Assembly: GCA_944372195.1 (NCBI GenBank)
Contig: CALVYK010000001.1
Coordinates: 47,644-111,643, forward strand
Direction: 5' to 3'
DNA: 64,000 nt
Source of the DNA: an uncultured Bacilli bacterium
GTDB lineage: Bacteria > Bacillota_I > Bacilli_A > RF39 > UBA660
In this document: positions 1 through 64,000 of the stretch, one piece after another
Layout of the letters: each line of letters begins with the position of its first letter
Position numbering within the stretch: position 1 is the first letter of the stretch
Notes under the pieces: model-generated
Database searches by the model: none
What the model was told of the DNA's origin: nothing
What the model saw: only the letters and a program-made list of their open reading frames with translations
Position numbers and translations under genes: made by a program

Positions 1-450
1 ATTGCAATTAAAATAGGATTAATGTTTGATATTGATTTGAAAACAATTAGTGAGGCTATAAAAGAGTATAGTGGCATAGAAGGTAGATTAAATATAATAA
101 AAAATAAATATACAATTATAGATGATAGTTATAATAGTAGTTTTGAATCATTAGTAGGGGGATTAAATTTATTAAGAGGTAATGAATTAAAATATATTGT
201 ATTAGGTGATATGTTAGAATTAGGTAAATATAGTAAAAAATATCATAAAAAAATAAATAAATATTTAAAAAAAATAAAGAATAAAAAAGTATTGTTGTTA
301 GGTGAATATACTAAACAAATAAAAGGCATCCATTTTGATAATATAGAAGAAATAATTGATTATTTAAAACGAAATATAAAAGATGATTGTATTATTTATT
401 TAAAAGGTAGTAGAAAAATGAATTTAGATAAAATAAAAAATACGTTTTAG
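1..450 (+). CDS. murF: UDP-MurNAc-pentapeptide synthetase MurF, C-terminal part (5' end outside window)
   Basis: In-frame from base 1; C-terminal Mur-ligase domain with the MurF signature IIDDSYNSS and the KGSR motif. Confidence 0.7.
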   Translation: MAIKIGLMFDIDLKTISEAIKEYSGIEGRLNIIKNKYTIIDDSYNSSFESLVGGLNLLRGNELKYIVLGDMLELGKYSKKYHKKINKYLKKIKNKKVLLLGEYTKQIKGIHFDNIEEIIDYLKRNIKDDCIIYLKGSRKMNLDKIKNTF

Positions 451-1010
451 CGTATTTTTTTACTTTGTTGTGGTGTCACTTCATGTTCTAATCTATTATA
501 CAATTCTTTATGAAATTGAACTATTTCATTTATTTTAATAAGTGTGATATTAAAATCTCTAACACCATAATATGTGCAAAATAAATTACATAATTTATTT
601 AGTGATTTATTAGTTAATTGAACTTCATTACTAACATCTAATTCATCAGCCATTAAAACAAGCTTTTTTGTTTTATAAATAAGTCTAGAATAACTATATA
701 ATTGATTATATGAAATTCCGTTTTTAATTAAATACTTAATGAAGTCAACATTATCATGATAAACAATATTAGTTGCTAATAAATCTTTAGCTGGATCACT
801 TAAATTTTTATATTTTGCTGTTCTAGATATCTCTCTTGCCCTTGATGTTAAGATTTCTAAAAGTGTGTTTGAATTATCACGATAAGTATGTCTTAAATAG
901 TTTGAATGAAAAGTACTTTCTTTTTTAATTATTTGTAATTCTTCTTCTGTAATTGTTTTTAAATCCTCTCTAGTTGTAATAGTTTTAAAATCTATTCTAT
1001 TTGATGTCAT
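447..1010 (-). CDS. hypothetical protein (possibly DnaD/replisome-organizer-like); start moved to the ATG preceded by AAGGGGGA
   Basis: ORF track 447..1070; internal ATG at 1010 has a strong RBS; no recognisable catalytic motif. Confidence 0.45.
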   Translation of the reverse strand: MTSNRIDFKTITTREDLKTITEEELQIIKKESTFHSNYLRHTYRDNSNTLLEILTSRAREISRTAKYKNLSDPAKDLLATNIVYHDNVDFIKYLIKNGISYNQLYSYSRLIYKTKKLVLMADELDVSNEVQLTNKSLNKLCNLFCTYYGVRDFNITLIKINEIVQFHKELYNRLEHEVTPQQSKKIR

Positions 1011-1105
1011 AAAATTTTCCCCCTTCAAAAATACGTTTGTTATAATAACACAATTTAAAAATATTGTCAAATTTATATTTTTAATATATAATTAATAACT
1101 GGTGA

Positions 1106-2218
<1,113 letters not shown>

Positions 2219-2248
2219 AAATATGATATTATATTAATAGGTGATAGA

Positions 2249-3208
2249 ATGAAAAAATTAAGTGTATTTTTAACTGTTTTATTATTAATTATAGTTGGAT
2301 ATTATGTATATAATAATTATTTTGCTAAAGAAGAAAAAAGTAATTTTTCTAGTTTATTAAATTATTATAGTGAACAAATAAAAACAAATATTAATGAAAA
2401 AAATTATGTGTTAGAAACAACAAAAATAGATAATGATTGGATAAAAGAAAATGTTGATTTAGATATTTCTTGTGATGAGATATATTATTCTAATGATGAT
2501 AAAGTTTTACTTCATAATTGTTATATAGAAAATGAGGGACCTTATTATTATTATGATAAACTATATCAAAAGAATGATGAGTATGATAAATTATATGAAG
2601 AAATCAAAAATGAAAAAGTTGAAGTAGAAAAAGGAAATTTATTAAAAGATTTGGCTACTATTGATTTGTCTTTAGGTATTAACGAAATAGATGAGTGTGC
2701 TTCTTCTGGTATTTGTGCAGTAGGAACTCCTTTTATCATCCAAGTAAATGAAATTGAAACATATAAATTTTATGTTCTATCTGATGATGGAGAAAAATTA
2801 AATTTAATAATGGATAAAAATATAAAAAATATTGTACAATGGGCACCAAATTTTAATTCGGATGGACCGGTAACTGCTTTAGAACAATTACAACAAGAAA
2901 CAAATGATTGGACTAATTTATTAGAAAGAAATTATAAAATATCTGATGAAAATGATGATAAAGCATATCAAGATTTTTATGTTAAATCAAGAGCTATTTT
3001 ACCAACTTATTCTTTGATTTCTAATAATTTAAAGAATAAATTTATTTATGATAATCTATCTGCAACTAGTGGTTATTGGATAACTAAAGCTAGTCCTAAT
3101 AAATCATTTAATGCTTATATTGTAAATAATACTGGTGATATACAATTAGTTGATATTAGTAGTGAAGATTATGGTATCCGACCAGTTATAACAGTCTATA
3201 AGTATTGA
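2249..3208 (+). CDS. membrane-anchored hypothetical protein with C-terminal GIRPVITV (DUF1566/SVRCV-GVRAVI-like) motif
   Basis: N-terminal TM helix; C-terminal motif shared with the repeats in the 38717 gene. Confidence 0.5.
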   Translation: MKKLSVFLTVLLLIIVGYYVYNNYFAKEEKSNFSSLLNYYSEQIKTNINEKNYVLETTKIDNDWIKENVDLDISCDEIYYSNDDKVLLHNCYIENEGPYYYYDKLYQKNDEYDKLYEEIKNEKVEVEKGNLLKDLATIDLSLGINEIDECASSGICAVGTPFIIQVNEIETYKFYVLSDDGEKLNLIMDKNIKNIVQWAPNFNSDGPVTALEQLQQETNDWTNLLERNYKISDENDDKAYQDFYVKSRAILPTYSLISNNLKNKFIYDNLSATSGYWITKASPNKSFNAYIVNNTGDIQLVDISSEDYGIRPVITVYKY

Positions 3209-3257
3209 TTTCAATACTTTTTTTATGATATAATTTAATAGTTAAGGAAGGTTAAAT

Positions 3258-5381
3258 ATGAACGAAAATATAGTAAAAAATACAAGTATAGAATTAAATA
3301 TAAAACCAAAACAAGTAGAAACTGTTTTAAAATTGTTAAGTGAAGGGAATACAATACCTTTTATTGCAAGATATAGAAAAGAAGCAACATGTGCTTTAAA
3401 TGAAGAACAAATTAGAAAAATTAGTGAGATATACGAATATCAAGTTAATTTATTAAAAAGAAAAGAAGATGTTATTAGATTAATTGATGAAAAGGGATTA
3501 TTAACCGATGAATTAAAAAATAGTATATTAAATGCTAGTAAATTAGTAGAAGTTGAAGATTTATATAGACCATACAAAGAAAAGAAAAAAACAAAAGCAA
3601 CAGATGCTATTAATAATGGATTAGAGCCACTAGCTAAAATAATTATGTCTTTTCCTAATAAAGAAATTGATTATTCTAAATTTATTAATGATAAAGTTAA
3701 AACTAACGATGATGCCATAATGGGATCTAAATATATAATTGCTGAATGGATTAGCGATAATGCACATTATCGTAAATCAATTAGAAATTATACATTTAGA
3801 AATGGAATAATTGTTACTAAATTAAAAAAAGATGACGTTGATGAAAATAAAGTTTATGAAATGTATTATAATTATCAAGAAAAAGTGCGTGAAATAAAAC
3901 CCCATCGTGTTTTAGCTATTAATCGTGCTGAAAAAGAAAAGGTAATAACTGTTAATATTGATATTAACAAAGATGATATAATTAACAATTTAAAATCAAA
4001 AATAATTAAAAATGATAAATCAACAGTTACAGATATAGTAATGGATGCTATAAATGATGCTTATAAAAGATTGATAGCTCCATCTATTGAAAGAGAAATA
4101 AGAAGTGAATTAACAGAAAAAGCGGAAGAAGTTGCTATCGATAATTTTGGTAAAAATTTAGAAAAATTATTATTGCAACCACCGATGAAAGATAAAATGG
4201 TTTTAGGTTTAGATCCTGCTTATCGAACAGGTTGTAAATTAGCTGTTTTATCTCCAGTTGGGCAAACTTTAGAAATAGCAGTTATCTATCCTCATGAACC
4301 AGTAAAGAAATATGAAGAAGCTAAAAAAATAGTTTTAGATTTAATTAAAAAATATAATATTGACATTATCGCAATTGGTAATGGCACTGCCTCAAGAGAA
4401 AGTGAAGCTTTTATTGCCGATGTTATTAAAGATTGTGACAGAAAAGTAGAATATATAATTGTAAGTGAAGCAGGAGCGAGTGTTTATTCTGCTAGTAAAA
4501 TTGCTATTGAAGAGTTTCCTGATTTAACTGTTGAAAAAAGAAGTGCAATTAGTATTGGTAGAAGATTACAAGATCCTTTAGCAGAATTAGTTAAAATTGA
4601 ACCGGAAAGTATTGGTGTTGGGTTATATCAACATGATGTTTCAAATAAAAGATTAACTGAAAGCTTAGATTTTGTAGTTAGTAGTGCTGTTAATAAAGTT
4701 GGTGTAAATGTCAACACTGCTAGTCCACCTTTATTTAAATATGTATCAGGTATAACTAAAAAAAATATTGATAAAATATTAGAATATCGTAATAAAAATA
4801 GAATACAAAATAGAAATGAATTAAAAAAATTATTATCTGATAAAACATATGAACAAGCAATTGGATTTTTAAGAGTTGTTGATGGCACTAATCCTTTAGA
4901 TGTAACTAGTATCCATCCCGAAAGTTATGATATTACGTTAAAATTATTGGATATGTTAAATTTAGATATTAAAGATTTAGGTAGTGAAAAGATAAACAAT
5001 TTAAATATTGATGTCGAAGAATATAGTAAAAAACTAAATACTGATATTTATACATTACAAGATATAGTCGATGCTTTAAAGAAACCTAATCGTGATCCAC
5101 GTGATGAAATGCCCAAACCAATTTTAAAAAGTGATATATTACATATTGAAGATTTAAAAGTAGGTATGAAATTACAAGGAACAGTAAGAAATGTTGTTGA
5201 CTTTGGAGTTTTTATTGATATTGGCTTAAAAAATGATGGATTAGCGCATATTTCTAAATTAACTAATAGATATATTAAACATCCAATGGAAGTAGTTAAT
5301 GTTGGTGATATAGTAGATTGCTACGTTGATGATATTAATTTAGAAAAAAATAAAGTTTCATTATCATTGTTAGAAAGGTAA
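3258..5381 (+). CDS. tex: transcription accessory protein Tex (S1 domain RNA-binding)
   Basis: 707 aa; YqgF/HhH/S1 architecture; C-terminal S1 motif GMKLQGTVRNVVDFGVFIDIG. Confidence 0.9.
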   Translation: MNENIVKNTSIELNIKPKQVETVLKLLSEGNTIPFIARYRKEATCALNEEQIRKISEIYEYQVNLLKRKEDVIRLIDEKGLLTDELKNSILNASKLVEVEDLYRPYKEKKKTKATDAINNGLEPLAKIIMSFPNKEIDYSKFINDKVKTNDDAIMGSKYIIAEWISDNAHYRKSIRNYTFRNGIIVTKLKKDDVDENKVYEMYYNYQEKVREIKPHRVLAINRAEKEKVITVNIDINKDDIINNLKSKIIKNDKSTVTDIVMDAINDAYKRLIAPSIEREIRSELTEKAEEVAIDNFGKNLEKLLLQPPMKDKMVLGLDPAYRTGCKLAVLSPVGQTLEIAVIYPHEPVKKYEEAKKIVLDLIKKYNIDIIAIGNGTASRESEAFIADVIKDCDRKVEYIIVSEAGASVYSASKIAIEEFPDLTVEKRSAISIGRRLQDPLAELVKIEPESIGVGLYQHDVSNKRLTESLDFVVSSAVNKVGVNVNTASPPLFKYVSGITKKNIDKILEYRNKNRIQNRNELKKLLSDKTYEQAIGFLRVVDGTNPLDVTSIHPESYDITLKLLDMLNLDIKDLGSEKINNLNIDVEEYSKKLNTDIYTLQDIVDALKKPNRDPRDEMPKPILKSDILHIEDLKVGMKLQGTVRNVVDFGVFIDIGLKNDGLAHISKLTNRYIKHPMEVVNVGDIVDCYVDDINLEKNKVSLSLLER

Positions 5382-5385
5382 TTTT

Positions 5386-5790
5386 ATGAAAAAAATAATT
5401 ATATTTTTAAGTTGTTTTATATTAACAGGTTGTTTTGAAAATAGTGGTTATTTAGTTAAAAGTTGTGAAAAGCAAGAAAAATCTGATGATTTAACTTCGA
5501 CAACTATTTATACGTTTGGTTTTAAAAATGATGTGATTGATGATTTAAAAATTACTTATGATAATATTGGTAGTAGTAATACTATTTCGTCTATTAAATT
5601 ATCACTTGAAACACAAAATAAATTTTCTAATTTAGAATATAATATTTTAGTAGATAATGAAAATGAATATAAAATAGAATATAGTGTACCTTTAGATAGC
5701 AATAAAGAATTATTAGATAAACTTAATGTTAAACAAAGTAGAACAGATTTAGTAAAAACATTAAAAGAATTAGGGTATACTTGTGAGTAG
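5386..5790 (+). CDS. lipoprotein, hypothetical
   Basis: Signal peptide with lipobox LTGC. Confidence 0.5.
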   Translation: MKKIIIFLSCFILTGCFENSGYLVKSCEKQEKSDDLTSTTIYTFGFKNDVIDDLKITYDNIGSSNTISSIKLSLETQNKFSNLEYNILVDNENEYKIEYSVPLDSNKELLDKLNVKQSRTDLVKTLKELGYTCE

Positions 5791-5797
5791 GTGAAAA

Positions 5798-6325
5798 ATG
5801 AAAAAAATATTATTGATACTTTTGTTATTAGTAGGATGTAGCAATAAAAATGATATTGATAAATTTAAAGAAGAATATGAATCTTTAAATGATTCTAATA
5901 TTGAAGTAAATATAGATAGTAATTATAATATTAAATATTTAAGTATTGATGAGGTTGTAACATTTTTAGAAAATGATACAGGTATATTGCTTTTTGGTAT
6001 TTCTAATGATGGCATGACCCGTTCAGTTGTTGAAACATTATTAGAAGTTGCCAAAGAAAATAAATTAAATTTATATTATTATAATCCTAGCAATATAGAA
6101 GAAAATGAGTCTTTCTCCAAAATGATTGGTATATTAAATGATTATCTACAAACAAACGAGGATAATCAAAAGGTGTTATCAGTTCCTGATGTTTATTTTG
6201 TTAAAGACGGTAAAATAATTGGTAATCATTATGGAACAGTTAATTCTAATAATGTTATATTAAATGAAGAAGAAAAAGAAGAGTTATATAATATTTATAA
6301 TAAATTAGCGCAAGGAGTTAAATAA
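5798..6325 (+). CDS. lipoprotein, hypothetical
   Basis: Signal peptide with lipobox LVGCS. Confidence 0.5.
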   Translation: MKKILLILLLLVGCSNKNDIDKFKEEYESLNDSNIEVNIDSNYNIKYLSIDEVVTFLENDTGILLFGISNDGMTRSVVETLLEVAKENKLNLYYYNPSNIEENESFSKMIGILNDYLQTNEDNQKVLSVPDVYFVKDGKIIGNHYGTVNSNNVILNEEEKEELYNIYNKLAQGVK

Positions 6326-6834
6326 TGGAAAAAATAGTTGAGATATTTATAAATTTATTTGGCGGAATAACTAGTATTAGTTATGGTAAAGAGATATTAA
6401 TATTTTTAATATCGATGATGCCGATTTTAGAATTAAGGGGTGGCATTTTAGCTGCAGCTTTACTAAATATGGATCCTAAAAATAGTTTTATTGTTTGTTT
6501 ATTGGGTAATATAATAGTTATTCCAATCGCTTTGTTTTTATTAGAATTGATATTTAAATTATTAAGAAAAATTAATTTTTTTGATAAAATCATAACTAAA
6601 ATAGAAAATAAATGCTTAAGTAAAAGAGAACAATTAGACAAATATGGTTATTTAGGACTGTTGCTGTTTGTTGGCATTCCTTTACCTGGGACAGGTGCTT
6701 GGACAGGATGCTTTTTAGCTTCTCTACTTGGAATGGATAAGAAAAAATCAGCTGTTGCAGCTATATTAGGGGTTTTAATGGCTGGTATAATTATGATGAT
6801 ATTATCATTTGGCGTATTAAAAAAGATTTTTTAA
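6325..6834 (+). CDS. small multidrug-export-like membrane protein (COG2426/PF06695-like)
   Basis: Four TM helices; LELRGGI motif near the N-terminus. Confidence 0.5.
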   Translation: MEKIVEIFINLFGGITSISYGKEILIFLISMMPILELRGGILAAALLNMDPKNSFIVCLLGNIIVIPIALFLLELIFKLLRKINFFDKIITKIENKCLSKREQLDKYGYLGLLLFVGIPLPGTGAWTGCFLASLLGMDKKKSAVAAILGVLMAGIIMMILSFGVLKKIF

Positions 6835-7601
6835 AATAAGAAAAATCTTTTTTGTTTTTCGATTGCTTCTAAAAAATTTGGTGGCATATATTGTTGGTCT
6901 TCAAAATTAAATAATTGATTATACAAATCCCATAGTTCTTTATCTTTTCCTAATGGTGTATTTATCATTATTCTTTTGTTTGAAATAACTGTTGGAATAT
7001 GATAATAAAACATATATAAAACAATTATATTGTACAAAAATAAATCTAATCTTTCATCTAGTGGTAAAATATTTAAATATGTATTAGTTAATGCTTTAGG
7101 AAAACTATCTGTTTTATATTGATTTATTGTCGAATTGTCCAAATCGCATATGTATACTTTATCACTATTAATTAAAATATTAGAAGCATTAAGGTCACCT
7201 ATAATAATGTTATTCTTATGAGCCTCATTTATTAATTGTTTAATTTTTTTTAATATAATAATTTTTTTTTGGCGACTTTTAAATAGAAATTCATCTAAAG
7301 TAGATGATGGAATAAAATCTATTGTGTAACCTCTAAATTCTCCATCTATAAAAATTAATTCTTTTGCTTTAATAAAACTATCACTTAAATTGATAGTATC
7401 CAAGCATTCTAATTTGTTTTTTTTATTTTGAAGAACGCTTAGATCATATTGAGCATATTTTTTATTTTCATTTTTTCTTCTAAATATTTTAAAAACTTTA
7501 TTATTTTTTATATATAATACACTTTCATAACTTAAATTTGTTAAAATTTTCATATTCTGCAATTCAGTCTCAGTAATATTTATAATATTCATAAATCTCA
7601 C
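6831..7601 (-). CDS. phosphotransferase (APH/choline-kinase-like) family protein
   Basis: Brenner-type motif HKNNIIIGDLNASNILIN followed by ICDLD. Confidence 0.55.
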   Translation of the reverse strand: MRFMNIINITETELQNMKILTNLSYESVLYIKNNKVFKIFRRKNENKKYAQYDLSVLQNKKNKLECLDTINLSDSFIKAKELIFIDGEFRGYTIDFIPSSTLDEFLFKSRQKKIIILKKIKQLINEAHKNNIIIGDLNASNILINSDKVYICDLDNSTINQYKTDSFPKALTNTYLNILPLDERLDLFLYNIIVLYMFYYHIPTVISNKRIMINTPLGKDKELWDLYNQLFNFEDQQYMPPNFLEAIEKQKRFFLF

Positions 7602-7725
7602 CTATAAATATTATATCGTAATTAATTGAATTATCAAATGTTATTTATATAATTAATCATTTAAAATTACAAAAATGTCATATTATTTTATTTATATTTA
7701 GTGTATAATTTAGTTGGGTGGAATT

Positions 7726-8391
7726 ATGAAAATATTAATTGTCGAAGATGATGCTACTATAAGAAGTGGTTTAAAATATTGTTTAGAATATGAAAATTTT
7801 GAAGTTGATGAAGCAATAGGTATTGATTGTTTAGATAAATTAGATAATGTTTCTTTAATTTTATTAGATTTAAATTTACCTGATACTAATGGTTTTGATT
7901 TGTTTAAAAAAATAAAAGAAATTAAGAATATTCCAATTATATTTTTAACGGCTAATGATTTGGAACCTTCCATAGTTATGGGATTAGATATGGGAGCCGA
8001 TGATTATGTAACTAAACCGTTTAAAACAAGAGAATTAATATCAAGAATTAAAAATGTTTTAAGAAGAAATAATCATTATGATCTTATAAAAATAAAAAAT
8101 ATTACAATTGATTTAAAACAAGCTAAAGTATTCAAAAATGGAAAAGACGTTAATTTAACAGCTTTAGAATATAAAATATTATTAACTTTGGCTCTTAATC
8201 CTAATCAAGTATTTACTCGGGAAAAGATTTTAGCTGATATTTGGGATGTTAATGAAGAATATGTATATGATAATACTTTAACTGTTTATATTAAAAGAAT
8301 AAGAGAAAAAATAGAAGATGATGTAACTAATCCGAAAATTATTAAAACAGTAAGAGGAATCGGCTATAAAATAGGTGATGAGAGTGAATAA
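7726..8391 (+). CDS. OmpR-family response regulator; start set at MKILIVEDD
   Basis: REC plus winged-helix domains; extended -10 TGTATAAT at 7702-7709 excludes the longer ORF-track start. Confidence 0.88.
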   Translation: MKILIVEDDATIRSGLKYCLEYENFEVDEAIGIDCLDKLDNVSLILLDLNLPDTNGFDLFKKIKEIKNIPIIFLTANDLEPSIVMGLDMGADDYVTKPFKTRELISRIKNVLRRNNHYDLIKIKNITIDLKQAKVFKNGKDVNLTALEYKILLTLALNPNQVFTREKILADIWDVNEEYVYDNTLTVYIKRIREKIEDDVTNPKIIKTVRGIGYKIGDESE

Positions 8392-9541
8392 AAAATATTT
8401 TATTGTTAATTTTATAGCTATTTTGATTATTATACTATTTTATTTTTTAATTTCTAATGTTATTAATAATAATTATGAAAAACAAATAATTGATAATGAA
8501 AGTTATTTAATTGGTAATTTAATAACTAAACATCCTGATTTAAAAGAAGATATAATATCAAGTTATTTAATTAAAGATAATTATGAAATAGGTAATGATT
8601 TAATAAATGAATACAATTTAATTACTATTAAAAATAACAATATTATTATTTTATTATATTGTTTAATAAGTGCTTTAGTATTATTTGTAATTAATTTTAT
8701 TTATATTAGAAATATCTACAAAAAAATAAGTAAAATTGATAAATATATGAACAATATTTTAAATGATGATTATTCAATTGATATTAAAGATTATTGTGAA
8801 GGGGATATTAGTAATTTAAAAAACGATATATATAAAATGACTATTAAATTAAAAGAACAAAGTGAGTTACTAATTAAAGAGAAAAAGTATTTAGAAGAAA
8901 CTTTACAAGATATATCTCATCAAATCAAAACACCTTTAACTAGTATGTATATGATAAATGATATTTTATTTAATTCCAAAGACCAAAATGTTAAAAAAGA
9001 ATTTTTAATAAAAAATAAAAATCAAATTGAAAGGATTGAATGGTTGGTAACTAGTTTACTTAAACTATCAAGACTAGAAAGTGGAACAGTTAAATTAAAA
9101 AAAGAAAAAATAAATTTAAAAGAATTAATAGATAAAGCCATTGAACCAATTAATGTTTTTTTAGAACTAAAAAATATTAAATTAATTAAAAATATCGAAG
9201 ATACTACTATTAATGTTGATATTAATTGGACTGTTGAAGCATTACTTAATATAATTAAAAATGCATGTGAACATACTCTTGATAAAATAGAAATAATAGG
9301 TAGTACTAATCCTCTTTATACCGAAATAAAAATAGTTGATAATGGTGTAGGTATTAGTAAAAAAGATATTAAACATATTTTTGAACGATTTTATAAGGGA
9401 AATCACAATAAAGAAAGTATCGGAATTGGGCTTAATATGTCTAAAAAAATAATTAATCTACAAAATGGTTTAATTGAGGTATCTTCTAAAGAAGGTGTTG
9501 GTAGTACTTTTATAATTAAGCTATATAAAAATAATTTGTGA
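8375..9541 (+). CDS. sensor histidine kinase (two TM helices, HisKA, HATPase_c)
   Basis: H-box LQDISHQIKTPLT, N and G boxes; overlaps the response-regulator stop codon. Confidence 0.85.
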   Translation: MMRVNKKYFIVNFIAILIIILFYFLISNVINNNYEKQIIDNESYLIGNLITKHPDLKEDIISSYLIKDNYEIGNDLINEYNLITIKNNNIIILLYCLISALVLFVINFIYIRNIYKKISKIDKYMNNILNDDYSIDIKDYCEGDISNLKNDIYKMTIKLKEQSELLIKEKKYLEETLQDISHQIKTPLTSMYMINDILFNSKDQNVKKEFLIKNKNQIERIEWLVTSLLKLSRLESGTVKLKKEKINLKELIDKAIEPINVFLELKNIKLIKNIEDTTINVDINWTVEALLNIIKNACEHTLDKIEIIGSTNPLYTEIKIVDNGVGISKKDIKHIFERFYKGNHNKESIGIGLNMSKKIINLQNGLIEVSSKEGVGSTFIIKLYKNNL

Positions 9542-9543
9542 CG

Positions 9544-9569
9544 AAATTGTAATTAATTTAGTCATTTAA
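9544..9569 (+). promoter_or_regulatory. conserved upstream motif AAATTGT(A/C)A(C/T)-N6-AGTCATTTAA (copy 1 of 3); candidate response-regulator direct-repeat site or promoter
   Basis: Near-identical 60-70 nt 5' regions at 9541-9613, 10972-10999 and 14264-14334 precede all three ABC genes. Confidence 0.45.
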
Positions 9570-9613
9570 TTGTAATAATTATTTAATATAATTATCTTGG
9601 AAGGAGAAATAAT

Positions 9614-10297
9614 ATGGAAATATTAAAAGTAGAAAATTTGTGCAAAAATTATGGTAAAGGAGAAACTTTAGTAAAAGCTTTAGATAATGTTAGCTTTTCA
9701 GTTGAAAAAGGTGAGTTTATTGCTATAGTAGGAAGTAGTGGTTCAGGTAAATCAACTTTATTACATATTTTAGGTGGTGTAGATAGACCAACAAGTGGAA
9801 AAGTATTTGTTGATGGAGTTGATGTATATAAATTAAACGAAACTAATTTAGCAATATTCCGTCGTCGTCAAGTTGGTTTAATTTATCAATTTTATAATTT
9901 GATTCCTATATTAAATATTAAAGAAAATATAACTTTGCCAATTTTATTAGATAATAAAAAACCAGATGAAAAATATTTAAATGAATTAATTGAAACATTA
10001 GGATTAAGTAAAAGAGTAAATCATTTACCTAATGAATTATCAGGTGGTCAACAACAAAGAGTTAGTATTGGTAGAGCTTTGATGAATAGACCGGCTTTAT
10101 TGTTAGCTGATGAACCAACTGGTAACTTGGATAGTAAAGCAGGACGTGAAATAATTGAATTATTAAAACTATCTAATCAAAAATATAAACAAACTATTAT
10201 TATGATTACTCATGATCATAATTTAGCTCTATGTGCCGATAGAATAATTACTTTAGAAGATGGTAAAATAATAAGTGATGAAAAAAATAATAAATAA
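9614..10297 (+). CDS. ABC transporter ATP-binding protein (MacB/BceA/LolD type)
   Basis: Walker A GSSGSGKST, signature LSGGQQQRV, Walker B LLLADEPT. Confidence 0.9.
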   Translation: MEILKVENLCKNYGKGETLVKALDNVSFSVEKGEFIAIVGSSGSGKSTLLHILGGVDRPTSGKVFVDGVDVYKLNETNLAIFRRRQVGLIYQFYNLIPILNIKENITLPILLDNKKPDEKYLNELIETLGLSKRVNHLPNELSGGQQQRVSIGRALMNRPALLLADEPTGNLDSKAGREIIELLKLSNQKYKQTIIMITHDHNLALCADRIITLEDGKIISDEKNNK

Positions 10298-10300
10298 TGT

Positions 10301-10329
10301 TTGACAAAATAATTAATTTATAGTAAAAT
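10301..10329 (+). promoter_or_regulatory. sigmaA promoter, module copy 1
   Basis: TTGACA (10301-6), 17-nt spacer, TAAAAT (10324-9). Confidence 0.7.
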
Positions 10330-10335
10330 GTATAT

Positions 10336-10454
10336 AGATATGAATTATTTCATATATTAAAAAAAGAGATACATTTAATTTTGGATGTTAAGTGTTTTCT
10401 CTAATTATGTTTTGTTGAGAAAACACCGTTCAAAGAAGAATCGGTGTTTTCGTT
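10336..10454 (+). ncRNA. plus-strand leader/sRNA copy 1 with hairpin-1, antiterminator and terminator alternatives
   Basis: Hairpin ACATTTAA...TTAAGTGT; GTGTTTTCTC (10398-10407) is complementary to the terminator left arm GAGAAAACAC (10418-10427). Terminator stem GAAAACACCG/CGGTGTTTTC followed by GTTT. Confidence 0.55.
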
Positions 10455-10472
10455 TAAGATTAGTCCTTATTT

Positions 10473-10559
10473 TTAAGGACTAGGATTGTGTAAAGAACAA
10501 TCATAGCAAATGCTACAATTAGTTGCATTATATATCCTTTCTATAGTTTTAATTTCCAT
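10473..10559 (-). CDS. micro-ORF 1 (28 aa) MEIKTIERIYNATNCSICYDCSLHNPSP
   Basis: RBS GGAGGTGAT (10563-71) at consensus spacing; two in-frame paralogs follow; stop codon sits inside hairpin TAGTCCTTA..TAAGGACTA (10461-82). Confidence 0.5.
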   Translation of the reverse strand: MEIKTIERIYNATNCSICYDCSLHNPSP

Positions 10560-10632
10560 AGAATCACCTCCATCTTTAAAATAAATTAAAAATAGAGTAA
10601 AACACCTAACTATTAAACATATCTCTAAATTA

Positions 10633-10661
10633 ATTATAAATTAATTTAATATAAAAGTCAA
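10633..10661 (-). promoter_or_regulatory. minus-strand sigmaA promoter for micro-ORF 1
   Basis: -35 TTGACT (complement of 10656-61), 17-nt spacer, -10 TATAAT (complement of 10633-8). Confidence 0.65.
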
Positions 10662-10690
10662 CTATAAATTAATTATTTTGCGGATTAATA

Positions 10691-10719
10691 TTGACAGTGA
10701 TGTTAATTTATAGTAAAAT
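10691..10719 (+). promoter_or_regulatory. sigmaA promoter of the degenerate module copy
   Basis: TTGACA, 17 nt, TAAAAT. Confidence 0.55.
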
Positions 10720-10734
10720 AAATATATATATGAA

Positions 10735-10797
10735 TTAATTAGTATTATAAAAATTAATTAGATTTGAATTAATCCTTTCTATAAATTTTTTAATCAT
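10735..10797 (-). pseudogene. degenerate, truncated micro-ORF copy (MIKKFIERINSNLINFYNTN)
   Basis: Retains RBS GGAGGTGATC and the conserved start region but is only 20 aa and has no recognisable minus promoter. Confidence 0.35.
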
Positions 10798-10849
10798 AGA
10801 AGATCACCTCCATATTAATGATTTTTGATGATAAAAATTATTAATACAA

Positions 10850-10957
10850 TTATTTCATATATTAAAAAAAGAGATACATTTAATTTGCAACATTAAATGT
10901 TTCCTCTATTTTGTTGGATAAAGAAAACACCATCCTTAAGTTGAACGGTGTTTTTTT
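10850..10957 (+). promoter_or_regulatory. leader copy with a strong intrinsic terminator, 85 nt upstream of FtsX permease 1
   Basis: Perfect hairpin ACATTTAAT..ATTAAATGT, then AAAACACC/GGTGTTTT plus a T7 run (10951-7). Confidence 0.55.
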
Positions 10958-10971
10958 GTTATTTAATATTA

Positions 10972-10999
10972 CAAAATTGTCACTATATAAGTCATTTAA
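10972..10999 (+). promoter_or_regulatory. conserved upstream motif copy 2 (CAAAATTGTCAC-N6-AGTCATTTAA)
   Basis: Same motif as upstream of the ATPase gene and permease 2. Confidence 0.4.
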
Positions 11000-11041
11000 A
11001 AATAATAATATTTTGTTATAATATCTTAAAGGAGTAATATT

Positions 11042-13525
11042 ATGAAAATATTAAATATTTTGACTATTAAACATTTAAAAGCAAATAAAAAAAGAACCAT
11101 TTTAACAATCATGGGAATCATGCTAGCCACTTTTTTAATGATTGAATTAGGGCTATTATTTTCTAGTTTTAGAGATAATGGAATTCGAACAACTATTAAA
11201 TATAATGGAGATTATCATGTTAATTTAAATGTGAAAAAAGAAGATTTAAATTTCATTTCTAAAAATGATAATGTTTTAGATTATAAATATAAGTCTAATT
11301 TAGGATATTCATTATATGAAGGATTACAAAATAAAAAATATCTACAAGTTTTAACAGCGTCTAAAAGTTATTTAGATGATTTAAAGTTAATTGAAGGAAG
11401 ATTACCAAATAATGAAAATGAAGTCATTATTTCAAATAATATTAAAACTGAAGGAAATGTTGATTTAAATGTTGGAGATACTATTAAATTAAATATTGGT
11501 CAAAGACAGTGTGATGGCAAATTATTAGGGGAAAGTGCTTATGTAGTTGAATATAAATATTTGAGTGATGGAACAGTAGAAATTGTAAAAGAAGAACATT
11601 TAATAAATACATCGCCAAAAGAATATAAAATTGTTGGTATCGTTGAAAAAGATATATATGAAGAATATTCTAATCCAGGATATAGTGTATTTACAATTTC
11701 AGAACCTATCGATTTATTAAATGTATATGTAAAATATAAAAATGTTTTTAAGACAATACAAAATAGTGATTCTATTATAAAAAATTTAAATTATGAAAGT
11801 GATTTAAAATATAATGATAGTTTACTTTATTATTATGGAATAGGAGAAAATAATAATTTTATTAAATTTTCAATTTCAATATTACTAATTATTTTAATAT
11901 TAATTACATTTGCAAGTGTTATTGTAATTTATAATGCTTTTGCTATATCAGTTACCGAACGAATAAAACAATTTGGTTTATTTTCAAGTATCGGCGCTAC
12001 TAAGAAACAATTAAGATATACAATATTTTTTGAAGTTTTTGTAGTAGGTACTATTGGTATTGTACTAGGATTAATTTTATCTTTTATTGGTATTAATATT
12101 ATTTTATCAATTATTAATAAATTATTAGTTAATAGTTTATCTATTCCATTAGAATTATCAATATATCCTTTATATATATTGATTTCTCTTATTTTTATTA
12201 TTTTAACTATTGCTTTAGCAGCTTATTATCCTTCTAAAAAAGCGAGTAGAGTAAGTCCTATTGAAGCAATTAGATTAAATAATGAAATTAAAATTAAAAA
12301 GTTCAGAACACCTAAATTAATTCAAAAATTAGGTATTGAAGCAGAGGTTGCTTACAAAAATATGAAAAGAAATAAGAAAAAATATAATATAACTATTTTA
12401 TCATTATTTTTAAGTATTGTTTTATATGTTTCATTTAGTTCGTTTTTAAACTATACAATTGAATCTAGTAAAGATGCTATGGATATTCCAAGTTATGATT
12501 ATTTTGTTAGATTATCTGGTAAAGATAAAAATAAAATAGATGAAATCATTAATCAAGTTTTAAATGTTGAGGGAGTAAAGCAGAATAGTTTAATTGAATT
12601 AAAAACATTAGAATCTGATTTTAATCTAGATTATTATACTGATGAAGTAATAAACGAATTTGGAATAAGTAGTAGTCCTAAACAATATGTTCATTTATAT
12701 ATGTTAGATGATAAAACATATGAACAAGTTAAAAAACAACTTAATATTAAAGATAGACCAATTTTGTTAAATTATTTAGATGAAGAGGGATGGATAAATA
12801 AAGATATCAAAGGCTTTAATTTATATAAAGATATTAGTAGTTTAAATATATATGATAATAATAATAATTTTGTTTTAGATAATATTTATATGTCTGATAT
12901 TAAAATAGAAAATGTTGAACCTTGGATTTATACATATACTTTAATTGTTGATGAAGATACATTTAATAAAATTAAAACCGATGAATATAATATAACATTA
13001 ACTTTAAATGGCGATAATTTTACTAAAGTCGATGAATTATTACATCAAGATATTTTAGATGTTAGTATTAGTACTGATAATATTAAACAAACGATGCAGG
13101 AACAATACAATACTTTATTAGCATATAAAATAATATTATATGGTTTTGTTGTTTTGATAACTTTAATCGGTGTTACTAGTGTTATTAATACAATAAATAT
13201 GAGTGTTACTTTAAGAAGACAAGAATTTGCAATGTTAAGAAGTATCGGTTTAACACCTGAAGGATTTAATAAAATGATAATTTTTGAATGTTTATTATTT
13301 GGTTTGAAATCATTAATTTATGGAATATCGATATCATTAATTATAACTTATTTATTTCATTTAGCATTTAATAAAATGGCAAAAACTAGTTTAATAATAC
13401 CATATACAAGTATAATAATATCTGTATTTAGCATATTTATAATTGTTTTAATGACTATGTGGTACACTACTAAAAAAATAAAAAAAGAAAACATTTTAGA
13501 TATTATTAGAAAAGAAAGTATTTGA
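11042..13525 (+). CDS. ABC transporter permease, FtsX/MacB-BceB family, paralog 1
   Basis: 827 aa; N-terminal TM, two large extracytoplasmic domains and two FtsX 3-4 TM bundles. Confidence 0.85.
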   Translation: MKILNILTIKHLKANKKRTILTIMGIMLATFLMIELGLLFSSFRDNGIRTTIKYNGDYHVNLNVKKEDLNFISKNDNVLDYKYKSNLGYSLYEGLQNKKYLQVLTASKSYLDDLKLIEGRLPNNENEVIISNNIKTEGNVDLNVGDTIKLNIGQRQCDGKLLGESAYVVEYKYLSDGTVEIVKEEHLINTSPKEYKIVGIVEKDIYEEYSNPGYSVFTISEPIDLLNVYVKYKNVFKTIQNSDSIIKNLNYESDLKYNDSLLYYYGIGENNNFIKFSISILLIILILITFASVIVIYNAFAISVTERIKQFGLFSSIGATKKQLRYTIFFEVFVVGTIGIVLGLILSFIGINIILSIINKLLVNSLSIPLELSIYPLYILISLIFIILTIALAAYYPSKKASRVSPIEAIRLNNEIKIKKFRTPKLIQKLGIEAEVAYKNMKRNKKKYNITILSLFLSIVLYVSFSSFLNYTIESSKDAMDIPSYDYFVRLSGKDKNKIDEIINQVLNVEGVKQNSLIELKTLESDFNLDYYTDEVINEFGISSSPKQYVHLYMLDDKTYEQVKKQLNIKDRPILLNYLDEEGWINKDIKGFNLYKDISSLNIYDNNNNFVLDNIYMSDIKIENVEPWIYTYTLIVDEDTFNKIKTDEYNITLTLNGDNFTKVDELLHQDILDVSISTDNIKQTMQEQYNTLLAYKIILYGFVVLITLIGVTSVINTINMSVTLRRQEFAMLRSIGLTPEGFNKMIIFECLLFGLKSLIYGISISLIITYLFHLAFNKMAKTSLIIPYTSIIISVFSIFIIVLMTMWYTTKKIKKENILDIIRKESI

Positions 13526-13550
13526 CAAAATAATTAATCTATAGTAAAAT
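13522..13550 (+). promoter_or_regulatory. sigmaA promoter, module copy 2 (overlaps the permease 1 stop codon)
   Basis: TTGACA, 17 nt, TAAAAT. Confidence 0.65.
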
Positions 13551-13556
13551 GTATAT

Positions 13557-13671
13557 AGATATGAATTAATTCATATACTAAAAAAAGAGATACATTTAAT
13601 TTCCTATGTTAAGTGCTTTCTCTGTTAATTTTTTGGAAAGCACCGTTCAAAGCTGATCGGTGTTTTATTTT
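13557..13671 (+). ncRNA. plus-strand leader/sRNA copy 2
   Basis: Same architecture as copy 1. Carries GTGCTTTC and GAAAGCAC, a compensatory change relative to copy 1; terminator AAAGCACCG/CGGTGTTTT. Confidence 0.55.
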
Positions 13672-13769
13672 AATCTTTGTTTTTTATTGCTAATACTGTA
13701 TAAAATACAATCATAGAAAATATTATAACTAATTGCATTTGAAGTCCTTTCATTTGTTCTGAAGGTCAT
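13665..13769 (-). CDS. micro-ORF 2 (34 aa) MTFRTNERTSNAISYNIFYDCILYSISNKKQRLK
   Basis: RBS GGAGGTGATC; paralog of micro-ORFs 1 and 3 with a C-terminal extension. Confidence 0.45.
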   Translation of the reverse strand: MTFRTNERTSNAISYNIFYDCILYSISNKKQRLK

Positions 13770-13835
13770 AAAGATCACCTCCGTTTTTACTAAAACAGAG
13801 TAAAACACCTAACTATTAAATATATCTCTAAATTA

Positions 13836-13864
13836 GTTATAAATTAATTTGATACAAAAGTCAA
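13836..13864 (-). promoter_or_regulatory. minus-strand promoter for micro-ORF 2
   Basis: -35 TTGACT (complement of 13859-64), 17-nt spacer, -10 TATAAC. Confidence 0.55.
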
Positions 13865-13888
13865 CTATAAATTAATCACTTAATATTA

Positions 13889-13917
13889 TTGACAAAATAA
13901 TTAATCTATAGTAAAAT
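13889..13917 (+). promoter_or_regulatory. sigmaA promoter, module copy 3
   Basis: TTGACA, 17 nt, TAAAAT. Confidence 0.65.
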
Positions 13918-13923
13918 GTATAT

Positions 13924-14043
13924 AGGTATGAATTAATTCATATATTAAAAAAAGAGATACATTTAATTTTGCATGTTAAGTGTTTTCCCTATATTGTTTG
14001 TGTGAAAAAACACCGTTCAAAGTTGAATCGGTGTTTTCATTTA
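13924..14043 (+). ncRNA. plus-strand leader/sRNA copy 3
   Basis: Hairpin-1 plus terminator GAAAAAACACCG/CGGTGTTTTC followed by ATTT. Confidence 0.55.
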
Positions 14044-14059
14044 AGATTAGTCCTTATTT

Positions 14060-14146
14060 TTAAGGACTAGAATTGTATAAAATACAATCATAGCAAATGC
14101 TACAATTAATTGCATTTGAAGTCCTTTCATTTATATTGAAGGTCAT
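14060..14146 (-). CDS. micro-ORF 3 (28 aa) MTFNINERTSNAINCSICYDCILYNSSP
   Basis: RBS GGAGGTGATC (14151-9); stop codon inside hairpin 14048-14069. Confidence 0.5.
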   Translation of the reverse strand: MTFNINERTSNAINCSICYDCILYNSSP

Positions 14147-14212
14147 AAAGATCACCTCCGTTTCTACTAAAACAGAGTAAAACACCTAACTATTAAACAT
14201 ATCTCTAAATTA

Positions 14213-14241
14213 ATTATAAATTAATTTAGTATAAAAATCAA
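14213..14241 (-). promoter_or_regulatory. minus-strand promoter for micro-ORF 3
   Basis: -35 TTGATT, 17-nt spacer, -10 TATAAT (complement of 14213-8). Confidence 0.55.
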
Positions 14242-14263
14242 TTATAAATTAACACAATATGAC

Positions 14264-14290
14264 AAAATTGTCACGGCATTAGTCATTTAA
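14264..14290 (+). promoter_or_regulatory. conserved upstream motif copy 3
   Basis: GACAAAATTGTCAC GGCATT AGTCATTTAA; the downstream 5'UTR is about 85% identical to 9560-9613. Confidence 0.4.
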
Positions 14291-14334
14291 TTGTAATAAT
14301 AATTTAATACAATTATTATGGAGGGAGAAATAAT

Positions 14335-16911
14335 ATGAAAATATTAAATAATTTAACAATTAAACACTTAAAAGCAAATAAAAAAAGAACTATAGTAACA
14401 ATTATAGGTATTATTTTATCAACTGCTTTAATGGTTGGAATTGGATTGTTATTTTCAACAGTAAGAGATAATTCAGTGAAAATGATCATTGAAAATAATG
14501 GTGATCATCACGTGGCAATTGAACTAGAAAAATCTAAATTAGATTTTATTGCTAAAAACGATAGTGTATTAAAATATAAATATAAATCTAGTTTAGGTTA
14601 TTCATTATATGAAGGTATTAATAATGAGTATAAACCTTATATTAAAGTATTAACAGCATCAGATGAATATTTAAATGATTTAAAACTGATAGAAGGAAGA
14701 TTACCTAATAACGAAAACGAAATAGTTATACCTGAACATTTAGAAACTAATGGCGAAGTAAAATTAAATATTGGTGATAAAATTGTTTTAAATATCGGCC
14801 AAAGAGTAGCTAATGATGGAACATTATTGGGCGACACTCCATATGTTTATGAATATTCTTGTGATGAAAATAATGTTTGTACAACAGATGTTAATAAATC
14901 AGATGAACATTTAATTAATACTGTAAAGAAAGAATATACAGTAGTAGGAATTATAGAAAGAGATATTCAAGAAGATTATCAAGATCCAGGATATAATGCT
15001 TTTACATTATCTGAACCTAGTGATTTATTAACTGTTTATGTTAATTATAAAAATATTAAAGATACATATAAAAATACCAAAATTATTGCTAAGAATTTAG
15101 GTAATGAAGAAGTATATGATAATTTATATTATGGTATAAGTTATAATGATAATTTACTGGCATTTTCTGGTGTATCTAATTATAGTAATATGATAGATTC
15201 TATGGCGTTTATTATAATTATAATTCTAGCTTTAGTTTCAATTGCTTGTATTATTGTTATATATAATTCATTTGCTATTTCGGTAATGGAAAGGAAAAAA
15301 CAATTTGGTTTATTTTCAAGTATCGGTGCTACTAAAAAACAATTAAAGCATACTGTATTTTTTGAAGCTTTTATAGTAGGTATTATTGGTATACCATTAG
15401 GTGTTTTATCAGCTTATTTAGGTATTGGAATAGTTTTAATGATCGTTAATAAATTATTACCTAATATGTTTGATTTCCCACTTGCCTTAGCGACATATCC
15501 ATTATTCATTATTATTCCAATAATATTTATGATAATAACAATATTAGTTTCAGCTTTCTTACCAGCTAGAAGTGCTAGTAAAGTAAGTCCTATTGAAGCT
15601 ATTAGATTAAATGATGATATAAAAATAAAATCAAAAAAATTAAAAACACCTAAAATAATTAAATTTTTTGGTGTTGAAGGTGAAATAGCTTATAAAAATA
15701 TGAAAAGAAATAAGAAAAAATATCGAATAACTATAATTTCATTATTTATAAGCATAGTATTATTTGTATCATTTAGTAGCTTATTAAAATATGGATTAAG
15801 AAGTGTTTATGATTATACTGAACTACCAGAATATGAATATACATTTAATATGAGTAGTGATAATAAAGAAAGTATAGATAATATAATTAATCAAGTCTTA
15901 AAAGTAGATGGTATTAGAAAATATAGTATAATTAGACCAATTTATTATTATGCTGATAAAAATGATGATTATTATACAAAAGAATTAAAAGATAGTTATG
16001 ATGAAAGTTCTTTTGAAAATGATGTTATAAATATAATGATTCTTACTTTAGATAATAAATCTTATGAACAATATAAAAAAGAAATCAAATTAAATTCAGA
16101 TTATCCAATTTTATTAAATATATTAAATAAAATAGATTATACAGATAATTCGAGAAAACAAATTAAAATAACACCTTACAATAAAATTACTTCTTTAGAA
16201 ATATTTAGTTATGATAAAAAAGTAAATCATAAATTAGAAAATATATTTATAACTGATATTTTACCATTTGGTGTTGATAATACTTATGTTAATACTATGA
16301 TGTTTGTAGTTAATGAAAGTATGTATAATGAATTAAAATATGATAATAATTATCAATTAGAAATGTGTTTAATAGCTGATAATTATGATGAATTTGATAA
16401 AATGTTAGATAGTGAAAGTAAAGAAAATATTTTAACAGATGATATAAGCATCTATACTATGAATATTAAAAAAGAAATGCAATTATTATCCAATATAGTA
16501 TTTGTTATTAAATTATTATTATATGGTTTTATTAGTTTAGTAACATTAATCGGTATTACTAGTGTAATAAATACTATTAATACTAGTATAGCTTTAAGAA
16601 AAAAAGAATTTGCCGTATTAAGAAGTATTGGACTTACTCCTCATGGATTTAATAAAATGATGTTATTTGAATGTTTATTCTTTGGACTTAAGTCATTATT
16701 ATATGGTTTACCTGTTTCATTTATAGTTATATATTTATTCCATTTATCATTTAATGGTATTGTAGCATTTGATAGTTTGTTAATACCATATGGAAGTATA
16801 TTAATAGCTATATTTGGAGTATTTATTATAGTTTTAATAAGTATGTGGTATGCTACTATAAGAATTAAAAAAGCCAATATTTTAGATGCAATAAGAGAAG
16901 AAAATATTTAA
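14335..16911 (+). CDS. ABC transporter permease, FtsX/MacB-BceB family, paralog 2
   Basis: 858 aa, about 50% identical to permease 1, same topology. Confidence 0.85.
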   Translation: MKILNNLTIKHLKANKKRTIVTIIGIILSTALMVGIGLLFSTVRDNSVKMIIENNGDHHVAIELEKSKLDFIAKNDSVLKYKYKSSLGYSLYEGINNEYKPYIKVLTASDEYLNDLKLIEGRLPNNENEIVIPEHLETNGEVKLNIGDKIVLNIGQRVANDGTLLGDTPYVYEYSCDENNVCTTDVNKSDEHLINTVKKEYTVVGIIERDIQEDYQDPGYNAFTLSEPSDLLTVYVNYKNIKDTYKNTKIIAKNLGNEEVYDNLYYGISYNDNLLAFSGVSNYSNMIDSMAFIIIIILALVSIACIIVIYNSFAISVMERKKQFGLFSSIGATKKQLKHTVFFEAFIVGIIGIPLGVLSAYLGIGIVLMIVNKLLPNMFDFPLALATYPLFIIIPIIFMIITILVSAFLPARSASKVSPIEAIRLNDDIKIKSKKLKTPKIIKFFGVEGEIAYKNMKRNKKKYRITIISLFISIVLFVSFSSLLKYGLRSVYDYTELPEYEYTFNMSSDNKESIDNIINQVLKVDGIRKYSIIRPIYYYADKNDDYYTKELKDSYDESSFENDVINIMILTLDNKSYEQYKKEIKLNSDYPILLNILNKIDYTDNSRKQIKITPYNKITSLEIFSYDKKVNHKLENIFITDILPFGVDNTYVNTMMFVVNESMYNELKYDNNYQLEMCLIADNYDEFDKMLDSESKENILTDDISIYTMNIKKEMQLLSNIVFVIKLLLYGFISLVTLIGITSVINTINTSIALRKKEFAVLRSIGLTPHGFNKMMLFECLFFGLKSLLYGLPVSFIVIYLFHLSFNGIVAFDSLLIPYGSILIAIFGVFIIVLISMWYATIRIKKANILDAIREENI

Positions 16912-16941
16912 AAAAACTAATGGGTTTCCATTAGTTTTTTG
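16912..16941. terminator. bidirectional intrinsic terminator
   Basis: AAAAAACTAATGG gttt CCATTAGTTTTTT. Confidence 0.8.
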
Positions 16942-17092
16942 GTGCATAATCTTAATAATATTAAAAGTATAATAATAGGTGATAAAACAAGAAATAAAAC
17001 AGTTGAAATAGTTAAACCAATTGCAACAATACTTAAATTTTTGATAATATCGCCTCATTTCTAATATAAAATTATAGCACACATTTCTAGTA

Positions 17093-17120
17093 TTGACAAG
17101 TTTTAAAAATATGATACAAT
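17093..17120 (+). promoter_or_regulatory. promoter of the aspS T-box leader
   Basis: TTGACA, 16 nt, TGaTACAAT. Confidence 0.6.
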
Positions 17121-17139
17121 ATATTTAATATTTGTTTGA

Positions 17140-17325
17140 AAGAGTATATATATTGATTAAATAGAGAGCTGGTGTTGGGTGAAAATCAGTTAAGAAATAT
17201 ATAGAAAGACATCAAACTATAAAATAATCGGTTAATCCCGTTAAAGATTTAAGAGCATAGAATTCTATGAAATAAGGTGGCACCGCGATATTATTCGTCC
17301 TTATATTTATAGGATTTTTTTAATT
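17140..17325 (+). promoter_or_regulatory. T-box riboswitch leader (Asp specifier GAC)
   Basis: Stem-I AGAGA; specifier context AAAGACA (GAC 17208-10); T-box sequence AAGGTGGCACCGCG at 17272-87; U-tract 17316-23. Confidence 0.75.
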
Positions 17326-17338
17326 ATGAGGAGGATTT

Positions 17339-19072
17339 ATGAAAGTAAATAATAATACAGATTTTAATATTAAAAATGTAGGTGAAGTAGTAACATTATA
17401 TGGTTGGGTTGCTAAAAAAAGAAATTTAGGTGGTTTAATATTTATTGATTTAAGGGATAGAAGCGGCATTATTCAGTTAGTTGTTAAGCCGGATAATAAA
17501 TATTACGATTTGGCTGAATCTTTAAAAAATGAATATGTTATTAAAGTAGTAGGAAGTATAACTGAAAGAGAAAGTAAAAACAAAATTTTATTAACTGGTG
17601 ATATTGAAGTTATAATTAATGAATTAGAAGTATTAAATACTAGTATCGATTTACCTTTTAATTTAAATGATACTACGGCTTTAGAAGATACAAGATTAAA
17701 ATATCGTTATTTAGATTTAAGAAGAAGTGAAATAAAAGAAAAGTTAGAAGCTAGACATAAAATTACTTTTGCAATAAGAGAATATTTAAATAAATTAAAT
17801 TTCTTAGAAATTGAAACTCCAATTTTATGTAAAAGTACACCTGAAGGAGCAAGAGACTATTTAGTTCCATCTCGTATATTTAATGGTAAATTTTATGCTT
17901 TACCTCAATCACCACAAATATTTAAACAATTATTAATGATTGGTGGTATGGAAAGATATTTTCAAATTGCTAAATGTTTTAGAGATGAAGATTTAAGAGC
18001 AGATCGACAACCTGAATTTACGCAAGTTGATATGGAAATGAGTTTTGTAACTGAAGATGATGTTATGAATCTAACTGAAGGATTAATTGCTTATATTTTT
18101 AAACAAGTAAAAAATATTGATATTAAATTACCTTTAAGAAAAATGAAATATGATGATGCAATAGAATATTATGGATCTGATAAACCTGATTTAAGATTTG
18201 ATATGAAAATTAATGACATAACTGATATTTTTAAAAATACAGAATTTACTATTTTTAAAGATGTATTAAATAATAATGGTATTATTAATTGTTTAGTTGT
18301 TAAAAATAATGCGGATAAATTTTCAAGAAAAGATATTGATAAATTAACTGATTTTGTTAAAACATATAAAGCAAAAGGTTTGGTTTATCTTAAAATAGAT
18401 AATGAAGTAACAGGAAGTATTGCTAAGGTTATCTCTTTAGAAGAATTAAACAATTTGAAATCTAAATTAAATTTAGAAAATAATGATTTAATTTTAATAA
18501 TATCTGATAAAAAACAAGTAGTAAAACAAGCATTGGGTGCTTTAAGATTACATTTAGGTAAACAATTAAATTTAATAAGTGACAATTATGAATTATTATG
18601 GGTTGTTGATTTTCCATCTTTTGAGTATAGTGAAGAAGAAAATAGATATGTAGCTTGTCACCATCCTTTTACCGCTCCAAAAGATAGTGATATCGATAAA
18701 CTATTAACTGATAAAGCTAACTGTTATTCTAAAGCTTATGACATTGTAATTAATGGTTATGAAGCTGGTGGTGGAAGCATTAGAATTCATGATCAAGGAG
18801 TTCAAAAGAAAATGTTTGAAGCATTAGAATTGACAGACGAACAAATTAAAGAAAAATTTGGTTTCTTCGTTGATGCATTAAAATACGGAACACCTCCACA
18901 TGGTGGTTTAGCGTTAGGTTTAGATAGATTAACTATGCTACTTACAAATACAGAAAATATAAGAGATGTTATTGCATTTCCTAAAACTGCTAGTGCATCT
19001 GATTTAATGAGTGAATGTCCAAATGTAGTAGATGAAAAGCAACTAAAAGAGTTAGGTATAAAAACAGTTTAG
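17339..19072 (+). CDS. aspS: aspartate--tRNA ligase
   Basis: Class II aaRS motifs (FRDEDLRADRQPEFTQVD; GGGSIRIH; GLDRL). Confidence 0.92.
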   Translation: MKVNNNTDFNIKNVGEVVTLYGWVAKKRNLGGLIFIDLRDRSGIIQLVVKPDNKYYDLAESLKNEYVIKVVGSITERESKNKILLTGDIEVIINELEVLNTSIDLPFNLNDTTALEDTRLKYRYLDLRRSEIKEKLEARHKITFAIREYLNKLNFLEIETPILCKSTPEGARDYLVPSRIFNGKFYALPQSPQIFKQLLMIGGMERYFQIAKCFRDEDLRADRQPEFTQVDMEMSFVTEDDVMNLTEGLIAYIFKQVKNIDIKLPLRKMKYDDAIEYYGSDKPDLRFDMKINDITDIFKNTEFTIFKDVLNNNGIINCLVVKNNADKFSRKDIDKLTDFVKTYKAKGLVYLKIDNEVTGSIAKVISLEELNNLKSKLNLENNDLILIISDKKQVVKQALGALRLHLGKQLNLISDNYELLWVVDFPSFEYSEEENRYVACHHPFTAPKDSDIDKLLTDKANCYSKAYDIVINGYEAGGGSIRIHDQGVQKKMFEALELTDEQIKEKFGFFVDALKYGTPPHGGLALGLDRLTMLLTNTENIRDVIAFPKTASASDLMSECPNVVDEKQLKELGIKTV

Positions 19073-19120
19073 TTGTTTTTTTTGATATTTTTTTATGGTA
19101 TAATTATATGTAGTTGATGG

Positions 19121-19846
19121 ATGGAGAATGATTATATGAATGGAAAAACAAAAATAGTTCTTAATATATTAATAATGATTCTAATTGGTATAATAATATT
19201 TTTAATACTAAGAAATTTCTTAATTGATAAACAATTAAAGGATGAAATAAATGAGACTTACAATTTGATTATTATGGATAATTATAACTACAAAGATGTG
19301 TATGAAAAGATAGATAATATAGTAACAAAAGAAGGTTATGCTATAGTAGAAGATTCAGCTAAAGATTATTTATTAGATTATTTTTTGGAAGTTTTAAATT
19401 TAGATGAAACTTACGAAAAAGTTGATATTAAAAATATGATATCAATCGAAAATATTAAAAATGATGGTAAAGAATTCAAAACCACTAAACAAACTTTGCG
19501 TGATTTAAAAGAAAATATTGAAAATATCAAAAATGAAATAATAAGTAATTTAAGTAAAGAAAAAATGATGAGTTATATAAATGATAAAAATTTAGATGAT
19601 AGCTACATTAAATTATATGAATCATTAGATTTTATAAAAGATAAAAATATCGAAAAAAGAAAAGCTCAAATAGAAGATAAAGTTAATTTATATTTATCTA
19701 AAATAAATAAAGTAGAAGAAGTAATTGATTTATTAATTAAAAATAGTTGGTCAATCGAAAATGAACAAGTAAAATTCAATGATGAAAAATTAAATATTGA
19801 ATATAATGAGATGGTGAATTCAATATATGAAGAAACCAATAATTAA
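19121..19846 (+). CDS. membrane-anchored hypothetical protein (paralog of 23224..23919)
   Basis: N-terminal TM helix; shared helical-repeat body. Confidence 0.5.
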   Translation: MENDYMNGKTKIVLNILIMILIGIIIFLILRNFLIDKQLKDEINETYNLIIMDNYNYKDVYEKIDNIVTKEGYAIVEDSAKDYLLDYFLEVLNLDETYEKVDIKNMISIENIKNDGKEFKTTKQTLRDLKENIENIKNEIISNLSKEKMMSYINDKNLDDSYIKLYESLDFIKDKNIEKRKAQIEDKVNLYLSKINKVEEVIDLLIKNSWSIENEQVKFNDEKLNIEYNEMVNSIYEETNN

Positions 19847-20444
19847 AATCATAGATGAAATAGATATAATTACTTCGTTAAGCAAAAATATTTTCAGCAA
19901 TGTTAAAATAACTGATAAAGAAGGAAATATTGTTTGTAAAGAAGTATTATATGATAGTTGTATAATTGAAAAAGTAGATTTTACAAAACAAAGTATAAAA
20001 AAATTGGAATTTATTGATTGCAGGTTAATAAATTGTGATTTATCCAATTTAGAATTTGAACAAATATCCATTACCAGATGCGAATTTATTAATTGTAAAA
20101 TGATGGGGACTAATTTTATTGAATCATCGTTATTTGATTGTTTGTTTGATAATTGTGTATGTAGATATATTAATTTTTCTAATGTTAAAATTAAAAATAG
20201 TATATTTAAAGAGACTAACTTTGTTGAATCTAATTTCTTAGAGGTTGTAACTAACAATTTAAGTATTGATAATTGTGATTTTACTAATAGTAGTTTTTAC
20301 AATAATGATTTTAAAAACGTTGATTTTTCGACATCTATAATAACTAATATAACTACTGATTTTAAAAGTATTAAAAAAATGACTGTTAATAGTAAACAAG
20401 CTGTTGATTTGGCTATCCTTTTAGATATAAATGTTAAACTATAA
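19827..20444 (+). CDS. pentapeptide-repeat protein
   Basis: Tandem A(D/N)LxX-like pentads (CDLSNLEFEQISITRCEFINCKMMGTNF...). Confidence 0.65.
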   Translation: MKKPIIKIIDEIDIITSLSKNIFSNVKITDKEGNIVCKEVLYDSCIIEKVDFTKQSIKKLEFIDCRLINCDLSNLEFEQISITRCEFINCKMMGTNFIESSLFDCLFDNCVCRYINFSNVKIKNSIFKETNFVESNFLEVVTNNLSIDNCDFTNSSFYNNDFKNVDFSTSIITNITTDFKSIKKMTVNSKQAVDLAILLDINVKL

Positions 20445-20884
20445 TAATTTTTTATAGTTTTTTTAATATAATTTATTATGAAAAATATATTTTATTTAAT
20501 AATAGGATTTTTTTTAAATATTATCTTTATGGTAATAATATTACCGATTTTAATAATAAATAAAATATTTCAATATTTGAATAATATGCTATTGCTTTAA
20601 AAAAACATAAATAAAAAACAAGTTTTTGATAAAAAGGCAAAATGCCCCTTTCCCCATATGAAGATACATGAGAATAAACTTGTTTATTATGTTCAACTGT
20701 ATAATATTGAATCTTATAATTCTAACGTGAAAAACTTAATTTTTATTAAGAAAAGGACTTATATAGGTCGGCCTTTTTTCTGACAGTTGAAATTTGTAAA
20801 TGTTATTATATATTAGTTTTAGAAAGTTTGCAAGTTAGGTTGCGGACGCAGTCTGCCGTATGTTATAATTAATATGGTGATAGT

Positions 20885-21469
20885 ATGAAAACTATTTTTA
20901 GCATAGTTCTTTTTATTATTTTTTTAATAGGGGTTTATTTTAATAAATATTTAATTTGGATCGATGATTTCGGTTATTCAATTATTTCATTATTTATTTC
21001 TGATACTATGACTAATATAATGAAATTTATTACTTTTTTTGCTGATCCTATTTGGTGTATATTATTTAGTTGCTTAGTTATTATATTATGGAAAAATATA
21101 AGAAAAATCTTTTTGATTAATTTATTATCAGTTTTTATTTTGAACTATATTTTAAAATTGATTTTTTCAAGAGAAAGGCCAATTGATATAAATCTAATTA
21201 CGGAAACCGGGTATAGTTTTCCTAGTGGACATGCCATGATAAGTTTAGCCGTTTACGGATTTTTAGCATATTTGTTATGGAAAAGTAATTATAAATATAA
21301 AAAGATTGGTTCTTCATTATTAATTTTATTAATAGTTTTAATAGGTATCAGTAGGATATATTTGGGTGTTCATTATACTTCTGATGTAATTGGTGGATTT
21401 ATTATATCTCTTAGTTATTTATTATTCTTTATTGATATTATCTATCCGAAAATTAAAAAAATTAATTAA
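20885..21469 (+). CDS. PAP2-family phosphatase (undecaprenyl-diphosphatase-like)
   Basis: Motifs KxxxxxxRP, PSGH and SRxxxxxHxxxD. Confidence 0.8.
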   Translation: MKTIFSIVLFIIFLIGVYFNKYLIWIDDFGYSIISLFISDTMTNIMKFITFFADPIWCILFSCLVIILWKNIRKIFLINLLSVFILNYILKLIFSRERPIDINLITETGYSFPSGHAMISLAVYGFLAYLLWKSNYKYKKIGSSLLILLIVLIGISRIYLGVHYTSDVIGGFIISLSYLLFFIDIIYPKIKKIN

Positions 21470-21538
21470 TTTTGATATATATGCTAAAAACATATATATT
21501 TTTTTTTACATAAATGATATAATTTAAAAAGGTGGAGT

Positions 21539-22396
21539 ATGAGAATAGATAGAAATATATTAATAGCATTTATTTTAAATATCAGTTTTTCGTTATTAGA
21601 AATAATAGGTGGTTTTATTACTAATAGTATTTCTATATTATCAGGAGCAGTTCATGACGTTACTGATGCTATAAGTATAGGTATTTCTTATTTTTTAGAG
21701 AGAAAAAGTAAACATAAATCAAATTATAAATATACTTATGGTTATGTTAGATATTCTATTTTATCAGCTTTTGTAATGACGATTATTTTACTTTGGAGTT
21801 CATTGTTGGTTATATATAATGCTATAAATAGGTTATTTAACCCTATTGATATTAATTATGATGGTATGATTATAATAGCTTTAATTGGTATTTTATTTAA
21901 TATAGTTGCAGTATATAAAACTAGAGTGGGACACTCATTAAATCAAGAAGCAGTAAATTTACACATATTACAAGATGTTTTAAGTTGGATAGTGGTTTTA
22001 ATTGGCTCAATATTAATTAAATTTACCAAAATAAATTATATTGATTCTATTATGAGTTTTATTATTTCAATTTATATAATAATTCATGCTTTAAAACATT
22101 TAAAAATAGTATTAGATTTATTTTTAGAAAAAACTCCAGATAATATAAATATTAAAAAGATAAAAAAGCAATTATTAGAAAATAAAAACATAGTAAATAT
22201 TAATCATATTCATATTTGGAGTATAGATGGATATAATAATTATGCTACTTTACATGTTACTATTAATAATGATGAAGTAGAGAAAATAGAAGAATATATT
22301 AAAGAATATTTAAAAAGCGAAAACATTAGTCATACGACTATTGAAATAGAGAGGAAGAAATATGGAAAAAGTTTATTTTGCAAAAGAAATAAGTAG
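21539..22396 (+). CDS. cation diffusion facilitator family transporter
   Basis: Six TM helices; HD and HxxxD metal-site motifs. Confidence 0.8.
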   Translation: MRIDRNILIAFILNISFSLLEIIGGFITNSISILSGAVHDVTDAISIGISYFLERKSKHKSNYKYTYGYVRYSILSAFVMTIILLWSSLLVIYNAINRLFNPIDINYDGMIIIALIGILFNIVAVYKTRVGHSLNQEAVNLHILQDVLSWIVVLIGSILIKFTKINYIDSIMSFIISIYIIIHALKHLKIVLDLFLEKTPDNINIKKIKKQLLENKNIVNINHIHIWSIDGYNNYATLHVTINNDEVEKIEEYIKEYLKSENISHTTIEIERKKYGKSLFCKRNK

Positions 22397-23213
22397 TGAA
22401 AGTTTGATTAAAATTTATGAAAAATTAGGACGTAAATTAGAGGGGAGAGTTGCAGTTAAAATTTCAACTGGTGAAGCTGGTAATAATCATTATTTAAAAC
22501 CTAGTTTAATTAATGATTTAATTAAAAAGTTAAATGGAACAATAGTTGAGTGTAATACTGCTTACGAAGGAAAAAGAAATAATACTAAAGATCATTTAGA
22601 GACAATTAAAGAACATGGATTTACTGATGTTGATTTGTTAGATATTGATGGTGATATATCAATACCTGTTATTGGCGGTAGACATTTAAAAGAAAATTAT
22701 GTTGGAAAGCACATTGAAAATTATGATTCAATGTTGATGTTATCTCATTTTAAAGGTCATCCAATGGGTGGATTTGGTGGCGCATTGAAAAATATGTCTA
22801 TCGGTCTAGCATCATCTAGAGGTAAAGCATGGATTCATAGTGCGGGAACAAAAAGAGATAACATTCGGACAACACCACAAGTTGATTTTATCGAATCAAT
22901 GGCCGAAGCTGATAAAGCAGTGGTAGATTATTTTAAAAATATAGTTTATATTAATGTTGTTAATAATATATCAGTTGATTGTGATTGCGTGGCAAATCCA
23001 GAGCCACCTTGCATGCATGATATTGGTATATTGGCCTCATTTGATCCTGTAGCATTAGATCAAGCTTGTTTAGATTTGATTTATAACTCTAACGACTTGG
23101 GAAAAGATCATTTTATTGAAAGAGTTGAATCAAGAAAAGGTAAAGTTATTTTAGATCATGCTGAAGAATTAGGTATTGGTAGTAAAGAATATCAATTAAT
23201 AAATATAGATTAA
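22362..23213 (+). CDS. DUF362-like protein
   Basis: VYFAKE N-terminus and Cys cluster DCDCVANPEPPC. Confidence 0.45.
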   Translation: MEKVYFAKEISSESLIKIYEKLGRKLEGRVAVKISTGEAGNNHYLKPSLINDLIKKLNGTIVECNTAYEGKRNNTKDHLETIKEHGFTDVDLLDIDGDISIPVIGGRHLKENYVGKHIENYDSMLMLSHFKGHPMGGFGGALKNMSIGLASSRGKAWIHSAGTKRDNIRTTPQVDFIESMAEADKAVVDYFKNIVYINVVNNISVDCDCVANPEPPCMHDIGILASFDPVALDQACLDLIYNSNDLGKDHFIERVESRKGKVILDHAEELGIGSKEYQLINID

Positions 23214-23223
23214 GGGAGTATAT

Positions 23224-23919
23224 ATGAAAAAAGTATTAATTATAATTGGCATAATAGTTGCCATAGCAGTAGTATTAATTACCACTTTAATTATAAAAGA
23301 TTTAAATCAAGAAGAAAAATTAAGACAAGAGTTAAATGAAATAGATAGTTTAATTAATTTTGATGAATTTGATTATGATGTAGTAAATGAAAGATTGGGA
23401 AAAACAATTAGTAGTGGTTATTATTTAGTTGTAGAAAAAGCTGCTAAAAAATATTTAAAAGATACAATTGATACAACATTAAATTATGTTAACATAGTTA
23501 CAAATGAAAAATTTTCTAATATTTTAACCATAGAAAATTATCAAGAAGATGGTCCTGATTTTATTAATACAAAATTATATATTAAAGACACAAAACAACA
23601 AATAGAAAACAATAAAACTGCAATATTAAAACAATTTGATAATGAAACTGTTTTATCATACGTTGAAAATAAAAATTTAGATTCATATTATATTGATTTT
23701 TATAAAAGTTTAGCTTTTTCAAGTGAAGCTGAAATTACTAAAAACAAGCAAGAAATAGAAGATAGTATAAATGATGTTATTAATACGTTAAACGTATATG
23801 ATGAAGTAATTGATTTTTTAATTGCTAATAAAAATGATTGGACAATAGATGGTGAATATATAGTTTTTTCTAACAATGAATTAAGTGATCAATATAATGA
23901 ATTGTTATTAAAATTATAA
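23224..23919 (+). CDS. membrane-anchored hypothetical protein (paralog of 19121..19846)
   Basis: N-terminal TM helix; similarity across the body. Confidence 0.5.
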   Translation: MKKVLIIIGIIVAIAVVLITTLIIKDLNQEEKLRQELNEIDSLINFDEFDYDVVNERLGKTISSGYYLVVEKAAKKYLKDTIDTTLNYVNIVTNEKFSNILTIENYQEDGPDFINTKLYIKDTKQQIENNKTAILKQFDNETVLSYVENKNLDSYYIDFYKSLAFSSEAEITKNKQEIEDSINDVINTLNVYDEVIDFLIANKNDWTIDGEYIVFSNNELSDQYNELLLKL

Positions 23920-23967
23920 TGAAAAATTAATTATATTATGCAATTTACTAAAAAGGAGTTGATATAG

Positions 23968-24813
23968 TTGAAAAAATCAAAGAAAAAAATACTAAATATA
24001 AAAAAGATAAATAATAAATTTGCAATTACTAATATAATGTGTTTTGTAATATTATGTATAGTATTTTCTTTGGCTGTATCTGGAATTAAAAAACTGGAAA
24101 TTAATGACGCTAAACTAAAATTATCAGATAAAGATGTTGGTAATGAAATAAATCAAGAAGAAGTGAATAACGATGACATAGACTTAGCGTTTGTGTATGT
24201 TGGTTCAAAAGAGACACCTCAAACACTTCCTGGTAAGGGTGCAGGCTATTATGTTCAAAATGTAAGTTGTAAAAATGGAACAGCAAAATGGAGTAATGAT
24301 TTATGGTCTTTAACTAATGTTAGCGTTGAAAATGGCAAACAAATGGCTTGTTTACTAACATTAGGGGATACCGCTACATATGATGATACAATTGATCAAA
24401 GCTTTTCAAATTTGAAACCAGAAAATATTGTTTCTGGAGTTCAAATTGGTGATATTATTGGAACGGGTGAGAGACAAAAAACACTAATAGCGGCAGTATA
24501 TGTAACTAGCGCTAATACTTATGGTGATTTTTATAATGGTTCTTATTATGTCAGGTATGTTAAAAATAATGAATGGAGTGGAGCGGTTTATAATACAACG
24601 GGAAGAACATTGATTGCTTCATCGTTTATAGCTTTTTCAGATTGTGGATTTAGAATTAACGGAGTTCAATATGTTGGCCTTCATGGAAGTGGTAATTTTT
24701 CTATAATTAGTGGAAATCTTGGAAATATTGCGTTGCAAAATGTTTCAGGAATTGCTAGTGCTATGGGTGATGGTGAAAATGGAATTATTTATATTTTTGG
24801 AGAGGTACGTTAG
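23968..24813 (+). CDS. membrane-anchored protein with a C-terminal about 210-aa cassette domain (TTG start)
   Basis: RBS AAAAGGAG; C-terminal 24181-24813 about 85% nt identical to 27161-27794. Confidence 0.6.
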   Translation: MKKSKKKILNIKKINNKFAITNIMCFVILCIVFSLAVSGIKKLEINDAKLKLSDKDVGNEINQEEVNNDDIDLAFVYVGSKETPQTLPGKGAGYYVQNVSCKNGTAKWSNDLWSLTNVSVENGKQMACLLTLGDTATYDDTIDQSFSNLKPENIVSGVQIGDIIGTGERQKTLIAAVYVTSANTYGDFYNGSYYVRYVKNNEWSGAVYNTTGRTLIASSFIAFSDCGFRINGVQYVGLHGSGNFSIISGNLGNIALQNVSGIASAMGDGENGIIYIFGEVR

Positions 24814-24956
24814 AATTACTAGGAATTTTAATCAAATAATTTTAAATAATAAATTAAAAAGATTATTTTTATTTAATAAAAAAACATGTTATTTATTTGT
24901 ATGATAAATATAAATAGTTATGTAAAAAATAATCATGAAATAGTTAAGGAGAGAGT

Positions 24957-27794
24957 ATGAAAAAAATCACTAACAAATTTATAAATAATACTATATATGC
25001 GCAAAAAGGGTTTACCCTAATAGAATTATTAGGCGTAATAATAATACTAGCAATAATAGCTTTAATAACATATCCAATAGTAGATAAATCAATTCAAAAA
25101 AGTAGAGAAAGTGCTTTGGAAAGAACAATCGAAAACATAGAAAAATCAGCCTATAATTATAGTGTTGAATATGATTTAGGTTATCCAAGAGAACAACAAA
25201 TATTAGAATTAAAAGAATTGGCTAACAAAGGATTTATAAGTGATAAAGAACATATCAATCCAGTAACCAATAATGAATTGGAGGGATGTGTGTTATATAG
25301 ATGGAATGAGGCAACTAGTCAATATTATTTTAAATATGCTGAACCATGCGTAAGAACAGAAATCGCACCAACAATGACATTAGTTTATGATAAAGAAAAT
25401 ATAAATGAAAATGACTGGCTAAATAAAAATATAATGGTAAATATAAATGGGACAGGCACAAAATATTATTATTGTATAGGAAATACAGAATGTGAGCCAA
25501 ACATAGAAGAAAATAAAACAAATGGAACAAAAATAATAATAAATGAAGGAACAAATGTATTGTGTGCCAAAGCAGAAAATGCATATGGCGAAAGTAAAGT
25601 AGTATGTACAGAGGAATTAAATTTAGATAAGACAGCGCCAAATATAGAAGGAATAGGGGATAAAACAGTTCAAAGGAATACGAATGTAGATTTAATAACA
25701 GGAGTAACATATAACGATGCATTATCAGGAATATCAGGCGAATTAATAATCGAGCCAACAATTGTAGATACATCAGTAACTGGAACAAAAGTAGTAAAAT
25801 ATAAAATAACAGATAAAGCAGGAAATACAAAAGAAGCAACAAGAAATATCATAGTGGATGCCCCAGCGCCAACAATAACATACAATTTAGTTGATAGCAG
25901 TTCTGTAAATAGTAATGGCTGGGCAAAGAGTAATTTCTTTGTAAGAGCAATAATCACAGATAATAGCGGAAGTGGAATCAATATTGCCAAAAGTTGTTCA
26001 AGTAATAGTTCAAGTGAATGTACGCCAAGCGCAAGCTTTACATCAATAACAAAAGACTTCTATATTCAAACTGAAGGAAATAATAGAATATGTATCGAAG
26101 TAACAGATAATAATAATAAAACATCAAAAGTATGTAGTAGTACCTACAAACTAGATAAGACATTACCAAATATAGCTGGAGTAGCTGATAAGACAGTACA
26201 AAGAAATACAACAGTAGACTTGAAAGCAGGAGTAACATATAGTGATGCATTATCAGGCATATCAGGAGATTTGATAATAGAACCTTCAAGTATAAGTACA
26301 TCAGTAACAGGAACAAAGACAGTAAAATATAAAGTAACAGATAAAGCGGGAAATACAAGAGAAGTTACAAGAAATATTATTGTCGATGCAGCCGCACCAA
26401 CAATAACATATAAATTAGTAGATAGTAGTTCAATAAATAGTAATGGCTGGGCAAAGAGTAATTTCTTTGTAAGGGCAACGATTACAGATAATAGTGGAAG
26501 TGGAATCAAGACTGCAAAAAGTTGTTCAAGTAATAGTTCGAGTGAATGTACGCCAAGTGCAACATTTACCGGAACAACCAAAGACTTCTATATAGAAGTA
26601 GAAGGAAATAATAGGTTATGTATCGAAGTAACCGATAATAATAATAAAACTTCAAAGCTTTGTAGTGATACCTATAAACTAGATAAGACAGCACCAACAG
26701 CCGGAACTGCAACATTTACAGGTACATTAGGAAGTAATAGTTGGTATACAAGTAATGTAACAGTAAATAAAGTAAATGGAAGCGATAGTTTATCAGGACA
26801 TTCAAGTACAACAAGTAATATAAGCAGTATAACATCAAATACAAGTGGAACAAAAGTAACAATAACAACAACAGATTTAGCCGGAAATAGTTCAACTAGA
26901 AATTATACAATAAAAGTTGATAAAAATAGTCCAACGATAACAGCAAAAAGTGGAACAGTAAGTATCACAGAGGGTGATAGCAATCCAACAAGTAATTACT
27001 TTACAGTAAGTTATGGAATAAGTGGCGGAAGTTTAAGTTGTAGTCCAACTAATACAAGTGGTTTGACATATGGAACAAGAACAGTTACATGTACAGCAAC
27101 TGGAGGTAATGGCAAAAAAGTTACTGCTACAAAACAAATTGAAGTCAATTACGGAGATATAAATTTATCATTTAAATACGTTGGCTCAAAAGCAACTCCA
27201 CAAACTCTTCCAGGAAAAGGAAATGGATACTATGTTCAAAATGTAAGCTGTGAAAATGGAACAGCAAAATGGAGTAATGATTTATGGTCTTTAACTAATG
27301 TTAGTGTTGAAAATGGTAAAATGATGTCATGCGTATTAACATTAGGCGATACTGCTACATATGATGATACAATTGATCAAACTTATTCAAATTTAAAACC
27401 TGAAAATATAGCTTCAGGAGTTCAAGTCGGTGATATTCTCGGAACTGTTGAAACACAAAAAACTTTAATTGCAATCATATATATAAATGGTTCAAAAACA
27501 TACGGCACTTTTTACAATGGTTCTTATTATGTGGCATCTAATAATATTGGACAATGGGGTGGTGCAGTTAGCAATCCAACCGGAAGAACATTAGTTGCTA
27601 CATCATTTATTTCTATGTCAGATTGTGGATTTAGAATTAATGGAGTTCAATATGTTGGCCTTTTTGGATTTGGTAATTTTACTGTAACTAGTGGCAAAAT
27701 AAACAATGTTATATTACAAAATGTTTCTGGTGTTACCAATTCTTTAGGCAATGGTGAAAATGGAACAATTTATATTTATGGGGAAGTACGCTAG
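24957..27794 (+). CDS. giant type-IV-pilin/pseudopilin-like modular protein with tandem Ig-like repeats
   Basis: Class III signal KGFTLIELLGVIIILAIIA; two 528-bp tandem repeats 25623-26150 and 26151-26678; C-terminal cassette. Confidence 0.75.
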   Translation: MKKITNKFINNTIYAQKGFTLIELLGVIIILAIIALITYPIVDKSIQKSRESALERTIENIEKSAYNYSVEYDLGYPREQQILELKELANKGFISDKEHINPVTNNELEGCVLYRWNEATSQYYFKYAEPCVRTEIAPTMTLVYDKENINENDWLNKNIMVNINGTGTKYYYCIGNTECEPNIEENKTNGTKIIINEGTNVLCAKAENAYGESKVVCTEELNLDKTAPNIEGIGDKTVQRNTNVDLITGVTYNDALSGISGELIIEPTIVDTSVTGTKVVKYKITDKAGNTKEATRNIIVDAPAPTITYNLVDSSSVNSNGWAKSNFFVRAIITDNSGSGINIAKSCSSNSSSECTPSASFTSITKDFYIQTEGNNRICIEVTDNNNKTSKVCSSTYKLDKTLPNIAGVADKTVQRNTTVDLKAGVTYSDALSGISGDLIIEPSSISTSVTGTKTVKYKVTDKAGNTREVTRNIIVDAAAPTITYKLVDSSSINSNGWAKSNFFVRATITDNSGSGIKTAKSCSSNSSSECTPSATFTGTTKDFYIEVEGNNRLCIEVTDNNNKTSKLCSDTYKLDKTAPTAGTATFTGTLGSNSWYTSNVTVNKVNGSDSLSGHSSTTSNISSITSNTSGTKVTITTTDLAGNSSTRNYTIKVDKNSPTITAKSGTVSITEGDSNPTSNYFTVSYGISGGSLSCSPTNTSGLTYGTRTVTCTATGGNGKKVTATKQIEVNYGDINLSFKYVGSKATPQTLPGKGNGYYVQNVSCENGTAKWSNDLWSLTNVSVENGKMMSCVLTLGDTATYDDTIDQTYSNLKPENIASGVQVGDILGTVETQKTLIAIIYINGSKTYGTFYNGSYYVASNNIGQWGGAVSNPTGRTLVATSFISMSDCGFRINGVQYVGLFGFGNFTVTSGKINNVILQNVSGVTNSLGNGENGTIYIYGEVR

Positions 27795-27892
27795 ATTTTA
27801 TACTAGGAAGAATATTTTAGTAAATATTTAAAAGTTTGATTATAGCAAATAATTGGTTAAAATATAAAAGAATACATATAAATACTTGACAA

Positions 27893-28040
27893 ACATATAA
27901 TAAATGGTATAATTATATACGAAATGAAGAAGGAAAGCGAGTATTCTCCACCTGATAGCACATTAGCTATGGGTTATAAGCCATTTATTTTGCGTTTATA
28001 AAAGGTGGATACTATATTTGTGTCTACTTTTTTATTGTTG
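27893..28040 (+). promoter_or_regulatory. infC-rpmI-rplT leader (putative L20-autoregulatory structure) with promoter TTGACA..TATAAT
   Basis: Promoter cTTGACAaacatataataaatggTATAAT; long-range helix TCCACCT...AGGTGGA. Confidence 0.45.
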
Positions 28041-28049
28041 GAGGTGTCA

Positions 28050-28583
28050 ATTATCGCAAATAAAACAAAAGATTCATTAATTAATGAACAAATTAAAGCT
28101 AAAGAAGTTATGGTAATCGGTCCTAAAGGAGAACAATTAGGAACTAAAAATATTAAAGATGCATTAACTTTAGCTAATTATGCAGGATTCGATTTAGTTT
28201 TAATTAATCCTAATGGTAATCCACCAGTTTGTAAGATAATGGATTACAATAAATTTAAATATGAAAATAAAAAAAGAACTAAAGAGAATTTAAAAAAACA
28301 AAGAGAAGCAAATTTAGAAATGAAAGAGTATCGTTTATCAGTAACTATCGATGTTCATGATTTTAATACTCGTGTTAAAAATAGTGCGAAGTATTTAGAA
28401 AAAGGACATAAGGTTAAAGCAACGATAAGATTTAAAGGAAGAGAAATGGCTCATCCAGAATTAGGAAAAGATGTTTTAATGCGCTTTGCTACTGCACAAG
28501 AAAGTGTAGCGATTATTGAACAACAACCTAAATTAGAAGGTCGTATCATGTCGATGATATTAGGGCCAAAGAAGGAAAAATAG
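28050..28583 (+). CDS. infC: translation initiation factor IF-3, non-AUG (AUU) start
   Basis: Conserved N-terminus IANKTKD..VMVIGPKGEQLG begins right after RBS GGAGGTG (28040-6); the ATG ORF (28005) would start inside the leader. Confidence 0.8.
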   Translation: MIANKTKDSLINEQIKAKEVMVIGPKGEQLGTKNIKDALTLANYAGFDLVLINPNGNPPVCKIMDYNKFKYENKKRTKENLKKQREANLEMKEYRLSVTIDVHDFNTRVKNSAKYLEKGHKVKATIRFKGREMAHPELGKDVLMRFATAQESVAIIEQQPKLEGRIMSMILGPKKEK

Positions 28584-28595
28584 GAGGAATTTTAT

Positions 28596-28784
28596 ATGCC
28601 AAAAATGAAAACACATAAAGGTACTAGTAAAGTATGTAAAGTAAGACCAGGTGGAACAATTAAAATTGGTCATCCTGGAACAAGACATAACACAGGAAAG
28701 AAAAATGCTGCAAGCAATAGAGTAGGTAGAACAGCTTCTACTTTAAACAAAAGTGATTACAAAAGAATTAAGGATTTAATATAA
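28596..28784 (+). CDS. rpmI: 50S ribosomal protein L35
   Basis: MPKMKTHKGTSKR-type sequence. Confidence 0.9.
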   Translation: MPKMKTHKGTSKVCKVRPGGTIKIGHPGTRHNTGKKNAASNRVGRTASTLNKSDYKRIKDLI

Positions 28785-28795
28785 GGAGGTAAATT

Positions 28796-29314
28796 ATGGC
28801 AAGAGTTAAAGGTGGAACTATTAGTCGTGCAAGACATAAAAAAGTAATGAAACAAGCTAAAGGTTACTTTGGTAGTAAACATAGATTATATCGTACAGCT
28901 AATGAACAAGTAATGCATTCTGGTAAATATGCTTACCGTGATAGAAAACAAAAGAAAAGGGATTTCCGTAAATTATGGATTACAAGAATTAATGCAGCTT
29001 GTAGACAAAATGATATTAGTTATTCTAAATTTATCAATGGTTTAGCTAAGGCAGAAATTGATATTAATCGTAAAATGTTAAGTGAAATAGCTATCGATAA
29101 TCCAGCTGCATTTACAGAATTAGTTAATACTGCTAAAAATGCTTTAGAAGGCAAAGTAGAAAAAACTACTAAAGCTGTAAAAAAAGAAACTAAAGAAGTT
29201 AAAAACGATTTATCTAGTAAGACAGTTGCTGAATTAAGAGAATTAGCTAAAGAAAAAAAAGTTGAGGGATATTCAACAATGAAAAAAGCTGAATTATTAG
29301 AAGCTTTAAAATAA
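28796..29314 (+). CDS. rplT: 50S ribosomal protein L20 with an about 55-aa C-terminal extension
   Basis: L20 core MARVKGG...; tail ...[30 protein letters not shown]. Confidence 0.88.
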
Positions 29315-29386
29315 TTGTTAATTAATTTTAACAATTTTTTTATTGTCTTATTACAATATTTATTATATAATTGTAATGGTGATACT

Positions 29387-30100
29387 ATGAAAATAATAAA
29401 GTGGCCAATAATTTATTTTGTATTTCAATTTGCTTTAATTTTTTTATTAGCTTATACCTATATTTCATCTGGTAATGATGTTAATTTATTTAATGAATAT
29501 TTAACTAGTAAACAAATTTATTTAGCGCTTATTTTGGCTATTATATTTATACCATTGTTAATAAAAGATTATAAAAAAGTTAATTTTGATAAAAAGAATA
29601 AAATTAATTATTTGCAATTAATTTTAATTGGAATAATTTTAAGTTTAATTTATAATGTTTTTGCTTACTATTTTAATTTTTTATTAAAAACTTCATTATT
29701 TGATAATAACAGCAATTTAATTGTTACTTTGATTTCAACGGGTTTAATAGGACCTATTATTGAAGAGTTGATGTTTAGAGGCATAATTTATACTGAATTA
29801 AAAAATAAATTTTCAAATATGAAATCTATATTAATAACAACTGCCTTTTTTGCGCTAATTCATATTAATATTATTCAGATTTTATATGCTTTTGCATTAG
29901 GTTTTATATTGATATATGTATATGAGAAATATAAAAATATTAAAGCTCCAATTATATTACATATGGCAAGTAATATAACAACCACTTTATTTTTACCTAT
30001 TTTAATTCAAAATAATTTAATAATAAATTATAGTGTATTTTTAATTTGTTTAATTTTATTAATAATTATAAAGAAATACACTAAAATATTTAAGATGTGA
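29387..30100 (+). CDS. CPBP (CAAX) family intramembrane metalloprotease
   Basis: Motifs EELMFRG and FALIHI; the first 24 codons of the ORF-track frame lie within the likely promoter region (TATAAT at 29365-70). Confidence 0.65.
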   Translation: MKIIKWPIIYFVFQFALIFLLAYTYISSGNDVNLFNEYLTSKQIYLALILAIIFIPLLIKDYKKVNFDKKNKINYLQLILIGIILSLIYNVFAYYFNFLLKTSLFDNNSNLIVTLISTGLIGPIIEELMFRGIIYTELKNKFSNMKSILITTAFFALIHINIIQILYAFALGFILIYVYEKYKNIKAPIILHMASNITTTLFLPILIQNNLIINYSVFLICLILLIIIKKYTKIFKM

Positions 30101-30122
30101 TATAATTGTTGTAGGTGAGTTT

Positions 30123-30620
30123 ATGAAGAATTTATATATAGATTTTGATGGAGTAATAATGGATACAATAAGTGTTACTTATGATATGTTAGATAGATTA
30201 GAAGTTGATAGAAAAGATTCAGATAAAATGAAAGAATTTTTTTCAAATTTAAATTGGAAACAATTACTTACTTTGACACCTATTATTAACGATGCATTTA
30301 ATTGTTTAAAAAAGATATTTGCTTCTAATAAGTTTAACGTTGCAATACTTACGCATGTTAATTCATTAGATGAAGCAGTAGCTAAGATAAATTATATTAG
30401 AAAATATTTTAAAGATGTAACAATTATTCCTGTTCCAAGAGAAATATCAAAAACAAAAATATGTTTAAGTAAAGATGCTATTTTAATTGATGATTATTCT
30501 GGTAATTTAAAAGAATGGGCAGCAGAAGGTGGAATTGGAGTTCAATTTTCAAGAGATTTAACTAAAGATAAAGGATTTCCTGTTATCGATAAATTAGATA
30601 AAGTAATAGATATGTTTTAG
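30123..30620 (+). CDS. HAD-family 5'(3')-deoxyribonucleotidase-like protein
   Basis: DFDGV motif at the N-terminus. Confidence 0.6.
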   Translation: MKNLYIDFDGVIMDTISVTYDMLDRLEVDRKDSDKMKEFFSNLNWKQLLTLTPIINDAFNCLKKIFASNKFNVAILTHVNSLDEAVAKINYIRKYFKDVTIIPVPREISKTKICLSKDAILIDDYSGNLKEWAAEGGIGVQFSRDLTKDKGFPVIDKLDKVIDMF

Positions 30621-30632
30621 GAGGAGTTATTT

Positions 30633-32225
30633 ATGGAATTATTTATATTATCTTTATTAAGTATGTTTTTATATGTATGTTTAGATTTAAAAAAATCTTT
30701 TCATATGTTACAACAAAATTGGTATAACGATGGAAATAGATATTTAAAATGGATTAACAACAACAGTAGATTTGTATTTTTATGGTTTGATTACTTATAT
30801 GTGTTTATTGTATTATTAGGGGTGTTTATAAATAATAATATTTTAAGTATTATTGTAACAATTTATTATTTGATTATATCTATTATTTTATATAATCGAT
30901 ATAAACACGAGCAAGTAAAAAAACCTCTTGCTTTTACTAGTAGAATTAAAAGAATGTGTGTTACTATTTTAATTATTTATAGTATACCAATTGTAACAAT
31001 TCTATTAACGTTTTGTTCGCAAAATGTATATTTATATTATTTTATAATAGGAAGTTTAATTTATTTTAATTATTATATAGTTTATTTAGCTAATATAATA
31101 AATAAACCAGTTGAAAAATTTGTATATTTATATTATAAAACTAAAGCAATTAAAAAATTAAAATCATTATCTCATATGAAAGTTGTAGCTGTAACAGGAA
31201 GTTATGGAAAAACTAGTACTAAAAATATTATAAGTGATATTTTAAATGTTAGATATATGGCTTTTCCAACACCTAAAAACTTTAATACTAACTATGGATT
31301 AATCAGAACAATTAATGAATATATTGATAAATATAATGATTATTTTATAGCTGAATTAGGAGCATTTAGAAGAGGAGATATTAGATCACGTGCTAGTATT
31401 GTTAAACCTAAGTATGGTGTATTAACTAAAATTGGAACTGCTCATTTAGATACTTTTGGTTCTATTGAAAATACAACAAAAACTAAATTTGAATTAATCG
31501 AATATTTACCTAAAGATGGAGTAGGATTTCTAAATATTGATGATGAGTTACAGGTAAATTATAAATTAAAAAACAATATTAGAATAGTTTGGTATGGATT
31601 ATCTGATAAAGCTGATGTATATGCTACAGATATTAAATATTCAAATAAAGGAATGAGTTTTAAAGTTCATTTTAAAGGTGATAAAAAATCTTATGAGTTT
31701 ACGACAAAATTATTAGGCGAGGCTAATGTTTATAATATTTTAGCTGGTATTGCCGTTGGTAAAGAATTAGGATTAAATATTGAAGAATTACAAAAAGGTG
31801 TATTACAAATTAAAACAATTGAACATCGATTAGAAATGAAAAAATATGGTAATATCACTTATATAGATGATGCTTATAATTCTAATCCAGTTGGTTCTAA
31901 AATGGCTTTAGATGTTTTAAAACTAATGCCAGGCAAAAAAATCATTATTACTCCAGGTATGGTTGAAATGGGCGATAAACAATACGAAGTAAATTATAAT
32001 TTTGGTAAATTTATAGCTGATAGTGTTGATTTAGCAATTTTAGTAGGAGCTCATCAAACTAAACCAATTCAAGATGGTATTAAAGATTCTAAGTTTGATG
32101 ATGATAAATTAGTTATTGTTAATGATGTAAAAGAAGCTATTAACATTGCTCAAAATTATTATAAAGGTAAAGAAGTTTATATTTTATTAGAAAATGATTT
32201 GCCAGATTTATTTAATGAAAAATAA
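30633..32225 (+). CDS. MurF-like Mur ligase with an N-terminal polytopic membrane domain
   Basis: About 170 aa with 5-6 TM helices replace the usual UDP-binding domain; P-loop VAVTGSYGKTSTK; MurF signature DDAYNSNP. Confidence 0.7.
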   Translation: MELFILSLLSMFLYVCLDLKKSFHMLQQNWYNDGNRYLKWINNNSRFVFLWFDYLYVFIVLLGVFINNNILSIIVTIYYLIISIILYNRYKHEQVKKPLAFTSRIKRMCVTILIIYSIPIVTILLTFCSQNVYLYYFIIGSLIYFNYYIVYLANIINKPVEKFVYLYYKTKAIKKLKSLSHMKVVAVTGSYGKTSTKNIISDILNVRYMAFPTPKNFNTNYGLIRTINEYIDKYNDYFIAELGAFRRGDIRSRASIVKPKYGVLTKIGTAHLDTFGSIENTTKTKFELIEYLPKDGVGFLNIDDELQVNYKLKNNIRIVWYGLSDKADVYATDIKYSNKGMSFKVHFKGDKKSYEFTTKLLGEANVYNILAGIAVGKELGLNIEELQKGVLQIKTIEHRLEMKKYGNITYIDDAYNSNPVGSKMALDVLKLMPGKKIIITPGMVEMGDKQYEVNYNFGKFIADSVDLAILVGAHQTKPIQDGIKDSKFDDDKLVIVNDVKEAINIAQNYYKGKEVYILLENDLPDLFNEK

Positions 32226-32251
32226 GACATATTAAGATTTATGTCTTTTTT
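32224..32251 (+). terminator. intrinsic terminator
   Basis: AAGACATA ttaagat TATGTCTT TTTT. Confidence 0.7.
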
Positions 32252-32301
32252 GTTTACGATTTTGTTTACGATTTGACAATTTTAAAAATTAATATTATAA
32301 T
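32251..32301 (+). promoter_or_regulatory. Fic gene promoter with tandem 11-bp direct repeat TGTTTACGATT x2
   Basis: Repeats at 32251-61 and 32264-74; TTGACA (32273-8), 17-nt spacer, TATAAT (32296-301). Confidence 0.55.
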
Positions 32302-32328
32302 AATCACTCAAAAAAGGGGGGAACCTTT

Positions 32329-33132
32329 ATGGAAAATAGTTTACGTGATTTAATAGTTTTAATATTTGAAGGTTATCTAAAAAGAAAGGGTGAACATCGA
32401 TTATATAAAAAAGACAGTTTAATTCCTGAACAAATAATTTCTATGTATTATCAATCTAATAGTGATCCACAATTTAATACTATTTATTATAATTTTAAAA
32501 GAAATTATTTATATAATGAAAGCCGAATTGATGAAACAATTACAGAAGAGGAAAGAAAAGGATTATCTAAGGTATATGATTATATAAGAGATTATGATTT
32601 TAGTAAGCAAAAATTTGATATATTTGTTGAAGCAATGAAAATACATATGCTTTTATATTCAGAATGTCCACATCCTGAATTTGGTGGTCAATTAAGAAAT
32701 GATAGTGTTATTTTAAATAAAGAAATGATTGAAGTACCACCAGCAGATGAAGCTAAAAAATATTTTCAATCATTTATAGGCAAAAAACTACCAGAAGTTG
32801 ATTTTAAAAATTCTGTTTCCATTTTTGATTACATTAATTCATGTATTTATATTACTACTGAATTAATTAAGGCTCAACCATTTACTGATGGTAATAAACG
32901 TACATTTAGAGCATTATTAAATTTAATGTTTAAGCAATATAATTTACCACCCGTTTATGTTAAAACAAAAGAAAGAACTGAATATAAAGATGCTTTAATG
33001 AAAGCCATGAAGAAAAAAGATTATACTTCATTAAATCAATTTTATTATTATAAGATATGTGATTCAATTTATGATTTAGATATTTCTGAAGAATTAAAAC
33101 CAGAACAACCAAAAAATTTAGTAAAAAAATAA
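32329..33132 (+). CDS. Fic/DOC family protein
   Basis: Fic-like motif PFTDGNKRTFRAL. Confidence 0.65.
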   Translation: MENSLRDLIVLIFEGYLKRKGEHRLYKKDSLIPEQIISMYYQSNSDPQFNTIYYNFKRNYLYNESRIDETITEEERKGLSKVYDYIRDYDFSKQKFDIFVEAMKIHMLLYSECPHPEFGGQLRNDSVILNKEMIEVPPADEAKKYFQSFIGKKLPEVDFKNSVSIFDYINSCIYITTELIKAQPFTDGNKRTFRALLNLMFKQYNLPPVYVKTKERTEYKDALMKAMKKKDYTSLNQFYYYKICDSIYDLDISEELKPEQPKNLVKK

Positions 33133-33155
33133 AAACTCTATTTAAGTAGAGTTTT
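33132..33155. terminator. bidirectional terminator
   Basis: AAAACTCTA tttaag TAGAGTTTT. Confidence 0.7.
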
Positions 33156-34544
33156 TAAGTGCTTTTTAACTTCATCAATATCACAAAATTCAATTATTTT
33201 ATCTTTTAATATTTGATAGTTTTCACTACCTTTACCAATTATTAAAACTATATCATCTTTTCGAGCAATATTAATTGCTTTTTTTATTGCTTCACTTCTA
33301 TCTAAAATAATTTCATAGTTTTTATAATCTTTAACCTTACTAACTAAATCATTGGCTATATCCATAGGATCCTCATTTCTTGGATCTTGACTAGTTACAA
33401 TAGCATAATCACAATTAGTTATAACATTATATCCTTTACTAGGTCTTTTAGATCTATCTCTTTCTCCTGGTTCAGAAAAAACAACAATTAATTTATTAAA
33501 TACTAAACTATTAATAAATTCCAATAATTTACTTATACCATTTGGAGTATGTGCATAATCAACAATAACTTTGAAATTTTGCCCCATATCAATATTTTCT
33601 AATCGGCCACTGATTTTAATATTTTTAACTTTAGCTATTAATTCATTTAAGTCGTACCCTAAACTAACTAAAGCAAGTAGGGCAGCACTTAAATTGTAAA
33701 CATTAAACATAGCTATTAAAGGACTTACTATTTTATATTCTTTATTTTGATAAACAATTGTAAACGTTGTTTTGTCAATATCTAGTTTAACATCTTTAAA
33801 GTATAAATCATTGTCACTACCTTTACCATATGTATATATTTTTTTACAATGTTTAGCTACTTCATTAAAATGTTCATCATCTTTATTTAAAATACAAGGA
33901 CCTATCGTATTATCAAATAATTTACATTTACAGTTAATATAATTTTCTAAAGTTTTATGAGTATTTAAATGTTCTTTTGTAATGTTTGTTATAATACTAC
34001 AATTAAATTTAATTCCATCAATTCTATTATAATAGAGAGCTTCACTAGATACTTCCATACTAACATTTTTAATACCATTTTTAACCATATCATAAAATAA
34101 TGGTATTGTTTTGTCTAAGCCTGGGGTCGTATTAAGTGTTTTTTCTTTATAATTATTATAGTTAATTCCATTTGTTCCTATATAAGCACAATTAGATAAT
34201 AGTTCATAAATAATTGTTGCAACAGTTGTTTTACCATCAGTGCCGGTTATTCCTATCATATTTAATTTTTTAGTAGGGTAATCATAAAATTTATTTATAA
34301 TTTCAACATAAGTTTCATTCGGATTATCTACTTTAATAATAGGAACTTTTTTATTTCCAATATCTTTTTTAACTATAACTGCGCTAGCTCCTTTATTAAT
34401 AGCATCATCAATAAATAGGTGTCTATCCATTGTTTTAGTATCAGTACAAATAAATAAATCACCTTTTTTAATATTTGCTGAACTTGTTTTAATACCAGTT
34501 ATATCTATATCATAATCACAATTTATTAATTCTTTTAATTTCAT
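33138..34544 (-). CDS. second MurE-type Mur ligase (UDP-MurNAc-L-Ala-D-Glu : amino acid ligase paralog)
   Basis: P-loop IGITGTDGKTTV; complete three-domain MurE fold; motif DPRNEDP rather than the canonical DNPR. Confidence 0.75.
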   Translation of the reverse strand: MKLKELINCDYDIDITGIKTSSANIKKGDLFICTDTKTMDRHLFIDDAINKGASAVIVKKDIGNKKVPIIKVDNPNETYVEIINKFYDYPTKKLNMIGITGTDGKTTVATIIYELLSNCAYIGTNGINYNNYKEKTLNTTPGLDKTIPLFYDMVKNGIKNVSMEVSSEALYYNRIDGIKFNCSIITNITKEHLNTHKTLENYINCKCKLFDNTIGPCILNKDDEHFNEVAKHCKKIYTYGKGSDNDLYFKDVKLDIDKTTFTIVYQNKEYKIVSPLIAMFNVYNLSAALLALVSLGYDLNELIAKVKNIKISGRLENIDMGQNFKVIVDYAHTPNGISKLLEFINSLVFNKLIVVFSEPGERDRSKRPSKGYNVITNCDYAIVTSQDPRNEDPMDIANDLVSKVKDYKNYEIILDRSEAIKKAINIARKDDIVLIIGKGSENYQILKDKIIEFCDIDEVKKHLKTLLK

Positions 34545-36262
34545 TTTTTCACCTTCTTAATTATTATTATAGCACATACACTAGCAAGAAAAATAATTAT
34601 ATAATTATTGTTTATATTTGTTTGTGCTTCTTCCACTATAAAATTTTCGTATTCATTAATTAAATTATTTATGTTTTCTACATTTCCATCAAAATTAATA
34701 AAATAATTTTTAACTTCATTATTAATACTATCATAATTTTCATTATCTTTATATTTATTATAAACATCAATTAAGTTATTTATTTCATCCGGTATTTCAT
34801 ATAAAGATGGGGCAATATCAGGTGTTTTATAATAATTAGTTGCATTTTCATAAGCGCTAGCTATTTGATATAAAGTTGTTTCGGTTTGACTCATTATTTC
34901 TAATCCATATGGTAAATCATTATAATATCCCATAGGAACACTAATAGCAGGATAACCAATTAATGGAGCTGTACTAGAACTTGCTGTATATATCTGTTCA
35001 TATTTAGCTTCTTCATTAGTAAATAGTTTAGTTTTTAAAGTAGGGTAGATAATAGCATCATAATTTTTAAATCTATTATTTGCAGTTTTAATATTATTAT
35101 TACGAATACTTATATAATTTTTATAACTATCAGTTAGTTTATAATCGTTGTTACAATAATATCCATTATATCCTTCAATATTTTGTGTGTAGCCACCATT
35201 TTTAATTAAATCATCTAAACTTTTTATTTTACTTGATGTTCCTTTTAAATATTCGTTAAAGTTATAACACATTGTAGTTGCATCAAATTTATAAGTTAAG
35301 GAAAAACTATCTATATAAGTTATTTCAGCTCCTAATTCTTTTAATTTATCAATTGCCTCATTCATCATATCATAAATAAATTGATCTGTTTTACCATAAG
35401 TAATACTAGTATTATTAGTATTAGGATTCATAAATCCAGATACAACAGCAATTTTAATACCATTTAAATCTTTATTTAAACAATCCTCATATTTAATATC
35501 TTTATCATCTAAAATATCTAAAATAACTGCATTATCACTTACATATTTAGTTATAACACCAACAACGTCTCTTGTTTCTTCAAATTTAATAACACCACTA
35601 GTGTTTATTAGATCATAAGATGGTCTTAAGCCAACAACACCATTGGCACTACTAGGAACTCTAATTGAACTACCTGTATCAGTTCCTAGTGCATAGACAG
35701 CTAGATTAGCAGCTACTGAAACTGCACTCCCACCTGATGAACCATAAGCTGAATAATTTGTATTAAAGGCATTATAAGTATAACCAAAACTGCTATGAGT
35801 GTATGATGCATTAAAAGCAAATTCATCCATATTAGCTTTGCCGATTATAATTGCACCATTATCGATTAATTTTTGAACGGCATAACTATTTTCATAAGGG
35901 TAAGAATCTAATAAAGCTTTAGTACCATTAGTTGTTGGAAGTCCTTTAACATCAATATTATCTTTAACGATAACAGGTAGTCCAAATATTAAGCTTCTTC
36001 TTCCTTTTTCTTGATATTCTATATCTAATTTTTTAGCTTCTTCAATTGCATTTTCATTAATTGTAATTAAAGCATTATATTGCTCATTATATTCATTGAT
36101 TCGATCTAAATATAATTTGACTATTTTTTCATAAGTTAAATAACCTTGATCAACATATTCTTGTATTTCATATATATTTAATTCATTAATATCGATTATT
36201 GCTTGTTCTAATGCATTAATTTTAAAAGGAATTAATAATAAAAGTAATAAAAGCTTTTTCAT
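34541..36262 (-). CDS. secreted or membrane-anchored amidase-signature (GatA-like) enzyme
   Basis: Signal peptide, C-terminal TM helix, AS motif GGSSGGSAVSVAA...GTDTGSSIRVPSS; stop codon overlaps the MurE-like start (ATGA). Confidence 0.75.
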   Translation of the reverse strand: MKKLLLLLLLIPFKINALEQAIIDINELNIYEIQEYVDQGYLTYEKIVKLYLDRINEYNEQYNALITINENAIEEAKKLDIEYQEKGRRSLIFGLPVIVKDNIDVKGLPTTNGTKALLDSYPYENSYAVQKLIDNGAIIIGKANMDEFAFNASYTHSSFGYTYNAFNTNYSAYGSSGGSAVSVAANLAVYALGTDTGSSIRVPSSANGVVGLRPSYDLINTSGVIKFEETRDVVGVITKYVSDNAVILDILDDKDIKYEDCLNKDLNGIKIAVVSGFMNPNTNNTSITYGKTDQFIYDMMNEAIDKLKELGAEITYIDSFSLTYKFDATTMCYNFNEYLKGTSSKIKSLDDLIKNGGYTQNIEGYNGYYCNNDYKLTDSYKNYISIRNNNIKTANNRFKNYDAIIYPTLKTKLFTNEEAKYEQIYTASSSTAPLIGYPAISVPMGYYNDLPYGLEIMSQTETTLYQIASAYENATNYYKTPDIAPSLYEIPDEINNLIDVYNKYKDNENYDSINNEVKNYFINFDGNVENINNLINEYENFIVEEAQTNINNNYIIIFLASVCAIIIIKKVKK

Positions 36263-36329
36263 TTACAATCACCACACTTATTTTACCACACTTTTTCAAT
36301 AATTGAATAGAATAAAATAGGTGATTATA

Positions 36330-37634
36330 ATGAATATTAAAGATGATTCAAGAAAAGTAAATAAAGGTGACATATTTGTTGCTTTAAAAAAAGTTAATGA
36401 TGGTCATAAGTATGTATTGGATGCTATTAAAAATGGGGCTAGTAAAGTAGTAGTTAGTGATGGTGATTATGAAGTTGAAACGCTAAAAGTAAAAGATACT
36501 CATGAATATTTAGTAAATTACTTATATGATAATTATTATGATAAGATAAAAAATTTAAAATTAATTGGGATGACTGGAACTAATGGTAAAACGACAACCT
36601 GTTTTTTGATATATCAAGCTTTAAATAAATTGGGTATAAAGTGTGCATATATTGGAACAATTGGCTTCTATTTAGATAAAAAAATTAAACCATTAAATAA
36701 TACTACTCCAGATATATTAGAAATATATGAATTATTGTTAGAATGTGTAGATAATGATTATGAATATGTAGTAATGGAATGTAGTAGTCATGCACTAGAT
36801 ATGCATAGATTAGATAAATTAGAATTTAAATATGGGATTTTTTCTAACTTAACTCAAGATCATTTGGATTATCATAAGACTTTAGAAAATTACATAAAAG
36901 CTAAACAAAAACTATTTGATAAAGTAACTATTAAAACATTTGTTAATAGTGATGATAAATATAAAGATTACTTTATTAGAGATAACACAATAACATATGG
37001 TTTAAATGGAGATTATAAATTAAGTGATATAAATCTTAAGGAAAGAACTTTTAAAGTTAATAATATTACTTATAAAACTAATTTAATCGGGGAACATAAT
37101 ATATATAATTTATTAGTTGTAATAGCCTTATTAAGTGAATTAAAATTAGATACCAAAGTAATAGAAGAACTAACATGTCCTCCTGGTAGAATGGATATTG
37201 TGAATTATAAAGACAATATGATTGTAATAGATTACGCTCATACACCAGATGCGGTTAGTAAAATATTAGATTCTATTAAAGAATTAAATTTTAATAAAAT
37301 TATAACGATAATTGGGTGTGGTGGGGATCGAGATAGTTTTAAAAGACCAATTATGAGCAAAATTGCTTGTGATAATAGTGATCATGTCATTTTTACAAAT
37401 GATAATCCAAGATATGAAAATCCTAATAATATTATTAGTGATATGTTACATAATCTTGACAAATTTAATTATGAAATTATCTTAAATCGTGAAAAAGCAA
37501 TCATAAAGGGTATACAAAGGTTAGAAAAAAATGATATACTATTAGTGCTTGGAAAAGGACATGAAAATTATCAAATTATAAATGGAGTAAAACATCATTT
37601 TGATGATAAAGAAATTGTACTAAAAAATATATAA
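36330..37634 (+). CDS. murE: UDP-MurNAc-L-Ala-D-Glu--2,6-diaminopimelate ligase
   Basis: IGMTGTNGKTTT and the meso-DAP signature DNPRYENP; start moved to the ATG preceded by TAGGTGA. Confidence 0.85.
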   Translation: MNIKDDSRKVNKGDIFVALKKVNDGHKYVLDAIKNGASKVVVSDGDYEVETLKVKDTHEYLVNYLYDNYYDKIKNLKLIGMTGTNGKTTTCFLIYQALNKLGIKCAYIGTIGFYLDKKIKPLNNTTPDILEIYELLLECVDNDYEYVVMECSSHALDMHRLDKLEFKYGIFSNLTQDHLDYHKTLENYIKAKQKLFDKVTIKTFVNSDDKYKDYFIRDNTITYGLNGDYKLSDINLKERTFKVNNITYKTNLIGEHNIYNLLVVIALLSELKLDTKVIEELTCPPGRMDIVNYKDNMIVIDYAHTPDAVSKILDSIKELNFNKIITIIGCGGDRDSFKRPIMSKIACDNSDHVIFTNDNPRYENPNNIISDMLHNLDKFNYEIILNREKAIIKGIQRLEKNDILLVLGKGHENYQIINGVKHHFDDKEIVLKNI

Positions 37635-37648
37635 GTGGAGATGATTAT

Positions 37649-38638
37649 GTGTTAATTTTAGCAAAAGCGGTACTAGCATTCATGATAGGGTTTATATTAT
37701 CAATTATATTTGGGGTAATTTTAATACCATTATTGAAAAAATTAAATATAAAACAAACGGTAAGTATATTTTTATCTAAACACAAGGACAAAGAAGGAAC
37801 ACCAACAATGGGAGGATTAATATTTATAATTCCAACTATTTTATCAGCTGTTATTTTGCTTTTAACTAATAAATTAGAAATGACTTATAATTTAGGTATT
37901 GTTTTATTTGTTTTTTTAGCTTATGGATTATTAGGATTTATCGATGATTATTTAATTATTAGAAGACATAATAATTTTGGCTTAACAGAATTACAAAAAC
38001 TAGTAGGTCAAATATTAATAGCAATTGTATTTTTTATTTTATTTAGAGCAGGTGGTAGAGAGCCGGTATTAGAAATATATACATTTAATTTAACTATACC
38101 TTTAGGTTGGTTTTATTGGGTATTAATTTTACTTATGTTAGTAGCTACTACTAATGCAGTTAACTTAACAGATGGTTTAGATGGTTTAGCTGGTGGTTTG
38201 TCAGCAATTGCCTTTTTAGCTTTTGGGATGATAGCTTGGGCATCACTTGGGATTGAAGGTAATGAAGATATTGGTGTATTTTGCTTCATATTAGTGGGAG
38301 CTTTAATAGCATTCTGTTTCTTTAATACATATCCTGCTAAAGTGTTTATGGGTGACACTGGATCTTTAGCATTAGGTGGTACATTAGCTGCTGTATCAAT
38401 TGTTTCAAGTCATGAATTAACTTTAATAGTTGTAGCCGGTGTATTTGTAGTTGAAACTTTAGTATGCATTATTCAACGAGTATCAGTAAGATTTACGGGT
38501 AAAAGAATATTTTTAATGACACCTTTACATCATCATTTTGAAAAACTAGGTTGGCAAGAATTAGATATAGTTAAAATGTTTTGGTTTTTTGGAATTGTTT
38601 TAGCTGCAATAGCAATATTATGGGGTGTTTGGATGTAA
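37649..38638 (+). CDS. mraY: phospho-N-acetylmuramoyl-pentapeptide transferase (GTG start)
   Basis: Ten-TM MraY motifs (NAVNLTDGLDGLA; HHHFE). Confidence 0.9.
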   Translation: MLILAKAVLAFMIGFILSIIFGVILIPLLKKLNIKQTVSIFLSKHKDKEGTPTMGGLIFIIPTILSAVILLLTNKLEMTYNLGIVLFVFLAYGLLGFIDDYLIIRRHNNFGLTELQKLVGQILIAIVFFILFRAGGREPVLEIYTFNLTIPLGWFYWVLILLMLVATTNAVNLTDGLDGLAGGLSAIAFLAFGMIAWASLGIEGNEDIGVFCFILVGALIAFCFFNTYPAKVFMGDTGSLALGGTLAAVSIVSSHELTLIVVAGVFVVETLVCIIQRVSVRFTGKRIFLMTPLHHHFEKLGWQELDIVKMFWFFGIVLAAIAILWGVWM

Positions 38639-38663
38639 AAACTGCTTAAAACAGTTTTTTTTA
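38637..38663 (+). terminator. intrinsic terminator after mraY
   Basis: AAACTG cttaaaa CAGTTT TTTTTT. Confidence 0.65.
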
Positions 38664-38716
38664 TTGCAATTAATTAAAAAAAATTGTATAATTAATTAAG
38701 AATAGGAGCTGTTAAA

Positions 38717-40402
38717 ATGAAAAATATAACCAAAAATTTACAAAAAGATGCTTTTACCTTAGCAGAATTGATAGGTGTTGTAATAATATTAGCAATAATA
38801 GCTTTATTAGCATTTCCGCCTATATTGAATGCAATTCGACAAACAAAAGGGAAAATAAGTGATGCAAGTAAAGAAATATTATATAATGCGACAGGGCTTT
38901 ATGTTAGTGATAACCTTGACTATTATCCTAAGTATAATGGGAATACTTATTGTGTAACTATAAATGAGTTGACTAAAGGTGAATATTTACCTACTAAAGT
39001 ATATGATTCAGTAACTGGTAATGAAATCTCACAAGATAGTATGATAGAAGTAAATGTTGATAATGGTATTTATAATTACAATTTAAATAATGAATGTGAA
39101 GAATATTACAAATATGGCCCATTGACAAAAGTTTTATTAGGACAATATAATGAATCAAATACAACTGGATTAGTAAAAGATAGCTCAAACGAAAATTTAT
39201 ATTATTATACTGGGACAAATGAACAAGTAGCTAATAATTATTTATGGTATGGCGGCCATCAATGGCGAGTATTAGAGTTTAATATAGATGAAAATACTTT
39301 AACTTTAATAACACAACAGCCATTAACAGCAATCCAACCCGCTAGTTCTGCTTGGGAAACCAAAGAAGCATATGAATCAAGCTATATCAATACATGGTTA
39401 AATGATTACTTTTGGAATAGTTTAGATAGTAGCATACAAAATAATATATTAGATAGTATATTTAATGTTGGAATATATACTGATGTCGATGAGATAATGG
39501 CAATTAATAAAGTAGGACTATTAGATGAGGAACAATATAAAAGAGCAGGAAATACAGATTCATTTTTAGATATAAAAGATCATTTTTGGTTAGGTAATAG
39601 ATATGTTTCGTCTTACGTTCGCTGCGTCTACAACGATGGTCGCCTCTTCCGCACTTCCGTTTCGTCTGCGTTTGGCGTGCGTGCAGTTATAAAAATTTCT
39701 GATATAACCATCACTGAAGGGGATGGTACTCTTACAAGCAATTATCAAGTAGCAAATAAAGCAACAGATACTAATAATGTACAAGTAGGAGAATATATCA
39801 ATGTGCCATATAGTGGAAGTGACAGTGCTTGTGGAAGTGATAATATGTGCACATTTAGAGTAGTAAGTAAAGATAGTGATAGTATTAAAGTAGTACTAAA
39901 TGGATTACTTCCAACAGCAAGTGCATATGGAAGTTCAACAACAATAAGTACGAGTCATACAATATATACCCCACTGAATACATTTGTTGAAGGAATAAGT
40001 GACACATATCGATATACCGGAAATAAAATATTCTATATAGGAGATTATCCATCTGGTTCAAATTATAAAGATGTACAAAATGAAATATTGGGAGCAAGTG
40101 TGGGATTACCAACAGTAGGAGAAATGTTTAGTGGCAATGACATTGATTTAAGTACATCAAGTACCAAAACATTTGTTGATATAAATACAATCGAAAATCC
40201 AACTGTATCAAATTACTATTGGACAATGAATGGATATAGTTCGTCTCTCGTTCGCAGCGTCCACAGCAATGGCCACCTCAGCGACAATAGTCCTTCGGTT
40301 GCGTTCGGCGTGCGTGCAGTTATATATTTGAAGTCAGGGACTTCAGCCATAACCTTCACAGGGGGAGATGGAAAAGCTCAAAAGCCTTATACTTTAGATT
40401 AA
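38717..40402 (+). CDS. pilin-like (prepilin N-terminal) secreted protein with two GC-rich SVRCV/GVRAVI (DUF1566-like) repeats, inserted in the dcw cluster
   Basis: N-terminus AFTLAELIGVVIILAIIALLAFPP; own promoter TTGCAA...TGTATAAT; repeats at 39601-39682 and 40241-40323. Confidence 0.7.
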   Translation: MKNITKNLQKDAFTLAELIGVVIILAIIALLAFPPILNAIRQTKGKISDASKEILYNATGLYVSDNLDYYPKYNGNTYCVTINELTKGEYLPTKVYDSVTGNEISQDSMIEVNVDNGIYNYNLNNECEEYYKYGPLTKVLLGQYNESNTTGLVKDSSNENLYYYTGTNEQVANNYLWYGGHQWRVLEFNIDENTLTLITQQPLTAIQPASSAWETKEAYESSYINTWLNDYFWNSLDSSIQNNILDSIFNVGIYTDVDEIMAINKVGLLDEEQYKRAGNTDSFLDIKDHFWLGNRYVSSYVRCVYNDGRLFRTSVSSAFGVRAVIKISDITITEGDGTLTSNYQVANKATDTNNVQVGEYINVPYSGSDSACGSDNMCTFRVVSKDSDSIKVVLNGLLPTASAYGSSTTISTSHTIYTPLNTFVEGISDTYRYTGNKIFYIGDYPSGSNYKDVQNEILGASVGLPTVGEMFSGNDIDLSTSSTKTFVDINTIENPTVSNYYWTMNGYSSSLVRSVHSNGHLSDNSPSVAFGVRAVIYLKSGTSAITFTGGDGKAQKPYTLD

Positions 40403-40431
40403 ACTGATAATAATGATTTATCAGTTTTTTT
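40401..40431 (+). terminator. intrinsic terminator
   Basis: AAACTGATAA taatgat TTATCAGTTT TTTT. Confidence 0.75.
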
Positions 40432-40504
40432 GTCTGTTAATGTAACATTTTAATATTTTAAAAATCATATAATTATGATATAATTGAAAATAAGGAAGTG
40501 AAAT

Positions 40505-41587
40505 ATGAAAGTTATTGTAAGTGCAGGTGGAACAGGTGGGCACATTTATCCTGCTTTAGCTATCATAAATAAAATAAAAGAAAGAGAACCTAATAGTGAG
40601 TTTTTATATATAGGTACTCACAATAGAATGGAAAAAGATATAATACCAAAATATAACATTCCTTTTAAACAAATTGAAATATATGGATTTAATAGGAAAC
40701 GTTTATTAAAAAATATAAAGACAGTTAAATGCTTAATAAAGGCAAATAAAGAGTGCAAAAAAATAATTAAATCTTTTAATCCTGATATAGTAATTGGTTT
40801 TGGAGGATATGTTACAGCGCCAGTTATTAAGATGGCTAAAAAGTTAGGATATAAAACATTTATTCATGAACAAAATAGTATTCCAGGTAAAGCTAATTTA
40901 TATTTAAGTAACTACGCCGATTTAATAGGTGTTTCATTTAAATCAAGTAAGGAATATTTTCCAAAAGATAAAACTATTCTAACAGGCAATCCTTGTGGGG
41001 AAGATGCCAAAAATGTGAAAGCTTGTGACAAAAAAGAATTTAATTTAAGCGAAAATAAAAAGTTGGTTTTATTTGTTATGGGATCATTAGGGGCTTCAAC
41101 TGTAAACGATTTTTTAATAAAAACAATGTCTTTATTTAATAACAAAGATTACGAAATATTGTTTGTTACTGGTAAAAATGATTATGAAAAAATAAAACAA
41201 ATTAATTTTCCAAGAAATATAAAAGTGGTTCCTTATATTGATAATATGAAACGAGTGATGAAAAAAACTGATGTTATGGTTACAAGAGCAGGAGCTAGTA
41301 CATTAAGTGAAATAATTTCTTTACAAATACCAAGCATAATTATTCCAAGTCCATTTGTACCTAATAATCATCAGTATAAAAATGCTTTAGATTTAGTAAA
41401 TAATGATGCTGCTATTATGATTGAAGAAAAGAATTTAAAGGGTGATATAATCGTTAGAACTATTGATAATTTAATAAATGATGAAAATAAACTATTAAAA
41501 ATGAAACATAATTTAGAAAAGTTACAAGTTAACAATAGTGCAACTATAATATATGAGAATTTAAAGAAAATAATAGATAGGAAGTAA
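40505..41587 (+). CDS. murG: UDP-GlcNAc:lipid I GlcNAc transferase
   Basis: N-terminus SAGGTGGHIYPALA. Confidence 0.9.
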   Translation: MKVIVSAGGTGGHIYPALAIINKIKEREPNSEFLYIGTHNRMEKDIIPKYNIPFKQIEIYGFNRKRLLKNIKTVKCLIKANKECKKIIKSFNPDIVIGFGGYVTAPVIKMAKKLGYKTFIHEQNSIPGKANLYLSNYADLIGVSFKSSKEYFPKDKTILTGNPCGEDAKNVKACDKKEFNLSENKKLVLFVMGSLGASTVNDFLIKTMSLFNNKDYEILFVTGKNDYEKIKQINFPRNIKVVPYIDNMKRVMKKTDVMVTRAGASTLSEIISLQIPSIIIPSPFVPNNHQYKNALDLVNNDAAIMIEEKNLKGDIIVRTIDNLINDENKLLKMKHNLEKLQVNNSATIIYENLKKIIDRK

Positions 41588-41591
41588 AATA

Positions 41592-42482
41592 ATGATTGAA
41601 AAATTAAAAAAATTAAAAGTTGGTAAAATTATTACTGATCCTAAGATGAGTAATTATACTACTTATAAAGTTGGAGGCAATGCTTTAGCAATTGTTTATC
41701 CAAATCATTTAAATGATTTGATCAAATTATTAGATTTTTTAAAAGAAAATGATATAAAACATAAAATATTAGGAAATGGTTCTAATTTAATTTTCTCTGA
41801 TGAAACTTATGATGGTGTATTAATTAAACTAACTGAATTTAACAACTTAGAAATAGATGATACAGTTATTACAGTAGGAGCCGGTTATAATTTACCTAAA
41901 TTATGTATGAAAGTAGCTAAATTAGGATTAGCTGGTTTAGAATTTGCGGCGGGTATACCTGGCACAATTGGAGGCGCTGTTTTTATGAATGCAGGCGCTT
42001 ATAAGTCTGATATGGGGTACGTTGTAAGTGAAGTTAAAGTAATAGATGAAAATTTAAATGTTAAAACACTTTATAATAAAGATTTAGATTTTCATTATCG
42101 CAGTAGTTATTTGCAAAAGCATAGAGATTTAATTTGTATTGAAGCAAAGATAGTTTTACGAAAAGGTGATGCTAAGGCAATAATGGATGTTATAGCGGAT
42201 AGGAAACAAAGAAGATTACTAACTCAGCCTTTAGAATATCCTTCTGCAGGAAGTGTATTTAGAAATCCTAAAAATGATTATGCCGGAAGATTAATAGAAG
42301 AATTAGGATATAAAGGGAAGAATATTGGTGGAGCATATGTTTCGGAAAAACATGCTAATTTTATTATCAATAAAGGTAATGCGACAGCTAGTGATGTAAG
42401 AAATTTAATTTGTGAAATCAAAGAAAAAGTAAAAGAAAAATATAATATAGATTTAATAGTAGAACAAGAATTTGTAGATTAG
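41592..42482 (+). CDS. murB: UDP-N-acetylenolpyruvoylglucosamine reductase
   Basis: FAD-binding and MurB C-terminal motifs (GNGSNL; SAGSVFRNP). Confidence 0.9.
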   Translation: MIEKLKKLKVGKIITDPKMSNYTTYKVGGNALAIVYPNHLNDLIKLLDFLKENDIKHKILGNGSNLIFSDETYDGVLIKLTEFNNLEIDDTVITVGAGYNLPKLCMKVAKLGLAGLEFAAGIPGTIGGAVFMNAGAYKSDMGYVVSEVKVIDENLNVKTLYNKDLDFHYRSSYLQKHRDLICIEAKIVLRKGDAKAIMDVIADRKQRRLLTQPLEYPSAGSVFRNPKNDYAGRLIEELGYKGKNIGGAYVSEKHANFIINKGNATASDVRNLICEIKEKVKEKYNIDLIVEQEFVD

Positions 42483-42490
42483 AGGTAATT

Positions 42491-43162
42491 ATGAAAAGTA
42501 AAAAGAAAAAAAGAAAAATTAGATATGATCGAATTTTTATATTTTTAGTTATTATAATTTTTATAGTAATTTCTTTTGCTTTTCTTTTTAATTTAAAAAT
42601 ATCAAATATATATATATTAAATAATAGTTTTTTAACTGATCAAGAAATAATTGAAATAGCTGGCATTAGTGATTATCCAGAAACTTTAAAAAATTTAAGT
42701 GTTCAAATTGAAGATAGATTAAAAAACAATATATATATAAAAGATGTAAAAGTTTATAAAAAAGGTTTAACCAAAGTATATATTGATGTTGTTGAAAATA
42801 AACCATTGTTTTATTACGAATCATCTAAAAAAACTATTTTAATGGATGGAAAGGAAACAAATGAAAAATTTGTTGTACCAACAGTTATCAACTATATTAC
42901 AGATAATTATTATGATGCTTTTATAAATGAAATGGCAAATATTGATGAAGATGTTTTGAAAAGAATATCTGAGATTCAATTTTCACCTAATGATGTTGAT
43001 GATAATCGCTTTTTATTAACAATGACAGATGGAAATTATGTTTATGTTAATATCAACACCTTTAATAAATTAAATAAATATATTTCAATTATAGAAGAAT
43101 TACCAAATAAAAATGGTATATTATATTTAGATTATGGTAATAATTTTGAAATTATTGAATAA
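42491..43162 (+). CDS. divIB: cell division protein DivIB/FtsQ
   Basis: Single TM helix plus POTRA-like region; position in the dcw cluster. Confidence 0.7.
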   Translation: MKSKKKKRKIRYDRIFIFLVIIIFIVISFAFLFNLKISNIYILNNSFLTDQEIIEIAGISDYPETLKNLSVQIEDRLKNNIYIKDVKVYKKGLTKVYIDVVENKPLFYYESSKKTILMDGKETNEKFVVPTVINYITDNYYDAFINEMANIDEDVLKRISEIQFSPNDVDDNRFLLTMTDGNYVYVNINTFNKLNKYISIIEELPNKNGILYLDYGNNFEIIE

Positions 43163-43216
43163 TAATCTTTTCTTTTTTTAAAAAATATTGTATAATTAAT
43201 GATAGTAGGTGAGTGC

Positions 43217-44437
43217 ATGCGACATATATATACTTGTATTGATATTGGATCAGATAGTATTAAAATTATAGTATGTGAATTATATCAAAATAGATATAAT
43301 CTTTTAGCGAGTTCTACTATAAAATCAAAAGGAATAAAAAAAGGATTAATCACGGATATAAACGAAGCTAAAAATTGTATAAAAAGTGGTTTTGATGAAT
43401 TAGAGACTATGTTAGGTTTCAAAATAAAAAAAGTAATTGCAATTATTCCAAGCTATTTTTCTGAATTTAATATGATTAAAGGTGAAGTTGTAATTAATGA
43501 TGTAGTTAGAGGAAGCGATATCATAAAAGTACTACAGACTGCTATGAAAGAAAATGATCCTACAAAAGAGATGGTAACAATTATTCCAATCGACTTTACA
43601 ACTGATAATGAAGTAACCAAATTTCCTTTAGGAAAAACATGTTCACTTTTAAAATCTAGGGCAATTATGGTTACAACTCCAAAAAAGAATATTTATTCAG
43701 TTATTAATCTGTTAAATAGCATGGGAATTGAAGTTATTGACATTTCTTTAGGCTGTATTGGTGATATTAATACTTTTATGGATGAAAAAATAGAAAAATG
43801 TATAAGTGCCGTTATAAATATCGGTGCTGAAAAAACAGAAGTTTCGTTATATAATAAAGGTATTATTGTAAAACATGGCATTATAAATATGGGAAGTAAA
43901 AATGTTGATCATGATATCTCGTATATGTATAAAGTTGATTTAGAAACGGCTAAGATGCTAAAAGAAAAATTTTCATCAGCCAGTCGTACTAGTGCATCTT
44001 TAAATGAAACAAAAGAAGTAAAATGTAAGGATGGACAAGTTATAAATATAAATCAGTATGAATTAAGCGAAATTGTAATTTCAAGATTAGATGAAATATT
44101 AACTTTAGCTAATCAAGAAATTAATAAATTAACTTCACACAAACCAGAAATTATATATATTACTGGTGGTATTACTAATATGAATAATTTTCAGCAATTT
44201 AGTAGAGAAAAACTAGGAAAGTGTGTTATAATAGGAAGTGTAAATTTAATTGGTTTAAGAAACAATAAATTTTCATCAGCTATTGGTAATATTATATATT
44301 TTGTAAATAAACTTAAATTAAAAGGAAAAGATTATTCAATGATTACGAATGATGAAATGGAAATTTTATCAACACCTAGAAAGAATACGAACGATTCTAT
44401 GTTAGGGAAGATATTTGGATATTTCTTTGGCGAATAA
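43217..44437 (+). CDS. ftsA: cell division protein FtsA
   Basis: Actin-like fold (IDIGSDSIKI); -10 TGTATAAT at 43187-94 places the transcription start after the ORF-track start. Confidence 0.88.
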   Translation: MRHIYTCIDIGSDSIKIIVCELYQNRYNLLASSTIKSKGIKKGLITDINEAKNCIKSGFDELETMLGFKIKKVIAIIPSYFSEFNMIKGEVVINDVVRGSDIIKVLQTAMKENDPTKEMVTIIPIDFTTDNEVTKFPLGKTCSLLKSRAIMVTTPKKNIYSVINLLNSMGIEVIDISLGCIGDINTFMDEKIEKCISAVINIGAEKTEVSLYNKGIIVKHGIINMGSKNVDHDISYMYKVDLETAKMLKEKFSSASRTSASLNETKEVKCKDGQVININQYELSEIVISRLDEILTLANQEINKLTSHKPEIIYITGGITNMNNFQQFSREKLGKCVIIGSVNLIGLRNNKFSSAIGNIIYFVNKLKLKGKDYSMITNDEMEILSTPRKNTNDSMLGKIFGYFFGE

Positions 44438-44449
44438 GGGAGGATATAC

Positions 44450-45496
44450 ATGTTTGGATTAGAAATGGATCAATTAGCTAATATAAAAGTAATCGGTGTT
44501 GGTGGTGGTGGTAATAACGCTGTAAACCGTATGATAGAATCAGGAGTGCAAGGTGTTGACTTTATAGTTGCTAATACAGACTTACAAGTTTTAAATAAGT
44601 CAAAAGCGCCTGTTAAAATACAAATTGGTACAGATTTAACTAATGGCTTAGGTGCTGGTGCCAATCCGCAAATAGGAAAAGAAGCTGCTTTAGAAAGTAA
44701 AAATGATATCGAAGAAGCTTTAAAAGGTGCTGATATGGTATTTGTTACTTGCGGTATGGGTGGTGGAACAGGTACTGGAGCAGCACCTGTCATTGCCGAT
44801 ATTGCTCAAAGCTTAGGAGCTTTAACAGTAGGTATTGTTACTAAACCATTTAGCTTTGAAGGTAGAAAAAGAATGCAACAAGCTGTTTCAGGTTTAGAAG
44901 AATTAAAGAAACATGTTGATACTTTAATTGTTATACCAAATGATAGATTAAGAGAAATAATCGATAAAACTACACCTTTATTAGATTCATTTAAAGAAGT
45001 TGATAATGTATTAAGAAGAGGTGTTCAATCAATAAGTGACTTAATCGCTGTAGCAGGGTTAATTAACTTGGACTTTGCTGATGTTAAAGCTGTTATGGAA
45101 AAAAGAGGAAATGCTTTAATTGGTATTGGTATGGGTGTTGGTGAAGATAGAGCTAAAGAAGCCGCTTTACAAGCTGTATCTAGTCCATTATTGGAAACAG
45201 GTATAAGTGGAGCAACTGATGCAATTATAAACGTAACAGGTGGCGCCAATTTAACTTTATTTGAAGTAGAAGAAGCTGCTGAAGTTATAAGACAAAATGC
45301 TAATACCGATATTAATACAATATTTGGAGCGGTTATTAATGAGAATTTAAATGATGAATTGATCGTAACTGTTATTGCAACTGGTTTTGAAGAAGAAAAA
45401 CCAGCCCTTCATTCTTATCAAACTACAACTTATAGTACTGATGACGATTCAGATGATGCTGATGTTCCATCATTCTTAAGAAATAGAGGATTTTAA
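44450..45496 (+). CDS. ftsZ: cell division protein FtsZ
   Basis: Tubulin signature GGGTGTG; N-terminus [15 protein letters not shown]. Confidence 0.95.
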
Positions 45497-45520
45497 AGTT
45501 TAAGAAATTAAACTTTTTTT
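45495..45520 (+). terminator. intrinsic terminator after ftsZ
   Basis: AAGTTTAA gaaa TTAAACTT TTTTT. Confidence 0.75.
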
Positions 45521-45570
45521 GTTCAAAATTTTTAATAGAAAATTAAATAAAATAGGAAATTGCAAAAAAA

Positions 45571-45636
45571 CTGCAATTTTTTTTAAATCTTGCAGGAAAT
45601 CACCATACTTTTTGCTAATAAAACTAATAGGAGGTG
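45571..45636 (+). repeat. 65-bp direct repeat A (copy of the bacteriocin-transporter leader)
   Basis: TGCAATTTTTTTTaaatCTTGCAGGAA...AGGAGGTGA; about 75% identical to 46506-46573. Confidence 0.6.
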
Positions 45637-45681
45637 ATTTAAATAAAAAAATTTTATACCGCAAGACATGAACCTATTTTT

Positions 45682-46470
45682 ATGTATGCTGCAGTTAAAA
45701 AACAATTCTTAATAGCTATTTTAGAGCCAATATTAGATAAAAAAATTGAAGATTTAGAACTGTTAAATCCAAATTTAGTTCAAGATTATTTTAGATTAAG
45801 AGGGCAAAGATTAGATTTGTTAGTAAAAACAAAAGATGAGGTAATTAATGTTGAATTGAATACTAATTATAGTGAAGAAATAAAAATAAGAAATTTACAT
45901 TACATTTTTAAGTTAGCAAGCCTTAATACAGAAAGAGGGAATAAATACAAAGTAGGTTATTCGATAATTCAAGTAAATCTAAATTTTTATAATAGTAAAT
46001 ACGAAAAAAGTATCTACACATTATATGATAAAATAAATAAAATAGAATTAACCGATTATATAAAAATATATAATGTAGGTATAGACAAATACATAAAAAA
46101 CTATTATAATAATGATAAGAAGTTTACTAAAGGTGAAGAAGCATTAATCATGCTAGATTTGGGTAAACAAGGTTTAGAAGAATTATCAGAAAAGAGTGAT
46201 ATAGTGAATAATTTTAAAGAAGAAGTAATAAAAGCTAACAATGATGAGTTTATAGTAGATTGGATAAGTCGTGAAGAGGAGCAAAAGCAATATGAAGAAG
46301 TAATGTATGAAAAAGGACTTAATCAAGGATTATCTGAAGGAAAACAAGAAGGAATTGAACAGACTAAAATTGATGTGGCAAAAGAAATGTTAGAATTAAA
46401 TATGGATTTAGAAACAATAAGTAAAGTAACTAAATTAGCTAAAGAACAAATTGAAAGTTTAAAAAATTAA
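45682..46470 (+). CDS. Rpn/YhgA-like PD-(D/E)XK recombination-promoting nuclease / putative transposase family protein
   Basis: RLDLLVK...INVELN core and the charged C-terminal repeat region typical of Rpn-family proteins. Confidence 0.55.
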   Translation: MYAAVKKQFLIAILEPILDKKIEDLELLNPNLVQDYFRLRGQRLDLLVKTKDEVINVELNTNYSEEIKIRNLHYIFKLASLNTERGNKYKVGYSIIQVNLNFYNSKYEKSIYTLYDKINKIELTDYIKIYNVGIDKYIKNYYNNDKKFTKGEEALIMLDLGKQGLEELSEKSDIVNNFKEEVIKANNDEFIVDWISREEEQKQYEEVMYEKGLNQGLSEGKQEGIEQTKIDVAKEMLELNMDLETISKVTKLAKEQIESLKN

Positions 46471-46505
46471 CAAAAAATTAAAAAAACAAAAAAATTTCAT
46501 TTTAT

Positions 46506-46573
46506 TGCAATTTTTTTTATTTTCTTGCAGGAATTCGATATAGCCTTGGCTAATATAACTAGTAGGGAGGTAA
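46506..46573 (+). repeat. 65-bp direct repeat B (native leader of the bacteriocin ABC transporter)
   Basis: TGCAATTTTTTTTattttCTTGCAGGAA...GGGAGGTA immediately before GTG 46578. Confidence 0.6.
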
Positions 46574-46577
46574 AAAA

Positions 46578-48614
46578 GTGTTTAAAAGAATTAAGCAAGA
46601 AGGTTTTAAAGATTGTGGTCCAAGTAGTTTACTTACTATAATTAAACATTACAAAGGTTATATTGACATAAATGATTTAAAAGAAATGTGTAAAACAGAT
46701 AAATCTGGAACAACTGCCTATCATTTAATTGAAGCTAGTAAAAAACTAGGATTTGAAAGTTATGGTATTAGATGTAATTTAAACGATTTAAAAAAAGAAA
46801 ACGTAATACTTCCTTGTATTGCTCATGTAATTATAAATAACTCCTACAATCATTATGTTGTAATTGAAAAAATAGATTTTAAGAAAAAAAAGCTATTAAT
46901 TAACGATCCAATTGGAAAACGTAAATTTTGCTCGTATGAAGAATTTGATAAAATATTTAATAATATTTTGATTTATTTATACCCTATAAAAAAAATAATA
47001 AATATCCCTAATAATTCATATATAAAATTTTTTCAAGAAATAATAAAATCCTCAACAAATCAATTGGTTCAAGTTATTGTTATATCTATTTTTATTACAA
47101 TATTTTCTATTATCTCATCATTTTATATGCAATACATGATCGATAATATTATGTTTTCTAAGCAAAAAATTATACTTATTTTTATAATCTTTTTAATTGT
47201 TTATTTACTTAAAATCATATCAGATTTTTTTAGAAATAAAATTTTGATTATAATTAATCAAAAAGTTGATTTTAATCTTACTTTTAATACTTTTAAACAA
47301 ATTATTAACCTTCCTTATCGTTACTATAAAAATAATACAACTGGTGAAATAATATCAAAAATAAATGATCTAGAAGCTGTAAGAGAAGTGATTTCTAAAG
47401 TAGCTTTGAGTTTATTTATTGATTTGCCTTTAACAATTTTATCTTTAATAATTATGTATATGTTAAGTGATACTTTATTTTTCATAAGTTTAATTATTAT
47501 GCTTTTATATTTATTTATAATTATTATATTTCAAAATAAATTTAATAATTTAATAGATGAAGCAACACTAGATAAAGCATCTGTTACATCATACATGGTT
47601 GAATCTATTAATGGCTATGAAACAATAAAAGGATGTAATATGGAAGGTAAAATTATTCATAATTTTGAAGATAAATATGCTACTTATTCTAATAAAATAA
47701 ATGAATTAGATAGTTGTTACAATTATCAATATTTGCTAAAAGAATTAATAAATAATATAGGTTTTATAATTATTATATTAGTTGGAATATTTTTAGTAAT
47801 GGATAATAAAATAACACTTGGTTCATTATTGTCATTTAATTCTTTACTTATTTATTTTTTAAGTCCTATTAGAAACATTATTGATTTAGATAATAATTTA
47901 AGACAAGCTAAAATATCTATTAAAAAAATATTATATTTATATTATAAAAAAAATAATTTTCAATTTGAACAAGTTATAGGAGATATAGAATTTAAAAATT
48001 TAACTTATAGTTTTGATGACGTAAATAATGTTTTATCTAATATTAATTTAAAAATTAAAAATAAAAGTAAAGTTATGGTATTAGGAAGTAGTGGTAGTGG
48101 GAAAAGTACTTTATTTAAAATTTTAAAACAAAATTATGAAATTAAAAGAGATAAAGTATATATTAATGGTGTTGATATTAACGATTACAAATTAAATAAT
48201 ATTGTTTATGTATCACAAAATGAAATATTATTTTCTGATACAATTGAAAATAATATTGGTAACGATATTTATAAAGTATCTAAAATATGTTTGGTTGATG
48301 AAATAGTAAAAAAAACACAATTGGGTTATAAAACTTTGATTGAAGAAAATGGTTTTAATTTATCGGGTGGTGAGAAACAAAGAATTATTTTAAGTAGGGC
48401 TTTAGCTAATCCTTTTGATATTTTAATAATAGACGAAGGATTAAGTCAGGTTGATACAAATATGGAAAGAGTAATTATAAAAAATATTTTAAAAGAATAT
48501 CAAGATAAAACAATAATTTTTATATCACATAGATTAGATAATATTGATTTATTTAATCAAGTTATAAAAATAGAGAAAGGAAAAATAATTGATGATTTAT
48601 CCAAAAATATATAA
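46578..48614 (+). CDS. peptidase C39 bacteriocin-processing/secretion ABC transporter (GTG start)
   Basis: C39 motif KDCGPSSLLTI; six TM helices; Walker A GSSGSGKST; signature LSGGEKQR. Confidence 0.88.
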   Translation: MFKRIKQEGFKDCGPSSLLTIIKHYKGYIDINDLKEMCKTDKSGTTAYHLIEASKKLGFESYGIRCNLNDLKKENVILPCIAHVIINNSYNHYVVIEKIDFKKKKLLINDPIGKRKFCSYEEFDKIFNNILIYLYPIKKIINIPNNSYIKFFQEIIKSSTNQLVQVIVISIFITIFSIISSFYMQYMIDNIMFSKQKIILIFIIFLIVYLLKIISDFFRNKILIIINQKVDFNLTFNTFKQIINLPYRYYKNNTTGEIISKINDLEAVREVISKVALSLFIDLPLTILSLIIMYMLSDTLFFISLIIMLLYLFIIIIFQNKFNNLIDEATLDKASVTSYMVESINGYETIKGCNMEGKIIHNFEDKYATYSNKINELDSCYNYQYLLKELINNIGFIIIILVGIFLVMDNKITLGSLLSFNSLLIYFLSPIRNIIDLDNNLRQAKISIKKILYLYYKKNNFQFEQVIGDIEFKNLTYSFDDVNNVLSNINLKIKNKSKVMVLGSSGSGKSTLFKILKQNYEIKRDKVYINGVDINDYKLNNIVYVSQNEILFSDTIENNIGNDIYKVSKICLVDEIVKKTQLGYKTLIEENGFNLSGGEKQRIILSRALANPFDILIIDEGLSQVDTNMERVIIKNILKEYQDKTIIFISHRLDNIDLFNQVIKIEKGKIIDDLSKNI

Positions 48615-49047
48615 TAACTTCTCTTATATTTTAAATAAAAAAACATCACTATCAATCTTTTTATGGATAATATTATTAATTATAAGTTTGATTATATTTA
48701 TAATTATCTCTTTAAAATATGAGTATTATTTATATCAATCATATTTTGGATATGTAAAAAAAATAGATGATTCATTTTATACATTTATTTATGTTCCAAA
48801 AGATAAAGTAAATGAATTATCAAGTAGTAATTTATTAGTGGATAATAGTGATTATAGTTTTGAAATTGTTTCAATAAGTGAAGAATATTTTATTATTGAT
48901 AATAAAACTTGTTACCAAGTAATATTAGATTTTGATTTGAAAGATGAATATCAGATTGAAAATAATATTATTGATATCGTTTTAAAAAATAATAGAACAA
49001 CACTTTATCAAGAATTAAAGAAAGGAATAAAGAAATGGAAAAGTTAG
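48589..49047 (+). CDS. short bacteriocin-secretion accessory protein (HlyD/LcnD-like N-terminal part only)
   Basis: Single TM helix then a beta-rich region; 152 aa, against about 450 aa for canonical accessory proteins. Confidence 0.45.
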   Translation: MMIYPKIYNNFSYILNKKTSLSIFLWIILLIISLIIFIIISLKYEYYLYQSYFGYVKKIDDSFYTFIYVPKDKVNELSSSNLLVDNSDYSFEIVSISEEYFIIDNKTCYQVILDFDLKDEYQIENNIIDIVLKNNRTTLYQELKKGIKKWKS

Positions 49048-49169
49048 AAACTAAAGAATTACAAAAAATATCCGGTGGCGGATTAGGTTTAGGTTTATTA
49101 ATAGGAGCTGGTGTTATATTTTTAATCGGTGTTATTGATGGCTATATAAGGCCACTAAAATGTAACTAG
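49035..49169 (+). CDS. double-glycine-leader bacteriocin peptide 1 (MEKLETKELQKISGG | GLGLGLLIGAGVIFLIGVIDGYIRPLKCN)
   Basis: Canonical LxxxELxxIxGG leader; GxxxG-rich hydrophobic core. Confidence 0.8.
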   Translation: MEKLETKELQKISGGGLGLGLLIGAGVIFLIGVIDGYIRPLKCN

Positions 49170-49179
49170 GAGGTGAAAT

Positions 49180-49341
49180 ATGTTAGAAAAAGAAGAATTG
49201 TTACAAATAGTAGGTGGAATTAGTATTACAGGTAGCTTATTAAGTTCAATTTATAAAGGAATTAATTCGATAATGGATGTGGGAAGAAGTTTAGGAAGCG
49301 CAATTAGAAGAGCAATATCAGGTTCAATGTGTCCAGTATAA
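49180..49341 (+). CDS. double-glycine-leader bacteriocin peptide 2 (MLEKEELLQIVGG | ISITGSLLSSIYKGINSIMDVGRSLGSAIRRAISGSMCPV)
   Basis: RBS AGGAGGTGA; GG leader. Confidence 0.8.
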   Translation: MLEKEELLQIVGGISITGSLLSSIYKGINSIMDVGRSLGSAIRRAISGSMCPV

Positions 49342-49484
49342 TAAGAAATCATTATAAACAAATCATATTAACTGTTATAATAATTTGTTTATTGCCTTTA
49401 TTTCCTATATGTGTCGAAATAATATTTAAGTTTGGTAATTTAATAGGTTCTTCTATTAGATGTTTAACTTCTTGTCCAGTATAA
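49329..49484 (+). pseudogene. degenerate third bacteriocin-like ORF or small hydrophobic immunity-like peptide (possible GTG start)
   Basis: C-terminus ...FKFGNLIGSSIRCLTSCPV is homologous to the peptide 2 C-terminus GRSLGSAIRRAISGSMCPV; no GG leader, no RBS. Confidence 0.3.
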
Positions 49485-49590
49485 AAGAATGACAAAAATC
49501 ATTCTTTTTCTTTATTTTTAATAAAAAACTATTGTAAAATAAAGAAAAAGGTGATATAATCTCAAGTAGTTGTGTGGAAGGAGGGATCAT

Positions 49591-49782
49591 ATGTCAAAAG
49601 TTGTAGTTAAAAATGGTAATGTTGATGGTGCATTAAAAATGTTTAAACAAAAAAATGTTAAAGATGGCCTCCTAAAAGAAGTAAGAAAAAGAGAACACTA
49701 TAGTAAACCAGGAGAAAGAAGAAGAGAAGCTAAAAAAGAAGCTATTAAAAATAGTCGTCGTCGTGAAAGAAATTATAATTAA
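49591..49782 (+). CDS. rpsU: 30S ribosomal protein S21
   Basis: MSKVVVKNG...; RBS GGAAGGAGGG. Confidence 0.9.
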   Translation: MSKVVVKNGNVDGALKMFKQKNVKDGLLKEVRKREHYSKPGERRREAKKEAIKNSRRRERNYN

Positions 49783-49819
49783 GCCTTTGGGCTTTTTTAA
49801 TATAAGAAAGGGATAATAT

Positions 49820-50263
49820 ATGAAAGAAAAAATAATGATCGATTTAAAAAATGCAATGAAAAATCAAAACAAAGATTTATTAAATGTTGTAAGAATGGTT
49901 AAAGGAGCTATTCAATTAGAAGAAATTAATAAAAAAAGAGAATTAACTGATGATGAAGTAGTAACTGTAATAGCTAAACAAATTAAAACAAGAAAAGAAA
50001 CTATTAGTGATTTAGAAAAAAGTGGTAGAACTGATTTAATTAAACAAGCAGAAAAAGAAATAAGCATTTTAGAAAAATACATGCCTGCTATGATGAGTGA
50101 AGAAGAAATTAATAAAGTTATTGATGAAGTATTTAATGAAGTAAATCCAACAAGTCAAGCTGACACAGGAAAAGTTATGGGTAAAATTTCTCCTTTATTA
50201 AAAGGTAAAGCTGATATGTCATTAGTTAATAAATTAGTAAAAGAAAGATTAAATAATTTATAA
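49820..50263 (+). CDS. GatB/YqeY domain protein
   Basis: YqeY-like sequence; conserved location after rpsU. Confidence 0.75.
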   Translation: MKEKIMIDLKNAMKNQNKDLLNVVRMVKGAIQLEEINKKRELTDDEVVTVIAKQIKTRKETISDLEKSGRTDLIKQAEKEISILEKYMPAMMSEEEINKVIDEVFNEVNPTSQADTGKVMGKISPLLKGKADMSLVNKLVKERLNNL

Positions 50264-50332
50264 AATTGTATGAAATATTACAATTTTTTTATTTTTTATT
50301 TAAAAAATGATATAATGTAATAGGTGATAAAA

Positions 50333-51657
50333 ATGTATGATAATAAAAAAATGTTTATTTTAGGTATGGCAAGATCTGGTTATGAAGTAGCTAAAGTACT
50401 AGCTAAACATAATTGTGATATTGTTATTACCGATATGAAAGAACAAGATGAAGAAAAAGTAAAAGAATTAAAAGAGTTGGGAGTTAATTTAATAATAACT
50501 GATAAACCAGCAGATTTATTAGATGATAGTTTTAGTTATGTTGTTAAAAATCCTGGAATTAAATTAGATCATCCTGTTTGTTTGAAAGCTAATGATTTAA
50601 ATATTCCAATTATTAATGAATTAGAAGTAGCTTATCATTATTTACCTAAAAATGTAAAAATAGTAGGTATTACAGGAAGTAATGGTAAAACAACAACAAC
50701 AACATTAACTTATAACATATTAAAAGAAGCAGGATTACCTGTTCATTTAGGTGGCAATATTGGTTATCCTATGTGTTCATTATTAGATAGTGTTAAAGAA
50801 AACGATATTTTAGTTTTAGAAGTTTCAGGTCATCAAATGCATGATTTTAAAGATTTTAAAATTGATATTGGTGTCTTAACTAATTTAACTCAGGTTCATT
50901 TAGACCATTTTGGAACTTATGAAAATTATATTAAAAATAAAGTAAAAATATTTAATCATCATACTAGTAATGATATTGCCATATTAAATGGTAATAACAT
51001 AGATGTATTAAATAATACAAAAGATATAAAATCTAAAAAAATATATTTTTCAGCTTCTAAAGAATGTGATGCTTGTATCAAAAATGATGCTATTTACTAT
51101 AAAGAAGAAATTATAAAACTAAATGAAATAAAATTAAAAGGTAATCATAACTATGAAAATATTATGTGTGCGGTTATTGTAGCTAAACAATTTAATGTTT
51201 CAAATGAAATAATTAAAAAAGTATTAAGTAGTTTTGGTGGAGTAGAACATAGATTGGAATATGTAAGAACATTAAATACAAGAGAATTTTATAATGATTC
51301 AAAAGCAACTAATGTTGTTTCAACTATTATTGCCTTAGATTCATTTAACAAACCAACTTATTTATTATTAGGTGGGTTAGATAGAGGACATTCTTTTGAT
51401 GATTTATTACCACATATGAAAAATGTAAAAGCTGTTGTTTGTTATGGACAAACTAAAGATAGAATATTAGATTTCTGTAATAAAAATAATATTACTTGTT
51501 ATAAAAAAGACAACTTAGAAGAATCAATAAAAAAAGCTTACGAATTATCAGTTGATAACAGTGTTATCTTGTTAAGTCCAGCCTGTGCCTCTTGGGATCA
51601 ATACGCTAAATTTGAAGATAGAGGAGATGAGTTTAAGAAAGTAGTGAATAGTTTAAA

Positions 51658-51661
<4 letters not shown>
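50333..51661 (+). CDS. murD: UDP-N-acetylmuramoylalanine--D-glutamate ligase
   Basis: GITGSNGKTTTTTL; start set after -10 GATATAAT (50309-16) and RBS TAGGTGA. Confidence 0.88.
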
Positions 51662-53342
<1,681 letters not shown>

Positions 53343-53395
53343 TTCCTTTTTTTTATTAAATATGGTATAATTTTAATTGTAGAAGGTGAATTAAA

Positions 53396-55594
53396 ATGAC
53401 TAAGAAAAAGGTAAGAAAAGAAGTAAAGAAAGATAATAATGCTAAAGTTGAAATATATGGAATATTACTTATTTTAGCTGCTATAATAGGCTGCTGTAGA
53501 TTTGGACTACTAGCTAATATTATAGTCGGATTTTCTGGATTCTTAGTTGGAGTTTTATGGTCTATCTTATTAATAATAGTAGGTATTATTGGGGGATATA
53601 TGATTGTAAAAAGAACCAAACCAGATTTGTTGACGAGTAAATTAATTGGACTATATATAATTGTTTTAGGTATATTATGTTTATTTCATTTAGGGTATAT
53701 AAAACAGTTAGCTATCAATGATACTATTAGTTATGGAACTGTAATTGAAGAAACATTTAATAATTTAAATTATTTTATCGATGGTACTATGGATATTCAA
53801 GGTGGGGGAATGATAGGCGCGTTACTTAGTGTATCTATGGTAAAATTAGTGTCATTACAAGGGGCTAATGTTGTTAGTGTTGCTTTAATAATTTGTGGTT
53901 TTATAATGTTTACAGGTATTACTATTTACGATATTATTAAATCTTTAGAAAATGGTGTTAAAAAGACTGTTCAAGGAACAGTTAATTTAGCTCATAAAAC
54001 TAAAGATAAAGAACATATCAAAAAAGTTGAAGATGAATACGAAAAAGATGATAAGATCGTGATTTCTAGTATGGATGAGATAATTCAAAATGATGAACCG
54101 AAAAAAGATGATATTGAGACAATTGAATTAGATGAAATAAAAGATGTTGGAAATACTAACGTTAATTACAAATATCCACCAATAAGTTTGCTTTCAAAAC
54201 CAGCAAGAAAAAATAATAAAGAAAATCAAGAAGCTATCAAAGATACAGTTGATATTCTACAAACAGTTTTTCATGATTTTGGTATTGAAGCTAAAGTTGT
54301 GGCAATAAATATCGGACCTGCGGTAACACAATATGAATTAGATATTAAAGCAGGAACAAAGTTAAGTAGAATAGTAAGTTTGGATAAAGAAATTGCTTTA
54401 GCGTTAGCTGCTAAAAGTGTTCATATTCAAGCACCTATTCCTGGTAAAAAAACAGTTGGTGTCGAAATACCAAATAAATCAGTAACGATGGTTAGTGTAA
54501 GAGAAATATTAGAAAGTGTTCCAAAGGGAATGGAAGATTCTAAATTATTAGTTACATTAGGTAAAGATATAATGGGGAAACCAATTTTTTGTGAAATAAA
54601 TAAAACGCCACACTTATTGGTAGCAGGTTCTACCGGTTCTGGTAAATCAGTTTGTATCAATAGTATGTTGATATCAATATTGATGAGAACTAAACCAGAT
54701 GAGGTTAAATTAGTATTAGTAGATCCTAAAAAAGTTGAATTATCAATGTATAATGGAGTACCACATTTACTAACGCCAGTTGTAACTGACCCTAAAAAAG
54801 CTAACATAGTACTTAAAAAAATAGTTGCTGAAATGGAACACAGATATGATTTGTTTGAACAATCAGGAACTAAAAATATAGCTGGGTATAATGCTTATTT
54901 AGACAAAAAGAATACAAATGGTGATATTAAAAAACTACCATATATTGTTGTAATAATCGATGAATTAGCTGATTTAATGTTAGTAGCAGCTAAAGAAGTT
55001 GAAGAATCTATTATGCGTATCACACAAATGGCAAGAGCGGCAGGAATTCATTTGATAGTAGCAACTCAAAGACCATCTACTGATGTAATTACCGGTGTCG
55101 TTAAAGCTAATATACCTTCTCGTATTTCATTTGCTGTATCTTCAAGTATCGATTCAAGAACAATCTTAGATATGACAGGTGCTGAAAAATTGTTAGGTAA
55201 AGGAGATATGCTATTTTTACCACAAGGAGAAAATGTTCCTATAAGAGTTCAAGGTACATTTATATCTGACGAAGAGATTAAAGCTGTTGTTGACTATACT
55301 ATTTCACAACAAAAAGCAAGATATGATGAATCATTAACAATTGATTCTGAAGAAGTTAAAGGTGCAACTACGATGACCAATGATGCAATGGAGGAACCTT
55401 TATATAATGAAATTGTTGAATTTGTTGTTACTCAAGGTAAAGCGAGTGCCTCTTTATTACAAAGAAGATTTAGATTAGGATATAATAGGGCAGCAAGAGC
55501 AATCGATTTATTAGAGGAAAGAGGCATAATCGGTCCTTCTAATGGTTCTAAGCCTAGAGAAGTATTAGTCAAATTAGAAAAGAATCAGGAATAA
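53396..55594 (+). CDS. ftsK: DNA translocase FtsK/SpoIIIE
   Basis: N-terminal TM helices; motor domain with GSTGSGKS; gamma domain. Confidence 0.9.
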   Translation: MTKKKVRKEVKKDNNAKVEIYGILLILAAIIGCCRFGLLANIIVGFSGFLVGVLWSILLIIVGIIGGYMIVKRTKPDLLTSKLIGLYIIVLGILCLFHLGYIKQLAINDTISYGTVIEETFNNLNYFIDGTMDIQGGGMIGALLSVSMVKLVSLQGANVVSVALIICGFIMFTGITIYDIIKSLENGVKKTVQGTVNLAHKTKDKEHIKKVEDEYEKDDKIVISSMDEIIQNDEPKKDDIETIELDEIKDVGNTNVNYKYPPISLLSKPARKNNKENQEAIKDTVDILQTVFHDFGIEAKVVAINIGPAVTQYELDIKAGTKLSRIVSLDKEIALALAAKSVHIQAPIPGKKTVGVEIPNKSVTMVSVREILESVPKGMEDSKLLVTLGKDIMGKPIFCEINKTPHLLVAGSTGSGKSVCINSMLISILMRTKPDEVKLVLVDPKKVELSMYNGVPHLLTPVVTDPKKANIVLKKIVAEMEHRYDLFEQSGTKNIAGYNAYLDKKNTNGDIKKLPYIVVIIDELADLMLVAAKEVEESIMRITQMARAAGIHLIVATQRPSTDVITGVVKANIPSRISFAVSSSIDSRTILDMTGAEKLLGKGDMLFLPQGENVPIRVQGTFISDEEIKAVVDYTISQQKARYDESLTIDSEEVKGATTMTNDAMEEPLYNEIVEFVVTQGKASASLLQRRFRLGYNRAARAIDLLEERGIIGPSNGSKPREVLVKLEKNQE

Positions 55595-55653
55595 AAAAGA
55601 ATTTTTAAAAACTATAAATTTATGTTATAATATCTGCAATTAGGGGGGATTTT

Positions 55654-56619
55654 ATGCAAGATTTTAAATATCTTAATTTGTTAGAAAGAAGAAAACTAGC
55701 TATAGAAGAACTAGTTAAATATTATTCTGAATTGCGAAAATATGAGTATCACAAGGGAGAAAAATTAAATTTTATTGAACTTAGAAAAAAATTGCATTTT
55801 ATAATATCTTTGATTTTAATAACAGATCAATTGATATCAAAAGAAAAAATTCATATTGTAAATGATTTGCATTATTCAAATAGTGACAAGCCTAAAATTT
55901 ATGCTTGCACTCACATTGGTGGAAACGATATACAAAGGACTTTTCAAGTAATTAAACAACCAGCTTACTTAATGTTAGGCGATCCAGGAATACTATATCG
56001 AAAAATGATTTATTTAGGTCTTAAATTAAATGGTGTAATACCATTAGAAACGGCTGATAAAGAAGATCGAAAAATAGCTTATAATAGAGCTGTCGAATTG
56101 TTAGAAAATGGCGGAAATTTATTAATATATCCTGAAGGTGCTTGGAATGTTTCACCTAATTTGTTGGTAATGAAAATTTTTAATGGTACAGTTCGCATGG
56201 CTCAACAAACTGGTGCAGAAATAATTCCTATTGCAGTTGAGCAATATGATAATGATTTTTATTTTAATATAGGTAAAAATTATACAATTTCTAAAGATAC
56301 AACTAAATCAATAAAAGAATTAAATGATGAATTAAGGGATAAATTGGTATCATTAAAATGGGATATTATTAGTACTCAACCAGAATTAAAAAGAGATGAA
56401 ATTGCAGATAATTATTTAGAAAAATTTCAAAGTGAAATTGTTGAAAGATGTAATTATGGTTATGGATTTTCTTTAGAAGATGCGTTAAGAGAAAGTTTTC
56501 ACGATAAAAATATTACATCAGAAGAAGAAGTTTTCTCTTTTATGAAAACTTTAAAAATTGATAAAAATAATGCATTTTTACTTAGAAATAAAAAGAATTT
56601 GTTAAAAAAAGATAATTAA
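55654..56619 (+). CDS. lysophospholipid acyltransferase (PlsC family)
   Basis: HIGGND (Hx4D) and YPEGAW motifs. Confidence 0.65.
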   Translation: MQDFKYLNLLERRKLAIEELVKYYSELRKYEYHKGEKLNFIELRKKLHFIISLILITDQLISKEKIHIVNDLHYSNSDKPKIYACTHIGGNDIQRTFQVIKQPAYLMLGDPGILYRKMIYLGLKLNGVIPLETADKEDRKIAYNRAVELLENGGNLLIYPEGAWNVSPNLLVMKIFNGTVRMAQQTGAEIIPIAVEQYDNDFYFNIGKNYTISKDTTKSIKELNDELRDKLVSLKWDIISTQPELKRDEIADNYLEKFQSEIVERCNYGYGFSLEDALRESFHDKNITSEEEVFSFMKTLKIDKNNAFLLRNKKNLLKKDN

Positions 56620-56630
56620 GGAGAAATAAA

Positions 56631-58547
56631 ATGGAAGCATTATTATTGCCAATTGTTGGTTTATTAATTATATTAACTCTTACATTTTTGTTTTATTCTA
56701 AAAAACATATTCATAATGAAGAAGTAAATATTTATTCGAAACTTTTGATATTAAATATTATATTTATCATTGTAGGTATAATTGCTTTCGCTATAGCAAA
56801 ATTGGCAAATGATATGTTTTTAGTAAAAATATTTCAAAAGATATATATGAGTATATTGATTTTATTGAATTATTTTTCTCTTAAATATTGTTTTATGATA
56901 TTCAGCGTTAAAAAAACAAAAATAATTAATTTAACTCTCAATATTTTAACTGCATTAGCAATTTTATTAGTTTTTGCTTTACCGCTAAATGTAATATACT
57001 ATGATAATGTATTAGATGGTGAAGGATTGTCTTACGATATTGCTATAATTTATTCGGTAATAACATTTTTAAATTTTGTTATTTTAAGTTTATATTTGTT
57101 TTTCAAAAAAAATCGTATAACAAAATTGATTCCATTTTTAATATTAATTTTGTTATATATTATTGGATTTGTTTTAAGAGGATTTTATCGAGAATTGATT
57201 TTTGAAGGATTTTTTTACTCTTATATTTTACTCATTATGTATCATACGATAGAAAATCCTGATGTTAAAATAATTAATCAATTGAATTTGGCAAAAGATC
57301 GAGCTGAAAAAGCTAATCATGCTAAAAGTGATTTCTTATCTAGTATGTCACATGAAATAAGAACTCCTTTAAATGTTATTGTTGGATTAAGTGAAGATTT
57401 ACTCAGTTATAATAATTTGCCAAGTGAATTTTCAGAGGACTTAAATGATATTCAAAATGCTTCATCAGCATTATTAGAGATAGTTGGTAATATTTTAGAT
57501 TTAAATAAAATAGAAGATGGAAAAGTTGATGTGATTGATCAAACTTATGATATTAGGCTAGAAATTAATAAAATTATAAAATTAGTATCAACCAGAATTG
57601 GTGAAAAACCAATTACATTAAATGTAAATATTGATGATAATGTTCCATTTGAGTTAATAGGTGATATTGGTCATGTGAAATCAATTTTGAATAATTTATT
57701 AACTAATGCAATTAAATATACCGAAAAGGGTAATGTAGAATTAAATGTAAGTTGTAAAAATGATAATAATGTTTGTAATTTAACTATGTCTGTTAAGGAT
57801 ACAGGTAAAGGTATTAAGGAAGAGAACCTAAGTAAATTGTTTACTAAATTTAATCGTCTTGACGAAGAAAGGAATACAACTATTGAAGGTACAGGATTAG
57901 GATTAGTAATAACTAAATCTTTAGTTGAATTAATGAATGGTAAAATAGATGTTAAAAGTCAATTTGGTCAAGGATCTATATTTACAGTTTGGTTGCCTCA
58001 AAAAATTAAATCTTTTAAGAAAAGTTCATCAGACCCTGTTAATAATTTAAATAATGATTATAATATTAATTTTGGCCATAAAAAAATTTTGGTTGTTGAT
58101 GACAATAAATTAAATATTAAAGTTGCTAGAAAGGCATTATCGACTTTTAATTTTGATATTGATGAATGTTATGATGGATTAGAATGCTTAGAAAAAGCTA
58201 ATAATAATCAATATGATTTAATTTTTATGGATATAATGATGCCTAACATGAATGGTGAGCAAACTCTTGCCGAGCTAAAGAAAAATCCAAATTTCAATAC
58301 TCCTGTTATTGCTTTGACAGCTGATGCTATTTCTGGTTCAAAAGAAAAATATATTTCACAAGGCTTTGTTGATTATATAGCTAAACCATTTAGTAGAAAT
58401 CAAATAAAAGAAAAGTTAAATGAGATTTTTAAAAATGATCAAAATTTATCAAATCAAGAATCAGCAACATACGTATTTGATTCTAAAAATAATGAAGAAT
58501 ATATAATTACAGATGGTAAAAAAGAGGATATAACAAAAAAAATATAA
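56631..58547 (+). CDS. hybrid sensor histidine kinase / response regulator with a 6-TM N-terminal sensor
   Basis: HisKA H-box SHEIRTPLN; HATPase_c; C-terminal REC (VVDDN...DLIFMDIMMP). Confidence 0.85.
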   Translation: MEALLLPIVGLLIILTLTFLFYSKKHIHNEEVNIYSKLLILNIIFIIVGIIAFAIAKLANDMFLVKIFQKIYMSILILLNYFSLKYCFMIFSVKKTKIINLTLNILTALAILLVFALPLNVIYYDNVLDGEGLSYDIAIIYSVITFLNFVILSLYLFFKKNRITKLIPFLILILLYIIGFVLRGFYRELIFEGFFYSYILLIMYHTIENPDVKIINQLNLAKDRAEKANHAKSDFLSSMSHEIRTPLNVIVGLSEDLLSYNNLPSEFSEDLNDIQNASSALLEIVGNILDLNKIEDGKVDVIDQTYDIRLEINKIIKLVSTRIGEKPITLNVNIDDNVPFELIGDIGHVKSILNNLLTNAIKYTEKGNVELNVSCKNDNNVCNLTMSVKDTGKGIKEENLSKLFTKFNRLDEERNTTIEGTGLGLVITKSLVELMNGKIDVKSQFGQGSIFTVWLPQKIKSFKKSSSDPVNNLNNDYNINFGHKKILVVDDNKLNIKVARKALSTFNFDIDECYDGLECLEKANNNQYDLIFMDIMMPNMNGEQTLAELKKNPNFNTPVIALTADAISGSKEKYISQGFVDYIAKPFSRNQIKEKLNEIFKNDQNLSNQESATYVFDSKNNEEYIITDGKKEDITKKI

Positions 58548-58560
58548 CTTTATATGTGAG

Positions 58561-59178
58561 TTATATTTTTCTATATAATCCTATTGCTTTGCCTAAAATA
58601 GTGACATTATCCATAATAAATGGTTCCATAGTATCATTTTCAGGTTGTAATCTAAAATGATCTTTTTCTTTATAAAATGTTTTTAATGTTACTTCGTTTT
58701 CATCAGTCATGGCTACAACTATTTCTCCGTTATTTGCAGTATTTTGCCTTTCAACAATAACAATATCTCCATCTAATATTCCGGCGTTAATCATACTTTC
58801 ACCACTTACTAATAATGTAAATACATCTTTGTTTTTAGGTATTAAATATGATGGTAAACTAAAGTATTCATCTGGCCTTTCGATTACCTCAATAGGATTA
58901 CCAGCTGTAATTTTACCAAGTAGTGGAACTTCAGTAATTAATTCATTTTTAATTTCATATTCGTTATCAACTAAAATTTCAATAGTCCTATTTTTGCTTT
59001 CTTCTTTTTTAATATATCCTTTTTTTTCTAAATTATTTAAATGAACTTGAACAGTAGCTGTACTTGATAAGTTCATTTCTTGACATAATTCTCTAACTGT
59101 TGGCGCATATCCATGGCTAACAACATATTTTTTTATAATATCTAGCATTTTTTCTTGCTGATTAGTTAATTTTTCCAA
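58561..59178 (-). CDS. lexA: LexA repressor
   Basis: N-terminal winged HTH; S24 peptidase Ser (GESM) / Lys dyad. Confidence 0.9.
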   Translation of the reverse strand: MEKLTNQQEKMLDIIKKYVVSHGYAPTVRELCQEMNLSSTATVQVHLNNLEKKGYIKKEESKNRTIEILVDNEYEIKNELITEVPLLGKITAGNPIEVIERPDEYFSLPSYLIPKNKDVFTLLVSGESMINAGILDGDIVIVERQNTANNGEIVVAMTDENEVTLKTFYKEKDHFRLQPENDTMEPFIMDNVTILGKAIGLYRKI

Positions 59179-59267
59179 GTTGAGTACCTCCTTTTAACTT
59201 TCTATTAACATCTTAACATATAATTTTACATTTGTCAAACAAATTTTCGTTTTTTTATAAAAATGTG

Positions 59268-59296
59268 TTGACACGAATATTTGTTCGTGATAGAAT
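59268..59296 (+). promoter_or_regulatory. sigmaA promoter with embedded LexA (Cheo/SOS) box
   Basis: TTGACA (59268-73), CGAATATTTGTTCG (59274-87) in the spacer, TAGAAT (59291-6). Confidence 0.75.
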
Positions 59297-59319
59297 TAAA
59301 TCATGAAAGGAATGGTGCT

Positions 59320-59502
59320 ATGGAATATTATACAGTTAAAGATCTGCAATTGTTAACAGGATATAGCAAGAAAAAAATTTGTTCAATTATCAAAAAATTA
59401 AACAAAGAGAAATTAGAACATTATAAAAAATATAATCCTGTTATATTTGATGACAAAATTGAAAAAATTTATTTTATTAAGAGAATGGAGTTTGAATTAT
59501 GA
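59320..59502 (+). CDS. small HTH-like protein, putatively LexA-regulated
   Basis: Divergent from lexA; RBS AAAGGA; the ORF-track start at 59281 lies inside the promoter. Confidence 0.5.
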   Translation: MEYYTVKDLQLLTGYSKKKICSIIKKLNKEKLEHYKKYNPVIFDDKIEKIYFIKRMEFEL

Positions 59503-59639
59503 AAGAAATGTTAAAAAATAAAACTATTATTGCCTTTGTTGTTATTATGTTAGGAATAACTATTATTAGTACGCCTAGTACCAAGTTAGAACAAACTAAA
59601 GATATTACAGAAGATTATGTATCTTACAATTTAAAATAG
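59499..59639 (+). CDS. 46-aa single-TM peptide MKEMLKNKTIIAFVVIMLGITIISTPSTKLEQTKDITEDYVSYNLK
   Basis: ATGA overlap with the upstream ORF; single TM helix. Confidence 0.4.
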   Translation: MKEMLKNKTIIAFVVIMLGITIISTPSTKLEQTKDITEDYVSYNLK

Positions 59640-59709
59640 TGAAAACTATTTTTTTTATTGACCATTTATTAAAAAAAATGTATAATTGTATTATAATTGG
59701 AGGGATACA

Positions 59710-61476
59710 ATGCTAGGTAATATAATTGGGGTAGTAGAAAATCAAGTTTTATTAAAATTAGCTATCGATCTAAACAAATTTGAAAATTTAATTAACATTC
59801 ATGTTATTATGGATGATGGAACTAGGAAAATAGTAGGGGAAATAATCGATATAAAGGATAATATTGCCTATATAAACTTATTAGGGGAAATAATTGATAA
59901 TAAGTTTGTATTTGGAGTTATGGTAAAACCATCTTTTAATTCAGTTGTAAAACTTATTTCTAAAGAAAAAATACCAATGATAGTTGGGGTTGAGAATTAT
60001 CAAGAAAATATTGATATTTATTTGGGGAATAGTCCAATCTATCAAGGGGTAAAAATAGGAGCTAATATTAATAAATTTTTCAGTAATCATTTTGCTATTT
60101 TAGGCTCTACTGGTTCTGGTAAATCATGTGGTGTTGCACGAATAATTCAAAATATATTTGATAAGAAAAGATTTATTCCTTATCGCGCCAGTTTATTTAT
60201 ATTTGATGCATATGGTGAATATCACAATGCATTTAAAAATATAGGTGGCGAAGAAATATCTTTTAAATCATACACAACAAATTTAAACTTTAGTGAAACT
60301 GAAGTATTAAGAATACCAACATGGTTATTAGGTGTTGACGATTTAGCACTTTTATTAAATGCTGATAATTTGTCACAATTGCCAATTATTGAAAAAGCTT
60401 TAAAATTAGTAAATATTTTTACTAGTAATGGTGAAAATGTTATCAAATTGAAAAATGATATTATTGCTAGAGCTCTTTTAGATATTTTATCAAGTGGTAA
60501 TTCACCAGCCCAAATAAGAGATCAAATATTTTCTATTTTATCATATTATAATACGCAAGAATTAAATTTGGAAACTCCTATTTTTCAGCCTGGATATACT
60601 AGGCCACTAAAACAATGCCTTTTAATTGATGCAACTGGTAAAATAAGGGAAATGGAGTTATTAACCAATTTCATTCAAAAATTTATTCAAAACGATTTAA
60701 ACATAACTATTCCTGATGAAGAATGTATGTATACACTAGAAGATGTTGAAAAAGCGCTAGATTTTGCTCTTATTAGTGAGGGAACTTTAAATAGTGAAAA
60801 GATATATGAAGATTCAAACACTTTAAAGGTAAGATTACACTCTTTGGTTAATAGTGAGGCAAGAAAGTATTTTGAATATGATAAATTTGTTACAAGAGAG
60901 CAATATATTAAAGAGTTATTAACTGCACCAAATGGTAGAAAAGCTCAAATAATTAATTTTAATATTAACTATATCGATGATAGATTAGCCAAAAGCATAA
61001 CTAAAATTTATTCAAAATTATTATTTGATTATGCTAAAGAATTAAGAAATAGGGCAACAATGCCATTTCATATTATTTTAGAAGAAGCTCATAGATATGT
61101 TCAAAATGATAATGACATAAATTTACTAGGGTACAATATATTTGATCGTATAACAAAAGAAGGTAGAAAATATGGTGTAATGTTAGGCCTTATTAGCCAA
61201 AGACCTAGTGAATTATCAGAAACTTCATTATCACAATGTAATAATTTCTTAATATTTAAAATGTTACATCCTGTTGATGTTGAGTATATTCAAAAAATGG
61301 TTCCTAATGTAACCAGTGAAATTATAAAAAGATTAAGAATTTTACAACCAGGAAATTGTATAGCTTTTGGTACTGCATTTAAAGTGCCAGTAATGATAAA
61401 AATGGATATGCCTAACCCTATGCCATCTAGCAGTAGCTGTGATATTAGCAATACTTGGTTTATTGAAAAAAAATAG
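59710..61476 (+). CDS. HerA-like (DUF87) P-loop ATPase/helicase with N-terminal HAS-barrel
   Basis: Walker A GSTGSGKS, Walker B ILEEAHRY; start at MLGNIIGVV after RBS GGAGGGA. Confidence 0.7.
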   Translation: MLGNIIGVVENQVLLKLAIDLNKFENLINIHVIMDDGTRKIVGEIIDIKDNIAYINLLGEIIDNKFVFGVMVKPSFNSVVKLISKEKIPMIVGVENYQENIDIYLGNSPIYQGVKIGANINKFFSNHFAILGSTGSGKSCGVARIIQNIFDKKRFIPYRASLFIFDAYGEYHNAFKNIGGEEISFKSYTTNLNFSETEVLRIPTWLLGVDDLALLLNADNLSQLPIIEKALKLVNIFTSNGENVIKLKNDIIARALLDILSSGNSPAQIRDQIFSILSYYNTQELNLETPIFQPGYTRPLKQCLLIDATGKIREMELLTNFIQKFIQNDLNITIPDEECMYTLEDVEKALDFALISEGTLNSEKIYEDSNTLKVRLHSLVNSEARKYFEYDKFVTREQYIKELLTAPNGRKAQIINFNINYIDDRLAKSITKIYSKLLFDYAKELRNRATMPFHIILEEAHRYVQNDNDINLLGYNIFDRITKEGRKYGVMLGLISQRPSELSETSLSQCNNFLIFKMLHPVDVEYIQKMVPNVTSEIIKRLRILQPGNCIAFGTAFKVPVMIKMDMPNPMPSSSSCDISNTWFIEKK

Positions 61477-61492
61477 CGATTTTTCGCTATTT

Positions 61493-61699
61493 TTAACTTA
61501 AATATTGTTTAATTTGACTTAGATTTTTATTAGTAATTTTCGCTATTGTTTTTAAATCTAAAGAGCAATTGATCATATTATTTATTAATTTAGTCATTGT
61601 CTCTTCTTTACCAATATTGATTCCCTCCTTATAATAATATAATAACTCATTTATCTCATTTTCTGTTAAATGAGCTTTTTTTAATATAAACTTTTCCAT
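61493..61699 (-). CDS. small putative HTH protein
   Basis: 68 aa, helix-rich, no recognisable domain. Confidence 0.35.
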   Translation of the reverse strand: MEKFILKKAHLTENEINELLYYYKEGINIGKEETMTKLINNMINCSLDLKTIAKITNKNLSQIKQYLS

Positions 61700-61851
61700 A
61701 ATATTCCTCCTTCATATCTAATTATAAATAAATTGAAAAATTAATCAAATAACCAATTTTATAAATTGATTTTAAAAAAACTCTAATTTTAATAATTGAT
61801 TAGAGTAATTTTAAATATTATAATAAATTTATTCTTATTTGTTAAACTAAT

Positions 61852-62772
61852 TTACAAATTTGTATAATCTCCTTGAAAAATGTTATTTTTATTCATATAT
61901 TTGTCTATACCATTTAAAACATCTATTTTTTTTAAAGTCCATTTTGGTTCTATTAAATCTTCTTTTTTAGGATCACCAGTTAATCGATGGATAACTATCT
62001 CTGGTCTTAAATATTTTAATTGTTCACAAACAATTTCAATATATTGATCTTTAGTTAATAAAGGAAATGGATTTTTTTGATAAACTTTTTCTAATTTTGT
62101 ATTTTTTAAAATATGCAACATATGAATTTTAATTCCTTGAATGTCCAATTTATTTAAAAATTTTACTGTTTCGATCATCATTTCTTTTGTTTCATAAGGC
62201 AATCCATTAATTATGTGAACTACGACATTGATGTTTTTTTCTCGTAATTTGTTAACCATATCGACAAAACATTCTAAACTATGACCTCGATTTATTAATA
62301 AAGCTGTTTTTTCGTGAATAGTTTGCAAACCTAGTTCAATTGTAAGAAATGTCTTTTTATTTAATTCACTTAAATATTCTAAACATTCATTTGAAATTGA
62401 ATCTGGTCTCGTAGCAATAGCTAGTCCTATTACATCATATAATTTTAAAATTGTTTCATATTTTTCTTTTAAAATGTTTAAAGGGGCATATGTGTTAGTC
62501 CTTGCTTGAAAATACCCAATGTATTTGCCTTGCCATTTACTCATTAATTTCTTTCCTTTGTTAAATTGAGTAATTAAGTCATCATTTTTATTTCCAGCAT
62601 ATTCGCCACTTCCTAAGTCGCTACAATAAATACATCCGCCACTTTTTAAATGGGGACAACTAAAACCGGCATTTAAACTTATCTTAATAATTTTTTCATT
62701 AAATTTATTTTTATAATAATAATTTAATGTATGATATCTTTTATTGTCTAAAGAATATTTAAATTTCATCAA
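61852..62772 (-). CDS. TIGR01212-family radical SAM protein
   Basis: Atypical cluster CPHLKSGGCIYC; elongator/YhcC-like fold. Confidence 0.75.
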   Translation of the reverse strand: MMKFKYSLDNKRYHTLNYYYKNKFNEKIIKISLNAGFSCPHLKSGGCIYCSDLGSGEYAGNKNDDLITQFNKGKKLMSKWQGKYIGYFQARTNTYAPLNILKEKYETILKLYDVIGLAIATRPDSISNECLEYLSELNKKTFLTIELGLQTIHEKTALLINRGHSLECFVDMVNKLREKNINVVVHIINGLPYETKEMMIETVKFLNKLDIQGIKIHMLHILKNTKLEKVYQKNPFPLLTKDQYIEIVCEQLKYLRPEIVIHRLTGDPKKEDLIEPKWTLKKIDVLNGIDKYMNKNNIFQGDYTNL

Positions 62773-62877
62773 ATCACCACATCTATTATATCATTTTGTA
62801 AAAATATTGTGAAATTTTGGTAAAATTATTTAATATTTATATATTTTTTGATATAATTAACGTGGAGGTTAAGGAAA

Positions 62878-64000
62878 TGAAAAAATATGATTTATTAAAA
62901 GTTCTTGGGATAACTTTATTAATCGTTGCTTTGATAAGTTGGGTTATTCCAGCGGGTATTTATTCTAATGGATCATTTACATCAATGGAAACAATAGTTC
63001 CAATTGGATTATATGATATTGTTAGAATGCCTGCAATCACTATAGCGACTTTTATTCAATATGGTATATTGTTTTTAGCTATAGGTGGATTTTATGGTGT
63101 TTTGAATAAAACTGGAGTATATTCAAAACTAGTTGATAACATTGCTGATAAGTGGAAGAAAAAACGTGAAAAATTTATGATAATAACTGTCATTGTTTTT
63201 GCTTTATTATCTTCAGTATTAGGATTAAATAGTGTTATATTTATTTTAGTACCATTCTTTGTAGCTGTTTTGTTGAAATTAGGTTATAGTAAAATTAATG
63301 CTTTAGCTATGACAGTTGGCTCTATGTTAGTAGGCCAAATTGGTACGACACTAGGATTTGGAACATGGGGATATTTAAAAATTGTTTTTGATCAATTAGG
63401 TGATGGTCTTTCAATGTTCAGTCTAATTTTAGTTAGAATTGTTTTATTTGTAATTGCTACAGCACTTTATATTTTACTTATAAGTAAAAATACTAAAGAA
63501 GTAGTTACCGATAAAAAAGAAACTAAAAAAGCAAGTAAAGAAACACCTAAAAAAGAAATTTCAATTCCTTTATATTCTAAATTTGAAAATAAAAAAGGAA
63601 CAATGCCATTGGCTGTTATATCTATAATTATATTCGTATTCTTTGTTATTGGTGTATACAATTGGTATTACACATTTAACATCGACATATTTAGCAATAT
63701 ATATGAATCTATTACATCAGTTTCTATTGATGACTTTAAAATATTTGCTAATATATTAGGAACAACTTCTGAAATTGGTTATTGGGGAAATTATGATATT
63801 TCTACATTGTTAGTGATTTTCTCATTAGTTATTGGATGGGTTTATAGTGTCAAAATAAGAGATATTGTTGATGGCTTTATGGATGGAATGAAACAAATGT
63901 TAATTCCTGCTATTTATGGTATGTTAGCATCAATTATTTTTGCTGCATTCTTAAATTTATCAAGCAATTTTGTATTTACAATTGTTAATAATCTTGTATC
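62878..64000 (+). CDS. YfcC-family membrane transporter (3' end outside window)
   Basis: RBS GGAGG; polytopic membrane protein with YfcC-like N-terminus. Confidence 0.6.

What the first reader, a model, noticed from the sequence alone, without database searches (positions are those of the whole stretch)
38640..40431. Independent pilin-like gene inserted between mraY and murG, with two GC-rich repeat islands
The dcw order murE-mraY-[X]-murG-murB-divIB-ftsA-ftsZ is interrupted by a 561-aa protein with a prepilin-type N-terminus (AFTLAELIGVVIIL). It is framed by its own terminator (38637-63), promoter (TTGCAA..TGTATAAT) and terminator (40401-31).

Inside it, two segments of about 80 bp (39601-39682 and 40241-40323) are locally about 55% GC in a genome of about 25% GC. 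They use rare codons (CGC, TCG, GCG) and share a 17-nt identical core GGCGTGCGTGCAGTTAT. They encode the repeated motif SxVRxVxxxGxL..S.AFGVRAVI (DUF1566 / SVRCV-like). A weaker version (GIRPVITV) ends the 2249-3208 protein.

The compositional anomaly could reflect gene conversion from a foreign donor, selection on RNA or DNA structure, or a recombination hot-spot.
Basis: seen in the sequence. Interest (0 to 1): 0.65.

Follow-up and report, generated by a model that had tools for sequence, protein, structure and literature searches.

The report
Retroelement-diversified regions in a pilin-like gene
The two GC-rich islands are the variable regions that a diversity-generating retroelement (a reverse transcriptase that rewrites chosen codons) leaves in a surface protein, here a type IV pilin-like protein sitting far from the retroelement itself, so the oddity is explained by a known mechanism.

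Summary
ORF 38717-40402 (561 aa) lies between mraY and murG. It holds the only two stretches of at least 50% GC in 64 kb of 24.7% GC DNA.

The islands (39602-39686 and 40235-40319) are variable regions (VRs) of a diversity-generating retroelement (DGR).
- They are adenine-poor.
- They share one 85-nt scaffold and differ mainly at codon positions 1-2 of about 13 codons.
- Homologues vary exactly there, and 98.6% of residues are ones reachable from AAC.
- Homologues conserve the scaffold even at synonymous sites.

Relatives carry the full cassette next to a homologous gene: target, hairpin, template repeat (TR), MutS-like gene, bAvd, then a reverse transcriptase with SIGNLTSQ and YMDD motifs. 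In L040 one TR serves both VRs, and all 31 mismatches fall on TR adenines.

The window has no TR and no RT. Its copy is therefore a remote target, or possibly a fossil one. The 17-nt "core" is the GC-rich 3' boundary where TR-VR homology ends.

AT-rich decayed versions in other homologues rule out amino-acid constraint.

Novelty is modest: this is a new member of a known kind. Pilin-type DGR targets are barely described.

The parts
38637..38663 (+). A/T-rich hairpin plus T-run after mraY; a possible terminator
   Evidence: 8-bp stem, -5.3 kcal/mol, z = -1.7 (weak). The consensus scanner did not flag it because the stem has too few G-C pairs.
38664..38692 (+). Promoter-like site, TTGCAA-17 nt-TATAAT
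   Evidence: 10 of 12 matches. This is a consensus match only; function was not tested.
38717..40402 (+). Gene for a 561-aa modular pilin-like protein with two DUF6273 modules; a DGR target
   Evidence: 572 homologues were found. All 63 aligned members hit DUF6273 and 56 of 63 hit N_methyl.
38717..38752 (+). Putative class III (prepilin-type) leader peptide MKNITKNLQKDA, with Ala instead of Gly at -1
   Evidence: Homologues read KKG|FTLVEL and Gly is at least 90% conserved at this column. Cleavage is inferred, not tested.
38753..39136 (+). Pilin-like N-terminal domain: hydrophobic alpha-1 helix FTLAELIGVVIILAIIALLAF plus a small globular head (residues 13-140)
   Evidence: The family profile matches solved type IV pilins and GspG over profile positions 5-94 (PilE1 E = 7.4e-9). 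The AF2 model has pLDDT 80-90 here, with a long N-terminal helix. This domain diverges ordinarily among homologues.
39137..39706 (+). First DUF6273 (C-type-lectin-like) module, residues about 141-330, ending in VR1
   Evidence: Pfam DUF6273 scores 27.9 bits against a cut-off of 23.5. Published work describes DUF6273 as a C-lectin-like DGR target domain with the VR at its C-terminus (PMC11792537, PMC10743442). The fold was not confirmed here.
39602..39686 (+). VR1, DGR variable region 1 (first GC-rich island)
   Evidence: 52% GC and 11% A. Against the TRs of L030 and L040, 18 of 26 TR-adenine sites are changed but only 6-7 of 58 other sites (p = 1e-7 and 3e-7). Homologues are hypervariable at residues 300-319.
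39674..39690 (+).
   Evidence: In L038 the TR ends GGCGTGCGTGCAG|ATTCC and its VRs end GGCGTGCGTGCAG|TTATA, so homology stops right after GCAG.
39749..40351 (+). Second DUF6273-like module, residues about 345-545, ending in VR2
   Evidence: An internal repeat with module 1 carries the same C-terminal motif. The AF2 model is poor here.
40235..40319 (+). VR2, DGR variable region 2 (second GC-rich island)
   Evidence: 54% GC and 18% A. Against the TRs of L036 and L038, 12-13 of 25-26 adenine sites are changed but only 5-6 of 58-59 other sites (p = 1e-4). Homologues are hypervariable at residues 511-530.
40307..40323 (+). GC-rich 3' boundary of VR2 (IMH-like); second copy of the 17-nt core
40329..40345 (+). 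Small hairpin TGAAGTC-AGG-GACTTCA, 9 nt after VR2; possibly the cruciform element that helps DGR homing
   Evidence: It is conserved and longer in L038 (z = -3.7 for that stretch). Its role is inferred from knowledge of the Bordetella phage DGR and was not tested.
40401..40434 (+). Terminator-like hairpin (10-bp stem) plus T-run after the gene
   Evidence: -6.5 kcal/mol, z = -4.6, and 0 of 200 shuffles fold as well.

Best explanation
The gene encodes a modular surface protein with two parts.
- The N-terminus is type IV pilin-like: a class III leader, a hydrophobic alpha-1 helix and a small head domain.
- It is followed by two DUF6273 (C-type-lectin-like) modules.

The last 85 nt of each module's fold core is a variable region (VR1, VR2) of a diversity-generating retroelement.

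**How it works, as shown in relatives.**
- A non-coding template repeat (TR) of the same 85 nt is transcribed. In the TR, about 10 codons are AAY and 26 positions are adenine.
- The TR has a conserved 5' hairpin leader and a spacer of about 190 nt.
- A DGR reverse transcriptase copies it into cDNA, misincorporating opposite adenines only. It works with bAvd and a small MutS-domain-I-like protein (MSL).
- The cDNA replaces a VR. The 3' limit is fixed by the GC-rich boundary GGCGTGCGTGCAG.
- Each homing event rewrites about 13 codons to any of about 15 amino acids. All non-adenine bases are reset to the TR sequence.

**Why the islands look as they do in a 25% GC genome.** This explains the adenine-poor, GC-rich composition, the rare codons and the identical scaffold in both islands and across species.

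**Status of the window's copy.** The window has no TR and no RT, so the copy between mraY and murG is a non-adjacent (remote) target served in trans. A less likely alternative is a recently orphaned target whose VRs are frozen.

**Shown.**
- The VR signature in the window.
- TR-VR pairs and full cassettes in relatives.

**Inferred.**
- That this genome holds such a cassette.
- That the protein is processed and displayed on a type IV filament.
- That the variable face binds ligands.
For: **1. Anatomy in the window.**
- The two islands are one 85-90-nt scaffold repeated at an offset of 633 nt. Their differences are concentrated at codon positions 1-2 of about 13 codons.
- A content is 11% and 18%. 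VR1 is the only stretch of 60 nt or more with at most 10% A on the + strand of the whole window.

**2. Variation among homologues.** In 63 homologues the C-terminal 420 residues are well conserved, except at residues 300-319 and 511-530. At 22 variable columns, 98.6% of 1381 residues belong to the set reachable from AAC. Asn is the commonest. K, E, Q, M and W are nearly absent, against 84% in-set elsewhere.

**3. Scaffold DNA.** The scaffold is conserved in homologues of 55-80% protein identity, including at synonymous sites. Column entropy is 1.46 at TR-adenine sites against 0.62 elsewhere (p = 4e-9).

**4. TRs found.** A search with an all-Asn peptide hit a 55-aa ORF lying over a TR.
- L010 VR1 differs from that TR at 14 sites, all adenines.
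- In L040, L041 and L042 one TR serves both VRs of one pilin-like target: 15 and 16 mismatches, all at adenines, and 0 of 58 elsewhere.

**5. Complete cassettes next to homologues.** L038, L040-L042 and L043 carry target, hairpin, TR, MutS_I-like gene, bAvd and RVT_1 in that order. The RT carries SIGNLTSQ and YMDD.

**6. Window VRs against these TRs.**
- VR1: 18 of 26 adenine sites changed against 6 of 58 others (p = 1e-7).
- VR2: 12-13 of 25-26 against 5-6 of 58-59 (p = 1e-4).
- The window's 17-nt core equals the TR/VR 3' boundary of L038.

**7. Natural controls.**
- Some modules have AT-rich decayed versions of the same motif. They occur in L009, L013, L021, L026, L007 (first module) and the window's own 2249-3208 protein.
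- L021 pairs decayed VRs with a truncated TR.

**8. Positive control for the method.** Acutalibacter phage Fontainebleau has a classical VR, TR and RT arrangement.

**9. Literature.**
- DUF6273 is a known DGR target domain.
- MSL-containing DGRs and remote targets are described.
- Targets with several VRs are known.
Against: - The window holds no TR, leader, spacer, MSL, Avd or RT. The rest of the genome could not be searched, because the exact protein is not on record and the one genome-collection scan found only chance hits.
- No sampled TR fits the window's VRs perfectly. The best fits leave 5-7 non-adenine mismatches of 58, whereas the active-looking loci show 0 of 58.
- VR1 and VR2 best fit different TR types. 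They also differ from each other at 9 sites that are not adenine in the L030 TR. So there are two TRs, or drift since the last homing, or recombination.
- The window copy lacks the conserved hairpin element that follows many target genes.
- The nearest homologue (L039) carries almost the same variable codons. No homing has therefore happened since that tract was shared, although the tract is only about 1.7% diverged.
- The lectin fold was not confirmed. AF2 gave pLDDT 62.6 for the whole protein and 45 for the domain alone, and Foldseek against PDB found nothing.
- N_methyl is below Pfam's cut-off for this protein.
Confidence: 0.88

Rival explanations
1. Fossil target. The islands were written by a DGR in the past, but this lineage has lost the cassette or no longer homes into this copy. 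The VRs are frozen and slowly drifting.
For: - The window has no TR or RT.
- 5-7 non-adenine mismatches remain to the best TRs, and the two VRs fit different TR types.
- The window copy has no downstream hairpin leader.
- L039 keeps the same variable codons.
- Relatives show every stage of decay: a TR without an RT nearby (L036), half a TR (L032), and a truncated TR with AT-rich VRs (L021).
- In the 553-aa group, many samples share identical VR alleles.
Against: - The islands are still 52-54% GC, with 55% GC at third positions, in a genome of 11.5% GC3. Little AT-biased decay has therefore occurred.
- The IMH-like boundary is intact in both VRs.
- Remote targets tens to hundreds of kb from the RT are normal for chromosomal DGRs (PMC5758913), and only 64 kb was visible.
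- The L039 comparison covers only about 1.7% divergence.
Confidence: 0.3
2. Cassette-type gene conversion or recombination among paralogous modules, as in pilE/pilS antigenic variation, is the main source of the islands and their variability. No retroelement is involved.
For: - The family is multi-copy and mosaic. A 765-nt tract (39548-40312) is 98.3% identical to L039 while the flanks are about 80% identical, and the right breakpoint falls at the end of VR2.
- The same two modules occur on a different N-terminal domain in L039.
- Identity to the other homologues also changes from stretch to stretch.
Against: - Recombination cannot produce adenine-specific differences from an all-Asn template (0 of 58 non-adenine mismatches in L040).
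- It cannot produce an amino-acid repertoire restricted to the AAC-reachable set.
- It does not explain the adenine depletion.
- TR, bAvd and a DGR-type RT sit next to homologues.

Recombination is best seen as an added process that uses the conserved scaffolds, not as the cause.
Confidence: 0.07
3. The GC-rich composition is forced by amino-acid constraint, by selection on local RNA or DNA structure, or reflects a patch of foreign GC-rich DNA.
For: - The motif S.VR.V...G.L...GVRAVI is conserved in all homologues.
- Small hairpins follow the VRs.
Against: - The same motif is encoded with AT-rich codons at 26-34% GC in several homologous modules and in the window's own 2249-3208 protein.
- Synonymous sites of the GC-rich versions match the TR.
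- Folding z-scores in the window are unremarkable: -0.8 and -1.5.
- The boundaries of the islands coincide with the TR-VR homology, not with a transfer tract.
Confidence: 0.02

Closest known systems
Chromosomal DGRs of 'Architecture D' (MSL plus avd accessory genes), Wu et al. 2018, PMC5758913
   Same: The relatives' cassettes carry a TR, a small MutS-domain-I-like (MSL) gene, bAvd and an RT with the [I/L]GxxxSQ motif, all on one strand. They are not phage-borne and have non-adjacent targets.
   Different: - Here the order is target, hairpin, TR, MSL, avd, RT.
- The host is a very low-GC gut Firmicute-like lineage.
- The cassette sits at a conserved site before spoVT-tatD-ksgA.
- The window itself shows only a remote target.
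DUF6273 targets of Faecalibacterium prophage DGRs and 'tentaclins' (PMC11792537, PMC10743442)
   Same: The same Pfam domain, with the VR at its C-terminal end. It is described as C-type-lectin-like.
   Different: Those are phage receptor-binding or tail proteins encoded next to the RT. This one is a chromosomal pilin-like protein with two such modules, and five scans of viral contigs found nothing.
Treponema denticola DGR with remote targets (TvpA family), as summarised in PMC5758913
   Same: One cassette serves several paralogous targets scattered over the chromosome.
   Different: The Treponema element belongs to the HRDC-containing Architecture C. That its targets are lipoproteins is from my own knowledge. 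Here the cassette has MSL plus Avd and the targets have pilin-type leaders.
Bacteroides DGRs that diversify type V pilus tip adhesins (bioRxiv 10.1101/2024.11.15.621889)
   Same: The concept is the same: gut bacteria use DGRs to vary an adhesive pilus component (abstract seen).
   Different: Type V pili are a different machinery with different sorting, in a different phylum. Here the N-terminus is type IV pilin-like.
Single DGR targets with tandem VR-bearing C-lectin domains (PB-PSB1 DGR 4, PMC10907252)
   Same: Several VRs lie in one target gene, each closing its own lectin-type domain.
   Different: That target has a vWA domain plus three C-lectin domains and belongs to conflict systems of multicellular bacteria. 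It is not pilin-like.
Modular type IV pilins of monoderm bacteria (Streptococcus sanguinis PilB and PilC; from my own knowledge, not tested here)
   Same: A pilin N-terminus carries grafted functional modules and acts as an adhesin on the filament.
   Different: Those modules are not hypervariable. No assembly genes or processing could be checked here.
Neisseria pilE/pilS antigenic variation (my own knowledge)
   Same: A type IV pilin is varied by templated replacement of short segments.
   Different: That system uses RecA-dependent gene conversion from silent DNA cassettes, not adenine-mutagenic reverse transcription.

Membership tests
Diversity-generating retroelement (target / variable region) | A cognate TR in the same genome whose differences from the VR are essentially all at TR adenines | not testable with these tools
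   The window has no TR. The rest of the genome is not available: one search found no record and one search gave only chance hits.
Diversity-generating retroelement (target / variable region) | Adenine-specific TR-VR mismatches in the homologous family | tested here: met
   L040-L042: 15 and 16 mismatches, all at adenines, and 0 of 58 elsewhere. L010: 14 of 14. L031: 12 of 13 and 10 of 13. Window VR1 and VR2 against heterologous TRs: 18/26 vs 6/58 and 12/25 vs 5/59.
Diversity-generating retroelement (target / variable region) | A DGR-clade reverse transcriptase ([I/L]GxxxSQ motif plus YxDD) with an accessory Avd | tested here: inconclusive
   Present beside homologues: L038, L040-L043 have RVT_1 and bAvd, with SIGNLTSQ and YMDD. 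Absent from the 64-kb window. The genome-wide state is unknown.
Diversity-generating retroelement (target / variable region) | A GC-rich IMH-type 3' boundary where TR-VR homology ends | tested here: met
   GGCGTGCGTGCAG closes both window VRs. It also closes the TR and VRs of L038, after which TR (ATTCC) and VR (TTATA) diverge.
Diversity-generating retroelement (target / variable region) | Hypervariability confined to the VR, with an AAY-codon amino-acid repertoire | tested here: met
   Entropy peaks at residues 300-319 and 511-530. 98.6% of residues are in the AAC-reachable set and Asn is the commonest.
Diversity-generating retroelement (target / variable region) | Ongoing diversification of this particular copy | tested here: inconclusive
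   The nearest homologue keeps 24 of 28 variable codons, but the shared tract is only about 1.7% diverged. No read-level data are available.
DUF6273 / C-type-lectin-fold DGR target domain | A match to Pfam PF19789 above the gathering score | tested here: met
   27.9 bits against a cut-off of 23.5. All 63 aligned homologues match, best E = 3.3e-13.
DUF6273 / C-type-lectin-fold DGR target domain | A C-type-lectin-like three-dimensional fold with the VR on an exposed face | tested here: inconclusive
Type IV pilin / pseudopilin (class III signal peptide proteins) | An N-terminal methylation and cleavage motif G|F-x-x-x-E followed by a hydrophobic helix | tested here: inconclusive
   The window protein reads DA|FTLAELIGVVIILAIIALLAF. 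F+1 and E+5 are present but Ala stands at -1. N_methyl scores 15.5 bits, below the 21.2 cut-off, and the GspG and ComGC N-terminal hits are weak. Family level: 56 of 63 hit N_methyl, and the profile hits PilE1, PilA, MshA and GspG structures.
Type IV pilin / pseudopilin (class III signal peptide proteins) | A prepilin peptidase and filament assembly genes (PilB/PilC/PilD or ComG) in the genome | not testable with these tools
   None is present among the window ORFs scanned with Pfam. The rest of the genome is unseen.

The most novel reading that the evidence does not exclude
A lineage of very low-GC gut Firmicutes runs a chromosomal MSL-Avd-RT retroelement. It diversifies a whole paralogous family of surface-filament subunits. 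These subunits are type IV pilin-like, and in at least one relative they are TasA/camelysin-like.

Each subunit carries two independently rewritten lectin modules. Remote copies are embedded in core operons such as dcw. The conserved VR scaffolds also serve as recombination anchors that shuffle modules between paralogues and lineages. Expression of the RT operon may be phase-variable through a (GT)n tract in its promoter.

This would be a Gram-positive counterpart of the DGR-diversified type V pilus adhesins of Bacteroides.
Probability: 0.35. Interest if true: 0.6.

Novelty: new member of a known kind. Interest (0 to 1): 0.4.

Why it matters
**A compositional puzzle becomes a mechanism.** Short, adenine-poor, GC-rich, rare-codon islands at the ends of repeated modules in an AT-rich genome are a practical fingerprint of DGR variable regions. 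The fingerprint works even when the retroelement lies far away and annotation pipelines would miss the link.

**Biological meaning.** The protein is probably a hypervariable adhesin or receptor shown on a type IV filament of a poorly known gut bacterium. By inference from the L040 TR, there are about 10^14 possible peptide variants per module.

**State of the literature.** Pilin-type DGR targets are mentioned only in passing, as a 'G-type pilin' domain listed among rare target domains in PMC11661182. Type V pilus adhesins in Bacteroides have drawn attention. A type IV counterpart in Firmicutes would extend that theme.

**Annotation.** The gene's place inside the dcw cluster is incidental. Homologues sit in at least seven other contexts.

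Tried and rejected
**TR search inside the window.** Nothing was found beyond the two VRs.
- The 17-mer with 3 mismatches.
- Low-stringency blastn and a degenerate scaffold regex.
- The whole leader-TR-spacer of L038.

**RT, Avd and MSL search in the window and loci.** Motif regexes and phmmer with the Fontainebleau and L038 proteins found none in the window or the other target loci. The RT appeared only in the phage control L029 and in cassette loci L038 and L040-L043; MSL also in L030.

**Five viral-contig scans.** All were empty, so the element is not phage-borne in that collection. The scans used the VR 3' end, the protein family and three TR-like patterns. The first TR pattern was also one base off the real TR (TCA against TCT).

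**Adenine-biased self-repeat screen.** The first 26 homologue loci gave nothing because those copies lack a TR. The TR was found only through the all-Asn peptide trick.

**Structure.**
- The whole-protein AF2 model was usable only for residues 11-330.
- Foldseek against PDB was uninformative.
- The domain-only model with a shallow alignment was worse, at pLDDT 45.

**Register error.** Part (the L036 and L038 VR rows) was one base out of register and is disregarded.

**Rfam.** Only a T-box was found, and nothing at the locus.

**Explanations considered and rejected.** These were amino-acid constraint, foreign GC-rich DNA, RNA-structure selection, and pilS-like cassette conversion as the primary cause. 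See the rival explanations.
Full report
**The observation**

The window is 24.7% GC. ORF 38717-40402 (+) encodes 561 aa. It lies between MraY (37649-38638) and MurG (40505-41587). Upstream is a Mur ligase. Downstream are MurB, an FtsQ/DivIB-type protein, FtsA and FtsZ, all confirmed with Pfam.

A sliding composition profile shows two sharp GC peaks inside the gene.
- 39602-39691 is 52% GC and 11% A. 40235-40324 is 54% GC and 18% A.
- These are the only places in 64 kb where a 90-nt window reaches 50% GC.
- Third-position GC is 55% in the islands against 11.5% in 24 other genes.
- The islands use codons that are nearly absent elsewhere: CGC 0.4, CTC 0.3, TCG 1.6 and GTC 1.6 per 1000.
- The 17-mer GGCGTGCGTGCAGTTAT occurs exactly twice, against 0.03 expected.

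**Anatomy of the islands**

Laid side by side at an offset of 633 nt, the islands are one scaffold:

TAT AGT TCG TCT nnC GTT CGC nnC GTC nnC nnC nnT GGy nnC CTC nnC nnC nnT ... TCG nnT GCG TTy GGC GTG CGT GCA G.

- They differ almost only at the first two positions of about 13 codons.
- VR1 is the only stretch of the + strand with at most 10% adenine over 60 nt or more.
- The residues at the differing codons (Y, C, N, D, R, F, T, S, V, L, H, P) can all be reached from AAC by changing its adenines.

This is the signature of a variable region (VR) of a diversity-generating retroelement (DGR). There, a reverse transcriptase copies a template repeat (TR) faithfully except opposite adenine.

**Test 1: variation among homologues**

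The protein has hundreds of relatives: 572 at E of 0.001 or better.
- In alignments of 27 and 63 of them, the C-terminal 420 residues are strongly conserved except at residues 300-319 and 511-530, where column entropy jumps.
- At 22 variable columns, 98.6% of 1381 residues lie in the AAC-reachable set, against 84% elsewhere in the modules.
- Asn is the commonest residue. K, E, Q, M and W are almost absent.

**Test 2: DNA of homologues**

I read 40 related loci.
- Most modules have the same GC-rich scaffold, conserved even at synonymous sites, in proteins only 55-80% identical.
- Across 26 distinct in-register VRs, entropy is 1.46 at TR-adenine positions and 0.62 elsewhere (p = 4e-9).
- Several modules carry AT-rich versions of the same peptide motif at 26-34% GC. 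They occur in L009, L013, L021, L026, the first module of L007, and the window's own 2249-3208 protein.

Amino-acid constraint therefore does not require GC-rich coding.

**Test 3: finding the template and the enzyme**

The window has no TR and no RT. Neither did the first 26 homologue loci.

A predicted all-AAC template matched the TR of a classical DGR in Acutalibacter phage Fontainebleau. That phage has VR 3763-3856, TR 4478-4571 and the RT immediately downstream, and 16 of 19 mismatches are at TR adenines. It served as a positive control.

A protein search with an all-Asn peptide then hit a 55-aa ORF lying over a genuine TR, about 100 nt downstream of a homologous target gene. The TR is identical in two samples whose VRs differ.

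Looking up further homologues and the RT gave complete cassettes in L038, L040-L042 and L043. Their order is:
- a pilin-like target of about 565 aa with two VRs;
- the hairpin CACCTTGCC-N8-GGCAAGGTG;
- an 85-nt TR;
- a conserved spacer of about 190 nt;
- a MutS-domain-I-like gene of 136 aa;
- bAvd of 113 aa;
- an RT of 324-332 aa.

The RT has the DGR-specific SIGNLTSQ motif and YMDD. About 45 clusters share at least 70% identity with it.

In L040-L042 a single TR accounts for both VRs of the one target. VR1 has 15 mismatches and VR2 has 16. All lie at TR adenines, and 0 of 58 non-adenine sites differ.

The cassette sits at a conserved chromosomal place before spoVT-tatD-ksgA. Five scans of viral contigs were empty.

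This layout corresponds to the MSL-containing 'Architecture D' of Wu et al. 2018. That paper also documents remote targets for DGRs that are not phage-borne.

**The window's copy against these templates**

- VR1 differs from the L030 and L040 type of TR at 18 of 26 adenine sites, but at only 6-7 of 58 others (p = 1e-7 and 3e-7).
- VR2 best fits the L036 and L038 type: 12-13 of 25-26 adenine sites against 5-6 of 58-59 others (p = 1e-4).
- The TR of L038 ends GGCGTGCGTGCAG|ATTCC and its VRs end GGCGTGCGTGCAG|TTATA.

This is the counterpart of the IMH of the Bordetella phage element, a comparison drawn from my own knowledge.

A small hairpin, TGAAGTC-AGG-GACTTCA, follows VR2 by 9 nt and is conserved in L038. 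It may correspond to the cruciform that aids homing. This is inference.

**What is not shown**

- The cognate TR and the RT of this genome were not seen.
- The best TRs leave 5-7 non-adenine mismatches, and the two VRs fit different TR types. The genome therefore has two TRs, or the VRs have drifted, or recombination has mixed them.
- The window copy also lacks the hairpin element found after the target gene in 14 of the 35 loci held at that point.
- Relatives show all stages of decay: a TR with no RT nearby (L036), half a TR (L032), and a truncated TR beside AT-rich VRs (L021).

A fossil target is thus a live alternative, which I put at about 0.3. Against it, the islands have barely decayed in a genome with extreme AT pressure, and only 64 kb was visible.

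**Mosaicism**

The nearest relative, P0029 in L039, has the same two modules on a different N-terminus: a Peptidase_M73, TasA/camelysin-like signal and domain.
- Nucleotide identity to the window is 98.3% over 39548-40312, from just before VR1 to the end of VR2. It is about 80% on both sides.
- Within that tract the variable codons are nearly the same: 24 of 28.
- No homing has therefore occurred since the tract was shared, and recombination has moved a VR1-to-VR2 segment between lineages.

**The protein**

- The family profile matches solved type IV pilins and GspG over the first 90 or so residues (PilE1 E = 7e-9).
- 56 of 63 members hit N_methyl.
- The window protein itself is sub-threshold and has Ala at -1 where at least 90% of homologues have Gly.
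- AF2 gives a confident long N-terminal helix and small head (pLDDT 80-90), a fair first module (70-85) and a poor second half.
- Fold searches did not confirm the lectin fold.

The window has no pilus assembly genes.

Homologues sit in at least seven other contexts, so the dcw position is lineage-specific and incidental:
- after an Asn/Asp-tRNA synthetase;
- before pgk;
- before hrcA;
- after mfd;
- after lgt;
- after an M50 peptidase;
- before a Mur ligase.

**Comparison with the literature**

- DUF6273 is an established DGR target domain.
- Several VRs in one target are known.
- MSL accessory genes and remote targets are known.
- A 'G-type pilin' domain is listed among rare target domains in one survey.
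- No paper in the searchable library combines DGRs with type IV pilins in any detail.

**Verdict**

The finding is a real feature, fully explained by a known mechanism. It is a new member of a known kind, with a moderately interesting twist: type IV pilin-like, double-VR, remote targets of a chromosomal MSL-type DGR in a low-GC gut lineage.

Noticed in passing
L039:1974-3764 compared with window 39137-40402: The same two DUF6273 modules are fused to a TasA/camelysin-type (Peptidase_M73) N-terminus instead of a pilin one. A 765-nt tract (window 39548-40312) is 98.3% identical, while the flanks are about 80% identical. The right breakpoint falls at the 3' end of VR2, which suggests recombination anchored on VR scaffolds.
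   Followed up: partly
L030:651, L038:12065, L040:9227, L041:2194, L042:2434, L043:9220: The promoter-like site of the MSL-bAvd-RT operon has a (GT)n tract between TTGACA and the -10-like box. The tract has 5, 9, 9, 9, 9 and 11 units in the six loci, giving spacers of 14 to 26 nt. This may be a slipped-strand phase-variation switch for DGR expression.
   Followed up: partly
L003:11707-11733, L010:2234, L011:5597, L012:10726, L021:8901, L030:335, L032:390, L033:3672, L034:11739, L038:11751, L040:8915: A conserved element of about 100 nt with an invariant hairpin, CACCTTGCC-N8-GGCAAGGTG, follows many target genes. In some loci it leads into a full TR, in others into a truncated TR (L021, L032), and in others into nothing. 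The window's copy lacks it. Its role is unknown; it could be the 5' part of the DGR RNA or a relic of cassette duplication.
   Followed up: partly
L021:7137-9004: A natural control. This target gene has AT-rich, decayed VRs (32-34% GC) and is followed by a TR truncated after about 35 nt. IS256-type transposases lie upstream.
   Followed up: partly
window 24957-27794: A second prepilin-type protein of 945 aa (N_methyl 29.2 bits) carries internally repeated Ig-like surface domains (repeat families D2 and D3). It shares its N-terminal DNA with the finding's gene at 74% over 91 nt. No pilus assembly genes lie nearby.
   Followed up: partly
window 2249-3208: A 319-aa protein has an ordinary signal or anchor N-terminus. 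Its C-terminus carries an AT-rich (26% GC), non-diversified version of the DUF6273 closing motif (...DYGIRPVITVYKY). Pfam gives no hit.
   Followed up: partly
window 17128-17305: A T-box leader (Rfam RF00230, 115 bits) lies upstream of the aspartyl/asparaginyl-type tRNA synthetase gene at 17339-19072.
   Followed up: no
window 9500-16916: Two tandem FtsX/MacB-type permease genes (11042-13525 and 14335-16911) are 71-79% identical at the DNA level. Repeated promoter-like intergenic units lie around them (repeat families D1, D6, D7 and D9 at 10289-10919 and 13510-14258).
   Followed up: no
window 22-450, 30633-32225, 33138-34544(-), 36321-37634, 50324-51661: There are five Mur-ligase-family genes in 64 kb. 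The dcw cluster has no murD or ftsW between mraY and murG, and a MurD-like gene sits 10 kb downstream. An amidase (34541-36262, minus strand) is paired with one of the ligases.
   Followed up: no
L032:401-643: A chimeric ORF after a target gene. The 5' half of a TR (SSSNVRNVNNNGN) runs into an AT-rich copy of the target's 3' end (GIRPVIYLKSNITFTGGKGTAQSPYELQ). This suggests that TRs arise as partial duplications of the target's last module.
   Followed up: no

What the first reader, a model, noticed from the sequence alone, without database searches (positions are those of the whole stretch)
45559..46577. Rpn/YhgA-like nuclease gene bracketed by 65-bp direct repeats that duplicate the bacteriocin-transporter leader
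Repeat A (45571-45636) and repeat B (46506-46573) share the TGCAATTTTTTTT-N4-CTTGCAGGAA core, the following about 40 nt and the RBS. Repeat B is the functional leader of the GTG-start ABC transporter. Repeat A ends in an RBS that is 45 nt from the Rpn-like start, so it is not positioned for that gene.

The Rpn-like gene therefore sits inside a duplicated copy of the transporter promoter and leader. This is consistent with insertion by a recombination-promoting nuclease or small mobile unit.

The repeated TTGCA elements spaced about 20 bp apart also look like a direct-repeat regulator site, for example for a LytTR-type regulator. None is encoded in the window.
Basis: seen in the sequence. Interest (0 to 1): 0.55.

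Follow-up and report, generated by a model that had tools for sequence, protein, structure and literature searches.

The report
Shared competence-type promoter, not insertion scar
The two 65-base repeats are two copies of a promoter-and-ribosome-site module that this group of uncultured gut bacteria also places in front of its DNA-uptake genes, so the nuclease gene and the bacteriocin exporter are probably switched on together with competence and the repeat is not a scar left by an insertion.

Summary
The repeat is real: 45572-45636 and 46506-46573, about 75% identical, with two 1-nt indels.

- **Not a copy of B.** Repeat A is 92-94% identical to the leaders of Rpn-family genes at other loci and in other genomes. 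Repeat B is 87-95% identical to leaders of the same C39-ABC exporter elsewhere, including genomes with no rpn gene beside it.
- **The RBS fits the gene.** The conserved rpn reading frame starts at ATA 45643, 8 nt after GGAGG. The ATG 45 nt downstream is not the start.
- **TTGCA elements.** The left one is the 3' arm of a terminator-like hairpin. The right one is not conserved.

The module is hairpin/T-run, GCAGGAWWT, N12, GGCTAAT, ATAWAACTARTAGGAGG. It resembles sigma-H promoters. In relatives it precedes comEA-comEC, and a weaker variant precedes dnaG-sigA. It also precedes a restriction-enzyme-like gene and a secreted coiled-coil protein.

Best reading, confidence about 0.6: a lineage-specific competence-type promoter in RF39-like Bacilli that co-regulates rpn paralogues and a bacteriocin operon. 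An orphan rpn 3' end next to the ftsZ stop shows past rpn cassette recombination at this site.

The parts
44450..45496 (+). ftsZ, the upstream neighbour (context)
   Evidence: The ORF is. FtsZ homologues are 84-98% identical and carry Tubulin and FtsZ_C domains.
45496..45520 (+). Orphan copy of the last 4 codons, the stop codon and the terminator hairpin of an rpn gene (AAGTTTAAGAAATTAAACTTTTTT). It abuts the ftsZ stop codon.
   Evidence: The identical 24-mer forms the true 3' end of rpn genes in 9 loci. It also occurs as an orphan upstream of rpn in L003. The hairpin folds at -5.7 kcal/mol. It is absent from the orthologous position in L004 and L015.
45556..45584 (+). Module A, 5' part: A-run/TTGCA ... 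TGCAA/T8 hairpin. It looks like a terminator and could also act as an UP-like A/T tract.
   Evidence: Fold energy is -7.4 kcal/mol, z = -2.9. The same position in other copies holds hairpins with compensatory stem changes: TTGCT/AGCAA, TTGTAA/TTACAA, ATCAAA/TTTGAT.
45592..45642 (+). Module A promoter and leader: -35-like GCAGGAAAT 45592-45600, 12-nt spacer, -10-like TGCTAAT 45613-45619, conserved AAAACTAATA block, SD GGAGG 45630-45634.
   Evidence: Sequence. It is 92-94% identical to rpn leaders in other loci. The PWM score is 55.9 bits, with nothing in the window between 12 and 46 bits. No sigma-70-type match is found here.
45643..46470 (+). Rpn-family PD-(D/E)XK nuclease gene, 275 codons, with probable ATA initiation at 45643. 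The first ATG is at 45682.
   Evidence: PF12784 matches at 6.8e-11. TIGR01784 scores 65.8 bits, above its cut-off. Homologues cover 100% of the frame from 45643. TAA at 45640 closes the GTG-called start.
46303..46470 (+). Candidate internal RpnS-type reading frame (Met221 onward). It contains the four-amino-acid repeats G-x-x-x, whose number varies between homologues.
   Evidence: Indels in multiples of 4 residues appear in the alignment, and Met221 is nearly invariant. The repeats begin 8 residues after that Met, as described for RpnS in PMC10400941. This is an inference and was not tested.
46488..46518 (+). Module B, 5' part: a weakened hairpin and T8 between the rpn stop codon and the transporter promoter.
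   Evidence: Fold energy is -4.2 kcal/mol in the window against -10.9 and -10.2 kcal/mol in L004 and L015. Those loci have TTGCA where the window has TTTCA.
46527..46577 (+). Module B promoter and leader: -35-like GCAGGAATT 46527-46535, 12-nt spacer, -10-like GGCTAAT 46548-46554, ATATAACTAGTA block, SD GGAGG 46566-46570.
   Evidence: Sequence. It is 87-95% identical to transporter leaders in L004, L015, L017, L020, L022 and L036. It matches the published sigma-H consensus 9/9 in the -35 and 6/7 in the -10.
46578..48614 (+). Peptidase_C39 - ABC_membrane - ABC_tran bacteriocin/peptide exporter (GTG start).
   Evidence: Pfam matches at 2.3e-30, 1.6e-35 and 3.8e-23.
48589..49047 (+). 152-aa membrane protein overlapping the exporter's end. 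It is a probable accessory protein with no family match.
   Evidence: It is conserved next to the exporter in L015 and L020.
49035..49484 (+). Two double-glycine-leader peptides (49035-49169 and 49180-49341) and a third small ORF (49329-49484).
   Evidence: The translations show ...KISGG|G and ...QIVGG|I cleavage motifs. TIGR01847 bacteriocin_sig scores 17.7 bits against a cut-off of 15.7 for the first peptide.

Best explanation
Repeats A and B are two independent instances of a lineage-specific promoter/leader module.

**The module**
- A short terminator-like hairpin ending in a T-run.
- About 9 nt later, a -35-type box GCAGGAWWT.
- A variable 12-nt spacer.
- A -10-type box (GGCTAAT in this genome; GTCGTAT, GCCGAAT or ATCTAAT elsewhere).
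- An almost invariant ATAWAACTARTAGGAGG, which carries the transcription start region and the Shine-Dalgarno sequence.
- A start codon 7-8 nt after GGAGG.

**Proposed mechanism (inferred)**
RNA polymerase carrying a sigma-H/ComX-family alternative sigma factor recognises the two boxes. All genes behind the module would then be switched on together with the DNA-uptake genes comEA-comEC. In this genome that set includes one Rpn-family toxin/nuclease gene and the bacteriocin export operon. The operon holds the C39-ABC exporter, an accessory protein and two GG-leader peptides. This would parallel the ComX/SigX control of bacteriocins and fratricide in streptococci.

The hairpin/T-run would insulate each unit from read-through. 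The rpn gene is translated from a non-canonical ATA codon, which should keep production of the full-length toxin low.

**Shown**
- The module, its copy number and its gene associations.
- The gene-specific grouping of A and B.
- The position of the reading frame.

**Inferred**
- That the module is a promoter.
- That a sigma-H-type factor reads it.
- That the genes behind it are co-induced.
For: 1. **Discrete, multi-copy, always in the same place.** A GTDB-wide scan gave 18 true loci in 9 MAGs ('uncultured Bacilli', one 'Tenericutes', Ca. Faecisoma). There are 2-5 copies per genome. Each copy is intergenic and points at a start codon 7-8 nt after GGAGG. PWM scores are bimodal: 46-61 bits, then nothing down to 12.
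2. **Genes behind the module.** These are rpn paralogues in at least six neighbourhoods (after ftsZ, ksgA, aspS, yutD and others). Others are the C39-ABC exporter, including copies after rnc-yebC with no rpn nearby, and a REase_II-like protein. The rest are a secreted coiled-coil protein and comEA-comEC in L018, L031, L037 and L040.
3. **Unbiased check on comEA.** comEA promoters were retrieved through ComEC protein homology, at 61-100% identity and in four genomic contexts. All carry [GT][CT]AGG[AT]WWT-N12-(GTCGTAT/TGCTAAT/TGTCAAT)-ATAAYTARTAGGAG.
4. **dnaG-sigA.** In the same relatives this operon is preceded by AAAGGAAAT-N11-GTCGTAT. comE and dnaG-rpoD are sigma-H-dependent operons in Listeria (PMC4754846). 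SigH promoters in the B. subtilis sigA operon are cited in PMC2824700.
5. **Consensus match.** The published consensus is (A/G)(A/C)AGG(A/G)WWW-N11-12-(A/G)(A/G)(A/C)GAA(A/T). B matches 15 of 16 positions and A 14 of 16. One rpn copy (L035) has the canonical GCCGAAT.
6. **No competing signal.** There is no sigma-70-type promoter match in either module and no Rfam family.
7. **Gene-specific grouping.** A groups with rpn leaders and B with exporter leaders.
Against: - No transcription data exist for this lineage, so promoter function and the transcription start site are inferred.
- The -10 box departs from GAAT at its most conserved G (TAAT or GTAT).
- The consensus match alone is weak: 8 matches with at most 1 mismatch in the window against 4.0 expected by chance.
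- The best-conserved block lies downstream of the proposed -10. A sigma-H model does not explain that.
- No sigma-H gene was seen, because only a 64-kb window and flanks of relatives were available.
- comEA-comEC and dnaG of the window genome itself were not seen. The link to competence rests on relatives with FtsZ 94-95% identical and on more distant genomes.
- No comG, comF, dprA or ssb operon was recovered with the module.
Confidence: 0.6

Rival explanations
1. Housekeeping-sigma promoter with an activator. The invariant TAWAAC inside ATAWAACTA would be a sigma-A -10 element. The AGGAWWT box would be the binding site of a transcription activator, such as a ComK-like or other competence regulator, replacing a -35 element.
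For: The most conserved block is ATAWAACTA, and TATAAC matches TATAAT at 5 of 6 positions. The proposed sigma-H -10 box is more variable. The co-regulation logic would be unchanged.
Against: The invariant C falls at the position of the critical final T of a sigma-A -10 element. The sigma-70 scan finds nothing there. The AGGAWWT box lies at the sigma-H distance from a [GT][AT]AT element, both in comEA promoters and in dnaG promoters, which lack the ATAACTA block in the same form. No inverted or direct repeat typical of a dimeric activator is conserved.
Confidence: 0.2
2. The rpn gene inserted into the transporter's promoter/leader and duplicated it, so repeat A is a non-functional copy of repeat B.
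For: A direct repeat brackets a gene from a family once annotated as 'putative transposase'. rpn copies are dispersed and their number varies between genomes. An orphan rpn 3' end next to ftsZ shows recombination at this site.
Against: A is 92-94% identical to rpn leaders at unrelated loci but only 66% to B. Every rpn copy has its own module, whatever gene follows it. The transporter keeps module B in genomes where it lies after rnc-yebC with no rpn nearby. The SD of A is correctly placed for the conserved reading frame. There are no terminal inverted repeats or target-site duplications, and no phage, plasmid or viral-contig match.
Confidence: 0.04
3. The module spreads as a mobile promoter cassette. 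The hairpin-promoter-SD unit, with or without rpn, would be copied between loci by recombination or gene conversion. Its presence before different genes would then reflect that spread more than selection for a shared regulator.
For: Conservation extends beyond what a sigma factor needs: the TTTTGG stretch, the discriminator and the SD are all conserved across unrelated genes. Tandem rpn copies occur in L014. Orphan rpn 3' ends lie upstream of intact copies that themselves lack the 3' arm of that hairpin, both in the window and in L003. This looks like a circularly permuted cassette. Rpn proteins are reported to promote recombination (PMC5350276, title and abstract).
Against: Leaders group by downstream gene across species, which points to long vertical co-evolution and not recent spread. 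comEA carries the module across ComEC identities down to 61%. This model explains the module's origin but not its function, so it is compatible with the best explanation.
Confidence: 0.12
4. The conserved 45 nt is a 5'-UTR RNA element that controls translation. The promoter would lie upstream in the hairpin region, and an anti-SD stretch would sequester the ribosome-binding site.
For: In rpn-type leaders, AAATCACC (45598-45605) is complementary to GGTGATTT (45633-45640). In another leader type, ACCTCC is complementary to GGAGGT (sequences).
Against: The complementarity is absent from module B, from the comEA leaders and from L007. Hairpin sequences upstream are too variable to hold a conserved -35. 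There is no Rfam match. The spacer holding the 'anti-SD' is the least conserved part of the module.
Confidence: 0.04

Closest known systems
Sigma-H-dependent competence promoters of non-streptococcal Bacilli (Listeria monocytogenes comEA, comG, coiA, lytG and LMRG_00908-dnaG-rpoD; S. aureus comE/comG; L. sakei)
   Same: The -35 box RMAGGRWWW and the 11-12 nt spacing match. The -10 box resembles G(G/T)CGAAT. The module sits directly upstream of comEA-comEC, and a variant precedes dnaG-sigA in relatives.
   Different: The -10 box reads CTAAT or CGTAT instead of CGAAT. An additional, nearly invariant ATAWAACTARTAGGAGG block follows. A hairpin/T-run lies at a fixed distance upstream. The gene set includes multi-copy rpn genes, a bacteriocin exporter and a restriction-enzyme-like gene. 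The sigma factor has not been identified.
ComX/SigX late-competence regulon of streptococci (cin-box), including ComX-controlled bacteriocins and fratricins
   Same: An alternative sigma factor couples DNA uptake genes with bacteriocin production. For S. mutans see PMC4497675, and for a review see PMC5295010. The C39-ABC exporter and GG-leader peptides have the same architecture as ComAB/BlpAB-type systems.
   Different: The cin-box is a -10-only element (TACGAATA, from my own knowledge). Here a -35 AGGAWWT box is present. No ComCDE or ComRS-type signalling genes were seen. The lineage is RF39-like and not Lactobacillales.
Rpn (recombination-promoting nuclease) toxin-antitoxin / antiphage genes (E. 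coli RpnA-E, RpnP2; PMC5350276, PMC10400941)
   Same: The protein scores above the TIGR01784 cut-off. It has a PD-(D/E)XK N-terminal domain. The C-terminal helical domain has a variable number of four-residue repeats that start 8 residues after an internal Met. Several paralogues occur per genome, and the genes are not autonomously mobile.
   Different: It belongs to Pfam PF12784 (PDDEXK_2) and not PF04754 (YhgA/Transposase_31). It probably starts at ATA. Every paralogue sits behind a competence-type promoter module. No such regulation is mentioned in PMC10400941, where 'competence' occurs 0 times.
LytTR-regulated class II bacteriocin promoters (PlnC/D, BlpR, ComE boxes)
   Same: The element lies upstream of a C39-ABC exporter / GG-leader peptide operon. 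Two TTGCA-like elements lie about 20 bp apart in the window.
   Different: The elements are not conserved direct repeats. One is a hairpin arm, and the spacing is 19 vs 20 nt. No LytTR regulator or histidine kinase lies beside the operon.

Membership tests
Sigma-H-type promoter | -35 box (A/G)(A/C)AGG(A/G)WWW | tested here: met
   A reads GCAGGAAAT at 45592-45600 and B reads GCAGGAATT at 46527-46535. Both match 9 of 9 positions of the consensus quoted in PMC4754846.
Sigma-H-type promoter | -10 box (A/G)(A/G)(A/C)GAA(A/T), 11-12 nt downstream of the -35 box | tested here: not met
   The spacing of 12 nt is met. The sequence is GGCTAAT in B (6 of 7) and TGCTAAT in A (5 of 7). The conserved G is T in both. 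A strict search gives 0 hits in the window. Relatives have GTCGTAT, and one rpn copy (L035) has the canonical GCCGAAT.
Sigma-H-type promoter | Found upstream of operons that are sigma-H-dependent in characterised Bacilli (comE, dnaG-sigA) | tested here: met
   comEA-comEC carries the module in L018, L023-26, L031, L037, L040 and L045-48. dnaG carries a variant in L023-25 and L045. All of these are relatives. The same operons of the window genome were not available.
Sigma-H-type promoter | A sigma-H/ComX-family sigma factor gene in the genome, and transcription that depends on it | not testable with these tools
   No sigma factor was found among the window ORFs scanned.
Rpn family nuclease | Match to the NCBIfam TIGR01784 model above its curated cut-off | tested here: met
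   The score is 65.8 bits against a cut-off of 52.1, covering residues 20-272 of 275.
Rpn family nuclease | Membership of Pfam PF04754 (YhgA-like Transposase_31), the family of the E. coli Rpn proteins | tested here: not met
   Only PF12784 (PDDEXK_2) is reported at E <= 0.01. PF27070 (HTH_Rpn_C) is precomputed for many homologues but was not reported for the window protein.
Rpn family nuclease | C-terminal domain with a variable number of four-residue repeats shortly after an internal start (RpnS) | tested here: met
   Homologues differ by indels in multiples of 4 residues in GLNQ/GKEQ/GLSE/GKQE/GIEQ. Met221 lies 8 residues before the repeats. The criterion comes from PMC10400941. Separate translation of RpnS was not tested.
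LytTR-regulated bacteriocin promoter | Two conserved 9-10-bp direct repeats at a fixed phasing of about 21 bp upstream of the -35 region | tested here: not met
   TTGCA to TTGCA spacing is 19 nt in A and 20 nt in B. The left element is a hairpin arm whose sequence changes with its partner. The right element reads ATGCA, AAGCA or ATACA elsewhere.
LytTR-regulated bacteriocin promoter | A LytTR response regulator and a histidine kinase encoded in or near the locus | tested here: not met
   None lies between ftsZ and rpsU. The response regulators found in the window are OmpR-type (7714-8391) or a hybrid kinase (56631-58547). Not every window ORF was scanned.
Transposable element / insertion with duplicated target | Terminal inverted repeats or target-site duplication, and flanking repeats that are copies of each other | tested here: not met
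   A and B are 66% identical, and each is 87-95% identical to leaders of its own gene elsewhere. No inverted repeats bracket the gene. No phage, plasmid or viral match was found.
Class II bacteriocin export locus | ABC exporter with an N-terminal C39 peptidase, plus double-glycine-leader peptides | tested here: met
   PF03412, PF00664 and PF00005 match. GG motifs are present in two peptides, and TIGR01847 scores above its cut-off for the first.

The most novel reading that the evidence does not exclude
Uncultured RF39-like gut Bacilli would have a sigma-H-type competence regulon marked by a recognisable 'com-box'. Into that regulon they would have recruited all their Rpn-family nuclease paralogues, together with a bacteriocin operon and a restriction-enzyme-like nuclease. 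Rpn proteins have a disputed role (antiphage toxin or promoter of RecA-independent recombination). Under this reading they would be made exactly when foreign DNA enters the cell, suggesting a native role in handling transforming DNA, or in self-protection during competence. Their ATA start codon would set the toxin-to-antitoxin ratio.
Probability: 0.3. Interest if true: 0.7.

Novelty: new variant of a known kind. Interest (0 to 1): 0.45.

Why it matters
If the module is a competence promoter, it provides a sequence tag for reading out the competence regulon of a large uncultured group of gut bacteria directly from metagenomes. It would also be the first regulatory link, to my knowledge, between Rpn nucleases and natural transformation. 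The physiological role of Rpn proteins is still unsettled, and this link would make it testable. It would further show the pairing of bacteriocin production with DNA uptake outside the streptococci. For the scan itself, the case is a caution. A direct repeat bracketing a 'transposase-like' gene can simply be two members of one regulon sitting side by side.

Tried and rejected
- **Exact-protein look-up of the ATG-started rpn product.** It is not on record.
- **Rfam scan of 45300-46800 at E <= 1.** Only a chance snoRNA hit appeared, so there is no known riboswitch or leader.
- **Sigma-70 promoter and G+C-rich terminator scans.** Nothing was found in either module. The terminator rule needs 3 G-C pairs, so it cannot see these A/T-rich hairpins. 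Those were folded separately.
- **Viral contigs (pattern), phage and plasmid collections (blastn).** No match.
- **Search for an 'empty' ftsZ-rpsU site.** Relatives have ftsZ-comEA-comEC...dnaG (FtsZ 94-95% identical) or ftsZ-yabG-veg-spoVG (89%). The region downstream of ftsZ is a synteny breakpoint, so no clean filled/empty pair exists.
- **Sigma-H consensus match as stand-alone evidence.** Rejected: 8 hits against 4 expected.
- **ComK-box and sigma-54 readings of the TGCAA...TTGCA pair.** These were considered from my own knowledge and dropped. The hairpin sequence is not conserved and there is no GG/GC -24/-12 pattern.
- **Anti-SD pairing in the spacer.** Present in rpn leaders only, so rejected as a general feature.
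- **The 249-aa module-driven protein.** It has no Pfam, NCBIfam or PDB match. The only hit is PADLOC REase_II at 9e-13.
- **Sigma factor or LytTR regulator among about 30 window ORFs.** None found.
- **Circular-cassette integration model.** It was raised by the orphan rpn 3' end and by the nested repeats in L003. It is noted but left unresolved.
Full report
**1. The observation**

The window carries ftsZ (44450-45496), a 262-275-codon ORF (to 46470), and a GTG-start ABC transporter (46578-48614). These are followed by a 152-aa ORF, small peptides and rpsU.

Copy A is TGCAA-T8-AAAT-CTTGCAGGAA and copy B is TGCAA-T8-ATTTT-CTTGCAGGAA. The spacer therefore differs by one base. A second 1-nt indel lies before GGAGG.

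Without gaps, 55 nt align at 75% with 935 nt spacing. A pattern with 20 specified bases, taken from the shared positions, hits only these two sites even with 3 mismatches allowed. Shuffles give 0.07 expected. The repeat is real and is not due to chance.

**2. The gene between the repeats**

The ORF matches PF12784 (PDDEXK_2, 6.8e-11). It also passes NCBI's Rpn-family model TIGR01784, at 65.8 bits against a cut-off of 52.1. It does not match PF04754, the Pfam family of the E. coli YhgA/Rpn proteins.

122 homologues were found, mostly from gut metagenomes. Their alignment shows indels in multiples of four residues in a G-x-x-x repeat region. That region begins 8 residues after a nearly invariant internal Met. 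This is the signature described for the RpnL/RpnS gene-within-a-gene toxin-antitoxin systems (PMC10400941).

The homologues also cover the 13 codons upstream of the first ATG (IKKFYTARHEPIF). Across 14 distinct 5' ends, variable columns fall 8, 4 and 13 at codon positions 1, 2 and 3. This stretch is therefore coding.

Gene callers start many homologues at a GTG that lies inside the Shine-Dalgarno sequence GGAGGTG. In the window, L004, L015 and L013, a TAA follows that GTG two codons later. In L035, L043 and P0069, the codon equivalent to 45643 is ATG.

The start is therefore most likely the ATA at 45643, 8 nt after GGAGG. That is the same distance as the GTG/ATG of the other genes behind this leader.

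**3. The repeat is a widespread module**

Contexts of three homologues showed the same upstream sequence in three unrelated neighbourhoods.

One scan of all GTDB species representatives returned 19 loci, using CAGGAANT-N10-TTNGNTAATANAACTA. One was a chance hit in a cyanobacterial CDS. The other 18 lie in nine MAGs labelled 'uncultured Bacilli', one 'Tenericutes', and Candidatus Faecisoma merdavium, with 2-5 copies per genome. Faecisoma is GTDB genus CAG-878, order RF39 (PMC8035907).

Every copy is intergenic and points at a gene whose start lies 7-8 nt after GGAGG. A PWM built from the copies scores 46-61 bits for true sites. Nothing in the window or in loci L001-L022 scores between 12 and 46 bits. 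The variant comEA leaders of L023-L026 score about 28 bits. The window-type module is thus a discrete unit, while more divergent promoter variants also exist.

The genes behind the module are:
- rpn paralogues, after ftsZ, ksgA, aspS, yutD and others, once in tandem;
- the same C39-ABC exporter;
- a 249-aa protein whose only match is PADLOC REase_II (9e-13);
- comEA-comEC in Ca. Faecisoma.

A metagenome scan with a looser pattern (AGGAWWT-N17-ATAWAACTARTAGGAG) added more comEA, exporter, rpn and REase-like instances. It also found a 547-635-aa secreted coiled-coil protein. Viral contigs gave nothing.

**4. A is not a copy of B**

Over 62 nt, A is 92-94% identical to rpn leaders in other loci and genomes. 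B is 87-95% identical to exporter leaders. That set includes L017, L020 and L022, where the exporter follows rnc and yebC and has no rpn neighbour. A and B are 66% identical.

Each leader has evolved with its own gene. The arrangement of module, rpn, module, exporter is shared by L004, L015 and L036, whose FtsZ is 98% identical. This rules out the idea that inserting rpn duplicated the transporter's leader.

**5. Anatomy**

*Hairpin.* The left 'TGCAA-T8' is the 3' arm and tail of a hairpin whose 5' arm is AAATTGCA. Other copies have TTGCT/AGCAA, TTGTAA/TTACAA, ATCAAA/TTTGAT or unrelated stems. All are followed by a T-run 9-12 nt before the next box.

*CTTGCAGG.* Its 'TTGCA' reads ATGCA, AAGCA or ATACA elsewhere. 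What is conserved is [GA][CAT]AGGAWWT.

*Spacer and -10.* A poorly conserved 12-nt spacer follows. The 7-mer after it is GGCTAAT in B and in most other copies of this lineage. Copy A reads TGCTAAT. Elsewhere the 7-mer is GTCGTAT, GCCGAAT, ATCGTAT or ATCTAAT.

*Downstream block.* ATAWAACTARTAGGAGG is almost invariant.

Two conserved TTGCA direct repeats, as needed for a LytTR site, do not exist. The module has no sigma-70-type match and no Rfam match.

**6. What the module most likely is**

I retrieved comEA promoters independently of any DNA pattern, through FtsZ and ComEC protein homologues.

In genomes with FtsZ 94-95% identical to the window's, ftsZ is followed directly by hairpin, T-run, GTAGGATTT, N12, GTCGTAT, ATAACTARTAGGAG and then comEA-comEC. 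Genomes with ComEC down to 61% identity place comEA after pheT, or after an ABC2 transporter. The same architecture still precedes comEA in these genomes.

In four of these genomes, the dnaG-sigA operon is preceded by AAAGGAAAT-N11-GTCGTAT.

In Listeria, the sigma-H-dependent units include comEABC, comG, coiA, lytG and LMRG_00908-dnaG-rpoD. The consensus is (A/G)(A/C)AGG(A/G)WWW-N11-12-(A/G)(A/G)(A/C)GAA(A/T), and the comEA promoter reads AAAGGAATT/GGCGAAT (PMC4754846). SigH promoters in the B. subtilis sigA operon are cited in PMC2824700. Sigma-H drives comE and comG in S. aureus (PMC3486894).

Module B matches that consensus at 15 of 16 positions and module A at 14 of 16.

The match alone is weak evidence. 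The window holds 8 sites with at most 1 mismatch, against 4.0 expected. The case rests on the association with two canonical sigma-H operons across the lineage.

I therefore read the module as a sigma-H/ComX-type competence promoter fused to a fixed start region and SD. The alternative is an activator site plus a sigma-A -10 element (TAWAAC). I give that about 0.2.

**7. Consequence for this locus**

The rpn gene and the bacteriocin operon are two adjacent transcription units with the same kind of promoter. The operon holds the exporter, an accessory protein, two GG-leader peptides and a third small ORF. Both units are presumably induced together with DNA uptake.

Coupling of bacteriocins or fratricide to the competence sigma factor is known in streptococci (PMC4497675, PMC5295010). 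Placing Rpn paralogues and a restriction-enzyme-like gene in such a regulon has not been described, as far as my searches show.

The ATA start would keep synthesis of full-length Rpn low relative to a possible RpnS started at Met221. This is an inference.

The hairpin between rpn and the exporter is weakened in the window. It folds at -4.2 kcal/mol, against about -10 to -11 in L004 and L015. Some read-through is therefore plausible.

**8. What remains of the 'insertion' idea**

Immediately after the ftsZ stop, the window carries AAGTTTAAGAAATTAAACTTTTTT (45496-45519). The identical 24-mer is the true 3' end of rpn genes in nine loci: the S-L-R-N codons, the stop codon and the terminator. It also occurs as an orphan upstream of the rpn gene of L003.

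In both the window and L003, the intact rpn gene itself ends with the 5' part of this sequence but lacks the 3' arm. L004 and L015 lack the orphan. Relatives with ftsZ-comEA have a hairpin with the same stem at the same place.

rpn cassettes have therefore been gained, lost or rearranged at this site. That fits the view that rpn genes move by recombination (PMC10400941). The events are old and unrelated to the A/B similarity.

No clean filled/empty pair was available. The region downstream of ftsZ is a synteny breakpoint in this group.

**9. Limits**

- There are no expression data.
- No sigma-H gene has been seen.
- The com and dnaG operons of the window genome itself were not seen.
- The first genome scan fixed many module positions. 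I offset that ascertainment bias with protein-based retrieval.
- The taxonomic placement near RF39/CAG-822 is inferred from the labels of matching MAGs.

**10. Verdict**

The feature is a new variant of a known kind of system: a sigma-H/ComX-type competence regulon with an unusual box, a fixed leader and an unusual gene set. Interest is moderate at 0.45. It would rise to about 0.7 if co-induction of Rpn nucleases with DNA uptake is confirmed.

Noticed in passing
window 45637-45645; also L004, L015, L013: The rpn reading frame most likely starts at a non-canonical ATA codon 8 nt after GGAGG. The GTG that gene callers use lies inside the SD and is followed by TAA in four independent sequences. 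Three homologues have ATG at the ATA position.
   Followed up: yes
window 45496-45520; L003 9874-9897: An orphan copy of the last four codons, stop and terminator hairpin of an rpn gene sits directly after the ftsZ stop (after yutD in L003). In both loci it lies upstream of an intact rpn gene that lacks the 3' arm of that hairpin. In L003 a further 19-nt exact repeat (TGTAAATATTTTATAATAA) flanks the whole unit. This looks like a circularly permuted cassette, and the mechanism is unresolved.
   Followed up: partly
window 46303-46470 and 46082-46110: The number of four-residue repeats (GLNQ/GLSE/GKQE/GIEQ) differs between orthologues. The window protein is 4 residues shorter than those of L004 and L015. 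An internal Met lies 8 residues before the repeats and could start an RpnS-like antitoxin. A strong sigma-70-like match (TAGACA-17-TATAAT, 11 of 12) lies about 190 nt upstream of it inside the gene.
   Followed up: partly
L023-L026 and L045 (relatives with FtsZ 94-95% identical): In these genomes ftsZ is followed by comEA-comEC, a YhcG-like PD-(D/E)XK nuclease and dnaG-sigA, where the window has rpn, the bacteriocin locus and rpsU. In 89%-identical relatives ftsZ is followed by yabG-veg-spoVG. The ftsZ 3' flank is a rearrangement hotspot.
   Followed up: partly
L023 15800-15860, L024 14923, L025, L045 (upstream of dnaG): The dnaG-sigA operon carries AAAGGAAAT-N11-GTCGTAT, the same boxes as the comEA promoter of the same genomes. 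This parallels the sigma-H promoters of the dnaG-rpoD operon in Listeria and B. subtilis.
   Followed up: partly
L006 3363-4112, L007 3069-3818, L002 19290-20042, L030: A 249-250-aa protein with a type II restriction-enzyme-like match (PADLOC REase_II 9e-13, no Pfam) sits behind the same module. In L002 it lies next to a SMODS (CBASS-type cyclase) gene. No methyltransferase was seen beside it.
   Followed up: partly
L034, L038, L041, L042, L044: A 547-635-aa secreted, C-terminally anchored coiled-coil protein of unknown function is also driven by the module, with -10 variants TATCTAT, ATCTAAT and GTCGTAT.
   Followed up: no
window 49180-49484: The second GG-leader peptide and the following small ORF (GTG 49329) end in similar sequences (...AISGSMCPV and ...CLTSCPV). 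The two ORFs overlap by 13 nt. The third ORF could be a decayed paralogue or an immunity protein.
   Followed up: no
window 46488-46518 vs L004 5715-5745: The hairpin between rpn and the exporter has a G-to-T change in the window (TTTCA for TTGCA). This weakens it from about -10.9 to -4.2 kcal/mol and may allow read-through from rpn into the bacteriocin operon.
   Followed up: partly
L005 4447-5295; L036 and L039: Some rpn paralogues are interrupted by premature stops or split ORFs. This suggests ongoing decay of individual copies, or assembly errors.
   Followed up: no

What the first reader, a model, noticed from the sequence alone, without database searches (positions are those of the whole stretch)
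46578..49484. Two-peptide double-glycine bacteriocin locus with a degenerate third copy and truncated accessory protein, wedged between ftsZ and rpsU
A C39-peptidase ABC exporter is followed by a 152-aa remnant of an HlyD-like accessory protein. Two unannotated peptides then carry textbook GG leaders: MEKLETKELQKISGG (49035-49169) and MLEKEELLQIVGG (49180-49341). Their cores are GxxxG-rich, as in class IIb two-peptide bacteriocins.

A third frame (49329-49484) ends ...IGSSIRCLTSCPV. This is clearly homologous to the peptide 2 tail ...LGSAIRRAISGSMCPV, but it lacks a leader and an RBS. It is either a decaying duplicate or a co-opted immunity-like hydrophobic peptide. No obvious immunity gene (CAAX or 4-TM) follows.
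Basis: partly seen in the sequence, partly recalled or inferred. Interest (0 to 1): 0.65.

Follow-up and report, generated by a model that had tools for sequence, protein, structure and literature searches.

The report
Conserved two-peptide bacteriocin-like operon, five genes
This is an intact five-gene operon that cleaves and exports two small peptides and also encodes a conserved third membrane peptide, probably for self-protection, and it sits in the same chromosomal place across many uncultured gut bacteria, so it is a stable system and not a decaying remnant.

Summary
Window 46578-49484 holds a C39-peptidase ABC exporter, a 151-aa protein, two double-glycine (GG) prepeptides and a third small ORF.

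Two interpretations fail:
- **The third ORF is not decaying.** It is intact in 12 of 12 related genomes. Its dN/dS is 0.10-0.32. Its GTG/ATG start overlaps peptide 2 in every lineage, and a hairpin terminator follows it. Its C-terminal tail is homologous to the peptide 2 tail (hhalign E=1.5e-5). It is a 51-aa single-pass membrane peptide, placed and sized like the short immunity proteins CbnZ, BrcI and AbpIM.
- **The 151-aa protein is not a truncated remnant.** It belongs to a family of 268 clusters; nearly all of the 150 best-scoring representatives listed are about 130-163 aa, apart from some shorter fragments. A pLDDT 93.5 model shows one transmembrane helix plus a beta-barrel that resembles the barrel domain of membrane-fusion (HlyD-type) proteins.

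The cassette lies directly upstream of rpsU-yqeY in 34 of 47 informative loci, down to 56% YqeY identity. The closest named relative belongs to order RF39. rsmD-cassette-rpsU is the commonest flank. The ftsZ side of the window is a derived junction that carries an Rpn nuclease gene.

Function is inferred: a class IIb-like two-peptide system. A non-antagonistic role is not excluded.

The parts
46490..46577 (+). Conserved 5' region of the cassette. It holds a hairpin-plus-T-run block (AAAATTGCA..TGCAATTTTTTTT in relatives, one mismatch in the window), then a nearly invariant block ..AGGA..CTAATATAACTAGTAGGGAGGT that ends in the exporter's Shine-Dalgarno sequence.
   Evidence: Alignment of 12 loci with three different upstream genes. 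The block travels with the cassette, not with the neighbouring gene. No promoter was assigned with confidence.
46578..48614 (+). Peptidase-containing ABC transporter (PCAT), 678 aa: C39 cysteine peptidase, six-helix membrane domain and nucleotide-binding domain.
   Evidence: Pfam C39, ABC_membrane and ABC_tran all pass their cut-offs. TIGR01193 scores 415 bits, below its 523.85 cut-off. Full-length match to PCAT1 (4ry2) and ComA (8hf4), E about 1e-97. 69-93% identical in 12 related genomes.
48592..49047 (+). 151-aa accessory protein: short N-terminal segment, one transmembrane helix, then a six-stranded beta-barrel with a capping helix ('mini-MFP'). It overlaps the exporter's 3' end by 23 nt.
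   Evidence: 151 aa in relatives down to 56% identity. 268 cluster representatives; nearly all full-length ones among the 150 listed are about 130-163 aa. No Pfam or NCBIfam family. AF2 pLDDT 93.5. Foldseek top hits are BesA, EmrA, Spr0693, MacA, MexA, AcrA and CusB, with prob 0.96-1.0 and E 0.03-0.15. dN/dS 0.15-0.56.
49035..49169 (+). Prepeptide 1 (44 aa): a 15-aa GG leader plus a 29-aa hydrophobic glycine-zipper core, GLGLGLLIGAGVIFLIGVIDGYIRPLKCN. Its start overlaps the accessory gene by 13 nt.
   Evidence: TIGR01847 leader 17.7 bits, above the 15.7 cut-off. TIGR03949 15.7 bits, below the 21.5 cut-off. 940 related clusters, some named 'class IIb bacteriocin, lactobin A/cerein 7B family'. 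dN/dS 0-0.19. The ..DG[YF]xRPLxC[NRK] end is conserved in most of the diverse loci examined.
49180..49341 (+). Prepeptide 2 (53 aa): a 13-aa GG leader plus a 40-aa cationic (+3) amphipathic core with an invariant GRSLGSAIRR motif and a Cys near the C-terminus. A strong SD (AGGAGGTG) lies upstream.
   Evidence: dN/dS 0.02-0.20. The motif G-x3-G[ST]-x2-R is present in 24 of 26 lineages, and a Cys lies in the last 8 residues in 26 of 26.
49329..49484 (+). Third peptide (51 aa). GTG start, 13-nt overlap with peptide 2, no GG leader. It has a basic N-terminus, one transmembrane segment (residues about 12-33) and a C-terminal tail, KFGNLIGSSIRCLTSCPV, that is paralogous to the peptide 2 tail. Probable immunity or partner peptide.
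   Evidence: Intact in 12 of 12 genome loci. dN/dS 0.10-0.32. ATG at the same position in L005, L021, L022, L026, L027 and L028. hhalign against peptide 2 gives E=1.5e-5; shuffle tests. 19-residue hydropathy 2.68. Motif G-x3-G-x3-R in 26 of 26 lineages. Rarely called as a gene: only 3 database clusters.
49483..49519 (+). Intrinsic-terminator-like hairpin (10-bp A/U-rich stem, 49483-49508) followed by a U-rich tract. It marks the end of the operon.
   Evidence: Fold energy -8.4 kcal/mol, z=-2.27. A hairpin plus U-run follows the stop codon of the third ORF in most of the 16 loci folded, with different stem sequences. The consensus scan missed it because it requires at least 3 G-C pairs.

Best explanation
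This is a complete, vertically conserved operon for a class IIb-like two-peptide system in an uncultured, low-GC gut Bacilli lineage. The closest named relative, Ca. Faecisoma, belongs to order RF39.

**Proposed mechanism.**
1. The PCAT recognises the GG leaders of prepeptides 1 and 2, cuts after GG with its C39 domain, and exports a 29-aa hydrophobic glycine-zipper peptide and a 40-aa cationic amphipathic peptide.
2. The 151-aa single-pass protein with an MFP-type beta-barrel assists the exporter on the outer face of the membrane. It is a minimal analogue of the LcnD/ComB/HlyD accessories.
3. The two mature peptides pair through their GxxxG motifs and act on membranes of competing bacteria.
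4. The third gene encodes a leaderless 51-aa single-pass membrane peptide whose exposed tail is an ancient paralogue of the C-terminal half of peptide 2. It stays in the producer's membrane and most likely gives immunity, plausibly by occupying the site that peptide 2 would bind on peptide 1 or on the receptor.

**Shown:** gene content, leaders, domain integrity, conservation, purifying selection, paralogy, fold of the accessory protein, operon boundaries.

**Inferred:** export, cleavage, antimicrobial activity, immunity and the decoy mechanism.
For: - **Exporter.** Intact C39, membrane and NBD domains, and a full-length PCAT1/ComA match.
- **Leaders.** Both have the L-12/E-8/L-7/I-4/GG consensus, and TIGR01847 passes for peptide 1.
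- **Family link.** Peptide 1 relatives pass TIGR03949 (21.6-26.6 bits against 21.5) and are named class IIb bacteriocins by sources.
- **Operon structure.** Overlapping or tightly spaced genes and a terminator after the third ORF that is conserved by structure but not by sequence.
- **Selection.** All four small genes are under purifying selection.
- **Third ORF.** Conserved from 96% down to about 24% identity, with its start always overlapping the end of peptide 2.
- **Tail homology.**
- **Precedent.** Short single-TM immunity proteins encoded directly after two-peptide genes: CbnZ 42 aa (N-in, C-out), BrcI 53, EnkIaz 52, AbpIM 55 (PMC6957408).
- **Accessory protein.** A large family whose members are mostly 130-163 aa, with an MFP-barrel fold.
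Against: - There is no functional data of any kind.
- The cassette is syntenic next to rpsU across deep divergence (34 of 47 informative loci, YqeY down to 56% identity). The mature peptides are among its most conserved products. That pattern is unusual for antagonistic bacteriocins.
- At least 11 cassette-bearing lineages show no third ORF, and the gap from peptide 2 to rpsU there is only 80-190 nt or absent. Several lineages also lack a detectable accessory gene. So neither component is universally required.
- No regulator (histidine kinase, response regulator or inducer peptide) is nearby.
- Window peptide 1 is below the TIGR03949 cut-off and peptide 2 matches no family.
- Foldseek E-values for the accessory protein are weak (0.03-0.15).
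- Cognate tails of peptide 2 and the third peptide are no more alike than non-cognate ones, so there is no co-evolution signal for a direct interaction.
Confidence: 0.58

Rival explanations
1. Same machinery, different purpose. The cassette is a domesticated, lineage-core secretion system whose two peptides, with the anchored third one, serve the producer itself. They might form a membrane or surface complex, or act as a signal, rather than kill competitors.
For: - The cassette is in a fixed position upstream of rpsU-yqeY in 34 of 47 informative metagenomic loci and in most of the genome loci examined, spanning YqeY 56-96% identity.
- Purifying selection on the mature peptides is very strong (dN/dS 0.02-0.2), with invariant motifs across the clade.
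- Many lineages have no immunity candidate.
- There are no mobile-element hallmarks except the Rpn gene in the window's own sub-lineage.
Against: - No receptor or two-component system lies nearby for a signalling role.
- Peptide features (GG leaders, GxxxG, cationic amphipathic beta peptide, paired genes) are those of class IIb bacteriocins.
- 13 of 47 loci lack the cassette, and the ABC gene is split or shortened in some lineages (L024, L028). It is therefore dispensable.
Confidence: 0.27
2. The third ORF is a third active or secreted component. Its N-terminal hydrophobic segment would act as a Sec signal or anchor that releases a peptide-2-like tail of about 18-23 aa, making a three-component system rather than an immunity function.
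For: - It has a basic N-terminus followed by a hydrophobic stretch.
- Its tail carries the same G-x3-G[ST]-x2-R...Cys signature as peptide 2.
- It is co-transcribed and translationally coupled with peptide 2.
Against: - No signal-peptidase (AxA) or lipobox site is conserved in the alignment.
- The hydrophobic stretch of about 22 residues, with conserved prolines, is of transmembrane length.
- It is absent from many lineages that keep peptides 1 and 2.
Confidence: 0.1
3. One reading: the third ORF is a decaying duplicate of peptide 2, and the 152-aa ORF is a truncated remnant of a long HlyD-like accessory gene.
For: - The tail resembles peptide 2.
- The third ORF has no GG leader.
- The accessory protein has no Pfam hit.
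- A truncated third ORF does occur in one distant lineage (L024, a 31-aa relic).
Against: - The ORF is intact with conserved length in 12 of 12 relatives, and dN/dS is 0.10-0.32.
- The start codon and terminator placement are conserved.
- The accessory protein is 151 aa in relatives from 93% down to 56% identity. It matches 268 clusters, and none of the 150 listed is longer than 163 aa.
- A confident, compact fold is predicted.
Confidence: 0.03

Closest known systems
Class IIb two-peptide bacteriocin operons with short single-TM immunity proteins (carnobacteriocin XY/CbnZ, brochocin-C/BrcI, ABP-118/AbpIM, enterocin NKR-5-3AZ/EnkIaz)
   Same: - Two adjacent GG-leader prepeptide genes.
- GxxxG-rich cores of 29 and 40 residues.
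- A 42-55 aa hydrophobic single-TM gene immediately downstream (PMC6957408).
- A dedicated C39-ABC exporter.
   Different: - The gene order here is exporter, accessory, peptides, and all are in one operon.
- No inducer or two-component regulator is present.
- The third peptide is a paralogue of the beta peptide. I found no report of this for the known immunity proteins, and the rest rests on my own knowledge.
- The locus is chromosomal and syntenic, and is conserved across many divergent lineages.
- No activity has been shown.
Lactobin A/cerein 7B family class IIb bacteriocins (NCBIfam TIGR03949)
   Same: GG leader plus a glycine-rich hydrophobic core. Orthologues of peptide 1 from related lineages pass the curated cut-off, and PGAP and JGI name them so.
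   Different: - The window's own peptide 1 scores 15.7 bits against a cut-off of 21.5.
- The conserved C-terminal ..IDG[YF]xRPLKCN signature lies mostly outside the stretch matched by the model.
- Peptide 2 matches no family.
PCAT1 (C. thermocellum) and ComA (S. pneumoniae) peptidase-containing ABC transporters
   Same: Full-length alignment, with the catalytic Cys/His region and the Walker A, signature and Walker B motifs present.
   Different: It is below the curated cut-off of TIGR01193 (415 against 523.85). It is about 40-50 residues shorter than PCAT1 and ComA. It is paired with a mini accessory protein rather than none (PCAT1) or ComB.
HlyD/MFP-type accessory proteins of Gram-positive bacteriocin exporters (LcnD, ComB, PlnH) and periplasmic adaptor proteins (AcrA, MacA, EmrA, BesA, Spr0693)
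   Same: An N-terminal membrane anchor and a six-stranded beta-barrel with a capping helix. Adaptor proteins dominate the Foldseek hits. The gene sits directly after the ABC gene.
   Different: - It is only about 150 aa.
- It has no alpha-hairpin, lipoyl or membrane-proximal domain.
- No sequence-level similarity is detectable.
- It is a separate family with no long members among the 150 listed.

Membership tests
Class IIb (two-peptide) bacteriocin system | Two different prepeptide genes adjacent in one operon, each with a double-glycine leader. | tested here: met
   Leader consensus positions are present in both. TIGR01847 passes for peptide 1 and for a peptide 2 orthologue, but the window's peptide 2 gives no HMM hit.
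Class IIb (two-peptide) bacteriocin system | GxxxG-type helix-helix motifs in both mature peptides; small cationic or hydrophobic cores. | tested here: met
   Peptide 1 has G1-x3-G5, G5-x3-G9 and G17-x3-G21. Peptide 2 has G22-x3-G26 (GRSLG). Net charges are +1 and +3.
Class IIb (two-peptide) bacteriocin system | Dedicated immunity gene in the same operon. | tested here: inconclusive
   The third ORF has the position, size and single TM segment of CbnZ, BrcI and AbpIM. However, it is missing in at least 11 cassette-bearing lineages, and its function is untested.
Class IIb (two-peptide) bacteriocin system | [quoted passage not shown] | not testable with these tools
   This needs synthetic or purified peptides.
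NCBIfam TIGR03949 (lactobin A/cerein 7B class IIb bacteriocins) | Score at or above the curated cut-off of 21.5 bits. | tested here: not met
   Window peptide 1 scores 15.7 bits. Orthologues in L021, L022 and L024 score 26.6, 22.7 and 21.6 bits and pass.
Peptidase-containing ABC transporter (PCAT/AMS; TIGR01193) | N-terminal C39 peptidase with catalytic Cys, plus ABC membrane domain and NBD in one chain. | tested here: met
   All three Pfam domains are above their cut-offs. The DCG cysteine and the HYVV histidine region align to PCAT1. The TIGR01193 whole-protein score of 415 is below its 523.85 cut-off, so this is a divergent member.
HlyD/membrane-fusion-protein accessory (LcnD/ComB type) | Sequence membership in the HlyD-family Pfam or NCBIfam models. 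| tested here: not met
   No family hit for the window protein or for 10 diverse relatives. There are no PDB sequence hits.
HlyD/membrane-fusion-protein accessory (LcnD/ComB type) | Multi-domain architecture: alpha-hairpin plus lipoyl plus beta-barrel. | tested here: not met
   The model has one TM helix plus one beta-barrel only. The representatives listed are at most 163 aa.
HlyD/membrane-fusion-protein accessory (LcnD/ComB type) | MFP beta-barrel fold. | tested here: inconclusive
Short single-TM two-peptide-bacteriocin immunity proteins (CbnZ/BrcI/AbpIM/EnkIaz) | 42-55 aa, one TM domain, encoded immediately downstream of the peptide pair. | tested here: met
   51 aa, hydropathy peak 2.68 over residues 14-32, overlapping the stop of peptide 2, and the last gene before the terminator.
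Short single-TM two-peptide-bacteriocin immunity proteins (CbnZ/BrcI/AbpIM/EnkIaz) | Confers protection on a sensitive strain; sequence relatedness to a known member. | not tested

The most novel reading that the evidence does not exclude
The third peptide is a membrane-anchored decoy that evolved from the toxin's own beta peptide. Its GG leader was replaced by a transmembrane anchor. Its tail, with the same G-x3-G[ST]-x2-R...Cys signature, captures peptide 1 or the receptor at the producer's surface. This would be immunity by molecular mimicry of the toxin.

Together with a minimal one-domain MFP accessory protein, this would be a streamlined bacteriocin module inherited vertically beside rpsU across much of a reduced-genome gut clade related to RF39. 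It may have been co-opted for a core function.
Probability: 0.22. Interest if true: 0.75.

Novelty: new variant of a known kind. Interest (0 to 1): 0.52.

Why it matters
RF39-type Bacilli are abundant, uncultured gut bacteria with reduced genomes, and almost nothing is known of how they interact with neighbours. This clade-wide, syntenic two-peptide export operon is a concrete, synthesisable handle on that question: peptides of 29 and 40 residues.

Three points would interest bacteriocin and ABC-exporter specialists:
- A putative immunity peptide that is a paralogue of the toxin's beta peptide.
- A family of accessory proteins of about 150 aa, with no Pfam or NCBIfam match, that keeps only the barrel of a membrane-fusion protein.
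- Unusually strong conservation and fixed genomic position for a supposed weapon.

There is also a practical lesson. The third gene is missed by gene callers (3 database clusters against 940 for peptide 1), so short immunity genes may be under-annotated.

Tried and rejected
1. **Decay of the third ORF.** Rejected by ORF integrity and dN/dS.
2. **Truncation of the accessory gene.** Rejected by the family length distribution.
3. **Lineage-specific co-variation or gene conversion between the tails of peptide 2 and the third peptide.** I suspected this from L021 and L022. A permutation test over 26 lineages does not support it: 3164 of 20000 permutations reached the cognate score for the last 10 aa, and 8620 of 20000 for the last 26 aa. 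The similarity is a family-level shared motif.
4. **Pairwise BLASTP of peptide 2 against the third peptide.** It finds nothing; only profiles and shuffle tests show the relation.
5. **Sequence searches of the accessory protein against Pfam, NCBIfam and PDB.** Nothing meaningful.
6. **Exact look-up of the window's 152-aa ORF.** Not on record.
8. **Promoter assignment.** The sigma-70 scan is no better than shuffles (46 found against 42.3 expected), and I could not fit a canonical -35/-10 to the conserved upstream block.
9. **Other GG-leader peptides in the window.** A strict regular-expression scan found none besides peptide 1; it also missed peptide 2's shorter leader, so it is not exhaustive.
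10. **Literature searches** for this cassette in RF39/RFN20, or for toxin-derived immunity peptides, found nothing specific.
11. **Horizontal acquisition inferred from low GC** (18% in the ABC gene against about 25% in its flanks). Not pursued, because the cassette has the same position in distant relatives.


Full report
**1. The observation**

Window 46578-49484 contains, on the + strand, the following genes:
- a 678-aa ORF (46578-48614);
- a 151/152-aa ORF (TTG 48589 or ATG 48592, to 49047);
- a 44-aa ORF (49035-49169);
- a 53-aa ORF (49180-49341);
- a 51-aa ORF (GTG 49329-49484).

The large protein has Peptidase_C39, ABC_membrane and ABC_tran domains, all above their Pfam cut-offs. It aligns end to end with the solved PCAT1 and ComA transporters (E about 1e-97). 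The DCG catalytic cysteine, the H-Y/F-V-V histidine region, Walker A, the LSGG signature and Walker B are all present.

Both small peptides have the canonical double-glycine leader positions (L-12, E-8, L-7, I-4, G-2, G-1). Peptide 1 passes the TIGR01847 leader model.

One omission: between ftsZ (44450-45496) and the exporter lies an Rpn-family PD-(D/E)XK nuclease or putative transposase gene (45682-46470).

**2. The cassette is a conserved unit**

A scan of one genome per species found 12 full loci with the same five genes in the same order, at 69-93% ABC identity. All come from uncultured gut 'Bacilli' or 'Tenericutes' MAGs. One is Candidatus Faecisoma merdavium, which is GTDB genus CAG-878, family CAG-822, order RF39 (PMC8035907).

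The genes are tightly packed:
- the accessory gene overlaps the ABC gene by 23 nt;
- peptide 1 overlaps the accessory gene by 13 nt;
- peptide 2 follows peptide 1 after 10 nt, behind AGGAGGTG;
- the third ORF overlaps peptide 2 by 13 nt.

A 10-bp hairpin plus U-tract starts within the stop codon of the third ORF. An equivalent hairpin with different stem sequences follows that ORF in most of the 16 loci folded. The third ORF is thus the last gene of the operon.

**3. The third ORF is a real gene**

- It is open, with the same length (51 aa; 48 aa in L010), in all 12 loci.
- Its start is GTG in 11 of those loci and ATG in L005. More distant lineages (L021, L022, L026, L027, L028) have ATG at the same overlapping position.
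- An SD-like AGGT lies 5 nt upstream; it is GGAGGT in L007 and L009.
- Outside the overlap, dN/dS against the window copy is 0.10-0.32. That is similar to or lower than the accessory gene's 0.15-0.56.

The peptide has a basic N-terminus, a 22-residue hydrophobic stretch (peak hydropathy 2.68) and an 18-residue tail.

Gene callers almost never predict it. There are only 3 clusters in a 5.8-billion-protein collection, against 940 for peptide 1.

**4. Its tail is homologous to the peptide 2 tail**

- BLASTP sees nothing.
- Profile-profile comparison gives E=5.8e-4 with close relatives and E=1.5e-5 (probability 79%) with diverse ones. It always aligns the C-terminal 25-28 residues of both.
- Within-genome shuffle tests reached the observed score in 7/5000 (window), 0/5000 (L007), 2/5000 (L021), 0/5000 (L022), 54/5000 (L026), 46/5000 (L027) and 475/5000 (L028) shuffles.
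- Across 26 lineages, the motif G-x3-G[ST]-x2-R occurs in 24 peptide 2 sequences and in all 26 third peptides (there as G-x3-G-x3-R). A Cys lies within the last 8 residues in 26 and 23 of them respectively.

I suspected lineage-specific co-variation of the two tails, but a permutation test does not support it. The 'decaying duplicate' reading does not.

**5. The 151-aa protein is not a remnant**

- Relatives from 93% down to 56% identity are all 149-151 aa, apart from two fragments of 94 and 120 aa.
- A profile search of 1.84 billion representatives finds 268 clusters. Of the 150 best listed, nearly all are about 130-163 aa, some are shorter fragments, and none is a long HlyD-like protein.
- Neither it nor ten diverse relatives match any Pfam or NCBIfam model or any PDB sequence.

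With a 127-sequence alignment, AlphaFold2 gives pLDDT 93.5 and pTM 0.75. The model has a short N-terminal helix, a transmembrane helix (about residues 20-42), a six-stranded beta-barrel with a capping helix, and a C-terminal helix.

Periplasmic adaptor or membrane-fusion proteins dominate the Foldseek hits against the PDB: BesA, EmrA, Spr0693, MacA, MexA, AcrA, CusB and ZneB. Probabilities are 0.96-1.0 over 80-100 aligned columns, but E-values are only 0.03-0.15. The first, poorer model gave the same families.

I read it as a minimal, single-domain analogue of the HlyD/LcnD-type accessory. 'Remnant' does not hold.

**6. Breadth and position**

Distant members of the accessory family (profile E about 1e-13 to 1e-15) sit in the same arrangement: C39-ABC, accessory, a 47-aa GG peptide and a 55-56-aa GG peptide, then rpsU-yqeY. 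In L022 rsmD precedes the ABC gene, and a third ORF follows peptide 2. Three peptide-1 homologues from long contigs show the same core cassette, two of them next to rpsU.

I then fetched 80 metagenomic loci by YqeY similarity (55-96%) and scanned them with HMMs of the four small proteins:
- Of 47 loci with at least 1 kb upstream of rpsU, 34 carry the cassette directly upstream of rpsU and 13 do not.
- rsmD is the upstream neighbour in 12 of these and in L005, L007, L010, L013, L022 and L027. It is the commonest flank and probably the ancestral one.
- yebC flanks the cassette in L003, L004 and L008.
- ftsZ plus Rpn flanks it only in the window, L001, L002 and L029.

So the cassette is old and mostly vertically kept, and 'wedged between ftsZ and rpsU' describes a recent rearrangement on one side.

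Components vary among lineages:
- The third ORF is detected in about 20 lineages. It is absent in at least 11, where the gap from peptide 2 to rpsU is only 80-190 nt or absent.
- The accessory gene is undetected, with no room for it, in several lineages such as L055.
- The ABC gene is split in L024 and shortened in L028.

**7. What it most likely does**

The anatomy is that of a class IIb two-peptide bacteriocin operon: a PCAT, an accessory protein, alpha and beta prepeptides with GxxxG motifs, and a small membrane protein last.

- Orthologues of peptide 1 pass NCBIfam TIGR03949 (lactobin A/cerein 7B class IIb bacteriocins), and PGAP and JGI name them so. The window's own copy is below the cut-off (15.7 against 21.5 bits).
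- Short single-TM immunity proteins encoded right after the two peptide genes are documented: CbnZ (42 aa; N-in, C-out by pho-lac), BrcI (53), EnkIaz (52) and AbpIM (55) (PMC6957408). The third ORF fits them in size, position and predicted topology.

I therefore propose immunity as its most likely role. Mimicry of the beta peptide is a possible mechanism; this is inference only. All three peptides carry a Cys close to the C-terminus. That would allow disulfide-linked pairs, but this is speculation.

**8. The main rival**

The deep synteny and very low dN/dS of the mature peptides are atypical of antagonistic bacteriocins. So are the absence of any regulator and the many lineages without an immunity candidate. 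These features leave room for a producer-directed role, such as a membrane complex or a signal. I give this about 0.27. A three-component reading, with the third peptide processed and released, gets about 0.1, because no cleavage site is conserved.

**9. Novelty**

The kind of system (GG-peptide export, class IIb-like) is known, and peptide-1 homologues are already auto-annotated. Three things appear to be undescribed in the literature I could search:
- the toxin-paralogous anchored third peptide;
- the accessory family of about 150 aa with an MFP-type barrel;
- the clade-wide conservation beside rpsU in RF39-type gut Bacilli.

I rate it a new variant of a known kind. Interest is moderate, and all functional claims remain to be tested.

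Noticed in passing
window 45682-46470 (+): An Rpn-family PD-(D/E)XK nuclease or putative transposase gene (TIGR01784 65.3 bits, PF12784) sits exactly at the junction between ftsZ and the cassette. It is present only in the window's closest relatives (L001, L002, L029) and appears as two tblastn pieces in L029. A distant Rpn-like gene (30% identity) also lies between rsmD and the ABC gene in L095. It may mark the rearrangement breakpoint.
   Followed up: partly
window 46490-46577; alignment A8: A hairpin plus T-run and a nearly invariant block (..AGGA..CTAATATAACTAGTAGGGAGGT) precede the ABC gene regardless of which gene lies upstream (Rpn, yebC or rsmD). I could not fit a standard -35/-10 promoter, so this may be an unusual promoter or an operator.
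   Followed up: partly
L008 10910-12725; L013 10919-12093; L010 10918-11521; L096 and L108 between peptide 2 and rpsU: Lineage-specific insertions lie between the cassette and rpsU. L008 has three ORFs (109, 202 and 192 aa), L013 a 296-aa ORF and L010 a 150-aa ORF. L096 and L108 have an ORF of about 180 aa that looks like a rubrerythrin to me (not checked against any library). The spot tolerates insertions.
   Followed up: no
L024 3018-5017 versus L025 3017-5017; L028 2262-4572: The PCAT gene is split into a 163-aa C39 piece and a 474-aa piece in L024, but is intact (666 aa) in the near-identical L025. In L028 only a 348-aa C-terminal part is called. This suggests decay or assembly errors in some lineages. 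L024 and L025 also lack an intact third ORF; L024 has a 31-aa relic.
   Followed up: partly
window 41592-45496 and 50324-51661: murB, a divIB-like gene, ftsA and ftsZ form a division cluster upstream. A murD-like gene lies separately, downstream of rpsU-yqeY. These names rest on my reading of the translations and were not checked against family libraries. Cell-wall synthesis genes appear to be present, and the dcw cluster is fragmented in this reduced-genome lineage.
   Followed up: no
window 46600-48700: GC content falls to 17.5-19% across the ABC and accessory genes, against about 23-30% in the flanks. This may simply reflect the composition of membrane-protein genes, but it was not tested further.
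   Followed up: no
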